From Ktedonobacterales bacterium (GTDB lineage Bacteria; Chloroflexota; Ktedonobacteria; Ktedonobacterales; JADMIN01): a stretch of DNA of 32,000 nt. The position numbers were made by a program, and so were the translations under genes. The notes below the pieces were generated by a model. The model had not been told where the DNA came from, did not search any database, and saw nothing but the letters and a program-made list of their open reading frames with translations. Positions 1 to 32,000 of this stretch are shown here, piece by piece. Every line of letters starts with the position of its first letter. Position 1 is the stretch's first letter. The stretch covers positions 3,180,001-3,212,000 of the forward strand of contig CP126532.1 in assembly GCA_030167145.1 (NCBI GenBank), written 5' to 3'.

Positions 1-2
1 GC

Positions 3-1400
3 TTCGGCGCGGGTGAATTGATTCTGCCGTTCGTGCTGCAATCCGCCGAGGTGATGAAGAAGTCCGTCGCCCACCTCGAACACTATCTCGAACGCACCGA
101 GGGCTACACCAAAGGCCGCGTCGTGCTGGCCACCGTCTTCGGCGACGTGCATGACATCGGCAAAAACCTCGTCAACACCATCCTCTCCAACAACGGCTAC
201 ACCGTCTACGACCTGGGCAAGCAGGTGCCGCTCAACACGATCATTGATAAAGCGCTTGAAGTCAACGCCGATGCCATTGGCCTCTCCGCCCTGCTGGTCA
301 GCACCTCCAAGCAGATGCCGCTCTGCGTGCAAGAACTGGACCGCCGCCAACTCGATATTCCGGTCATCGTCGGCGGCGCGGCGATCAATCGCGCCTATGG
401 TCGCCGCATTCTCTTCGTTGGCGAGAACAGCTCCGCGCATCCCTTCAGCCCCGGCGTCTACTATGCCCGCGACGCCTTCGAGGGCCTTGAATTGATGGAT
501 GCGCTGATGAATCCCGACCAGCGCCCCGCGCTCGTAGATCGTGTGCGCAGCGAAGCCCTCACCGCCCGCGAAGCCGAAGCGCGCCGCCAGGCAGCGAGTA
601 CCGCCACCTCTGCCATCCCGGCTGAGCGCCCGCAGGTTGCGCCTGCCCCCGCCGTGACGCCCCCGTTCTGGGGGCCGCGCCTGCTCGACCGCGTCGCCGT
701 CGAAGACGTAGCGCGCTGCCTCGATATGAACGCGCTCTATCGCGGACGCTGGGGCGGCGTTGCCCACGGCGACGAATACACCCGCCTCGTCAACGAACAA
801 TTCGCCCCGCGTCTTGAGCGGATGCTGCGCGAGGCGCGGCAGCGCCGCTGGCTGCATCCCCGCGCGGTCTACGGCTACTTCCCCACCCGCCCAGACGGCG
901 ACGTCCTGCTCGTGCTCGACCCCAACGACCACGCGCGCACCTTGGAGCGCTTCACCTTCCCGCGTCAAACCGACGGCGAACGTCTCTGTCTGGCCGACTA
1001 CTTCGCCACCCCCGATGGCGCGCCAACCGCCGTCGCCTTCCAGGTGGTGACGATGGGCGACCGCGCCTCCGAGGAAACCGCGAAGTTACAGGCGGCAGGC
1101 GACTACTCCGAAGCCTACTTCCTCCACGGCCTCAGCGTGCAAATGGCCGAAGCCATGGCCGATTACGTGAACGAGCGTGTGCGCGCCGAGCTAGGCTTCA
1201 CCGGCGAGCAGGGGCGGCGCTATAGCTGGGGCTACGCCGCTATACCAGAGCTAGCCGACCACGAGCGCGTCTTCCGTCTGCTTGGCGTCCCCGAAGCCAT
1301 CGGCGTCACCCTCACCGAGTCCTACCAGCTCGTGCCGGAGCAATCCACCGCTGCCATCATCGTGCCCCACCCTGGCGCGGTCTACTTCGCCGTCCGTTAG
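3..1400 (+). CDS. metH: Cobalamin-dependent methionine synthase, C-terminal part (B12-binding and AdoMet reactivation domains). The 5' end lies outside the window.
   Basis: The frame is open to the window edge (FGAGELILPFVLQSAEVMKK...). The B12-binding signature DxHxxG is present (GDVHDIGKNLV), followed by SxL (GLSALLVSTS) and GG (VIVGGAAI). The C-terminal activation-domain region is also typical (RYSWGYAAIPE, AIIVPHPGAVYF). Confidence 0.9.
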   Translation, partial: FGAGELILPFVLQSAEVMKKSVAHLEHYLERTEGYTKGRVVLATVFGDVHDIGKNLVNTILSNNGYTVYDLGKQVPLNTIIDKALEVNADAIGLSALLVSTSKQMPLCVQELDRRQLDIPVIVGGAAINRAYGRRILFVGENSSAHPFSPGVYYARDAFEGLELMDALMNPDQRPALVDRVRSEALTAREAEARRQAASTATSAIPAERPQVAPAPAVTPPFWGPRLLDRVAVEDVARCLDMNALYRGRWGGVAHGDEYTRLVNEQFAPRLERMLREARQRRWLHPRAVYGYFPTRPDGDVLLVLDPNDHARTLERFTFPRQTDGERLCLADYFATPDGAPTAVAFQVVTMGDRASEETAKLQAAGDYSEAYFLHGLSVQMAEAMADYVNERVRAELGFTGEQGRRYSWGYAAIPELADHERVFRLLGVPEAIGVTLTESYQLVPEQSTAAIIVPHPGAVYFAVR

Positions 1401-1420
1401 ATCGCATTCGACACGAAATA

Positions 1421-1445
1421 GCCCCCAACCGCAATGGTTGGGGGC
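1421..1445. terminator. GC-rich hairpin between the convergent metH and S53 peptidase genes, possibly a bidirectional terminator
   Basis: GCCCCCAACC-gcaat-GGTTGGGGGC forms a perfect 10-bp stem with a 5-nt loop. It lies 21 nt after the metH stop and about 40 nt after the peptidase stop. A T-rich tail is present only in the minus-strand reading (TATTTCG). Confidence 0.5.
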
Positions 1446-1483
1446 CGTAAGAATAGTAGCGCGTCTTCCGCACTACGGCTGAG

Positions 1484-3562
1484 CTACGGTTGGCTTGCCA
1501 TCGCCGGCACAAAGTTCGGCGCATTCGGCGAACCCACGCCGGTCACGTCGTCCCAGCCCGCGCCAGTCGCCAGCGAGCTATCCTGGTTGAAGGTGGGAGC
1601 GAAGAACCTGCCGCTATAGCGGCTGCCATAGTACAGCAGGAATGCACTGGCGTCACCGCTCACCGGATTGCCAACTCCCGTCGGCGGCGCGCTGACATCA
1701 TTGGTCGCGCCAGCGGGCAGCCCATAGAGGTACTGCGTCGCCAGCCCCGCCGGAGCCAGGTGGTTGTTCGCGCGCATCTGGTTGACCAGCGCCATGATGC
1801 CAGAGAAGAGCGGGCAGGCGAGGCTGGTGCCGCCATACGGCTCGATCTCTGGGCTGGTGTCGCCAACAGACTGATCGGTGATAAAGACGTTCATGCCTGT
1901 ATATGGATCTGCCAGCATCGAGACATCCGGCACCGCACGATGCGAGCCGACCACACCGAAGCCGCTGGCCGTCGCCCCGCTGATCGCGGCTTGCTGCCAG
2001 GGCTGCGCCGTAAAGTTGTAGCTCAGGCCACCGCCCGCGCCGCCGTCAAAGCCGTACACCAGCGGTGAATTGTAGTACGAGTTGCAGTTCTGCAATCCCG
2101 TCTGCTTGCTCACGGTATAGGCATAGCACGAATAGAGGCGGCTCAGGTTGGTGCCCCAGCCCGTCTCGAAGTTGTAGCTGTTGTCACCATTGAGGAAGAG
2201 ACTGGTGCCGCCAACCGCCGTGACCCACGGCGAGCTAGCGGGATAATCCACACTCTTCGCGCCACCGCACTGCGGATCGCTGGCTGGCGAAGTCGCTTCG
2301 TCACCGCAGTCGCCAGAAGAGAAGCTCACGCCGATGCCCTCAGCAGCGGCCTGCATGAAGATGCGCTCGTCGCGGCTGGCTTGGCCAGGATCCATCAGAT
2401 CCGCAGCGAGACCCCAGCTATTCGAGACGATGTCGGCATAGTGGTGAATCACCACCCAGTTGACCGCCTCGTCCAGGTCGGCATAGTTGTTCGGCGACGC
2501 CACCAGCACGATCTTCGCCCCCGGCGCCATCGCATGCACCGCCTCAACATCCAGCGTCACCTCAGCCTGCCAGCCCAGCGGATCCTGCGCGCGGCTTTCA
2601 GGATGATTCACCGTGCCCGGCGGCGACACGATCTGGAAGTTCTGGCCCTCCACCAACTTCGGCAGCCCATAGGCCGCTGAATAGGCGTTGGCGTCGGTCA
2701 GGATCGTCGAGCTGCCGTAGGCGTCCACAATCGCCACCGTCTGCCCCGTGCCGTCAATGCCCTGCGCGATCAGCTTATCTACGCCATAGGCTTTTTGCAG
2801 TTGGGTCGCGCCGTAGCCGCAGGGAACAAAGCCGGTGTAGGTCGGCGTGGAGGTCGTCTTGCCAGTTGTCTGGTCCACCACCTTCAGCGTCTTGCTCGTC
2901 GTCAAACCGCCGCACAGCACCTGCCAGATCACCGAGTTATTCGGGGCTGTGCCGTCGCCGCCGCCCTGTGCCGGGCGTTGAATGAACGGCGCATAGTCGC
3001 TGGAATTGTCCAGTCCAGTGATGTTGGCGATGTTGCCGCCTGCCGGGTCATTCACGCTCGGATCAGCAGCATTAGAGCGATAGGTCTGGTTGTCGTAGCT
3101 GTAGTTGTTAATCTGGACGTGGAACGCCTTTTCCGCCTGGTCCACCGTTCCAGACACCTTCACATAGAAGTTATTCTCAGCCGCCCCCAGCACCGTAAAG
3201 CCGTGCGCCGACAGGAAGTTCTCGACCGAATTCAACTCCTGCGACGTGGGCGAATAGTTCGCGTTGAATTGGCTCTGGCTCACGAACTGATGATAGCTCC
3301 CGCTGCCCGGCGTGTACATGTCGTGCAACTGCTGCTGGAGTTGCCCCTCGTTGTGCAGCCGCAGCCACACCGTCAGAGTCAGCGTCTCCGTAGCATCAGT
3401 CGCGCCCAGGTTCTGCGCCTTGCTGACCCAGCCGGGCGTGTTGCCGCTCATGGTGTAGGTGGTGGTCTGGCTGGCGTAGACCGTCACCCCTAGCACCGAG
3501 AGGGTGAGCGCAATGGCCAGGATTGCGCCGAGAATCGCGAACGTTCGTGTCTTTCTGGTCAT
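1484..3562 (-). CDS. Secreted S53-family (sedolisin/kumamolisin-type) serine-carboxyl peptidase with an N-terminal pro-domain
   Basis: 692 aa. It has an N-terminal hydrophobic anchor or signal (FAILGAILAIALTLSVLGV). A pro-kumamolisin-like activation segment is present (TLTVWLRLHNEGQLQQQL...YHQFVSQSQFNANYSPT...FLSAHGFTV). SSGDCGDE and the catalytic-serine motif GGTSLACPLFSGIMALV are also present. A GGAAGG SD lies 6 nt before the ATG. Confidence 0.9.
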   Translation of the reverse strand: MTRKTRTFAILGAILAIALTLSVLGVTVYASQTTTYTMSGNTPGWVSKAQNLGATDATETLTLTVWLRLHNEGQLQQQLHDMYTPGSGSYHQFVSQSQFNANYSPTSQELNSVENFLSAHGFTVLGAAENNFYVKVSGTVDQAEKAFHVQINNYSYDNQTYRSNAADPSVNDPAGGNIANITGLDNSSDYAPFIQRPAQGGGDGTAPNNSVIWQVLCGGLTTSKTLKVVDQTTGKTTSTPTYTGFVPCGYGATQLQKAYGVDKLIAQGIDGTGQTVAIVDAYGSSTILTDANAYSAAYGLPKLVEGQNFQIVSPPGTVNHPESRAQDPLGWQAEVTLDVEAVHAMAPGAKIVLVASPNNYADLDEAVNWVVIHHYADIVSNSWGLAADLMDPGQASRDERIFMQAAAEGIGVSFSSGDCGDEATSPASDPQCGGAKSVDYPASSPWVTAVGGTSLFLNGDNSYNFETGWGTNLSRLYSCYAYTVSKQTGLQNCNSYYNSPLVYGFDGGAGGGLSYNFTAQPWQQAAISGATASGFGVVGSHRAVPDVSMLADPYTGMNVFITDQSVGDTSPEIEPYGGTSLACPLFSGIMALVNQMRANNHLAPAGLATQYLYGLPAGATNDVSAPPTGVGNPVSGDASAFLLYYGSRYSGRFFAPTFNQDSSLATGAGWDDVTGVGSPNAPNFVPAMASQP

Positions 3563-3741
3563 CTAGTGGCCTTCCGCGCTGGCTCGTTCAGCGGCCATCC
3601 TGCGGAGAGGCCGCTCCTTTCTGACAGGCGGGCGCACGTGCCGCTCTAGGTCGCGCGCCCTCGACGACAGGTCATGTACGGATTGGGAATGTCATCCACG
3701 CTGAACAACAATGCCCCATTCCGTCAATCGCGCAACCATAA

Positions 3742-4965
3742 CTACTTGAGTTGCGTCGCGCAGTAGGTGGTATTTGGACCATACGGGCTGGGACACGTGG
3801 TCGTCTGGGTGAACTGCAATGCCTGCCCGAAGTCTTTGACCATATCGGGATAGTCGCCGCCGTAGGTGTAATAGCCGCCCTGGTTCACGCTGAACCAGGG
3901 ATACCAGCAGAAGGGCGTGCCATAATTCGCCGCGCTGCAATACAGGTTGACCTCCGCCTCGCCGCCGTAATCGCTCACGGCATACCAGCTCTGCGGGCTG
4001 CTCCCATCGCCGAAGGTTACACTCGCGATCTGCAACGGATGGAAGCCCACCCACGTCGGCACGTTATAAGAGTAGCAGGGCGGCTTGGTGGCGCTCCCCG
4101 GCAAGCAGAACTGCCCCGCAGGCTGAGCGAAGTTGCTGGCGTGGCCAATTTCCCAAACGAACGCATTCGGCGCATCATCCACCAGCCCCCAGTTCAGCGC
4201 GTTGCCGATCTTCTGGACGCTATACGCTGGCATCAACGGCCCATCCACCTTGCTGTTGAGGACGATGGTTCCTGAATGGCCGGTCGTCACATCGGTGACG
4301 GTGATGTGCATGCCATCCTGGGCCGGGGTGATGTACTGGTGGTCAGTCATGGTATCGCCCGCATGCAACACCAGCGGTCCGCCGGTGGCGCTATCGGTCA
4401 GCATCGCGTTGAATGCCGCGGATTCAGAATTGCCGTGCTGCGAGACTTCCCACACCGGAGAGCATGCCGTATATACACCAGGCGCATAACTCACGTTGTA
4501 GCCGCCACCGCTGGCACAATTGCTGACCATCGCGTTCGGGTAAAATTGCAGCTCCAGGAACGCCTGCCCGCCCAGGCTATTCGGGTCGTTTACGACGCCG
4601 CCGATCCAGAAGGTCGGGCCGACGCTATCCACGGCGGTCGTGCCATCGCTCGGTAGCGCCACCGTCCAGGTAAGATTTTGCGCGGACCCCGGATGATTCG
4701 AGACCGGGTCAAGCTCAGGCTCATCATGGCCCGTGCAACTTGACGTATACCAGACGAACTCCTGCGGATGATGCCCAATGCAGAGCGATTGCCCCTGGTT
4801 GTTGCTGCTCGCGCGCTGCGCGCCAGCATGCGCGACCTGCGTAGATGCGCGAACGATGCCGCCTACCGCCAGGGCAATCACCAGAATCCCACCCACGCTG
4901 ATGGCGAGTGCGCGCTGATGGAATGTGCGCATATGCTCCCTTTCTTCTGCGTCATGAGCAAACAT
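3742..4965 (-). CDS. Secreted or membrane-anchored protein of unknown function, rich in Cys and aromatic residues
   Basis: This 407-aa ORF has strong high-GC third-position bias. It has one N-terminal hydrophobic helix (LAISVGGILVIALAVGGIV). An alternative start at 4932 (MRTFHQ...) is preceded by AAGGGAG. I recognise no family. It lies between two secreted peptidase genes on the same strand. Confidence 0.7.
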   Translation of the reverse strand: MFAHDAEEREHMRTFHQRALAISVGGILVIALAVGGIVRASTQVAHAGAQRASSNNQGQSLCIGHHPQEFVWYTSSCTGHDEPELDPVSNHPGSAQNLTWTVALPSDGTTAVDSVGPTFWIGGVVNDPNSLGGQAFLELQFYPNAMVSNCASGGGYNVSYAPGVYTACSPVWEVSQHGNSESAAFNAMLTDSATGGPLVLHAGDTMTDHQYITPAQDGMHITVTDVTTGHSGTIVLNSKVDGPLMPAYSVQKIGNALNWGLVDDAPNAFVWEIGHASNFAQPAGQFCLPGSATKPPCYSYNVPTWVGFHPLQIASVTFGDGSSPQSWYAVSDYGGEAEVNLYCSAANYGTPFCWYPWFSVNQGGYYTYGGDYPDMVKDFGQALQFTQTTTCPSPYGPNTTYCATQLK

Positions 4966-5105
4966 GGCAAGCGTTGCCTACACTTCCCCTGTCGTAGAGT
5001 TGCGAGTGAGATATGAAACGTTATGGTACTCTTGGGCGGTTGCTTATGAAAAGCGTGGAGCGGATATATGCACTTTTACTTTTTCCGGCGGACACCTTGC
5101 CTGCC

Positions 5106-5176
5106 CCGAACCCGCGTAGGCGGGTTCGGCGGCCGTAGGGGCGTCCGGTGGACGCCCGTCGCGCGGTTTCAACCGC
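5106..5176. repeat. REP-like cluster of three consecutive hairpins, a copy of a dispersed family also seen at 12049-12138
   Basis: The hairpins are CCGAACCCGC-gtag-GCGGGTTCGG (5106-5129), GGGCGTCC-ggt-GGACGCCC (5139-5157) and GCGG-tttcaa-CCGC (5163-5176). The string GCGCGGTTTCAACCGC and the AACCCGCG.AGG.GGGTT segment recur at 12049-12113. Confidence 0.6.
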
Positions 5177-5293
5177 CCGCTCTCTCGCGATGTCCGCTCT
5201 ATTTTGTAAAACCACGTATATCCGCGCGGTGGCATGAAATAACCAGAAACGCCCCAGGGTGGTGGGCGTCTCTGGGCTATCACGACTCGAAGC

Positions 5294-6079
5294 TTAGCTA
5301 TGCTTCCAGGCGACGCTAAAACTTGTGCCGCCGCCACCGAGGCCCGACGGCTGCGCCTTCACCGTGCCGCCGGAGGTTTGCATCACGATCTCATCCGGGT
5401 TGGGATTCGCACTGATAGACTGGCCGTTGGCAGTGCAATTCGAGAAATTGACCGTGCCGAAGTTCGCCAGCGGCAGCACCCCGCCAGAGCCAGAGGGCGC
5501 TTCCGCGATCCATTCAGCCGAGCCGAGCTTGGCCTTCTTCGAGGTCTGCGTCGTCGTGAAGCTCCAACCCTGCGTCGCGTCGCTGATCGTCAAGGTGAAA
5601 TGGCCAGAGCCAGTGTTCTTGACCTCAGCCGTGATCGCGTCGCCTGGCTTCACTGGATTACTCAGGTTCACCGGGAATTTCGGATACATCTCGTACCAGG
5701 CATAATAGGTCGGTGTGCCGCTAGAGCAATCGGCGTCGGTGCCCGTCTGTTCGACGGTGTTGGTGGTATCGCCGTCAATGCCGACCCAGAAGGATGAATA
5801 CGCCGTCTGACCAGATGAGCAGGAGGCCGAAGGCTGTGTCCACGAGCCTTTCACATCCGTGAATGTTCCGCCTGTGTTGGCATAGCCCGACCAGTTTGTG
5901 CTGGTAGAGTTCTTGCCGTGGTGCAGATGCAGCATCATTGGCGCCGTATGCCGACCCGTTGCCGCATGCGCCTCCGCGCCGCGCGGCGCGCCAATACCCA
6001 ATACCATCGCCACCAGGAGCGCCCCCGCGATCAGGGGGATAGGAGAGAGGCAAAGGCCGACTTTGTACACCTTGCGCAT
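5294..6079 (-). CDS. Secreted G1-family (eqolisin / scytalidoglutamic-type) glutamic peptidase
   Basis: 261 aa with a signal-like N-terminus (LIAGALLVAMVLGIGAP). The G1 hallmarks are TNWSGYA, FWVGIDGDTTNTVEQTG (candidate catalytic Gln) and SAEWIAEAP (candidate catalytic Glu). A GGAGGAG SD lies 4 nt before the ATG. Confidence 0.85.
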   Translation of the reverse strand: MRKVYKVGLCLSPIPLIAGALLVAMVLGIGAPRGAEAHAATGRHTAPMMLHLHHGKNSTSTNWSGYANTGGTFTDVKGSWTQPSASCSSGQTAYSSFWVGIDGDTTNTVEQTGTDADCSSGTPTYYAWYEMYPKFPVNLSNPVKPGDAITAEVKNTGSGHFTLTISDATQGWSFTTTQTSKKAKLGSAEWIAEAPSGSGGVLPLANFGTVNFSNCTANGQSISANPNPDEIVMQTSGGTVKAQPSGLGGGGTSFSVAWKHS

Positions 6080-6333
6080 GGATTCTCCTCCGCGTTCTAC
6101 GCGCTTCTCACTCCAGAGATAGTGCGCCGTTCAGGCCCGCACCATTGCGGGAGCCTGAGCCACCCTGTGCGCTGCCCCTCTGGTGTATCCAGTGTACTCC
6201 CGCTGTCAACACGTCCCCATGCTATAGATCACAACCGCCGTCTAGCCGATGCGGCGCGGCACGCGCTTTGCTCCCACAGAACATGAAAGACCAATCTGAG
6301 CGCATAAAGGTAACGCCAGTGAGGAGGTATATC

Positions 6334-6837
6334 ATGGCTGGCACGGGAACCAACAATGACGACTACATCCGCAGCGAAGATGAGGAACTGCGGCTTGGCT
6401 TGCCCGCCGACGAACCTGCCGAAGAGTTGGCCGAGGAGGGCCAGCTCGACGTCACAGCGGCGCAGCTGCGGGCTGCCGAAACCGCGCTGCGGAACTTGGA
6501 CTGGCACAACGGCCTGACACGCGACGAGATACAGGCGCGCTATCGCGACCTGCCGCTAGGCATCTACCTGCGGCTGCCCGCATCCAAACGCTACACCTCG
6601 CCCGAAGATGTGCTGCACGAAGCGCGCATCGCCGCCAGCCGCGCCGAAGGCGAGTTCATTGGCGCGAACTCCGACATACCCGAAGCCGCCTCCATAGCCG
6701 ATGGTGGCCCTCCGGGCTGGGGCGACGCATCGGGCGTCATCACGCCCGGCGCCATACTCGAAGGCGGAAGCGCCGAAGACACCGAAGGACTTCTCCCCGG
6801 CGACGAGCCAGATACGCCCTCTGAAAGCCTGGATTGA
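6334..6837 (+). CDS. Acidic hypothetical protein (167 aa)
   Basis: A GAGGAGG SD (6321-6327) lies 6 nt before the ATG at 6334. The longer track ORF starting at 6145 has an improbable N-terminus rich in Pro, Cys and Arg. The product is Asp/Glu-rich and I recognise no family. Confidence 0.6.
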   Translation: MAGTGTNNDDYIRSEDEELRLGLPADEPAEELAEEGQLDVTAAQLRAAETALRNLDWHNGLTRDEIQARYRDLPLGIYLRLPASKRYTSPEDVLHEARIAASRAEGEFIGANSDIPEAASIADGGPPGWGDASGVITPGAILEGGSAEDTEGLLPGDEPDTPSESLD

Positions 6838-7019
6838 CCGGCACATCTGGCTTCCGCAAACTAGTGCTCACTCTAGTTCGAACTCGACACAGGTAGCCTG
6901 GTATGAACCTGGGAATCGGGCCGTGCAGGGTCACATCGCAGGCACGGGCGCCAATCATGGGCGGTGATGACACGCGGGCCATTCTTGTCTATGCTCTGTT
7001 AGAGAAGTAGAAGCCCCCA

Positions 7020-7295
7020 CCGACCCGACCAGAGCGACCATCAGTTCGTCGCGTAGTTGGGTCTGTTGGATCTGTTGGATCTGGTCGCGGTTGGCGAGGG
7101 AGTGATCGGGGATGGTGGCGAGTTCGGTGATGCGCAGGTCGGGTGGTGGCTTGCGGGTGTCGGGGGGATGACGGCGAACTCGCCGCGGCGCACGGCGGCG
7201 AACAGGTTCGTGGAGTAATCCTCGCGCACGCGGATCTCGACGGCTGGGTGGGCGCGGTGGAGTTGGCCGAGGGCGCCGCTGTACGCTGCGCGCCG
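7020..7295 (-). pseudogene. Remnant of a LysR-type regulator: a frameshifted substrate-binding-domain fragment with no HTH
   Basis: The minus-strand translation reads AAYSGALGQLHRAHPAVEIRVREDYSTNLFAAVRRGEFAVI, which fits the LysR pattern (f...yP.v.l.l.eg.s..l...l..GelDlai). It is preceded by an in-frame stop. After a C6 run (G6 at 7162-7167 on the plus strand), the sense continues only in another frame (PDLRITELATIPDHSLANRDQI...LRDELMVALVGS) and then dissolves. Confidence 0.45.
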
Positions 7296-7398
7296 CTACT
7301 TCGCGATGAGGTTGCCCCTCGCAGCGGACGATAAGGAAGCGGGCGATAAGGAAAGGAGGTTACCCACTCCTGCCCATTTACATTTTATAGCGCACAGG

Positions 7399-7434
7399 GG
7401 GGCTTGCGGCAAGCCCAGGGTCGTGTCATACAAT
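7399..7434 (+). promoter_or_regulatory. Palindromic operator-like element (RAE-like) followed by a -10-like hexamer, upstream of the rph homolog
   Basis: 7399-7417 reads GGGGCTTGCGGCAAGCCCA. Within it, 7400-7416 is a perfect 8-1-8 palindrome (GGGCTTGC-G-GCAAGCCC). TACAAT lies at 7429-7434, 12 nt after the palindrome. Confidence 0.55.
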
Positions 7435-7730
7435 CGCGGGCCGAGACCAGAAACCTACGGACATGGGAGTGGCAACGTGCGTGTGTCGTTGTCGCCGTAT
7501 GGGTCGCATGGGTATGTCGCCCCGATGGTGAGACTCGCGGGCACTCCAGGCACGCGGCGCGGCGATGCCGGCGCGCGTGCCGCCCAACTTCGCCGAGCTG
7601 CTGGCCCATGTGGGCGTGCCGCTGGTGCTGGTAGTGTCGGCCGGTCAGCCAGTGTGCCCGCTGATGACTGGGGCTGGGGTCCGGTGAGACACTGCGACGT
7701 TCTTTAGACAACGCACAAGGGAGGGAGCGG

Positions 7731-10340
7731 ATGGACAGTTACGCGTTGGGTTTCCAGGAGATTGACCAGACGCAGGTCACGGTCGTTGGCGGCAAGGGCG
7801 CTCACCTGGGGGAGCTTTCGCGGATCGAAGGCATCCGCGTGCCGGCTGGCTTTTGCATGACGACGAGCGCTTTCCAGCGGATCATGGCGGAAGCGCCGTC
7901 GATCAACGATTGGCTCGATCGGTTGTCGCGTCTGAAGCCGGACGACCGGGACGCGATCCGCGCGTTCAGCGCGGAGATCCGCCGGACCCTCGAAGAGATC
8001 GCCATCCCCGACGATCTGGCGGCCGCGATCACCCGCCCGCTCGCTCAGCTCGGTGAGCAAGCTGCCTACGCTGTCCGATCTAGTGCGACGGCGGAGGACT
8101 TGCCGACAGCCTCCTTCGCGGGCCAGCAGGACACGTACCTGAATGTCGTGGGGTCGGAGGCGATCCTCCAGCACGTCAGCCGGTGTTGGGCCTCGCTCTT
8201 CACTGAGCGAGCGGTGATATACCGCCTGCGGAACGGCTTGGACCAGCGGAAGGTCCAGATGGCCGTGGTCGTGCAGCGGATGGTCTTCCCGCACGCGTCC
8301 GGCATCCTTTTCACGGCTGACCCTGTCACAGGCAACCGGAAGGTCGCCTCCGTGGATGCCAGCTTCGGCCTCGGCGAGGCCCTGGTCTCCGGTCTAGTGA
8401 ACGCGGACGTCTACAAGGTGCGGGAGGGCCAAGTTATCTCCAAGACCATCGCCACAAAGAAGCTCGCTATCTACGCGGCGCAGGCAGGCGGTACACAGGA
8501 ACAAGTTATTGAGCCGGAGCGGCAGGAGCAGCCAGCGCTGACGGATGCGCAGGCCGTGCGGCTCGCGCAGTTGGGTCGGCGGATCGAAGCGCACTTTGGC
8601 AGTCCTCAGGACATTGAGTGGTGCCTGGTAGACGGTGACTTCCAGATCGTGCAGAGTCGGCCGATCACCACCCTGTTCCCCATTCCCGTGGTCGGCGACC
8701 GAGAGAGCCACGTCTACGTATCTGTCGGTCACCAGCAGATGATGACCGACGCCATGAAGCCCCTGGGGATCTCCCTGTGGCAACTGACAGCAGGTCGGCC
8801 TATGTATGAGGCCGGCGGGAGGCTGTTCGTCGACGTCGCCCGGGGTCTGGCTTCGCCAGCGAGCCGCGCAGGCCTCCTGGCGGTCCTGGGGAAAGGCGAT
8901 CCGCTGATCGGGGACGCGCTGCAGACCATCCTCGAACGCGGCGACTTCATCCGCTCGCTCCCGGACGAAAGGCCCGGCGTAGCGTCGGCTGGCGCACCGC
9001 CAGCCTCGATCGAGACGGGTCCGGCCATCGTCGCCGAACTGATCGGGCGCAATCAGGACTCCATCGCCGCCTTGAAGCGCCACATCCAGACGAAGTCCGG
9101 ATCGGCGCTGCTCGACTTCATCTTTGGGGATATCCAGGAGTTGAGACGAATCTTGTTCGATCCGCGAAGTCATCAGGTGTTCATGACAGCGATGGAGGCC
9201 ACCTGGTGGCTCAATGATCACCTGCGGGCGTGGCTGGGCGAGAAGAACGTGGCCGACACGCTCACACAGTCTGTCCCCAACAACGTCACGTCGGAGATGG
9301 GACTGGAGCTGCTGGACGTCGCAGATGTGATTCGCCCGCATCCGGACGTGGTGGCTTTTCTGCAGCGCGTCGAGGACGAGGGTTTCCCAGACGAAGGCTT
9401 CCTGGATGAGCTGCCCAGGCTCGCGGGCGGGCAGGAAGCGCGAGACGCCATCCAGGCCTGGCTCGACGAGTACGGCATGCGCTGCGTCGGCGAGATCGAC
9501 ATCACGAGGCCGCGTTGGAGCGAATGCCCCACCACACTCGTGCCTATGATCCTCAGCAACATCAAGAATTTCGAGCCGGGTGCCGCCAAGCGACGTTTCG
9601 AGCAAGGGCGGCAGGAGGCTTGGAAGAAAGAACAGGAGCTGCTGGAGCGCTTGCGGGTCTTGCCAGGTGGGGAGCAGAAGGCCGAGGAGGTCAAGCGGAT
9701 GATCGCCCAGGTCCGGACCTTCATCGGGTACCGCGAATATCCGAAGTACGGCATGGTCAGCCGCTACTTCGTCTACAAGCAGGCCTTACTGGAAGAAGCC
9801 GAGCGCCTCGTGCATGCCCACGTGCTTCGTGAGCAGGAAGACACCTTCTACCTCACGTTCCAAGAGTTCCACGATGTCGTGCGCACAAATCGGGTGGATG
9901 ACCAGCTCATCAGCCAGCGCAAGGACGCGTTCAGGTCATATCAAGCGCTCACGCCGCCTCGGGTGCTCACATCGGATGGCGAGGCCGTGGCCGGATCGTA
10001 CCGACGCGAGGATCTTCCTGCTGGCGTGCTGGTCGGCTTACCGGTTTCATCTGGGACCGTCGAGGGGCGGGCCCGCGTCATCCTCGACATGGCAGAGGCC
10101 GATCTCGAACCGGGCGACATCCTGGTCACAGCCTACACAGACCCCAGTTGGACGCCCCTGTTCGTCGCGATCAAGGGCCTGGTGACGGAAGTGGGGGGCC
10201 TGATGACCCATGGCGCGGTGATCGCACGGGAGTACGGCGTGGCGGCCGTCGTGGGGGTGGAGCATGCCACCCATCTGATCCAGGATGGGCAACGGATCCG
10301 CGTGCATGGGACGGATGGGTACGTCGAGATCCTGCCGTAG
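7731..10340 (+). CDS. rph: Rifampin phosphotransferase-like PEP-utilising enzyme (N-terminal ATP-grasp, central domain, C-terminal swivel phosphohistidine domain)
   Basis: 869 aa. A GGGAGGGAG SD lies just upstream. The N-terminus FQEIDQTQVTVVGGKGAHLGELSRIEGIRVPAGFCMTTSAF is PpsA/RPH-like. The C-terminus has PSWTPLFVAIKGLVTEVGGLMTHGAVIAREYGVAAVVG, which is the mobile His domain. The length and domain order match RPH rather than a true PEP synthase. Confidence 0.85.
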   Translation: MDSYALGFQEIDQTQVTVVGGKGAHLGELSRIEGIRVPAGFCMTTSAFQRIMAEAPSINDWLDRLSRLKPDDRDAIRAFSAEIRRTLEEIAIPDDLAAAITRPLAQLGEQAAYAVRSSATAEDLPTASFAGQQDTYLNVVGSEAILQHVSRCWASLFTERAVIYRLRNGLDQRKVQMAVVVQRMVFPHASGILFTADPVTGNRKVASVDASFGLGEALVSGLVNADVYKVREGQVISKTIATKKLAIYAAQAGGTQEQVIEPERQEQPALTDAQAVRLAQLGRRIEAHFGSPQDIEWCLVDGDFQIVQSRPITTLFPIPVVGDRESHVYVSVGHQQMMTDAMKPLGISLWQLTAGRPMYEAGGRLFVDVARGLASPASRAGLLAVLGKGDPLIGDALQTILERGDFIRSLPDERPGVASAGAPPASIETGPAIVAELIGRNQDSIAALKRHIQTKSGSALLDFIFGDIQELRRILFDPRSHQVFMTAMEATWWLNDHLRAWLGEKNVADTLTQSVPNNVTSEMGLELLDVADVIRPHPDVVAFLQRVEDEGFPDEGFLDELPRLAGGQEARDAIQAWLDEYGMRCVGEIDITRPRWSECPTTLVPMILSNIKNFEPGAAKRRFEQGRQEAWKKEQELLERLRVLPGGEQKAEEVKRMIAQVRTFIGYREYPKYGMVSRYFVYKQALLEEAERLVHAHVLREQEDTFYLTFQEFHDVVRTNRVDDQLISQRKDAFRSYQALTPPRVLTSDGEAVAGSYRREDLPAGVLVGLPVSSGTVEGRARVILDMAEADLEPGDILVTAYTDPSWTPLFVAIKGLVTEVGGLMTHGAVIAREYGVAAVVGVEHATHLIQDGQRIRVHGTDGYVEILP

Positions 10341-10659
10341 CGGGCCAGCCCAACTACCTGTCGGGCGTCTGGCGGATGCCCGGCGACTGCCGCGCAGAGG
10401 CTCTCTCAGCATGAGGGGTACGCCTCCTTCGTCTGGAGGCGCTGGTGAGATCGAAGAGGAGGACATCGCAGCGCGATCACACGCTCCAAAAAAACGGCTA
10501 TTCAACTGCCTGGGCCGCATGATATGCTGAGCAAAGCCATGCCCGCTGATTGCGCCAGTGCCGGAGTCAGCGCGCGTCAGATGGTACGAACATCTGGCGC
10601 TCGCGCACAGGTATAGCGCACGTGTAATACAACGAGTGGCGGATCACCGGCCACCCTCT

Positions 10660-10719
10660 GCGCAAAAACGAAACGAGGCGCGGGCAGCCATCATGAAAAC
10701 GTCCGCTTGCGCCTCGTTG
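10660..10719 (-). terminator. Candidate intrinsic terminator downstream of fdxA
   Basis: The 10-bp stem AACGAGGCGC (10672-10681) / GCGCCTCGTT (10709-10718) has a long loop. In the minus-strand reading it is followed by TTTCGTTTTTG. It lies 15 nt after the fdxA stop. Confidence 0.45.
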
Positions 10720-10732
10720 GTAGCCAGTAGCG

Positions 10733-10996
10733 TTATTTGTTCTGGAAATAGTCGGCGTTGATCTTGACGTATTCCTTCCACTGCGCGGGCACGGCGCTCT
10801 CCTCGAAGATCGCCGTCACCGGGCAGGCTGGCTCGCACGCCCCGCAGTCAATGCACTCATCCGGGTTGATGTAGAGCATATCGTGCTGATCGTAGTCGCT
10901 CTCACCATCGGCGGGATGAATGCAATCCACCGGGCACACATCTACGCACGAGCCATCTTTCACGCCGACACACGGCTGAGTAATCACATACGTCAT
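10733..10996 (-). CDS. fdxA: 7Fe-type ferredoxin ([3Fe-4S] plus [4Fe-4S])
   Basis: 87 aa. It reads MTYVITQPCVGVKDGSCVDVCPVDCI...CIDCGACEPACPVTAIF, which is the classic CxxxxxxC...CP plus CxxCxxCxxxCP cysteine spacing. Confidence 0.9.
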   Translation of the reverse strand: MTYVITQPCVGVKDGSCVDVCPVDCIHPADGESDYDQHDMLYINPDECIDCGACEPACPVTAIFEESAVPAQWKEYVKINADYFQNK

Positions 10997-11160
10997 AGAA
11001 GGAACAATCTCCTCTTGCTCTTCAGATACAGCGGCGGCAGACGGCGGCGAAGCCGCGCCGCGAAATGCTGGGTTGCGTGTTCCGGCGTTGGGATGTCATC
11101 CCTGGCTAGGCGCCATGGCTGACAAGGTCGGGCTGCTCCCACGGGCCGCACCCTGCCCAC

Positions 11161-11189
11161 ATTATACAGGCTGAACGCGGCAATTGCTA
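11161..11189 (-). promoter_or_regulatory. Candidate sigma-70-type promoter for fdxA, overlapping the trmD stop
   Basis: A perfect TATAAT occurs on the minus strand (plus-strand ATTATA at 11161-11166). Only a weak -35 (TAGCAA) is found at 17-nt spacing. Confidence 0.3.
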
Positions 11190-11921
11190 TGGGGTGTGTA
11201 CCTCATCTTCCGCCTCGATCTCCGCCAGCAGCTTGCGGTCGCTGACCGATAGCTCCGCCTTCGCCAGCAGATCGGGCCGCCGCACGCGTGTCCGCCGTAG
11301 CGCCTCTTTACGCCGCCAGCGCGCGATAGCCGCATGGTGTCCGCTCAGTAGCATCTCCGGCACACGCCACCCGCGAAATTCCGGCGGGCGCGTATACTGT
11401 GGATATTCGAGCAGCCCAGCCGTATGCGACTCCTCCTCCGTCGAACCAGCCGCCAGCACGCCCGGCAGCAGCCGGCTTACCGCATCCACGATCACCATCG
11501 CCGCCAGTTCCCCGCCCGTCAGCACGAAATCGCCAATAGAGATCTCGTCGGTTGCCAGATGCTCGCGCACCCGCTCATCCACACCCTCGTAGTGCCCGCA
11601 GAGTAGCGTGACACGCGGCTCCGCCGCCAGTTCGCGCGCCACCGCCTGCGTGAAGACGCGCCCCTGTGGGCTGAGCAAGATGATCGGCCCGCCCTGGTAG
11701 ACCGCCTCGACGGAGTTGAAGAGCGGCTCCGGCTTCATCACCATCCCCGCCCCGCCACCATACGGATAATCATCCACCACATGATGCCGGTCGGTCGTCA
11801 CATCACGCGGATTGTGCAGCGCGATCTCGACGAGTCCTTGCGCCTGCGCGCGCCCCAGGATGCTCGCCGTCACCGGCCCCTGAAACATCTCAGGGAAAAG
11901 TGTGAATATATCGAAACGCAC
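11187..11921 (-). CDS. trmD: tRNA (guanine37-N1)-methyltransferase
   Basis: It reads (M)[15 protein letters not shown]...LLSPQG..F.Q..A.EL..., ...[13 protein letters not shown], ...[28 protein letters not shown], ...YPQYTRP..F.G..VP..LLSGHH..I..WR. I prefer the GTG start at 11921, with GGAG 7 nt upstream, over the track's TTG at 11924. Confidence 0.92.
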
Positions 11922-12048
11922 CAACGAACTCCTGCTGGTTCAACTTCATATCGCCTATCGCACAACGCCCGCCTCAAAGTGATACTATAAACCCGTGCGT
12001 GTCAATAGAGGCTTCCTTCATACATAGGGCCTTTCGACTCCCCTCTCG

Positions 12049-12138
12049 CCCCAACCCGCGCAGGTGGGTTTCGCGGCCAGAGGCCAGAAAGGCGCGGTTT
12101 CAACCGCTAGCCCATTGTGCGGTTTCAACCACTAGCCC
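12049..12138. repeat. Second copy of the REP-like element seen at 5106-5176, ending in a 25-nt tandem duplication
   Basis: CCCCAACCCGCGCAGGTGGGTTTCGCGGCC aligns with 5103-5133. GCGGTTTCAACCGCTAGCCC (12094-12113) is repeated as GCGGTTTCAACCACTAGCCC (12119-12138). Confidence 0.6.
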
Positions 12139-12173
12139 TTCACCACAACAGACAATTACCAGAAAGACTGGCA

Positions 12174-13826
12174 ATGGCGACTCTCTGGCCCACCGGTGGC
12201 GCAAGCGAGCCAACCCGCGCTTCTGATGCCCTGCGCCGCGCCCTAGCGCATGCCGTCATCCTCGCCGATGCCGGCGCAGGCGCCCTGGCCCTGCGCGACA
12301 ACGGCGAAAATGGCGAAAGCGACCCGCTTACCGCGCGCCGCAACAAAGATGGGCTGCTCATCACATCCGGAATCGAACGGCCCCAGGCGGCGCAGATGAT
12401 GCGTGTCCTCGCCGAAGACCTCACCCCGCGTCCACTCGATGGACGCCCGCGCGTGATTGTCAACAGCGAGCTATGGGGCGGCGAGATTGCCTCGCTGGTG
12501 CTTGGCGACCTGAGCGGTCCCGCAGGCGAATTGCATCTGCTCGGCCCCACCGGCTTCAGCGCACAGCGCGCCCTCACCGAACCGCGCCGCCGCCAGGCGC
12601 TGATCGGCGAACTGACCGCCGCCGTGCGCCTCTATCAGGAAGCCTCGCGCCTGCGCCAGGAGAACCGCCAGCTTAGCTCCATCCTCCATTTCAGCGGCGA
12701 CGGCATCATCACCCTCGACGCCGCGCTGCGCATCACCGGCTTCAACCCGGCGATGGAAGTCATGACCGCCTGGCGCCAGCACGAAGTCATCGGGCGCTTC
12801 TATCAGGATGTGTTGCTGCCGCGCGACCTTCAGGGCAACCCACTCAGCTATCAAAACGATCCTGTCGTTCGCACCATCGAGATGGGCAAAGCGACCGTCA
12901 ACCACGAGCTAATTCTCCTGGCGCGCGATGGCGAGCGCGTCTATGTCTCCGTCACCGCCGCCGTCGTGCGCGCCGCGCAGGGCCAGCCAGTGAGTTGCGT
13001 CCTCAACGTGCGCGACATCACCCGCTCCCGCGAATCCGAAGAACTGCGCAACACCTTCGTCTCCGTCGTCTCGCACGAACTGCAAACGCCTATTGCCATC
13101 ATCAAGGGCTATGCCTCCACCCTGGCCCGCGAAGATGCCCACTGGGACACCGCGACCCTCCGCGCTCGCCTCCAGGCCATCGAAGAAGAATCCGACCGGC
13201 TCAACCATCTGCTCGGCAACATGCTCTACGCCTCGCGCATCTCGGCTGGCGGCCTCACCATGGAGCGCACCGACCTCGATCTGGCCGAAGTCACCCGCTC
13301 CGTCGTCCGCCGCTTCAAGGCGCGCAGTCCTGACCGCGACATCAACGTCCGGCTCCCGGCACAGGTGCCGCTGGTGCTGGCCGACCGCGAGCGCATCGAA
13401 GAAGTGCTGCTGAACCTGCTCGATAATGCGGTAAAATATTCGCCGAAGGGGCAGAGTATTCGCGTGCGCGGCTCCGTCACCGCCGACGACGTAATTCTCA
13501 GCGTCGCCGACAGCGGCGAGGGCATCCCCGCACGTGAGCAAGAGCGCGTCTTCGAGCGGTTCCAGCGCGTGGACAACTCCACCGCCCGGCGTACCCAGGG
13601 CGCGGGGCTTGGCCTCTACATCTGCCGCGCCATCGTTGAGGCCCACGGCGGGCGCATCTGGGTCCGCAGCACGCTGGGGCGCGGCTCCACCTTCTCGTTC
13701 AGCCTCCCGCGCGAGGAAAAGCCGCAAGCTCCCATGGTCATCTTCGGCGGCCACGACCGCGCCTATACGCAGCGACAACCACAGCAACAGCAGCAAGAGG
13801 AACCCGATGGAGCAACAACACGTTGA
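12174..13826 (+). CDS. Soluble sensor histidine kinase (N-terminal sensory region, PAS, HisKA, HATPase_c)
   Basis: The PAS-like segment reads [33 protein letters not shown]. The H-box is [19 protein letters not shown], the N-box is [13 protein letters not shown], and the G-boxes are DSGEGIP and [22 protein letters not shown]. There is no hydrophobic TM segment. I prefer the ATG at 12174 over the GTG at 12117, which lies inside the repeat. Confidence 0.85.
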
Positions 13827-14550
13827 CCCGCGCAGCATCACCGTGCTGGTCGTGGATGATGAACCGCGACTGGTAGACGTCGTGCGCATGAACCTGGAAG
13901 TCGAAGGCTATCGCGTCGTCGAGGCCGCTAACGGCTACCAGGCGCTGGACCGCCTCAAAGACGACCTGCCCGACCTCGTCATCCTCGACGTGATGATGCC
14001 CGAACTCGATGGCTTCGACACACTGCGCCGCATCCGCGAGGTCTCCAGCGTCCCCGTCATCATGCTCACCGTCCGCCAGGAAGAATCGGACCGCATTCGC
14101 GGCCTCGAAATCGGCGCCGACGACTATCTCACCAAAGCGCCCTTCAGCCCGCGCGAGCTGCAATCCCGCGTGCGCGCCCTGCTCCGCCGCACCTTCACCC
14201 CGTCCCCCGCCCGCAAAACCAGCATCGTCGTAGATAAAGACCTGACCATTGATTTCAACAAGGGCGAGGTCTGGGTGCGTGGCGAAAAAGTCGCCCTGCG
14301 TCCCACCGAATATAAGCTGCTCTACCATCTCGTCAACAACGCCGGACGACTCCTCACCCACGACACCCTGCTCTCCAAAGTCTGGGGACCAGAGTACCGC
14401 GACGAATCCCACTATCTGCGCCTCTACATCACCTACCTGCGCCAAAAGCTCGAACGCGACCCCGCGCACCCCAAATACATCCTCACCGAGCGCGGTCGTG
14501 GCTACCGCTTCCGCGAGCTAGAGCCAGCCGAAGCGCCCGTAGCGAATTGA
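13807..14550 (+). CDS. OmpR/KdpE-type response regulator (receiver plus winged helix)
   Basis: The ATG at 13807 overlaps the kinase stop by 20 nt. The receiver reads [10 protein letters not shown]...[13 protein letters not shown]...VIMLTV...[14 protein letters not shown]. The C-terminal [33 protein letters not shown] closely resembles KdpE. The upstream part of the track ORF (from 13534) is the kinase read in another frame. Confidence 0.9.
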
Positions 14551-14625
14551 CAACTTAGAACGCATGTACTATACTTGGTGTGCCAGTTACGATGCGCTCC
14601 CACCATCGAAAGGACCACCAGCCCC

Positions 14626-15024
14626 ATGTCTCTGCGCTACGCCTTCACCCGTCTGCTCGTGCGCGACTATGCCGCATGCTTCCGCTTCTATCGCGACACC
14701 CTTGGCTTCGCGCCCACCTTCGGCGACGAGGCCAGCGGCTACGCCGACTTCGCCACCGGCGATGTCTCCCTCGCGCTCTTTGACCGGCAAGACATGGCAA
14801 AGGCCATCGGCGCGGGCGCGAAACCCATAGATGCCGACGCGCAAGATCGCGTCGCCCTCATCTTGACCGTCGAGAACGTAGACCAGTCCTATGCAGACCT
14901 CCAGGCGAAGGGCGTCACCTTCATCAAAGCGCCAACCGACATGCCCGAATGGGGTGGCCGTGTCGCCCACTTCCGCGACCCCGACGGCACCCTAATCGAA
15001 CTCTTCTCATCCCTCCACGCCTAA
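14626..15024 (+). CDS. VOC-family (glyoxalase / bleomycin-resistance fold) protein
   Basis: 132 aa from the ATG at 14626. It has FTRLLVRDYAACFRFYRDTLGF and a C-terminal WGGRVAHFRDPDGTLIEL, which is typical of the fold. Confidence 0.8.
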   Translation: MSLRYAFTRLLVRDYAACFRFYRDTLGFAPTFGDEASGYADFATGDVSLALFDRQDMAKAIGAGAKPIDADAQDRVALILTVENVDQSYADLQAKGVTFIKAPTDMPEWGGRVAHFRDPDGTLIELFSSLHA

Positions 15025-15068
15025 CCCGCATCCCTGCTCGTGCGCCAGCCATGATGCACTGTTACGCT

Positions 15069-15091
15069 CCCCTTCCCTACGAGGGAAGGGG
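15069..15091. repeat. GGGAAGGGG-type hairpin element, possibly a terminator, downstream of the VOC gene
   Basis: CCCCTTCCC-tacga-GGGAAGGGG has a perfect 9-bp stem and is followed by CTGGGGGTTAGGT. A related hairpin occurs at 16079-16105. Confidence 0.5.
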
Positions 15092-15229
15092 CTGGGGGTT
15101 AGGTTCATGCCCGCGAACATCCCTCAGAAATCAGGGCCGCCGCTGTCCACATTCGCGTGTACACTGGGATGGTGATAGGCGGCGCGCTGGACCTGTGCCG
15201 CCCACCGAGAGCTAAGGAGCGCCAACACC

Positions 15230-16063
15230 ATGAGCAACGCAACCAACAGCGCATCTGGTTTCGCCGAAGTCAACGGCACGCAAATCTACTACGAAGTCGC
15301 GGGCGAAGGGCATCCGCTGGTGCTCATCCACGCGGGCATCGCCGACAGCCGCATGTGGGACGACCAGTTCAGCGTCTTCGCGCAACACTACCGCGTCCTG
15401 CGCTACGACCTGCGTGGCTACGGCAAATCCGCCTGCCCGCCTGGACCCTACGCGCTCCGCGACGACCTCCACGCCCTGCTCCAACACCTCAACATCGCCA
15501 AAGCGCACCTCATTGGCGTCTCGATGGGCGGCAGCCTCGCGGTTGATTTCACCCTCACCCACCCTGACATGGTCAGCGCGCTCATCACCGTCTGCGCGGG
15601 CCTCAGCGGCTTCGAGGCTCCTGACGACCCCGACACAACCGCCTACATCCAGCAGCTCATCGCAGCCGACAAAGCGGGCGACAAAGACCAACTTAACGAG
15701 CTTGAAGTCCATCTCTGGGTAGATGGCCTGCGTCGCACACCCGAACAAGTTAACCCCACCATCCGCGAGCGTGTACGCGAGATGAACGGCCTTGCCCTCT
15801 CGCGTGAAGCAGAAACAGACCAGGCGGAACCGCAACGGCTCGACCCACCCGCCGCCGGACGCCTGAGCGAGATTCACGCCCCCACGCTGGTCATCATCGG
15901 CGACGAAGACCTGCCCGGCGTGCGGGCCACCGCCGACAAGCTCGCCACCGACATCTCCGGCGCGCGGAAAGCCGTCATCCACAACGCCGCCCACGTCCCC
16001 AACATGGAGCGTCCCGACGCATTCAACCGCATCGTCCTCGACTTCCTCGCCTCCCTCGCCTGA
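15230..16063 (+). CDS. Alpha/beta-fold hydrolase
   Basis: An AAGGAG SD lies upstream. HPLVLIHAGIADSRMWD is the oxyanion region, and the nucleophile elbow is GVSMGG. The C-terminus has HNAAHVPNMERPDAFNRIVLDFL. Confidence 0.88.
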   Translation: MSNATNSASGFAEVNGTQIYYEVAGEGHPLVLIHAGIADSRMWDDQFSVFAQHYRVLRYDLRGYGKSACPPGPYALRDDLHALLQHLNIAKAHLIGVSMGGSLAVDFTLTHPDMVSALITVCAGLSGFEAPDDPDTTAYIQQLIAADKAGDKDQLNELEVHLWVDGLRRTPEQVNPTIRERVREMNGLALSREAETDQAEPQRLDPPAAGRLSEIHAPTLVIIGDEDLPGVRATADKLATDISGARKAVIHNAAHVPNMERPDAFNRIVLDFLASLA

Positions 16064-16078
16064 CCTTCCTTCCACTCT

Positions 16079-16111
16079 GCCCTCTTCCCCAGTCGGGAAG
16101 GGGGCATTTCT
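16079..16111 (+). terminator. Candidate intrinsic terminator after the hydrolase gene
   Basis: GCCCTCTTCCC-cagtc-GGGAAGGGGGC forms an 11-bp stem with one G-U pair and is followed by ATTTCT. It lies 16 nt after the stop. Confidence 0.5.
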
Positions 16112-16148
16112 ATGGTGAAACCATTGTCTGTCGGGTACACATACGAAG

Positions 16149-16177
16149 TTGACGGTACTAGACGATCTCTGTAAGAT
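16149..16177 (+). promoter_or_regulatory. Candidate sigma-70-type promoter for the small membrane protein gene
   Basis: The sequence is TTGACG-N17-TAAGAT. The predicted start site, near 16184, lies just before the GAGGAGG SD (16186-16192). Confidence 0.45.
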
Positions 16178-16198
16178 ACCATGGCGAGGAGGTATGGG

Positions 16199-16657
16199 AT
16201 GGAAGCTGAAACACGGCGTGGGCTTTTCATACTTGCGATATTTGCCGGGCCGAGTGTCATCCTGTTGACGACGATGATGACGGTACTGCAACAACCATTG
16301 TCCGCGATGAACCATTCCACCGCAATTGTCATTTCAAGCGTTGCTTTTGGTGTTGGCATGCTTGTAATGCTTGCCGCAGATCTCCGACAATCCTTCGCCT
16401 GGCGCGCAACTTTCAACGGTGGCGCTTTCGCATGCTTCGATGTGTTCTTATGGATGATGTCCTTGCATCGGTTTTGGATAGCCCTTGCCGTTGGGACCGT
16501 ATTGCTAGGGCTTGTCGCGGCTATCACGGCCCAATTTCCCTTGCGACGGCGCACCCCCTATCAAGTCCATCCTGATTCCAGCTCACCGTATCGAAGACCC
16601 TGTGCCGTCGAGGTTTCAGCGCCGCCATATCTCCTGACACCACTTGGCCCCATCTGA
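16199..16657 (+). CDS. Small integral membrane protein (about 4 TM), hypothetical
   Basis: GAGGAGG lies 6 nt before the ATG at 16199, which is in frame with the track ORF starting at 16181. The hydrophobic segments are LFILAIFAGPSVILLTTMM, AIVISSVAFGVGMLVMLAA, GAFACFDVFLWMM and IALAVGTVLLGLVAAI. The GC content is visibly lower than in neighbouring genes. Confidence 0.55.
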   Translation: MEAETRRGLFILAIFAGPSVILLTTMMTVLQQPLSAMNHSTAIVISSVAFGVGMLVMLAADLRQSFAWRATFNGGAFACFDVFLWMMSLHRFWIALAVGTVLLGLVAAITAQFPLRRRTPYQVHPDSSSPYRRPCAVEVSAPPYLLTPLGPI

Positions 16658-16804
16658 CCGCATCCGTCCTTGTGTCGTCCGCTCCTCTTGCCTTTCATTG
16701 CCCACCCTCGCATGCTACACTATCCCATGCGAGTCCCACCCGACCGCAAGGAGCGCCTCTTCTCATGAACCACCGGCCACTGGTCCGGCAGCCATTCTTG
16801 TCTG

Positions 16805-17390
16805 CCAGCACGAAAATCGGCAACTCCGGCAACTGCCACAACCCAAATTCGCGGCGAAAACGGCGAAAAATCTCCCCCCATGTCCCGCCATTTCCCGACA
16901 TCCACCCGCACACCACCGTACAAATCGGCAAAATCGGCAACTCCCATTGCGGCCATTTCGGCCACCCCGCGCGGTCCGTTCGCACGAGATCACCCGTGGC
17001 ATTCATGCTGGGAACCCGCTTTACCACCCATCCTCAACTGCACGCAAATCGGCCATTTCGGCCACTGCCTCTGCACCTACTGCATGCATACTCCAAGATG
17101 ACCCGCAGCATTCATGCCGGGAGCCTGCTCTACCACCATCTTGCCCTCGTGCGAACATCGGCAAAATCGGCAACTGCTCCAACACGCAATTGCGGCGAAA
17201 ACGGCGAAAATTATCCCGTCACTTCCAGCCATCTCCGGCCACATGCCCTCATCATCGCCTCAAAATCGGCCATTTCGGCCACTGCGAAAATCGGCAGAAC
17301 CGGCAACTGCCAGCACATGTATGTCGGCCACATCGGCCACTGCGACCTTCCCAGGCATTTATGCCCCCTCGCCCGTGCTCCGGCCATTTA
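16805..17390. repeat. Mosaic of short degenerate direct repeats and mini-hairpins (BIME/REP-like cluster) between convergent genes
   Basis: Several words recur. AAAATCGGCAACT(C/G)C occurs at about 16813, 16931, 17163 and 17287. (C)CATTTCGGCCAC occurs at about 16953, 17053 and 17270, with the variant CACATCGGCCAC at 17329. GCGGCGAAAACGGCGAAAA occurs at 16851 and 17192. A 43-nt pair is seen at 16988-17030 and 17097-17139 (GAT.ACCCG..GCATTCATGC.GGGA.C..GCT.TACCACC). Hairpins GGCATTTATGCC and CGGCCATTTATGGCCG lie at 17353-17395. Copies fall in different reading frames. Confidence 0.7.
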
Positions 17391-18338
17391 TGGCCGAGCG
17401 CGCAGCAGCGCATCCACCTCCGCACGTGTCGGCAGCGACGGCTCCGCGCCAAGTCTCGTCACCGCCAGCGCACCCGCCGCCCCCGCCCGCCGCAGCGCTT
17501 CCGCCATCTCCTCCCCGCGCGCCAGCTCCGCCGCCAGCGCCCCACAGAACGCATCGCCCGCCGCCGTCGCATCCACCTGCGTCACCGCGAACGGCGGCAG
17601 CGCCACCGCCTCTGCCTCTGGCCCCGCCAGCCACAGCGTCCCACGGCTCCCCAGCGTCACCACCACCGACCCGCAGCCCCGCGCCAGCAGCGCCCGCGCC
17701 GCCCGCTCAGCCCCCGCCATATCCGCCACCGCGATCCCCGTCAGCGCCTCCGCCTCGCGCTCATTCGGCAGCAACACATCCGCGCCGCCCACGATCTCCG
17801 CCAGCAGCGGCATCGCCGCATCCGGCGCGGGCGCGGGATTCAGCAGCACCCGCATTCCCCGCGCATGCGCCATCTCCATCGCCGCCCACACCGCCTCCGC
17901 GCCCACCTCGAACTGCGCCAGCAGCACCCGCGCGCCATCGAACGCCGCCTCAGCCGCCCGCACATCCTCGGCAGAAGTGCGCGCGTTCGCCCGTGGCGCC
18001 ACGATGATGCTATTCTGCCCATCTGGCTCGATCACCGGAAACGCCAGCCCCGTGCCCACCTCCGCATCTCGCGTCACCCAGCGCGTGTCAATGCCCTCAC
18101 GCGCCAGCGCCGCATCGAACGGCGGGCTGAACACATCATCGCCCAGCCGCCCGATCACCCGCACCTCCGCGCCCGCCCGCGCCGCCGCGATAGCCTGGTT
18201 ATTGCCCTTGCCACCCACGAACAGAGCGCAATCCGTGGCGATCAGCGATTCTCCCGCATACGGGCGTCGTGGCACGCGCACCACCAGATCGAGGATGAAA
18301 CTCGCCAACACCACCACCGCCCCCGCCGGTTCCGGCAT
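17388..18338 (-). CDS. rbsK: Ribokinase (PfkB family)
   Basis: The two PfkB/ribokinase signatures are GGKGNNQAIAAARAG and DATAAGDAFCGALAAELA. An AAGGAGG SD lies 6 nt before the ATG at 18338. The Arg/Lys-rich N-terminal extension of the track ORF (from 18404) is unlikely to be real. Confidence 0.85.
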   Translation of the reverse strand: MPEPAGAVVVLASFILDLVVRVPRRPYAGESLIATDCALFVGGKGNNQAIAAARAGAEVRVIGRLGDDVFSPPFDAALAREGIDTRWVTRDAEVGTGLAFPVIEPDGQNSIIVAPRANARTSAEDVRAAEAAFDGARVLLAQFEVGAEAVWAAMEMAHARGMRVLLNPAPAPDAAMPLLAEIVGGADVLLPNEREAEALTGIAVADMAGAERAARALLARGCGSVVVTLGSRGTLWLAGPEAEAVALPPFAVTQVDATAAGDAFCGALAAELARGEEMAEALRRAGAAGALAVTRLGAEPSLPTRAEVDALLRARP

Positions 18339-18615
18339 CGCGGGCCTCCTTTTCGTCTTGCGTCTGTTGTTCCGCATGCTAGCACGCGACATATTCGCGG
18401 TCAATCCTCAATTTTCCGGCGTTCCGAGCAACAAACCACTATCTGCGCGGCGTTTGACATGCGGGGCGCTCGGCGGTACACTACTCCCGAAGGTTGCGAG
18501 AGGATCCGGAGGCCGGGCGGGCGAAGATGCCCACCTATGGCGCAACCCGCTGCTGTGTACGCGCCGAGCCGAGCACCGTGCGCCCCCGGCAGCCATCGGA
18601 GCAGAGGATACATCC

Positions 18616-19260
18616 GTGCCAGATTTTCAGACAATCAATCGCGCGGCGCAAGAACATTTCGCCGCCAAACATGCCGCCCGCGAGCGCGCCCTGCCCAAGT
18701 CGCGCTCCGCCATTCGCCTCTGCGCGAATGCCATCCGTTCCGCGCATCGCGACGAATTCAACACCACCAATCAGTTGCTCACCGATGCCGGTCGGCTGCT
18801 GAGTGAGATGGCGGCGGACCTGCGCGAACATCAAGATATCTTCCATGCCGGCTTCGTCGCCGACGCCCAGAAAGAATACGCCGAAGCCGCGCTCACCTGT
18901 GCCCTCATCAAGCGCGAGACCCTCCCCGGACCCGACGACCTCGGCGTCGAATGGGCGCCCTATCTGAACGGCCTCGGCGAATCCATCGGTGAACTGCGCC
19001 GCTACATCCTCGACCGTATGCGCCTGGGCAAGATAGATGCCTGCGAGGTCCTGCTCGCGGATATGGACGACATGTTCTCCGTGCTCACCTCGCTGGATTA
19101 CCCGGATGCCATCACCGGCAACCTCCGGCGCACCGCCGACTCGGCCCGCGGCATCCTGGAGAAGACCCGCGGCGACTTCACCCTTGGCGCCACACAGGCC
19201 CGGCTCAACTCCGCACTGGAACGCATGCAAGAGCGGCTCGACCGCCTCGTTGATTTTTAA
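18616..19260 (+). CDS. Translin/TRAX-family protein
   Basis: The GTG at 18616 has GAGGA 7 nt upstream. The 214-aa all-helical product has FVADAQKEYAEAALT, YLNGLGESIGELRRYILD and YPDAITGNLRRTADSAR, which resemble the translin-family pattern as I remember it. This is the only believable part of the 862-aa track ORF. Confidence 0.65.
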   Translation: MPDFQTINRAAQEHFAAKHAARERALPKSRSAIRLCANAIRSAHRDEFNTTNQLLTDAGRLLSEMAADLREHQDIFHAGFVADAQKEYAEAALTCALIKRETLPGPDDLGVEWAPYLNGLGESIGELRRYILDRMRLGKIDACEVLLADMDDMFSVLTSLDYPDAITGNLRRTADSARGILEKTRGDFTLGATQARLNSALERMQERLDRLVDF

Positions 19261-19342
19261 GCGCGCATATACGTGAATCTCGTGGGACGCCCATATTCTT
19301 TCCCCGCGTCGTTGCTGAGCGGACGAAGGAGGACGAGAGCCA

Positions 19343-20353
19343 ATGAGCCAGCGCGTCCCATCTGAAGAGCGACCCCCCGCGCGGCCCGACCCCATCCAAC
19401 CGTCCACCGCGCGCATCGTAGACGCGGCCCCCGCGCCGTCGCACGGCTTGCTGCTCGCAACCTATCTCTGGCTCTGCCACCCTATACGCCTGCTCCTGGT
19501 GGTCGCGCCGGTCCTCCTCACGCTCGAACTGCTCTGGGCCAGTGGCCTGCGGCTGCTGCCGATCCCCGCCGCCTCCACACTGCTCGCTGCGGTCCTGGCG
19601 CTCGCGGGCGGCTCCCTGCTCGACGAATATCTCGCCTTCGAGCGCGCCGCCGCGCATGGGCGCACCAATGAACCAGGACTCAGCCATCTCCCTGGCGCCC
19701 GCATGGCCACCTCGCCGGTCTATACCCTGACCGTCCTGCGGCTGAGCATCAGCCTGCTGGCGCTGGGCGCGCTGGCAGGCATTCCCTCCGCGCTCAGTGG
19801 TGGTGTCTGGACCATCATCCTGGGTGTCGGCGCGCTGCTGCTGGCCTTCCTCTATTCCGCCACCAGCTACGCCTGGAAGCGCCTGCCCGCCAGCGCCGTC
19901 ATCGTCGCCCTCGCGCTTGGCCCCGGCCTCGTATTTGCCACCACCCTTGCCCAACATCAGCCTATCTCCTGGCCCATCCTCACCCTTGGCCTCGCCCTGG
20001 GCTGCGCCGCGCTCACCTGCGCCCAGGCGCACGTGCTCGCCTCCGCCGCTGCCACCACCACCGCCTCCAGGCGTGCCGGGCGCATCCTCTGCGCACTCGC
20101 CTTGGTGGGGGCATACGCTTTCGCCGTCATCCTCGCCAGCTTCTGGGGCATCTTCACCGGCGCTGTCGCCGCATTCCTCTCGCTCCCCGCCGCCGTGCTG
20201 GCCCTCACCGGCATCATGCGAGCGCAGTCGCCAATCGTCCGCGCGCTCGCCCTCCGCCAGATGACCCGCGCCTACCTGCTCTACGCGCTCTGGCTCTTCA
20301 CCGGCATCCTCGCCGCATACCTCATCATCCGCTTTGCTCACGCGCTGGCCTAG
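19343..20353 (+). CDS. Polytopic integral membrane protein (8-9 TM), function unknown
   Basis: An AAGGAGG SD lies 10 nt upstream. Hydrophobic helices run throughout. There is a loose resemblance to UbiA/MenA topology (LLLAFLYSATSYAWKRLP...ALGPG), but I could not find the Asp-rich motifs. Confidence 0.7.
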   Translation: MSQRVPSEERPPARPDPIQPSTARIVDAAPAPSHGLLLATYLWLCHPIRLLLVVAPVLLTLELLWASGLRLLPIPAASTLLAAVLALAGGSLLDEYLAFERAAAHGRTNEPGLSHLPGARMATSPVYTLTVLRLSISLLALGALAGIPSALSGGVWTIILGVGALLLAFLYSATSYAWKRLPASAVIVALALGPGLVFATTLAQHQPISWPILTLGLALGCAALTCAQAHVLASAAATTTASRRAGRILCALALVGAYAFAVILASFWGIFTGAVAAFLSLPAAVLALTGIMRAQSPIVRALALRQMTRAYLLYALWLFTGILAAYLIIRFAHALA

Positions 20354-20417
20354 ACTCGTCAGCGCCGCCCGTCGCCTCCGCCCCGCGCAGGGAGAGAGGC
20401 GACGCGCGCATACGCCG

Positions 20418-21986
20418 CTATGCCTGCGGCTTCAGCCCATACACCTCCGCGAACTTGGCGTTCAGATAGGCGCCGAAATACTTCGGATCCGGCGCTTCCC
20501 CGGTGACGCGCGTCATCAGTTCATTGGCCTGATACGTCGCCCCCGAAGCATACATGCGCTCGCGCAGCCAGTTCAGCACGAACGCCGTATCCCCGCTCGC
20601 CAGCCGCGCATCGAAGTCCGGGAAATCCCGGCGCAGCGTCGTATAGATCTGCGCGCCATACAGATTGCCCAGCGTATACGTCGGGAAGTAACCGAATCCG
20701 CTGGTCCAGTGGATATCCTGCATCACCCCCTCGGCATCGGTTGCTGGCTCAATCCCCAGGTACTCGCGGTACTTCGCGTTCCACAGCCTGGGCAACTCCT
20801 CCACCGAGATCGAGCCATCCACCAGCCCCTTCTCCAGCTCGAAGCGGATGATGATATGGAGGTTATATGTCACCTCATCGGCCTCAACTCGAATCAGGCT
20901 CGGCTGCACCTTGTTCAGCGCTCGCCAGAATGTCGTCACATCCACCGAACCCATCTGCTCCGGGAATGCCTGCTGCACCAGGCCGTAGTGCGCCTGCCAG
21001 AACGCCTGCGAGCGCCCAATGGCGTTCTCCCATAGCCGCGACTGCGACTCATGCGCCCCCAGCGACGCACCCCCCGCCAGCAGCGTCCGCGCCAGCGCGG
21101 GCGCGCTGCCCTGTTCGTAGACCGCATGGCCGCCTTCATGGATCGCCGCCATCAACGCCGCCTGTACGAAATGCTCGTCCGGGCGCACCGTCACGCGCAC
21201 ATCGAATGGCGAGCCAAAGCTCGTCGTGAACGGATGCGGCGAGATTGCGATGCCACCGCGATTGAAGTCATAGCCCATCGCCCGCAGCACCGTATCAGAG
21301 AGCGCCACCTGTTTGTCGCGCGGAAACTCGCCCTTCAGGCAGGTGTCATCTACCGACGCGCCTTCGCTCTGGATGCGCCGTAGCAGCGCGACGCTCACAT
21401 CACGCACACCAGCGAAGAGTGTATCCAGCCGGCTCGCCGTCATCCCCGGCTCATAGAGATCCAGCAACGCATCATAGCGCAATTCCTTGTAGCCGTACCG
21501 ATCCGCCACTTCGCGCTGCAATGCCACCACCTTGGTCAACCACGGCGCAAAGCTGGCAAAGTCGTTCTGCTCTTTTGCGCGCCGCCACGCCTCGAATGCG
21601 CCCGCCTCAACCCGCGCCATCTCCTCCACCAATTCGCGCGGCAGCTTGGTCGCATGGTCATAGGTGCGTTTCGCCTCGCGCACCAACCCTCGGTCGGCGT
21701 CGCTGAATGTCGCGCTTGCCACCGGCTCCGCCAGCCCATCCAGCAGCGCGCCCAGGCGTGGATCGGTCGCGCGGTCGTGCAGCACGCCCTGCAATGTCGC
21801 GAGTTGCTGCCCGCGTACTTCACCCGCGCCATCTGGCAGCGCGGTATTCTGGTCCCAGGCCGCCAGCGCGCCCAGCGCGCCCAGGTCTGCCAGCTCATGC
21901 ATCCGTCTAAGCAGCTCGCCGATCCGTTCATCGCTTCTCGTGAAGTCGAGGCCAGCAGTCTGAGAGGCATTCGTGGCATCCGCCAT
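20418..21986 (-). CDS. M32-family metallocarboxypeptidase (Taq-type)
   Basis: 522 aa. It has the zinc motif HEGGHAVYEQG (HExxH) together with HPFTTSFG, DIHWTSGFGYFPTYTLGN and IRVEADEVTYNLHIIIRFELE. Confidence 0.9.
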   Translation of the reverse strand: MADATNASQTAGLDFTRSDERIGELLRRMHELADLGALGALAAWDQNTALPDGAGEVRGQQLATLQGVLHDRATDPRLGALLDGLAEPVASATFSDADRGLVREAKRTYDHATKLPRELVEEMARVEAGAFEAWRRAKEQNDFASFAPWLTKVVALQREVADRYGYKELRYDALLDLYEPGMTASRLDTLFAGVRDVSVALLRRIQSEGASVDDTCLKGEFPRDKQVALSDTVLRAMGYDFNRGGIAISPHPFTTSFGSPFDVRVTVRPDEHFVQAALMAAIHEGGHAVYEQGSAPALARTLLAGGASLGAHESQSRLWENAIGRSQAFWQAHYGLVQQAFPEQMGSVDVTTFWRALNKVQPSLIRVEADEVTYNLHIIIRFELEKGLVDGSISVEELPRLWNAKYREYLGIEPATDAEGVMQDIHWTSGFGYFPTYTLGNLYGAQIYTTLRRDFPDFDARLASGDTAFVLNWLRERMYASGATYQANELMTRVTGEAPDPKYFGAYLNAKFAEVYGLKPQA

Positions 21987-22159
21987 GCGGTTCTTCCCTT
22001 CTTCGCAATCTCTGGACTCCGCGGCGCCGATGCCGCGCTTTAGAGCATAGCATGCGCCTGTAGCATACGTCAGGAAGAAAACCGCGACACTTTCGACTAT
22101 TTTACCCGTACATCAGGGCTATCAGGCTAGGCACGTTCAGGAAGCCATGCGTTATACTT

Positions 22160-22215
22160 GCCGCATCAGATCTGCTCGGCGTCAGGCGGCTCCCAGAGGT
22201 CGCATCTGATGCGGC
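22160..22215. repeat. Perfect 12-bp inverted repeat (long hairpin) in the divergent region between the carboxypeptidase and the receiver gene
   Basis: GCCGCATCAGAT (22160-22171) pairs with ATCTGATGCGGC (22204-22215), separated by a 32-nt spacer. Confidence 0.55.
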
Positions 22216-22417
22216 GTCGAGTGGACTAGAGGCGTTGCTGGCTCACCGCGAGTGGGGAACGGCTTGCCGGCTAGCGTTCTTGGAGTGCGAATGAATTGGA
22301 CGAGGTAGACACGTAATCCGCGTCCCACTCACAGAGGTTGACACGTGGCCGTGAAGCGGAGGTAGGGTAGCGACGTATCCGCCAGACAGCGTGTCGGCTA
22401 GCGAGGTAGGTTGGCTT

Positions 22418-22864
22418 GTGACAGGGGAAAGCATCATCCAAGTACTGATCGTGGATGACGATCCCGGCATTCGGCAGACGCTGTGCGCCGTGATGGAAGA
22501 CGAAGGATACACTGCCCTGGAGGCAGCGGACGGTGCGATTGCGCTCGCGCTGCTCCGCGGCAACTCGCATCCCGTCGTCGTAGTGCTCGACTTACTCATG
22601 CCATTGTATTCGGGCGAATTCGTATTGCAAGCCGTGGTGAACGATCACCACCTCTCAACCCGGCATGCCTACATGATGCTTACCGCGCAGCCGAACTGCA
22701 TCACCCCGGCCTGTGCGACCTATATCGCTCAGCTCGACATGCCGATTATTCAAAAGCCCTTTGAGCTAGACGCTCTGCTCGACGCCGTGACACGCGCTGC
22801 CTGTCGCCTGGCCGCACGCCACGGACTCGACGGCGCAACTCGTTCATCGCATTCATCTTTGTAG
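22418..22864 (+). CDS. Stand-alone CheY-like receiver protein with no output domain
   Basis: It has IQVLIVDDDPGIRQ (acidic pair), VVVLDLLMP (phospho-acceptor Asp), MMLTAQ (Thr) and IIQKPF (Lys). I prefer the GTG at 22418, with GAGGTAGG 7 nt upstream, over the track start at 22391. Confidence 0.8.
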   Translation: MTGESIIQVLIVDDDPGIRQTLCAVMEDEGYTALEAADGAIALALLRGNSHPVVVVLDLLMPLYSGEFVLQAVVNDHHLSTRHAYMMLTAQPNCITPACATYIAQLDMPIIQKPFELDALLDAVTRAACRLAARHGLDGATRSSHSSL

Positions 22865-22900
22865 TATCAGTTTCTCGCACCCACGTTATTCTTCTCCATG

Positions 22901-22935
22901 GGCCGCGCCACTCATCGGTGCGGCCTATTCATTTG
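22901..22935 (+). terminator. Candidate terminator after the receiver gene
   Basis: GGCCGCGCC-actcatc-GGTGCGGCC forms a 9-bp stem with one G-U pair and is followed by TATTCATTTG. Confidence 0.4.
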
Positions 22936-23136
22936 GCGCGCTGCCAGACGCAACCTCCTCTTGTGATCGACACCTTCAAGACTATCCTTCCGCATCGCTT
23001 CCCGCGCAGGGCAACAGCACTCGATTCGCCACTGCTCGTTGTAGCTTTCCCCTCCTAGAGCGGGTCGCAGACAGGCAAAACAAACAGAGCCTCCCCCGAC
23101 TCGTAATGCTTACCACCGTCTTAGTAAACTATGAGT

Positions 23137-23146
23137 CGTTCCCACT
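23137..23146 (+). repeat. Copy 1 of the recurring 10-mer CGTTCCCACT
   Basis: This is an exact 10-mer in the same orientation as the copies at 23389 and 23939. Confidence 0.6.
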
Positions 23147-23388
23147 TTGTGGCTCTCATGCTGAGCAGTGACTGACACAAGTAACGACACGCAAGTGCTC
23201 AATAAAATGTCACAAAACGAGTTGGCCTATATTTACACAGTGCCACCGAGATTCAGGTTTCTCCCAGGCATCCATATCCCACGAATTCGATAGGTTATTC
23301 AAACACTTGTCACTCATGCGCTCGCGAGAGCTACACCGACTCATCTTTGCATTTTACGTCAACGTTAGATTATTTCACTTCACCCTTA

Positions 23389-23398
23389 CGTTCCCACT
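23389..23398 (+). repeat. Copy 2 of the recurring 10-mer CGTTCCCACT
   Basis: This is an exact 10-mer. ATTTCACT lies just upstream, and the same 8-mer lies just downstream of copy 3. Confidence 0.6.
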
Positions 23399-23503
23399 TT
23401 TTCCTAATGCGCTCCACACTCGGCTGCCCAAATCGCAGAATAAGTCAAACGTAGCCAATTTGTAATGTTATGCCTTTGATTGGAAATCTGTCATCTTCAA
23501 GAC

Positions 23504-23533
23504 TTGACACTGTATCAAAAGTAGCATTATATT
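23504..23533 (+). promoter_or_regulatory. Near-consensus sigma-70-type promoter inside the GC-poor region
   Basis: The sequence is TTGACA (23504-23509)-N18-TATATT (23528-23533). The -35 is perfect and the -10 matches 5 of 6. No annotated gene begins within about 700 nt downstream on this strand. Confidence 0.45.
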
Positions 23534-23938
23534 AGTTCTTAGTATACCAATAGGGGGACTGCATGTAAACCAGTAACCTGGCATGAAGTAGCAAGGAGCT
23601 GCGGGTTATCTTGAAAGTCTGTTCGCCACTTGTAACATGGCGGCTACCCCATGCAAGTCGTTCTGCTATGGGGCGACTTGGCGTACCCGCAATTTTTCCA
23701 GACGGTTCGGAGTGCGTGTTCACGCTCCGCGCTCCGGCGCATGTAATTCTTCCAATCCACCAGCCGACAGGCGGATCTAACCCTTTTTCGCCGCAGCATT
23801 CAGCGCATTGGAGGAACCTTTCACGCGACATTCCTCTTCGTCACCCGCCTCATGGGACTCCGAATGCGCTCTCCTTCCTCACGACCCAGAGCACGAGTGA
23901 TCGGCTCTGGGCTAATCATTTTTTCGCGTCCTCGTATG

Positions 23939-23948
23939 CGTTCCCACT
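23939..23948 (+). repeat. Copy 3 of the recurring 10-mer CGTTCCCACT
   Basis: This is an exact 10-mer. The extended form GCGTTCCCACTCA (23938-23950) matches GCGTCCCACTCA at 22320-22331, upstream of the receiver gene, except for one T. Confidence 0.6.
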
Positions 23949-24189
23949 CATTTCACTGCTGATGAGCGGCCAGTGGCGTCATGCCGGAAAGGAGGCATGA
24001 TGCTATGTAGGCCGATTCAGAGCCGTCTCCGGCATCGGTGCGCAGTTGCATCTGACCTCCCGTAGCTGGACGGCATTCTACATGCGTGTGAGCGGTGGTA
24101 CGGAAAATGCCGCACTCACATAGTTGTGTAAAGTAGTGCACTGTAAATTCACAGAGGTAATGCATAGGGGGCAAACCATGCCCGTCACA

Positions 24190-24226
24190 ATGTAGATGTA
24201 AAAGTAGAATGCTGCTACATCTACAT
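24190..24226. promoter_or_regulatory. Perfect 11-bp inverted repeat (candidate operator or leader hairpin) just upstream of the XRE-TPR gene
   Basis: ATGTAGATGTA (24190-24200) pairs with TACATCTACAT (24216-24226) across a 15-nt spacer. It ends 25 nt before the ATG at 24252. Confidence 0.5.
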
Positions 24227-24251
24227 GTCAGATAAGCCAAGAAGGTAGATC

Positions 24252-25652
24252 ATGACTGACGAACAGGCTGCGATTCACGAAAACCTGATCCGCGAGACAC
24301 CGGCGATGCGCCTGGGTTTGCGTCTGCGGCGGGCTAGATTAGCGCGCAATTTAACACAGGGAGAGGTTGCTAAAAACCTCTTCTCAGTGAGCTATGTCTC
24401 CGCTGTAGAAAGGGGGCAGATTAGGCCATCTCTTGGGGCTTTAGAAAAGCTAGCAGAGAGATTAAATGTCCCGGTCACAGAACTGCTCGGCAATGGCGAT
24501 CTCTCTGGCTATGTGGATACCACTCCTTCCGCTGCGCGCGAAGCCGCTCAGGACCGCGCACGCGAAGAAGTGGAGAACCGCATCCGCGAGGCGCAAAAGC
24601 TCATTCGCCAGGGAACCTCCCGCTCCGTCGGACAGGCCATTGATCTGCTCCTACGCCTCGCTGGCCAGCAGCTCACCCAGCGCGAACTCGCGCGTCTCGA
24701 ATGGCTCCTTGCGCAGTCCTACTACGCGCAAGGTAGAGGCGAGGATGCACGTCGCGCCGCGCAGGATGGCCTGGCAATCACCGACCGCTTGGGCGATACC
24801 GACCTCACCGAAAGATTGCGCTTTGAACTGGGCAATGCCCTTGCCCTGTTGGGCAATCCCGCACTCGCTCAGGATCAATACAAGCGAAACCTGCATGCCA
24901 TCGATCAAGGCTACATGCCTGACATCGCATTTCAGATCGGCGTGCTCTCCAACTATGGCAACCTGCTCTGGCAGATGGGCGATCACGAGGAGGCTCACCA
25001 GTTTCTTGCCCGTGCGGTGCAACTCTCCAGGGAAATGCTCAACCTGGAGCGCATTGCCGAGATTTACTGGGCGCTTGCTCAAACCCAGGCCAACCGTGGC
25101 AACAATGCCGAAGCCCGGCAGTATGCCTACAAGAGCATTGCTGCTTATGAGGAGGTTGCCAACCGCAGGCTCGTCGCTGGCGTGTACCAGTTGCTTGGCC
25201 GCACCTACACAGAATCCGGCAACGCCGCTGAGGCCGTCGCCAATCTGCGTATGGCCAGCGAAATTGCCTCCGCCCAGCAGGACGCCCGCAGCTTCGCCGA
25301 ATCACAGCGCGCGCTCTCTGCGGCGCTCCTAGGCGACCGGCGCCTCGATGAAGCCGCCTCCGCCGCTGAGCAGGCCGTTCAACAGGCGGTCGAGCTTGAC
25401 GATGCTCTTCAGCATGCGGAATCTCTGCTCATGCTGGCACGGGTGCGCGAGGAGCAGGGGCGCAAAGAGGACGCCGAGCGTGGCTTCTCCGAAGCCATCG
25501 AACTGCTCAAGGCGCACGATGCTGGCGAGGCCCTCGGTGAGGCCTACGCCGAGTTTTCAAAGTTTCTCGAACGGCGCGGCGACAGCAAACGCGCCTTCGA
25601 AATGCTCAAAGCTGCCTACAGCGCCTCCACGCCGACGGGCGCGAAGATCTAA
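24252..25652 (+). CDS. XRE-family HTH transcriptional regulator with a C-terminal TPR domain
   Basis: The Cro/C1-type HTH reads LGLRLRRARLARNLTQGEVAKNLFSVSYVSAVERGQIRPSLGALEKLAERLNVPVTELL. About 350 aa of repeated helical A-x-x-Y/L-x-x-A motifs follow (YYAQGRGEDARR, LGNALALLGNPALAQDQYKRNL, YGNLLWQMGDHEEAHQFLARAV, and others). Confidence 0.88.
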   Translation: MTDEQAAIHENLIRETPAMRLGLRLRRARLARNLTQGEVAKNLFSVSYVSAVERGQIRPSLGALEKLAERLNVPVTELLGNGDLSGYVDTTPSAAREAAQDRAREEVENRIREAQKLIRQGTSRSVGQAIDLLLRLAGQQLTQRELARLEWLLAQSYYAQGRGEDARRAAQDGLAITDRLGDTDLTERLRFELGNALALLGNPALAQDQYKRNLHAIDQGYMPDIAFQIGVLSNYGNLLWQMGDHEEAHQFLARAVQLSREMLNLERIAEIYWALAQTQANRGNNAEARQYAYKSIAAYEEVANRRLVAGVYQLLGRTYTESGNAAEAVANLRMASEIASAQQDARSFAESQRALSAALLGDRRLDEAASAAEQAVQQAVELDDALQHAESLLMLARVREEQGRKEDAERGFSEAIELLKAHDAGEALGEAYAEFSKFLERRGDSKRAFEMLKAAYSASTPTGAKI

Positions 25653-25689
25653 TCTCGCGTTCTTCGCTCGCCCTGATGGCAGAGGCCAC

Positions 25690-25737
25690 ACCGCCGTTGC
25701 TCCGATTCCAACCCGGCGCATACGGCGGTTCTTTGTA
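25690..25737 (+). terminator. Candidate terminator after the XRE-TPR gene
   Basis: ACCGCCGT (25690-25697) pairs with ACGGCGGT (25722-25729) around an imperfect interior, and is followed by TCTTTGT. Confidence 0.4.
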
Positions 25738-25956
25738 CCATCCACCCTGTTCAGTGCCCGCGTCCGCCTGCTGCCACACCCTACTCCCCTTCGCCCTCCC
25801 GCTGTAGCCGCTTATGCGCCGGTAAAAAAGGGGGGCCTCGTGCGTTATATAGCGTGAAATGTGAGAAGATACCTGAGAGCAGCGCGCCTTCGGGCGCGTA
25901 CTCTTGTCGGCGGCGACATCAGTCCGCCGCTCCTCAGACAAGACAAGGAGTATGGG

Positions 25957-28956
25957 ATGCGGTTGGATGTAGCGCGACGTGGTGGCGCTGGCAAACACGC
26001 CTCACGCGGGTCACAGGGGACGCAGCAGGCTCCGAACGGCTCATGGCAATCTCGTCCCGCCGGACCCCTCTCCGCCGCTCGTCTCGCCGCGCTTCGGCTC
26101 GCGCGTGGCTGGCGGCTGTTGCTCGCCGTCGGCATCGGCATTCTCGTCGCCGTTGTGCTCGTCTGCACTGTCCCACTCTACATAAGCCTTGTCAGCAACG
26201 TGCAACTTCAGCGCGCCATCCACGCCAGCGCACCCTCCGCCCGCAACATCCAGGCGACCGCCGACAGCGACAACGCCAGCGCCACCCAGCGCGACGCCGC
26301 CAACGCCACCGTTACCTCCCTGGCGCAACGCTACCTGTCCAGTTTCACCACCGCCACTCCCACCCACTATCTCATCTCAGATAACCTGCTGCTCTTTGCA
26401 GTCGGCGCCCAAAAGTTCGATCCCAGCGATCCTCGCGCCCGCCAGGTGACCTACGAAGCCTTCGACTACACCGCTGCCGCGTCCCACATGCGCTTCATCG
26501 CTGGCGGCGCGCCACAATCGGTGGCAGGCGGCGCACCCCAGGCCATCGTCACCAAAGAGATGGCCGACGCCTTTCATATGACTGTCGGCACATCCCTCAC
26601 CGTCATTCAATTTGGCGACCACTCCATTAACTCTACGGTCAAGGTCTCCGGCATCTGGCAACCTGTGGACGCCGCCGATCCCTATTGGAATGGCCTCGAT
26701 TTCAGTGTGGCGAACGCCACCAATCCCTCGTACCCCGTCCTCATCACCTATGATAGCTTCTTCTCCGAGCTAACCCCCTTCACCGGCACGGCCATGCATC
26801 AGGATTGGATTTATTACACCCGCCCCGACGCTATCACCACTGGCAACATGAATGCCGTCGCCAGCGACATCGGCGCCTTCCGTGCGCGAATGAACGGCGA
26901 CGTGCTGGCCGTCCAGGGCATCGGCGCCGTCAACACCCAGTCCACCCTCGACCAGACCATCAGCGACATCCAGGCACAGCAGGCATTGCTGGCGTTGCCG
27001 CTCTACGTGATAATTGCCCAAATTGTTGGGCTTGCCCTGCTCTTCGTCGCCGCCATGTCCGCTCTCTTGGTTGAGGGTCAAAATCAAGAAATCGCCACGC
27101 TCAAGAGCCGCGGAGCAAGCGGCTCGCAACTGCTCAGCACCTTCACCACCCAGGGCGTCGTCCTCTCGCTGCTCGCCGCTATCGCTGGCCCGTTCCTCGC
27201 GGGCATTCTTGCCCTCTGGCTGATTCGCAAATTCGTCGCCGCCAGTGTGCTTCAGGGGTCCGGCATCAGTTCAACCTACCTCACGCAGCTTGCCAGCCCA
27301 ACCGCTGTGCTGCTGCCCGCCCTCGTCGGCGCATTGCTCGGCCTCATCACTGTCACCGTCACCGCCTGGCAATCGGCGCGGATGGACGTGCTCGCCTTCC
27401 GCCGCGAGCAAGGGCGCAGCACCCGTGTTCCCTTCTGGCGGCGCTATTATCTCGACCTCGCCTTGGTAGTACTCTTCCTCGCGGGCTACCTGGAACTGAA
27501 CCAGTTCGGTGGCACCAGCACTCGCCAGCAGCTTGGCGGCGGCGGCAACACTCCGCTGCTGCTCATCACACCCGCACTGCTGCTTCTCGCCGGCTCGTTG
27601 CTCGTGCTGCGCGTGCTGCCCCTGGGCGCGCAGTTCGGCGCGCGGGTGGCCGCACGTGGCAGAGGGTTGACCTCATTGCTGGCCTTCGCCCAGGTCGAGC
27701 GCAATCCCGCGCGCTACAGCCGCATGACGCTGCTGCTCGTGCTGGCCGTCGGCCTTGGCCTCTTCGCCCTCACCTTCGACGCCTCCCTCACCCGTAACGT
27801 CCACGACCGCTCTGCCTACAGCGTCGGCGCGGACATGCGCGTCGTCGAAGCGACTGGACTTGGCAACGGCAAGGGCCAGACGATGGCCCAGAATATCGCG
27901 CTTCTCCCTGGTGTGCAAGCGGTCTCACCCGCTCTGCGCACCAGCGCCACCACCACCTCCGACCTTGGAAATAACGCGGTGGATCTGCTCGCCATTGACC
28001 CCACCACCTTTGGCCAACCGGGCGCGGTCAGTTGGCGGCACGACTACGCCGCCGCCTCGCTCGATAGCCTGCTCAGTGGGCTGCGCGCCCACGCTCTTGC
28101 CGCGCCGGTTGGCCCCGGCACACCTGAATGGGCGATCATCAGCGATGTCTTCGCCGCGCAGTACCATCTCACTACCGGCGACCAGTTCACCCTTAGCCTG
28201 ACCGATGCGTCATCAGCGGCGGCGTCGTTCACCGTTGGCGCTATCGTCCATGAATTTCCCACGCTCTATCCGCAGGGCCAGCCCGGCAGTTTCATCGTCG
28301 TCGGCCTGAACGACTACGTGAGTTCAGTCAAGGCTCTCACCGACACCAAGGCCGACACTAGCAAGCTCGGACCAAACGAGTTCTGGCTGCGCACCACCAG
28401 CGACCCCGCCGCGCAGCAAAAACTGCTCCGCCAGCTTGCCGCGCCAGCGTTCCGCGCACAGCAGACGCTGAGCCTCAGCCAGGCCATCGAAGACGGCATC
28501 GCCAACCCCGTTTCCGCTGGTATGCGTGGCCTCCTGCTCGTCGGTGCCATCACCGCCGCATTGCTTGCCGTCCTCGGCAGCCTGATCCAGTCCATCCTGG
28601 CCACCCGCCAGCGTGCGCGTCAGTTTGCCGTCCTCCGCACCGTGGGTATGTCGGGCCGCCAGTTGACCGGCCTGCTGCTGGGCGAGCAGATCGTCGTCTA
28701 TCTCTTCGGCCTCGTCGGCGGCACGCTCCTTGGTCTCCTGTTGACCACCGCCACCCTGCCATTCCTGCAGTTCAGCGACACCACCATAGACCCCAGCACG
28801 CTCGGCATACCGGCTTACGTGCTGACCTTCAACGGCCAAACCGTCGCCTATTTCTACGCATCGCTGCTGGCCGCCTTCGTGTTCGCGCTGCTCATTGCCG
28901 CGCGCTACGCGACCGGCATCGGCCTGGGCAAGACACTCCGGCTTGGCGAAGACTAA
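25957..28956 (+). CDS. Large ABC transporter permease with two FtsX-type domains (MacB/DevC-like architecture)
   Basis: An AAGGAG SD lies 6 nt before the ATG at 25957. The track ORF starts 96 nt earlier. The 999-aa product has two blocks of 4 TM helices, each preceded by a large extracytoplasmic domain. The FtsX-like segments are EIATLKSRGASGSQLLSTF and FAVLRTVGMSGRQLTGLLLGEQ. Confidence 0.88.
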   Translation: MRLDVARRGGAGKHASRGSQGTQQAPNGSWQSRPAGPLSAARLAALRLARGWRLLLAVGIGILVAVVLVCTVPLYISLVSNVQLQRAIHASAPSARNIQATADSDNASATQRDAANATVTSLAQRYLSSFTTATPTHYLISDNLLLFAVGAQKFDPSDPRARQVTYEAFDYTAAASHMRFIAGGAPQSVAGGAPQAIVTKEMADAFHMTVGTSLTVIQFGDHSINSTVKVSGIWQPVDAADPYWNGLDFSVANATNPSYPVLITYDSFFSELTPFTGTAMHQDWIYYTRPDAITTGNMNAVASDIGAFRARMNGDVLAVQGIGAVNTQSTLDQTISDIQAQQALLALPLYVIIAQIVGLALLFVAAMSALLVEGQNQEIATLKSRGASGSQLLSTFTTQGVVLSLLAAIAGPFLAGILALWLIRKFVAASVLQGSGISSTYLTQLASPTAVLLPALVGALLGLITVTVTAWQSARMDVLAFRREQGRSTRVPFWRRYYLDLALVVLFLAGYLELNQFGGTSTRQQLGGGGNTPLLLITPALLLLAGSLLVLRVLPLGAQFGARVAARGRGLTSLLAFAQVERNPARYSRMTLLLVLAVGLGLFALTFDASLTRNVHDRSAYSVGADMRVVEATGLGNGKGQTMAQNIALLPGVQAVSPALRTSATTTSDLGNNAVDLLAIDPTTFGQPGAVSWRHDYAAASLDSLLSGLRAHALAAPVGPGTPEWAIISDVFAAQYHLTTGDQFTLSLTDASSAAASFTVGAIVHEFPTLYPQGQPGSFIVVGLNDYVSSVKALTDTKADTSKLGPNEFWLRTTSDPAAQQKLLRQLAAPAFRAQQTLSLSQAIEDGIANPVSAGMRGLLLVGAITAALLAVLGSLIQSILATRQRARQFAVLRTVGMSGRQLTGLLLGEQIVVYLFGLVGGTLLGLLLTTATLPFLQFSDTTIDPSTLGIPAYVLTFNGQTVAYFYASLLAAFVFALLIAARYATGIGLGKTLRLGED

Positions 28957-28991
28957 TAGCATACTCGTGACGACAGGAAGGGATAGCACAC

Positions 28992-29882
28992 GTGTCTGAG
29001 ATTCTGGTTGAGACCCACAACTTGGTTCGCATCTATAAGGCGGCGGATCTCGAAGTCGTCGCGCTGCAAGGTCTCGATCTGCGCGTTCCGCGCGGCGAGA
29101 TGCTCGCCCTCGTCGGCCCCTCCGGCGCGGGCAAATCCACCCTGCTCAACATCCTCGGCGGCCTCGACGCTCCCAGCGCCGGACGCTGCGAAGTCGCGGG
29201 CGTAGACCTCACCCGCCTCAGCGCCAAAGAACGCCTGCTCTATCGCCGTAGAATCGTCGGCCACGTGTGGCAGCAGACCAGCCGCAACCTTCTTAGCGAC
29301 CTCACCCTCCTCGATAACGTCATTGTTCCCATGGTTTTGGCTGGCTATCCCACCAGCAAGCGCAAGCGCCGCGCCACCCAACTCCTTGAGTTGGTCGGCC
29401 TCGGCCCGCGTATCCATCACAAACCCGAACGCCTCTCCGGTGGCGAGCAGCAGCGCGGCGCGCTTGCCGTCGCCCTCGCCAACGAGCCGCCGCTACTCCT
29501 GGCCGACGAACCCACCGGCGAACTAGATAGCGTCACCGCCCGCGAAGTGCTCGCCCTGCTGCGCCGTCTCAACCACGAGCTGGGCCTCACCACCATCGTC
29601 GTCACCCACGACCACATGGTTGCCGAAGCGATGGATCGCTCCGTCGCTATCCGCGATGGCCGCACCAGCACCGAAGTCGTCCACGCCGACGAAGAAGCCG
29701 AAGAGACCGTCATCATAGACGGTGTGGGCCGCCTGCAAATCCCCAAAGCCATTCTAGAGCAGGTGCCGTTCAAGGGACGTGCCGTGGTTCACTTCGCTGG
29801 CGATCACGTCGAGCTATGGCCCGTCGGCACGCTACCGTCGCCCGCCTCCGGTGGCGTGCCACCCAATCAGGTCCGCCGCTAG
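28992..29882 (+). CDS. ABC transporter ATP-binding protein (MacB/LolD-type)
   Basis: Walker A is GPSGAGKST, the Q-loop is VWQQ, the signature is LSGGEQQR, Walker B is LLLADEPTGELD, and the H-loop is VTHD. There is a C-terminal extension of about 70 aa. Confidence 0.92.
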   Translation: MSEILVETHNLVRIYKAADLEVVALQGLDLRVPRGEMLALVGPSGAGKSTLLNILGGLDAPSAGRCEVAGVDLTRLSAKERLLYRRRIVGHVWQQTSRNLLSDLTLLDNVIVPMVLAGYPTSKRKRRATQLLELVGLGPRIHHKPERLSGGEQQRGALAVALANEPPLLLADEPTGELDSVTAREVLALLRRLNHELGLTTIVVTHDHMVAEAMDRSVAIRDGRTSTEVVHADEEAEETVIIDGVGRLQIPKAILEQVPFKGRAVVHFAGDHVELWPVGTLPSPASGGVPPNQVRR

Positions 29883-30054
29883 CTTCTTGCCCCGCTTTTC
29901 CCACGCCGCCAGCTTCCCGCGTCACAGTGGGAAGGTCCGCGCCTTGCTACAGAGCATCAGCAGACGATAGACTGTGCGTACGGCATGGGAAATGTCCTCC
30001 GTTCGCCTAGATAGCAGTGGCGGAAGCCTCTCCCAGCGCGAAAGCGGGCGTCAT

Positions 30055-30513
30055 ATGTACACCACCAAGATTGGGCACGCGCATCTCAAAGTGCGCGACC
30101 TCGACCGCTCCATCGTCTTCTATACGCGCTTTCTTGCCCTGCGCGAGACCGAGCGCGTCGCCAACCACTACGCCTTCCTCACCAGTGGCGACCTCCACCA
30201 CGAGATCGCCTTGCAGCAGGTCGGCCCAGACGCCCCTGCCCCACCGCAAGGTGGCACGGGCCTCTATCATGTTGCCTTCGAGGCGCCCACACGCCGCGCC
30301 TTCGCCGAAGCCTATGCCGCGCTGACCCAGGCGGGCATCTCCGTCGCCCCAGTGGACCATCGTATCAGTTGGGCGATGTACTTCGACGACCCCGATGGCA
30401 ACGGCCTCGAAATCTATTGGGATACCCGCGCTGAACCAGACGGCGCAACCCTCTGGCATGGCGTCAATCGCCCACTGCCGTCAGCAGACATCCTGGCGGC
30501 GCTGGAAGCCTGA
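30055..30513 (+). CDS. VOC-family protein (glyoxalase / extradiol-dioxygenase-like fold)
   Basis: It runs from the ATG at 30055. It has IGHAHLKVRDLDRSIVFYTRFLAL, HHEIALQ, LYHVAFE and YFDDPDGNGLEIYWD. Confidence 0.85.
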   Translation: MYTTKIGHAHLKVRDLDRSIVFYTRFLALRETERVANHYAFLTSGDLHHEIALQQVGPDAPAPPQGGTGLYHVAFEAPTRRAFAEAYAALTQAGISVAPVDHRISWAMYFDDPDGNGLEIYWDTRAEPDGATLWHGVNRPLPSADILAALEA

Positions 30514-30560
30514 GCGCCCAACCATCAGCGCCATAGGCGCACCAGGGAGACCACAACATC

Positions 30561-31421
30561 ATGGATCTTGACGCCGCCCGTGCCTCGCTCTCAACCGCCG
30601 GACTGCCCGCGCTCGTCGCGCAACTCGACACACTGGCGCAGCCGTGCATCCGTCTGGCCAGCCAGCGCGCGGACGAGTCCGCGCTCACCGTTGGCGCCTC
30701 CAAACTTGGCGGCCAGCCCGATCTGCTGCCGGGCACAGCCTGGCCGGAGAAGCAAGGCAATCCCATGTCCTTCGTCGCTCAAATCCGGCTCGAACAGGTT
30801 CACGCTTTCGATGCCCAGCAGGCGCTACCCGCCGCTGGTATGCTCTCTTTCTTCTACGATGCCCAGCAAAGCGCGTATGGCGCCGAACCAACCGACCGCA
30901 ACGGAAGGGCAGTATACTTCACCCAGGGCAATCTCGCCGCGCTCCAGCGCACCCCCTTCCCCGCCGCGCTGCCCGCCGCCGCGCGCTTCTCGCCCTGCGC
31001 GCTCACCATCGCCAGCGACCTCACCTTGCCTGAACAGCCCCAGCTAGAGCTTCCCGCGCTGGCCTGGGACCAGGCGGCGCAGGAACACTACGACGCCGCG
31101 CTCAGCCAGCTTGCCAGCGCCACAGACCGCGCCGCCCCGAAGCATCAACTGCTCGGCTACCCCACCACGCTGCAAGATGACATGCGGCTCCAATGCCAGC
31201 TCGCCGCCAATGGCGTCCGCATCGAAGACGCCGCTTCAGACCCGCGCACGCCCGCGCTCTCATCTGGTGCGCTGCACTGGCGGCTCCTACTGCAAGTGGA
31301 CTCTGATCCTAACGCTGGCATGCGCTGGGCTGACGCCGGTATGCTGTACTACTGGATTGAGCGTGACGCGCTCCAGCGCGCGAACTTCGAGAACGTCTGG
31401 GTTGTCCTGCAATCCGATTAG
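30561..31421 (+). CDS. DUF1963 (YwqG-like) family protein
   Basis: It has SKLGGQPDLLPGTAWP, PMSFVAQIRL, GMLSFFYD, HQLLGYPTTLQDDM, LLLQVDSD and AGMLYYWIERDAL, which match the YwqG-family pattern as I remember it. Confidence 0.8.
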   Translation: MDLDAARASLSTAGLPALVAQLDTLAQPCIRLASQRADESALTVGASKLGGQPDLLPGTAWPEKQGNPMSFVAQIRLEQVHAFDAQQALPAAGMLSFFYDAQQSAYGAEPTDRNGRAVYFTQGNLAALQRTPFPAALPAAARFSPCALTIASDLTLPEQPQLELPALAWDQAAQEHYDAALSQLASATDRAAPKHQLLGYPTTLQDDMRLQCQLAANGVRIEDAASDPRTPALSSGALHWRLLLQVDSDPNAGMRWADAGMLYYWIERDALQRANFENVWVVLQSD

Positions 31422-31493
31422 GCCCCCTGCGCGATGCCTCACGACGCCGAGATACACGTACAACACTACCTGATGCCGGAGGAACCATCACCC

Positions 31494-32000
31494 ATGCGAA
31501 TGCCACTCATACGCCGCACACCTGCCCATCGGCGCATGCTCTCGCTCGCGGCGCTCGTCGCCGTGCTTGCGCTCGCCGTCAGCGGCTGCTCAGGCTCCGC
31601 CAATAGCGCCAGCGGTTCGCCCTTCCCCACCTCGCACCAGTTCGGCGTGCAGACCAAAACCTCCGGCTGCCAGGCGCACGACGCGCTCCCTGATTCCGAC
31701 TGCACTCCCGGCGCAATTTTCTCAGACGCGACCAAAGACCAGATTTGCCAATCGGGCTATGCCTCATCCGTCCGCAACGTCCCGACCAGCGAGAAGAATC
31801 AGGTCTACGCCGAGTACGGCATCGCCAGCCACACCCCCGGCCAGTATGAAGTAGACCATCTCGTCAGTTTGGAGCTAGGTGGCTCGAACGACATCGCCAA
31901 CCTCTGGCCCGAAGCCGCCAGCCCAACGCCGGGCTTCCACGAGAAAGACAAGGTCGAAAACTACCTGCACGATCAAATGTGCAGCGGCGCCATCTCGCTT
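31494..32000 (+). CDS. Lipoprotein with an HNH-type nuclease motif. The 3' end lies outside the window.
   Basis: This ORF is absent from the track because it is open to the window edge. A GGAGGA SD lies 10 nt before the ATG at 31494. The signal peptide carries a lipobox (LALAVSGC). An HNH-like core follows (YEVDHLVSLELGGSNDIANLWPE). I read 169 codons by hand without a stop. Confidence 0.75.
   Translation, partial: MRMPLIRRTPAHRRMLSLAALVAVLALAVSGCSGSANSASGSPFPTSHQFGVQTKTSGCQAHDALPDSDCTPGAIFSDATKDQICQSGYASSVRNVPTSEKNQVYAEYGIASHTPGQYEVDHLVSLELGGSNDIANLWPEAASPTPGFHEKDKVENYLHDQMCSGAISL

What the first reader, a model, noticed from the sequence alone, without database searches (positions are those of the whole stretch)
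7397..7440. RAE-like 19-bp palindrome on the promoter of a rifampin-phosphotransferase homolog
Positions 7399-7417 read GGGGCTTGCGGCAAGCCCA, and 7400-7416 is a perfect 8-1-8 palindrome. TACAAT follows 12 nt later, so the palindrome occupies the -35 region of a plausible promoter. The next gene (7731-10340) has the size and three-domain order of rifampin phosphotransferase.

From memory, the rifamycin-associated element (RAE) found upstream of rph, rgt, rox and helR genes in actinomycetes is a 19-bp inverted repeat of essentially this sequence (about GGGGCTTGCGGCAAGCCCC). That would be an 18 of 19 match. If the host is not an actinobacterium, as the gene content hints, the element and its still poorly understood induction mechanism would extend to another phylum, or this would mark a cassette transferred together with its regulation.
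Basis: partly seen in the sequence, partly recalled or inferred. Interest (0 to 1): 0.7.

Follow-up and report, generated by a model that had tools for sequence, protein, structure and literature searches.

The report
Rifamycin-resistance switch found outside actinobacteria
This is a genuine rifamycin-associated element (RAE), the conserved DNA palindrome that switches on rifamycin-resistance genes in actinomycetes, here sitting with its whole promoter module in front of a rifamycin phosphotransferase gene in a Chloroflexota (Ktedonobacterales) chromosome, so the resistance gene crossed phyla together with its regulation.

Summary
Positions 7399-7417 read GGGGCTTGCGGCAAGCCCA, an 18 of 19 match to a published RAE 19-mer, and TACAAT follows after 11 nt.

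The match extends well beyond the palindrome. A profile built only from 98 actinobacterial RAE regions hits 7351-7465 at E=5e-23. The flanks alone also hit.

The gene at 7731-10340 is a bona fide Rph. It passes the NCBIfam equivalog cutoff, aligns end to end with Listeria RPH, and keeps the catalytic His.

The 313 nt between RAE and rph hold a frameshifted stub of a rifamycin glycosyltransferase (rgt). Streptomyces RAE-rph loci carry the same stub, so the cassette moved as a unit.

The host is Ktedonobacterales (Chloroflexota). Five other Ktedonobacterales-lineage rph loci keep the module, in different genomic neighbourhoods. Their RAE is more conserved than silent sites of rph (P=1e-4).

RAE modules also turned up in Myxococcota, Acidobacteriota, Chloroflexia and a gammaproteobacterium.

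This is a new member of a known kind in a new phylum. Inducibility in this host is untested.

In passing, every module carries a mirror-image -10 box and a terminator-like hairpin on the opposite strand. These hint at a back-to-back promoter pair.

The parts
7265..7353 (.). Left end of the shared cassette. This upstream sequence (GCCGAGGGCGCC...CTTCGCGATGAGGTTG...CAGCGGACGATAAGGAA) is shared with other Ktedonobacterales rph loci although their neighbouring genes differ. It overlaps a weak LysR-type remnant on the minus strand (about 7170-7290).
   Evidence: blastn to L124, L123 and L068 starts at about 7265-7276. Alignment of six loci. LysR_substrate gives E=2.8e-4 and 20.8 bits, below the gathering cutoff of 28.
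7344..7371 (-). Terminator-like hairpin on the minus strand: AGGAGTGGGTAACCTCCT (7371->7354) followed by TTCCTTATCG. It is a conserved part of the RAE module.
   Evidence: Scan hit. The element is terminator-like on the minus strand in 49 of 105 modules, against 5 of 105 on the plus strand. RNAalifold finds an 8-bp stem in which 7 of 8 pairs show compensatory changes.
7382..7395 (.). Conserved TATA box. It reads TATAGCGCAC (7386-7395) on the plus strand and TAAAAT (7387->7382) on the minus strand. The minus-strand reading is a -10-like hexamer 11 nt from the RAE edge, mirroring the sense -10.
   Evidence: 97 of 98 actinobacterial modules have TANNNT on the minus strand at -12..-17. These are the highest-information columns outside the RAE. 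The hexamer is kept in all six Ktedonobacterales loci.
7399..7417 (.). RAE: GGGGCTTGCGGCAAGCCCA, an 18 of 19 match to the published 19-mer. Position 19 is A instead of C.
   Evidence: 16 of 19 columns are invariant among six Ktedonobacterales-lineage loci, against 40% of 4-fold sites (P=1e-4).
7429..7434 (+). TACAAT, the -10 hexamer of the sense (RAE-overlapping) promoter. The predicted transcription start is at about 7440-7444 (inferred, not mapped).
   Evidence: The hexamer sits at a fixed 11-nt distance in 98 of 98 modules (CAGAAT 55, CACAAT 23). 5 of 6 columns are invariant in the Ktedonobacterales set (P=0.04).
7435..7476 (+). Conserved initial transcribed region and 5' UTR (CGCGGGCCGAGACCAGAAACCTACGGAC) plus the Shine-Dalgarno GGGAG (7465-7469) of the former rgt gene.
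   Evidence: A downstream-flank profile without the RAE hits 7419-7460 at E=0.002. Consensus. No stable RNA fold (z=+0.95).
7477..7707 (+). rgt pseudogene stub. GTG lies 59 nt after the RAE, the same spacing as in intact RAE-rgt loci. Codons 1-21 are in one frame and Rgt residues 24-66 are in another (7544-7675). The stub still reads as a 76-codon ORF ending at TAG 7705-7707.
   Evidence: tblastn with the RAE-linked Rgt-like protein of L044. blastn gives 71-79% identity to the rgt 5' regions of L044, L093, L115 and L028. The spacing is 59-60 nt in Rgt loci. The homologous in-frame stub in L128 hits Glyco_transf_28.
7676..7730 (+). Proximal rph leader with ribosome-binding site AAGGGAGGGAG (7717-7727). 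It is conserved even in relatives that lack the RAE.
   Evidence: blastn gives 88-96% identity to L125, L126, L162, L132, L122 and L123.
7731..10340 (+). rph, the rifamycin-inactivating phosphotransferase gene (869 aa). The cassette homology ends about 15 nt after the stop codon (about 10354).
   Evidence: NF041857 equivalog scores 1586 bits against a cutoff of 999. PPDK_N, Rph_4th and PEP-utilizers domains. End-to-end alignment to L. monocytogenes RPH 5FBS at 1129 bits, with the MTHGAV His conserved. 3' boundary.

Best explanation
The 19-mer is a true RAE inside a complete RAE promoter module of about 115 bp (7351-7465). The module belongs to a horizontally acquired cassette, roughly 7265-10354: upstream remnant, RAE module, rgt stub, rph.

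How it most likely works:
1. A housekeeping-sigma promoter uses TACAAT (7429-7434) as its -10. The RAE lies over its -35 region.
2. Transcription starts near 7441, reads through the decayed rgt stub (no terminator was found there) and continues into rph.
3. Rifamycin exposure raises initiation in an RAE-dependent way.
4. Rph then transfers a phosphate from ATP, via its swivel-domain histidine, to the C21 hydroxyl of the antibiotic and inactivates it.

The sensing step is unknown in the literature. I lean towards a dimeric DNA-binding factor that recognises the palindrome and compensates for an intrinsically poor promoter (weak -35 TTGCGG, 19-nt spacer), at about 45%. The alternative, a factor-independent promoter-competition mechanism, gets about 30%.

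Shown here: identity and homology of the RAE module, Rph and stub; the non-actinobacterial host; conservation of the RAE and -10 within Ktedonobacterales.

Taken from the literature: the requirement of the RAE for induction, its overlap with the -35, and Rph chemistry.

Inferred: the transcription start, read-through into rph, inducibility in this host, and the nature of the sensor.
For: Sequence match.

The 18-mer marks rifamycin-resistance genes genome-wide.

Module homology using profiles trained only on actinobacteria: full module E=5.4e-23, upstream flank alone 5e-8, downstream flank alone 0.002.

Rph identity.

The same RAE-rgt stub-rph layout occurs in Streptomyces and an Actinomycetota MAG (L085, L113, L074, L005, L094, L015).

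Host.

Five further Ktedonobacterales-lineage loci (L123, L124, L206, L207, L208) carry the module at E=2e-19 to 7e-24, each with different neighbours.

The RAE is invariant at 16 of 19 columns against 40% at 4-fold sites (P=1e-4), and the -10 at 5 of 6 (P=0.04). The spacer, UTR and stub evolve about neutrally.

In an NJ tree the Ktedonobacterales Rphs form one clade nested inside actinobacterial diversity.

No plus-strand terminator lies between promoter and rph.

Literature: the RAE is required for induction and overlaps the -35 of promoter 2.
Against: No expression data exist for any non-actinobacterial RAE.

The factor that reads the RAE is unknown, so its presence in Ktedonobacterales cannot be checked.

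Position 19 is A here, whereas it is C in 97 of 99 actinobacterial modules.

One relative has a degraded palindrome (L124, GGGGCTTGCGGCTAGCCCT). Several close relatives have lost the RAE altogether (L122, L125, L126, L132, L162). The element is therefore dispensable in some lineages.

The 313-nt leader could contain signals I did not detect.

The conservation test rests on six related sequences.
Confidence: 0.72

Rival explanations
1. Factor-independent sensor. The RAE is the shared, overlapping -35 region of two back-to-back promoters. The sense promoter runs TTGCGG, 19 nt, TACAAT and leads to rph. A mirror promoter on the minus strand runs TTGCCG, 19 nt, TAAAAT, and its transcript would start at about 7373-7375 and end at once in the hairpin and T-tail (7371-7344). 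RNA polymerase itself would be the rifamycin sensor, through competition or interference between the two promoters. This would resemble the convergent helD/pps promoters of B. subtilis and the tandem rpoBC promoters of M. smegmatis.
For: 97 of 98 modules carry TANNNT on the minus strand at exactly the mirror distance (11 nt) of the sense -10. That hexamer fits the actinobacterial -10 pattern (T1, A2 and T6 conserved, middle variable) better than the plus-strand reading TATAGC does.

A hairpin directly downstream covaries (7 of 8 pairs, GU 46 against AC 24 on the minus strand) and is followed by a T-run on the minus strand only (49 of 105 against 5 of 105).

The module works its way across five phyla with no linked regulator gene.

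Precedents are in PMC12802891 and in Zhu 2018 as cited in PMC10719064. No RAE-binding protein had been reported as of January 2026.
Against: A rifamycin-blocked polymerase trapped at the mirror promoter would still cover the sense promoter, so I could not derive induction from simple competition.

The near-total conservation of G1-G3 and C17-C19, which would be mere spacer in this model, looks like specific protein recognition.

No minus-strand start site has been reported. The review describes two sense-oriented promoters.

The geometry is divergent, not convergent as in Bacillus.
Confidence: 0.3
2. Relic. The module was carried along with rph from an actinobacterial donor. In Ktedonobacterales it now acts only as an ordinary constitutive (or weak) promoter, and the palindrome no longer senses anything.
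For: The described RAE system and its unknown factor are actinobacterial. Several close relatives lack the RAE yet keep rph and the proximal leader. L124 has a broken palindrome. Position 19 is relaxed in this lineage (C, C, C, T, T, A). The cassette is littered with pseudogene debris.
Against: The 19-mer is far better conserved than silent sites across six loci whose Rph proteins are only 85-89% identical (P=1e-4). The adjoining spacer and UTR drift neutrally. A plain -35 would not need 16 invariant positions. The Rph clade looks old and vertically inherited within the order, which gave time for decay that did not happen.
Confidence: 0.17
3. Chance GC-rich palindrome, generic repeat or terminator unrelated to rifamycin.
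For: Perfect 8-bp-arm palindromes are common in this window (7 found). The bare 18-mer also occurs by chance inside genes of unrelated bacteria (L018, L019, L031, L042, L051, L065, L076, L084).
Against: There is a single copy in the window, against 0.05 expected even at up to 3 mismatches. The flanks alone identify the site with actinobacteria-trained profiles. Chance matches score only 12-18 bits against 75.5 bits here. The element sits upstream of Rph and of an rgt stub at the family-typical 59-nt spacing.
Confidence: 0.01

Closest known systems
[quoted passage not shown] 2014, as described in Surette et al. bioRxiv 10.1101/2021.05.10.443488 and PMC10719064)
   Same: The 19-bp palindrome matches at 18 of 19. 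The -10 sits 11 nt downstream and the flanking blocks are the same (hairpin, TATAGCGCAC, 5' UTR). The rgt stub between RAE and rph is the same, and the downstream gene is the same.
   Different: The host phylum is Chloroflexota (Ktedonobacterales), not Actinomycetota. Position 16 is C, giving a perfect palindrome, whereas 86 of 99 actinobacterial modules have G. Position 19 is A. The -10 is TACAAT rather than CAGAAT. The rgt stub (76 codons) is among the longest in the rph loci examined (L128 has an 83-aa in-frame stub). Induction has not been tested.
RAE-controlled helR and arr of Mycobacterium abscessus and M. smegmatis (Hurst-Hess et al., bioRxiv 10.1101/2021.05.10.443476; review PMC10719064)
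   Same: The palindrome overlaps the -35 of the gene-proximal promoter. Mycobacterial loci in my sample share the TATA box and the -10 spacing (L023, L052, L110).
   Different: The downstream gene differs. The mycobacterial modules lack the Streptomyces-type hairpin sequence. The two mapped sense promoters there have no mapped counterpart here.
Dual convergent-promoter rifampicin sensor of Bacillus subtilis helD and pps (Sudzinova et al. 2026, PMC12802891)
   Same: It also controls a rifampicin phosphotransferase-type gene (pps) and a polymerase-protecting protein. It relies on two promoters and no dedicated regulator. That is a functional analogy for the mirror-promoter reading.
   Different: There is no sequence similarity and no palindrome. 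Those promoters are convergent and 45-100 bp apart. Here the two candidate promoters are divergent and share the -35 region. The authors themselves state that RAE genes are regulated differently.
Listeria monocytogenes RPH (PDB 5FBS, 5HV1)
   Same: Full-length alignment at 1129 bits, the same three-domain order, and the catalytic His motif.
   Different: Different phylum. The published account restricts the RAE to Actinobacteria, and none of the RAE-associated HelD-like clusters came from Firmicutes genomes.

Membership tests
Rifamycin-associated element (RAE) | 19-bp inverted repeat matching GGG(G/C)CTTGCGGCAAG(G/C)CCC | tested here: met
   18 of 19 match to GGGGCTTGCGGCAAGCCCC. The only difference is position 19, A for C.
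Rifamycin-associated element (RAE) | Lies upstream of, and on the same strand as, a rifamycin-resistance gene (arr, rox, rph, rgt, helR) | tested here: met
   59 nt upstream of an rgt stub and 313 nt upstream of rph. Surette et al. searched within 500 bp upstream.
Rifamycin-associated element (RAE) | Overlaps the -35 region of the gene-proximal housekeeping-sigma promoter | tested here: inconclusive
   At sequence level the feature is met: TACAAT sits at the family-fixed 11-nt distance (98 of 98 modules). No transcription start data exist for this locus.
Rifamycin-associated element (RAE) | Homology of the surrounding module (not part of the published definition; derived here) | tested here: met
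   nhmmer profiles from actinobacteria only: E=5.4e-23 for the full module, 5e-8 for the upstream flank, 0.002 for the downstream flank.
Rifamycin-associated element (RAE) | Required in cis for induction by rifamycins | not testable with these tools
   This needs a reporter or RT-qPCR experiment. The only indirect support is purifying selection on the 19-mer.
Rifamycin-associated element (RAE) | Described distribution: phylum Actinobacteria | tested here: not met
   The host is Ktedonobacterales, Chloroflexota. This is a reported range, not a mechanistic criterion. Seven further non-actinobacterial modules were found.
Rph (rifamycin-inactivating phosphotransferase) | Scores above the curated cutoff of the NCBIfam equivalog model | tested here: met
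   NF041857.1 scores 1586 bits against a cutoff of 999.
Rph (rifamycin-inactivating phosphotransferase) | ATP-grasp domain, rifamycin-binding domain and C-terminal swivel phosphohistidine domain, in that order | tested here: met
   PPDK_N at residues 18-314, Rph_4th, and PEP-utilizers at 793-863. Colinear with 5FBS over residues 2-868.
Rph (rifamycin-inactivating phosphotransferase) | Catalytic histidine in the swivel domain | tested here: met
   GGLMTHGAVIAREYG is identical to the Listeria RPH motif in the alignment. That this His is the phospho-carrier rests on my knowledge of the 5FBS/5HV1 work.
Rph (rifamycin-inactivating phosphotransferase) | Phosphorylates rifampin and raises the MIC | not testable with these tools
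   This needs an enzyme assay or heterologous expression.
Rgt (rifamycin glycosyltransferase), for 7477-7707 | Intact GT1 enzyme of about 400-420 aa | tested here: not met
   Only residues 1 to about 66 are recognisable, split by a frameshift near 7540-7544. It is a pseudogene stub. Even the intact RAE-linked relative L093 scores 683 bits, below the 800 cutoff of NF000354, so 'Rgt-like' is the accurate term.
B. subtilis-type dual-promoter rifampicin sensor | Two convergent promoters 45-100 bp apart upstream of the gene | tested here: not met
   The two candidate promoters here are divergent and share their -35 region. The criteria come from PMC12802891.

The most novel reading that the evidence does not exclude
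The RAE module is a self-contained rifamycin sensor that needs no dedicated regulator. Two back-to-back promoters share the palindrome as their -35 region. One makes the resistance mRNA. The other makes a decoy transcript of about 30-35 nt that is nothing but a terminator hairpin. The balance between them shifts when part of the RNA polymerase pool carries rifamycin. This would explain why the module has spread with its genes into at least four other phyla with no regulator travelling alongside, and why no RAE-binding protein has been reported in over a decade.
Probability: 0.25. Interest if true: 0.85.

Novelty: new member of a known kind. Interest (0 to 1): 0.55.

Why it matters
The RAE is the best predictor of rifamycin-resistance genes in actinomycetes, and it led to the discovery of rph and helR. 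How it senses the drug is still unknown.

Showing that the complete module, not just the gene, has been kept under selection in Chloroflexota, and occurs in Myxococcota, Acidobacteriota and a gammaproteobacterium, has three consequences:
1. It widens the reservoir of inducible rifamycin resistance.
2. It gives a comparative handle on the missing sensor. Any trans-factor must be present in all these hosts, or there is none.
3. It defines a module of about 115 bp, with a mirror -10 box and a minus-strand terminator, that can be tested directly in vitro.

The recurrent rgt stub in front of rph, rox and helR also shows how one inducible promoter has been reused by successive resistance genes.

Tried and rejected
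- The original RAE paper (PNAS 2014) is not held. The consensus was taken instead from the four 19-mers in bioRxiv 10.1101/2025.08.06.668190.
- Rfam and tRNA scans of the window found nothing.
- The sigma-70 scan did not flag the RAE promoter because the spacer is 19 nt.
- The RAE folded as RNA is stable (-11.1 kcal/mol, z=-2.2). However, positions 4 and 16 are unpaired (G/G) in 58 of 99 actinobacterial modules, so a strict hairpin requirement is unlikely.
- The 5' UTR has no significant fold (z=+0.95).
- Whole-module identity among Ktedonobacterales loci (0.65-0.83) does not exceed 4-fold-site identity (0.66-0.78). Only the 19-mer and the -10 stand out.
- The intact LysR next to rph in Myxococcus (L205) shows no similarity to the window's upstream remnant. 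The LysR label rests only on a sub-threshold Pfam hit.
- A Rox protein search, meant to find other RAE-controlled genes in Ktedonobacterales, returned no organism labels and led nowhere.
- I tried to derive induction from simple competition between the two mirror promoters and could not. A trapped polymerase would still occlude the sense promoter.
Full report
**1. The observation**

Positions 7399-7417 read GGGGCTTGCGGCAAGCCCA. Positions 7400-7416 form a perfect 8-1-8 palindrome. TACAAT lies at 7429-7434, 11 nt after the element.

It is the only match in the 32-kb window to GGGGCTTGCGGCAAGCCCC, even allowing three mismatches. The chance expectation is 0.05.

A palindrome of this size is not remarkable in itself. 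The window holds 7 perfect palindromes with 8-bp arms, against 3.5 +/- 2.1 in simulations. What matters is the specific sequence.

The original RAE paper is not in the library. A 2025 preprint does list the four 19-mers it used to find RAEs: GGGGCTTGCGGCAAGGCCC, GGGCCTTGCGGCAAGGCCC, GGGGCTTGCGGCAAGCCCC and GGGCCTTGCGGCAAGCCCC.

**2. Is that sequence really the RAE?**

I scanned one genome per species (185,579 species) for GGGSCTTGCGGCAAGSCC.

After orienting each hit, I clustered the first substantial gene downstream. The clusters were:
- HelR: 34 loci
- Rox: 28 loci
- Rph: 17 loci, plus the window
- Rgt-like glycosyltransferase: 3 loci
- Arr

NCBIfam confirmed the names: HelR NF041254 at 1273 bits; rifampin monooxygenase NF033145 at 814 bits; Arr NF033144; Rgt-like NF000354 at 683 bits, which is below its 800 cutoff. 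The pattern is therefore the rifamycin-associated element described by the Wright and Ghosh laboratories.

**3. The conserved unit is much larger than 19 bp, and the window has all of it**

Printing 45 nt on each side and computing column statistics over 99 actinobacterial loci showed a module of about 115 bp. Its parts, in order:
- a hairpin, GGCAAGGAG-loop-CTCCTTGCC
- CCACTCTCAAC
- TATAGCGCAC
- 3 nt
- the RAE
- 11 nt
- CAGAAT or CACAAT
- CGCCGGCCGAAGCCAGAACCTGCGGAAA

The window reads AGGAGGTTACCCACTCCTGCCCATTTACATTTTATAGCGCACAGG, then the RAE, then GGGTCGTGTCATACAATCGCGGGCCGAGACCAGAAACCTACGGAC.

I built nhmmer profiles only from actinobacterial modules (98 of the 99; the Actinomycetota MAG L080 was held out with the non-actinobacterial loci) and ran them on the window:
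- full module: 7351-7465, E=5.4e-23, 75.5 bits
- upstream flank without the RAE: E=5e-8
- downstream flank without the RAE: E=0.002

Bare chance occurrences of the 18-mer in other genomes score only 12-18 bits. This is homology, not a look-alike.

**4. The gene**

ORF 7731-10340 scores 1586 bits on the NCBIfam equivalog 'rifamycin-inactivating phosphotransferase', whose cutoff is 999. It has PPDK_N, Rph_4th and PEP-utilizers domains. It aligns end to end with Listeria RPH (PDB 5FBS, 1129 bits) and has the GGLMTHGAVIAREYG histidine motif intact.

**5. The leader**

The promoter and rph are 313 nt apart.

A GTG at 7477 lies 59 nt after the RAE. Intact RAE-rgt loci have exactly this spacing, 59-60 nt. 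It opens VRVSLSPYGSHGYVAPMVRLAG. In a second reading frame, 7544-7675 encodes LQARGAAMPARVPPNFAELLAHVGVPLVLV.

tblastn with an RAE-linked Rgt-like protein aligns residues 1-21 and 24-66 colinearly to these two frames. At DNA level the region is 71-79% identical to the 5' parts of rgt genes. It is a frameshifted stub of a rifamycin glycosyltransferase.

The same stub follows the RAE in Streptomyces and Actinomycetota rph loci, with varied internal deletions. Its sequence there is GTGCGTGTGTTGTTGTCGACGTATGGGGGACGCGGTGACGTCGAACC, encoding MRVLLSTYGGRGDVEP.

The stub also occurs in front of some helR genes (L011, L029, L103) and rox genes (L028, and L063 in an Acidobacteriota MAG). One metagenomic relative, L128, has RAE, rgt stub, rox stub and rph in a row.

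The RAE promoter with the first codons of rgt has evidently been reused as successive resistance genes landed behind it.

**6. The host**

The identical Rph protein is recorded by NCBI as coming from a 'Ktedonobacterales bacterium' MAG on a contig of 5,069,607 bp. The same holds for TrmD, encoded 850 nt downstream of rph, and every labelled TrmD relative (79-90% identity) is Ktedonobacterales. Ktedonobacterales belong to Chloroflexota.

With a 5-Mb contig there is no binning ambiguity.

**7. Relatives**

Ktedonobacterales-labelled Rph proteins are 84-87% identical to the window's (the closest relatives overall, at 89-90%, carry no organism label). Similar identities are seen for Rubrobacteraceae, Coriobacteriia, other Chloroflexota and a Myxococcus isolate.

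I fetched seven labelled or near-identical contexts:
- L123, L206 and L208 have a perfect RAE.
- L207 has ...GCCCT.
- L124 has a degraded copy, GGGGCTTGCGGCTAGCCCT.
- L122 and the Myxococcus locus L205 have none.

The five RAE-bearing loci hit the actinobacterial module profile at E=2e-19 to 7e-24. All lie in different gene neighbourhoods. One sits next to an IS21 element and an integrase. No shared regulator gene is present.

Among 72 metagenomic rph relatives with enough upstream sequence, 31 have an RAE-like 19-mer within 700 nt. Several of the closest relatives have replaced the module while keeping the last 55 nt before rph.

In a simple NJ tree without bootstrap, the 13 Ktedonobacterales Rphs form one clade. 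That clade is nested within a grade of actinobacterial sequences. This fits one old acquisition from an actinobacterial donor followed by vertical descent.

**8. Is the RAE still under selection in this lineage?**

I compared six loci anchored on the RAE.

| Region | Invariant columns | P against 4-fold sites |
|---|---|---|
| 4-fold degenerate sites of adjoining rph (baseline) | 136 of 339 (40%) | n/a |
| RAE 19-mer | 16 of 19 | 1e-4 (binomial) |
| Sense -10 hexamer | 5 of 6 | 0.04 |
| 11-nt spacer | 3 of 11 | 0.88 (near or below neutral) |
| 30 nt after the -10 | 8 of 30 | 0.96 (near or below neutral) |
| Upstream 25 nt | 11 of 25 | 0.42 (near or below neutral) |
| Upstream -45..-26 | 1 of 20 | 1.0 (below neutral) |

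The rgt stub is being deleted piecemeal. This argues that the palindrome does something in Ktedonobacterales beyond being a -35 box. It is not proof of inducibility.

**9. Other phyla**

Seven of the sampled genome loci are non-actinobacterial yet carry the full module. None was used to train the profile, and they score E=1e-10 to 4e-17.

| Locus | Organism | Phylum or class | Downstream gene |
|---|---|---|---|
| L006 | Marilutibacter maris KCTC 42381, an isolate | Gammaproteobacteria | rox |
| L033 | MAG | Myxococcota | rox |
| L077 | MAG | Myxococcota | rox |
| L098 | MAG | Myxococcota | rox |
| L053 | MAG | Chloroflexia | rox |
| L097 | MAG | Chloroflexi | rph |
| L063 | MAG | Terriglobales (Acidobacteriota) | rgt stub, then rox |

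The papers I could read place the RAE 'within the Actinobacteria phylum', report no RAE-associated HelD-like gene clusters from Firmicutes genomes, and searched only Actinomycetota. Searches for Ktedonobacteria together with rifamycins found nothing relevant.

**10. How it works**

From the literature:
- The RAE is needed in cis for induction by rifamycins.
- It overlaps the -35 of the gene-proximal sigma-A/B promoter.
- The sensing factor is unknown; 'possibly an unknown transcription factor' was still the view in January 2026.

For this locus I infer the following. Initiation occurs near 7441 from TACAAT. Transcription reads through the stub, since no plus-strand terminator was found. Translation of rph starts from the strong site AAGGGAGGGAG.

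The weak -35 (TTGCGG) and 19-nt spacer suggest an activator-dependent promoter. The near-total conservation of all 19 positions looks like protein recognition. I therefore lean towards a dimeric factor.

**11. A lead that points elsewhere**

On the minus strand, 97 of 98 actinobacterial modules have a TANNNT hexamer exactly 11 nt from the palindrome edge (TACGTT, TAAGTT and others). This mirrors the sense -10, which is present in 98 of 98.

The plus-strand reading TATAGC has a conserved C where a -10 needs T, so the minus-strand reading fits better.

Seven to eight nt beyond that hexamer begins a hairpin with these properties:
- Its stem covaries: 7 of 8 pairs show compensatory changes, with 46 G-U against 24 A-C on the minus strand.
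- It is followed by a T-run on the minus strand only: terminator-like in 49 of 105 modules, against 5 of 105 on the plus strand.

The window has all of these: TAAAAT at 7387->7382, the hairpin at 7371->7354, and the tail TTCCTTATCG. The six Ktedonobacterales loci keep the minus-strand TANNNT.

This anatomy suggests a second, divergent promoter that shares the RAE as its -35 and fires into an immediate terminator.

There are precedents for regulator-free, two-promoter rifampicin sensing: B. subtilis helD/pps, with convergent promoters, and M. smegmatis rpoBC, with tandem promoters. The module also travels across phyla with no linked regulator. A polymerase-intrinsic mechanism therefore deserves testing.

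I could not, however, derive induction from simple competition. No minus-strand start has been reported. I rate this reading at about 0.25-0.3.

**12. Verdict**

This is a real RAE on a real rph cassette. It was acquired whole from an actinobacterial source and has been retained under selection in a Chloroflexota lineage. It is a new member of a known kind.

The taxonomic extension and the enlarged module anatomy are useful for the open question of how the RAE senses rifamycins. Interest: moderate, 0.55.

Noticed in passing
window 7477-7707: A frameshifted stub of a rifamycin glycosyltransferase (rgt) lies between the RAE and rph. It is still readable as a 76-codon ORF that ends 23 nt before the rph start. 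The same stub recurs behind RAEs in front of rph, helR and rox genes in Streptomyces, Nocardia and an Acidobacteriota MAG.
   Followed up: yes
window 7344-7395, and the equivalent positions of L002-L121: Every RAE module carries a mirror-image TANNNT box on the minus strand, followed by a covarying hairpin with a minus-strand T-tail. Together they look like a divergent promoter firing into an immediate terminator.
   Followed up: partly
L128 1185-2000 (metagenome contig Ga0136632_10003973): One RAE is followed by an in-frame 83-aa rgt stub, then an N-terminal rox stub (MTEHAVVIAGGGPTGLMLAGELALAGVDVAIVER...), then rph. These are serial remnants of three rifamycin-resistance genes behind a single promoter. 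L127 also has a rox stub just before rph.
   Followed up: partly
L006, L033, L053, L063, L077, L097, L098: Complete RAE modules lie upstream of rox or rph in a gammaproteobacterial isolate (Marilutibacter maris) and in Myxococcota, Chloroflexia, Chloroflexi and Acidobacteriota MAGs. All are outside the phylum for which the RAE is described.
   Followed up: partly
window about 7170-7290, minus strand: A short LysR-substrate-domain-like remnant (GALGQLHRAHPAVEIRVREDYSTNLFAAVRRGEFAVI) lies here, with a sub-threshold Pfam hit. Part of this region is shared with other Ktedonobacterales rph loci, so it may belong to the transferred cassette.
   Followed up: partly
L206 1-2185; L162 about 1700-1900: In one Ktedonobacterales MAG the RAE-rph cassette lies next to an IS21-type transposase/IstB pair and a phage-type integrase. 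In a metagenomic relative without an RAE, rph sits directly after a tRNA gene and a terminator. Both are hints of island-like mobility.
   Followed up: no
L163 about 1378-1546 (minus) and 1831-1932 (plus): Two RAE modules sit in opposite orientation about 285 nt apart. One faces rph and the other faces leftwards with an rgt-like start.
   Followed up: no
RAE positions 4 and 16 across L002-L121: In the canonical orientation the commonest actinobacterial RAE is not dyad-symmetric at positions 4 and 16 (G/G in 58 of 99). Metagenomic rph relatives often have A at position 16. The window belongs to the minority perfectly symmetric G/C type, which is shared with uncultured Actinomycetota, Chloroflexi and Myxococcota.
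   Followed up: partly
window 1484-3562 (minus) and 5294-6079 (minus): A sedolisin/kumamolisin-type peptidase (Pro-kuma_activ plus Peptidase_S8) and a Peptidase_A4 (scytalidoglutamic-type) gene lie close together upstream of the cassette. This is an unusual pair of acid-peptidase families.
   Followed up: no
window 14000-22000 and 23001-24000: GC skew is strongly negative (-0.16 to -0.32) across about 8 kb, where the long ORFs I tested (15212-16315, 16672-19260, 19343-20353) have no Pfam match. GC content also drops locally to 50% at 23-24 kb.
   Followed up: no

Follow-up and report, generated by a model that had tools for sequence, protein, structure and literature searches.

The gap between the receiver gene and the XRE-TPR gene covered positions 22865 to 24251 (1.39 kb) of the window, by which we mean the whole 32-kb stretch of DNA that was analysed. 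It extended from the receiver stop codon (TAG, 22862 to 22864) to the ATG of the XRE-TPR gene at 24252 and contained no credible open reading frame. The ribosome-binding site GAAGG and the start codon of the XRE-TPR gene (24241 to 24254, plus strand) were read directly from the sequence, and the gene was called identically in 2 assemblies. Its product contained HTH_3/HTH_31, TPR_12, and TPR_MalT domains according to precomputed Pfam annotations, and an ABC/FtsX unit is located behind it. It was also noted that some of the XRE-TPR homologs have been named NprR by JGI. No genes were called in the gap in L001 and L002, which share an identical contig and both hold this sequence, nor in L078, a close relative that is about 93% identical.

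The gap coincided with a break in synteny, in that distantly related orthologs of the receiver gene were followed by a GT87 gene, whereas distantly related orthologs of the XRE-TPR gene were preceded by SUI1. The XRE-TPR regulator was apparently present as a single copy in each of the fetched Ktedonobacterales loci, with a conserved neighborhood of its own, and a search of the genome contigs with the XRE-TPR protein returned only irrelevant Microbispora HTH matches.

A previous reading of this DNA, made from the sequence only, had described a gene-free and GC-poor stretch at 22865 to 24251, and this description was borne out, as were its coordinates and hand counts. The G+C counts of 20 of 60 nt for 23461 to 23520 and 22 of 60 nt for 23341 to 23400 were exact, and the 3 open reading frames of at least 95 codons were located where they had been placed (23532 to 23831 on the minus strand, 23611 to 24000 on the plus strand, and 23953 to 24240 on the minus strand). 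The flanking genes, for which a G+C content of two-thirds or more had been claimed, measured only 0.59 to 0.64. The GC content was 0.507 for the gap and 0.432 for its core at 23150 to 23600, with a minimum of 0.375 for a 200-nt window compared to a mean of 0.629 ± 0.054 for the 32 kb, in which 200-nt windows below 0.50 were found only at 23031 to 23720 and 24031 to 24390. Since 3 other intergenic regions in the window stayed at 0.59 to 0.62, the drop exceeds what is expected of intergenic DNA.

The 10-mer CGTTCCCACT was present in 3 exact copies (23137 to 23146 on the plus strand, 23389 to 23398, and 23939 to 23948), all of them within the gap and none elsewhere in the window, as had been noted before, and L078 retained the first copy only. 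The several perfect inverted repeats were also confirmed; 6 repeats had arms of at least 7 nt, compared to 1.75 ± 1.28 in block shuffles, and a count of 6 was reached in 0 of 100 shuffles. We considered a replication origin at the gap and rejected this idea, as the cumulative GC skew across 20000 to 26900 showed only small wobbles and no clear switch of polarity there. CGTTCCCACT agreed at just 5 of 9 positions with the consensus sequence of the DnaA box.

Coding potential, known RNAs and foreign DNA

Four explanations had been put forward for the gap: unannotated small-protein genes, a decayed foreign insert, an extended regulatory region, and a non-coding RNA locus. Only the last 2, alone or in combination, stood up to the analyses, and they are supported by the conserved promoter, the promoter-to-hairpin unit, and the long leaders of the orthologs described below. 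The other 2 were not supported.

The ratio of non-synonymous to synonymous differences between the window and L078 was about 3:1 for every open reading frame in the gap, including those of at least 8 codons that are preceded by a Shine-Dalgarno sequence. The substitutions were evenly spread over the 3 codon phases, several of the reading frames gained stop codons in L078, and no GC3 periodicity was detected in the gap. The 2 strong Shine-Dalgarno sequences described previously are real, with GGAAAGGAGG at 23986 to 23995 as reported and AAGGAG at 23593 to 23598, one base off the earlier position, but no conserved reading frame was located behind either of them. Both motifs are strong and have a start codon at the right distance, and a 22-codon reading frame (23997 to 24065) follows GGAAAGGAGG. 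However, in L078 the second motif (AGGAGG) was followed by ATG TAA, so that the peptide is not conserved, and the 22-codon frame differed by 18 non-synonymous versus 3 synonymous changes plus indels. Likewise, a 129-codon frame differed by 37 versus 10 changes and gained a stop codon, with no codon periodicity in the substitutions.

A specific variant of the small-protein explanation is a signaling pro-peptide for the HTH-TPR regulator, encoded by the 22-codon frame or by a frame behind AAGGAG. The locus resembles the RRNPP systems (Rgg/SHP, PlcR/PapR, NprR/NprX) in that a regulator with HTH and TPR domains, as in peptide-sensing regulators, is located next to an ABC transporter and a seemingly empty region with strong Shine-Dalgarno motifs. 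Yet the gene for the pro-peptide, which defines these systems, was missing, given that no conserved small reading frame was found in L078 or shared among 40 orthologous upstream regions, and none had a match in the protein database. We therefore consider small-protein genes in the gap highly improbable.

No known RNA was identified in the gap. The whole window had no match to Rfam at gathering thresholds, and a permissive search of the gap (E ≤ 10) gave only 2 matches at the level of chance, with E-values of 3 and 5.8. A scan for tRNA and tmRNA genes returned nothing. The layout of leader-peptide attenuation was not found either, as the only short reading frame preceded by a Shine-Dalgarno sequence (23997 to 24065) is located downstream of the hairpin at 23885 to 23911, and the frames upstream of this hairpin evolve as non-coding DNA.

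The low GC content, the synteny break, and an indel of 91 nt could all be taken as traces of a decayed foreign insert or the remnant of a pseudogene at a synteny junction. However, 10 six-frame segments of the gap gave no matches to Pfam, and 11 segments gave no matches in a search of 5.8 billion protein clusters. No similarity was detected to plasmid, phage, or IMG/VR sequences, nor were any remnants of SUI1, GT87, or the neighboring hypothetical genes identified in the gap. With most of the gap also evolving slowly and no terminal inverted repeats at the indel, a decayed insert is hardly credible.

Conservation, promoters and hairpins

The divergence from L078 was 6.5% at 22865 to 23324 and 7.4% at 23541 to 23893, as compared to 12% to 24% at the fourfold degenerate sites of the flanking genes (11.8% to 15.9% for the receiver and M32 genes). 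Taken together, these 2 segments contained 56 substitutions in 813 aligned nt, whereas the fourfold sites had 30 substitutions in 211 for the receiver gene and the M32 gene combined (Fisher p = 0.0012) and 32 in 133 for the XRE-TPR gene (p = 2e-8). Most of the gap thus evolves 2 to 3 times more slowly than fourfold sites. The constraint is not peculiar to the gap, since the intergenic region at 21903 to 22417 was equally conserved, with a divergence of 5.6%.

The left part of the gap contains an intrinsic terminator of the receiver gene (22900 to 22935, plus strand), which consists of a GC-rich hairpin of 10 bp at 22900 to 22926 followed by AUUCAUUU. The 51-nt segment from 22900 to 22950, which includes a second small hairpin downstream, folded at −27.4 kcal/mol (z −3.8), and the stem of the terminator was identical in L078. 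It is followed by a conserved stretch without reading frames or assigned strand (22936 to 23503), in which the GC-poor core begins and the first 2 copies of CGTTCCCACT are located. The comparison with L078 revealed neither a structure signal nor a coding pattern for this stretch. Within it, a segment of 91 nt (23325 to 23415), with (T)CATGCGCTC/(T)AATGCGCTC as direct repeats at its borders, was missing in L078. The segment appears to be an indel of the slippage type and not a mobile element. A duplication or a MITE was considered and rejected, as the segment did not significantly resemble any other part of the gap and lacked terminal inverted repeats.

We searched for sigma-70-type promoters with a −35 box of TTGACA and a −10 box of TATAAT at a distance of 16 to 18 nt. 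The near-consensus promoter sequence TTGACA-N18-TATATT was confirmed at 23504 to 23533 on the plus strand, with 11 of 12 matching positions and a predicted start of transcription near 23540. The promoter in L078, TTGACA-N18-GATAAT, likewise matched at 11 of 12 positions, although 12 of the 37 positions from 23504 to 23540 had changed, with a hot spot of substitutions in the promoter spacer. Only 3 such plus-strand matches were identified in the 32 kb, each located upstream of a gene on the plus strand. The same architecture recurred in the orthologs; 21 of the 41 orthologous XRE-TPR loci contained a plus-strand match of at least 10 of 12 positions at −142 to −787, and the orthologous upstream regions (59.7 kb) contained 23 matches on the plus strand versus 9 on the minus strand.

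A candidate promoter with an extended −10 box, TTTACA-N17-(TG)TATACT, was located on the opposite strand (23541 to 23569), with 10 of 12 matching positions. It faces the plus-strand promoter and falls within a block of 42 nt without substitutions (23541 to 23582), and it was also found in L078. A weak terminator-like site was found on the minus strand at 23102 to 23087, inside the stretch without reading frames, with a U-rich tail and a stem that was kept while the loop changed. A minus-strand non-coding RNA of about 450 nt could be transcribed from the candidate promoter leftward through the core to this site, with the 2 face-to-face promoters in competition, which would provide the left part of the gap with a role. 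Several features speak against this: the hairpin at 23102 to 23087 has 5 pairs only, the minus strand of 22945 to 23324 showed no structure signal (z −1.4), the 91-nt indel would lie midway along the putative RNA, and few minus-strand promoters were found at the equivalent place in the orthologs. The conserved block could just as well mark where the plus-strand transcript begins, and we regard a minus-strand RNA as distinctly unlikely.

On the plus strand, the segment from the predicted start to a terminator-like hairpin (23540 to 23924) would represent either the conserved 5′ domain of a leader or a candidate non-coding RNA of about 385 nt. Folding of the single sequences was no better than for shuffled sequences (z −1.5 and −0.7), whereas the consensus fold of the 2 sequences had a z-score of −3.06 on the plus strand and −2.04 on the minus strand in column shuffles. 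All 7 substitutions at the predicted pairs preserved the pairing, of which 1 was compensatory and 5 were one-sided but consistent, and no pair was broken; these counts are biased in that they are based on 2 sequences only and the consensus structure was selected on the same 2 sequences. The first of the Shine-Dalgarno-like motifs is located in the loop of a small hairpin, GUAGC-AAGGA-GCUGC (23588 to 23602, plus strand), with a z-score of −2.5 in the window and −3.3 in L078, where a U.G pair is replaced by U-A. In 3 lineages, the predicted transcript carried the AAGGAG motif at +45 to +53. A Csr/Rsm-like sponge was also considered and rejected, as a hand count gave about 7 GGA motifs in the 385 nt, against about 5 expected, and only 2 of these were located in hairpin loops.

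The CCCAGAGC/GCTCTGGG hairpin and its T-run are located about 385 nt downstream of the promoter (23885 to 23924, plus strand). In the RNA, the hairpin reads CCCAGAGC-A-CGA GUGA UCG-GCUCUGGG and is followed by CUAAUCA and 6 U residues (23919 to 23924). The structure at 23885 to 23911 is stable and GC-rich, at −19.7 kcal/mol (z −3.7), and both 8-nt arms were identical in L078, in which the loop was replaced and the tail was CUGUUUCUUUAU. The U-run in the window begins 7 nt after the stem, which is not canonical, whereas the U-rich tail of L078 is interrupted and follows the stem at a distance of 2 nt; a standard scan for terminators did not report the hairpin.

The conservation relative to L078 stopped just past this hairpin. 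The next segment (23925 to 24175, no strand assigned) was hypervariable, with 39% to 57% mismatches plus indels and no match by blastn. It contains a strong hairpin at 23963 to 24019 (z −2.75), which presents GGAAAGGAGG in its loop, and the 22-codon upstream reading frame. Behind it is a hairpin or palindrome, ATGTAGATGTA-N15-TACATCTACAT (24190 to 24226, plus strand; z −4.9), at a distance of 26 nt from the XRE-TPR ATG. The corresponding sequence in L078, GTAGGTGT...ACACCTAC, had replaced A-T by G-C on both arms, a compensatory change, and L007 retained the hairpin and gained new pairs in the loop.

The GC-poor stretch may also act at the level of DNA only, by binding nucleoid-associated proteins or transcription factors at CGTTCCCACT and the palindromes, in which case the matches to promoters and terminators would be incidental and there would be no functional leader RNA. 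It is the window's only stretch below 0.50 GC, it is enriched in inverted repeats and contains the 3 exact copies of the 10-mer, and an overall RNA fold is weakly supported by thermodynamics. Against this, just 1 of the 3 copies was kept in L078, and the hairpins still paired after changes in the loop or on both arms, a pattern more in keeping with a structure than with a sequence contacted by proteins. The promoter also survived a substitution hot spot, and the orthologs showed a strong enrichment of near-consensus promoters at the equivalent position. A region that acts as DNA only is unlikely.

The unit from the promoter to the hairpin and U-run at 23885 to 23924 could instead be an independent gene for a trans-acting small RNA of about 385 nt, with the XRE-TPR gene transcribed from a proximal promoter of its own and 23925 to 24175 serving as a neutral spacer. 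This would be in line with the end of conservation right after the hairpin, since the next approximately 250 nt outpace fourfold sites as expected of a spacer without function, and the palindrome at 24190 to 24226 could be an operator at the proximal promoter. The L007 contig, which begins 76 nt before the start codon, is also compatible with it. However, no plus-strand promoter match of at least 9 of 12 positions was found between 23639 and 24251, and no homolog of the RNA was found at any other locus. Furthermore, the canonical terminator in the L021 leader is so close to the start codon (48 nt) that a separate promoter would not fit between them, which speaks for read-through in the gene family. 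An independent small-RNA gene is a possibility that we regard as rather unlikely.

Proposed leader architecture, orthologous loci and comparable systems

The explanation that we prefer, and to which we give about an even chance of being correct, is that the gap would be a non-coding 5′ control region with an unusually long leader of the XRE-TPR gene, and possibly also of the ABC/FtsX unit behind it. The receiver gene would end at its own terminator (22900 to 22935), followed by a GC-poor promoter island that holds the sigma-70-type promoter at 23504 to 23533, from which a plus-strand transcript may be launched at about 23540. The first approximately 385 nt of the transcript would be conserved and untranslated and end with the hairpin and U-run at 23885 to 23924, which may either stop most transcripts, giving a stand-alone small RNA, or let a regulated fraction pass, as in attenuation. 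Read-through would cross the fast-evolving segment of about 250 nt and the hairpin at 24190 to 24226 before it reaches the XRE-TPR ribosome-binding site, for a predicted leader of about 712 nt in total. The 2 Shine-Dalgarno-like motifs would start no gene and are more likely to be elements of the leader that bind ribosomes or proteins, comparable to 5′ stabilizer sequences.

This reading builds on the lack of a coding signal, the conservation pattern, the conserved promoter and hairpin, and an architecture that recurs in the orthologs, while the predicted sites at which transcription would start and stop are matches to consensus sequences, and every regulatory consequence is conditional on them. 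The control-region model leaves out the left 560 nt (22936 to 23503) and the extreme drop in GC content.

At least 2 of the orthologs contained canonical terminators inside the leader, both of them very strong; one, in L021 (z −6.2), was separated from the start codon by 48 nt, and the other was located in L024 (z −5.8). In the lineage represented by L014 and L060, the leader was 86% to 98% identical, versus 70% to 84% for the DNA upstream of its promoter. Homology to the gap was searched for in 70 related loci with blastn, nhmmer, and six-frame peptides, and none was detected outside 2 close strains. Only the anchored TTGAC could be aligned in leaders across lineages, with no deep conservation of the RNA, and the 5′-proximal alignment around AGCAAGGAG was too weak for modeling. 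An analysis of k-mer enrichment before the start codon gave no common motif, and the idea of a TGTAG motif was dropped.

The proposed leader resembles long leaders with an internal intrinsic terminator, which act by attenuation or give rise to small RNAs when transcription terminates prematurely, in that a promoter on the same strand is followed by several hundred untranslated nt, a GC-rich hairpin with a U-run, and then the regulated gene, and in that this architecture recurs with canonical terminators in L021 and L024. It differs from them in that no Rfam riboswitch, T-box, or leader-peptide arrangement was matched, the sole upstream reading frame is located downstream of the hairpin, and the U-run follows the stem only after 7 nt.

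Regulatory regions may switch between close strains, such that intergenic alleles are non-homologous, as described in studies of Escherichia coli. Similarly, an unalignable segment was located just upstream of the same gene both in the window compared to L078 and in L052 compared to L056, between flanks of 90% to 100% identity. Here, however, the window and L078 still shared some anchors in the same order, and no donor sequence was found. Because the anchors persist, rapid neutral divergence with indels is as likely as replacement.

The motifs without genes recall the STAB-SD of the cry3A gene in Bacillus thuringiensis, which is transcribed with a long leader from a promoter located 558 nt upstream; a Shine-Dalgarno-like sequence there starts no translation, but binds the 30S subunit and blocks 5′-to-3′ decay by RNase J1 (PMC4113751). 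In a similar manner, GGAAAGGAGG and AAGGAG are located in a putative leader of 712 nt with no conserved reading frame behind them, and AAGGAG recurs in 3 lineages. The differences are that the phylum here is Chloroflexota, that one motif is placed in a hairpin loop, and that a 22-codon reading frame is located behind the second motif in this strain.

A broader and rather doubtful proposal is that the XRE-TPR regulators of the Ktedonobacterales share an RNA control module that varies between lineages while its function is conserved. In such a module, a strong promoter would be followed by an untranslated leader of 200 to 750 nt, in which a Shine-Dalgarno-like sequence some 50 nt from the 5′ end would bind ribosomes as a decoy. 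The module would also include a conditional terminator and, ahead of the ribosome-binding site, a cassette that switches rapidly, and the first 385 nt of the leader studied here might also accumulate as an undescribed small RNA.

The Ktedonobacteria are mycelial, spore-forming Chloroflexota, and our search found no literature on gene regulation or transcription in this group. The preferred reading introduces no new principle, as long leaders, attenuators, and Shine-Dalgarno-like stabilizers are well known elsewhere. If it is correct, a large stretch that seems empty would be constrained regulatory DNA and not missed genes or junk, which would be useful for annotation, and the XRE-TPR regulator, which is widespread in the order, would provide a concrete and testable case of control at the level of RNA.

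A GC-poor, non-coding gap upstream of the XRE-TPR gene

The gap at positions 22865 to 24251, which separates the stop codon of the receiver gene (22864) from the start codon of the XRE-TPR gene (24252), is a real feature that was described correctly, including its bounds, in the sequence-only reading. The G+C content was 0.507 in the gap, 0.432 in its core (23150 to 23600) and 0.375 in its lowest 200-nt segment, as compared to 0.629 +/- 0.054 in the window. The hand counts of 20 and 22 G+C in two 60-nt segments were reproduced by recounting; the flanking genes were less GC-rich than had been assumed (0.59 to 0.64). Segments of 200 nt with a G+C content below 0.50 were confined to 23031-23720 and 24031-24390 in the 32 kb. 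Since three other intergenic regions of the window had values of 0.59 to 0.62, the drop is more than a mere intergenic effect. The 10-mer CGTTCCCACT was present in three copies, all within the gap, and perfect inverted repeats were enriched (6 versus 1.75 expected); the three copies and several such repeats had been noticed in the earlier reading.

No gene was placed within the gap by the gene callers, and the GC periodicity by codon position that is seen in the receiver gene was absent. The three mutually overlapping ORFs (23532-23831, minus strand; 23611-24000, plus strand; 23953-24240, minus strand) were recovered, and the judgment that no ORF is convincing was borne out by the comparison with contig L078 from a close relative (about 93% identical), in which none evolved as a coding sequence. 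The comparison took in every SD-preceded gap ORF of at least 8 codons. Non-synonymous and synonymous substitutions occurred at a ratio of about 3:1, the substitutions were spread equally over the three codon phases, and several ORFs had gained stops or indels. Small proteins encoded in the gap are considered very improbable.

The Rfam scan proposed in the earlier reading gave no match in the whole window at the gathering thresholds, and with matches of E<=10 allowed, the gap gave just two, both at chance level. Genes for tRNA or tmRNA were not found either. The suggestion that the GC-poor gap could be the wreck of a known gene fared no better. No match was obtained in Pfam with ten six-frame segments or among 5.8 billion protein clusters with eleven concatenated segments, searches of plasmid, phage, and IMG/VR sequences gave nothing, and no remnants of SUI1, GT87 or neighboring genes were found in the gap. 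A decayed insert is thus an extremely improbable explanation.

Slow and fast segments in the comparison with a close relative

The gap-wide comparison was made with a single relative, L078, the only one to span the whole gap. Its receiver protein was 95% identical in amino acid sequence, the XRE-TPR protein 98% over the portion present on the contig, and the flanking DNA about 94% identical in nucleotide sequence. The gap itself was a mosaic of slow and fast segments, with divergence values of 6.5% at 22865-23324, 11% at 23416-23503, 32% at 23504-23540 and 7.4% at 23541-23893, followed by 39% to 57% mismatch and numerous indels at 23894-24251. Segment 23325-23415 was missing from L078 and was bounded by a direct repeat of 8-10 nt. 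The conserved parts evolved significantly more slowly (p=0.0012 and 2e-8) than fourfold-degenerate sites, which differed by 15.9% in the M32 peptidase gene upstream of the receiver gene, 11.8% in the receiver gene and 24% in the XRE-TPR gene.

The gap is non-coding and under constraint. This constraint is general to intergenic DNA here, because the spacer of 515 nt that separates the divergently oriented M32 and receiver genes (21903-22417) was likewise slow, with 5.6% divergence next to 12% to 16% at the fourfold sites of its neighbors. A role of the gap at the DNA level only is rated as quite unlikely. A 48-codon ORF called by JGI at 21897-22043 in this spacer may be spurious. In a third close strain (SRR31557555), the assembly broke at both edges of the gap: contig L083 ended 21 nt past the receiver stop and contig L007 began 76 nt before the XRE-TPR start, which suggests gap heterogeneity or low coverage.

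Promoter matches, hairpins and a putative leader

A 10-bp GC-rich hairpin followed by AUUCAUUU at 22900-22935, conserved in L078, is the predicted terminator of the receiver gene. The promoter match TTGACA-N18-TATATT at 23504-23533 was confirmed, and is one of only three plus-strand matches of at least 10/12 in the whole window, each located upstream of a plus-strand gene; the leaders that they imply would measure about 45, 128, and 712 nt. In L078, one third of the positions around the match were altered; the -35 element was kept and the -10 element TATATT was changed to GATAAT, still giving 11/12. Facing this promoter, a minus-strand match (TTTACA-N17-TATACT, 23569-23541) was found within a 42-nt block without a single substitution relative to L078. 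The block may have been kept for its minus-strand promoter or, equally, because a plus-strand RNA has its 5' end there. A minus-strand RNA from the gap, which would be compatible with the other readings, is considered improbable. A further minus-strand match (TTGACG-N16-TATATT, 10/12) was located at 14336-14309, in antisense orientation inside the response-regulator gene at 13807-14550.

A terminator-like hairpin at 23885-23911, CCCAGAGC(A)CGA-GUGA-UCGGCUCUGGG followed by CUAAUCA and U6, had a folding energy of -19.7 kcal/mol (z -3.7). Both arms were identical in L078, with a replaced loop and a U-rich tail, and alignability stopped just past it. A palindrome at 24190-24226 (z -4.9), 26 nt before the XRE-TPR start codon, had A-T changed to G-C on both arms in L078, and L007 contained a one-sided intermediate and new loop pairs. 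Single-sequence folding of 23540-23926 was no better than shuffles (z -1.5 and -0.7), whereas the two-sequence consensus fold was moderately better than mononucleotide column shuffles (z -3.06 plus, -2.04 minus). Pairing was kept at all 7 substitutions in the predicted pairs, one of which was compensatory; two sequences are too few to support a claim of structure.

The SD-like motif GGAAAGGAGG was found at 23986-23995 as reported, and AAGGAG one base away from its reported position, at 23593-23598. The latter is located in the loop of a small hairpin (23588-23602) that was kept in L078 with a change from U.G to U-A. The former precedes a 22-codon ORF and also falls in a loop, that of a strong hairpin (23963-24019, z -2.75); its L078 counterpart is AGGAGG followed by ATG TAA. 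The motifs are most plausibly read as putative sites for ribosome or protein binding that do not initiate translation. The most similar known case is the STAB-SD element of cry3A, which lies in a leader of 558 nt, binds the 30S subunit and blocks RNase J1 (PMC4113751).

A long regulatory leader or a candidate non-coding RNA unit is the explanation that best fits the sequence features of the gap. The most economical reading, with about an even chance of being correct, is that it serves as the control region of the XRE-TPR gene. A strong promoter within the GC-poor island would start a long untranslated leader, the conserved first 385 nt or so of which would end at the hairpin and U-run. Transcription would either terminate there, yielding a small RNA, or read through, and the remainder would be free to vary, save for the hairpin beside the ribosome-binding site. 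The leader model accounts neither for the left 560 nt and the extreme GC drop nor for the three copies of the 10-mer and the hot spot of substitutions at the promoter. The main rival, in which the same parts form two units, an independent sRNA gene and a separate XRE-TPR promoter, is possible but unlikely.

XRE-TPR upstream regions in the Ktedonobacterales

The window is part of a 5.07-Mb contig from a JGI metagenome, of which an identical Logan contig also exists, and its organism was placed in Ktedonobacterales (Chloroflexota) by the names of XRE-TPR protein homologs. The XRE-TPR gene was widespread in this order, with homologs of 40% to 58% identity. Among the homologs examined in their genomic context, the closest (loci L008, L009, and L011) had 840-1150 nt of gene-free DNA upstream, and a SUI1 gene on the far side of it. 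Among loci with recovered downstream DNA, an FtsX or ABC gene was located 3' of XRE-TPR in L008 and probably L011; L009 and L010 contained pyrimidine-biosynthesis genes there and no FtsX/ABC gene. Distant receiver orthologs retained the M32 neighbor and had a GT87 gene after 171 nt on the other side. In this lineage, the gap therefore marks a synteny junction at which the receiver gene was joined to the XRE-TPR upstream region.

Gene starts differed by source. The receiver start was GTG 22391 in the longest ORF (157 aa) and 22418 according to the gene callers (148 aa), and the receiver of one relative was called at 163 aa. The start of the FtsX-family permease was ambiguous (25653-26119), being placed at 26119 by JGI, 25957 by Logan and 25861 in the longest ORF; 25957 is an ATG after AAGGAG and is conserved in L007. 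Within the XRE-TPR to FtsX spacer, a CA-rich stretch was variable and differed from L007 by an indel.

A metagenome scan and look-ups yielded 41 XRE-TPR upstream regions, and no alignment was obtained between the leaders of different lineages. In the lineage of L014 (3487-3988) and L060 (3317-3819), the predicted leader was 86% to 98% identical, the DNA upstream of its promoter 70% to 84%, and the final 100 nt or so before the start codon were invariant in five sequences. Very strong, canonical predicted terminators with 17-bp stems and a U-run were located on the sense strand between promoter and XRE-TPR start in L021 (3895-3944, z -6.2) and L024 (3753-3805, z -5.8). Only 48 nt separate the former from the start codon, implying that XRE-TPR would be expressed by read-through. 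In three lineages, AAGGAG was found between +45 and +53 of the predicted transcript, in two of them as AGCAAGGAG; its clustering in +35 to +65 (rough Poisson about 0.007, range chosen post hoc) is only suggestive. L052 and L056 (XRE-TPR starts at 3947 and 1026) were about 42% identical and nearly gapless over some 490 nt at -640 to -150, between flanks of 90% to 100%, a pattern suggestive of non-homologous cassettes that match in length (GC 0.49-0.53). Both segments had a 42-codon plus-strand ORF at the same position, its predicted product marked by a hydrophobic core, '..FIV..' and a charged tail.

Promoter hits in the 59.7 kb of upstream regions numbered 23 on the plus strand and 9 on the minus strand. 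In 21 of the 41 regions, a plus-strand match of at least 10/12 preceded the XRE-TPR start by 142-787 nt, and in the lineages nearest to the window its position was -391 to -519. Long leaders, as predicted from these matches, would therefore be a trait of the XRE-TPR family, and longest in this lineage.
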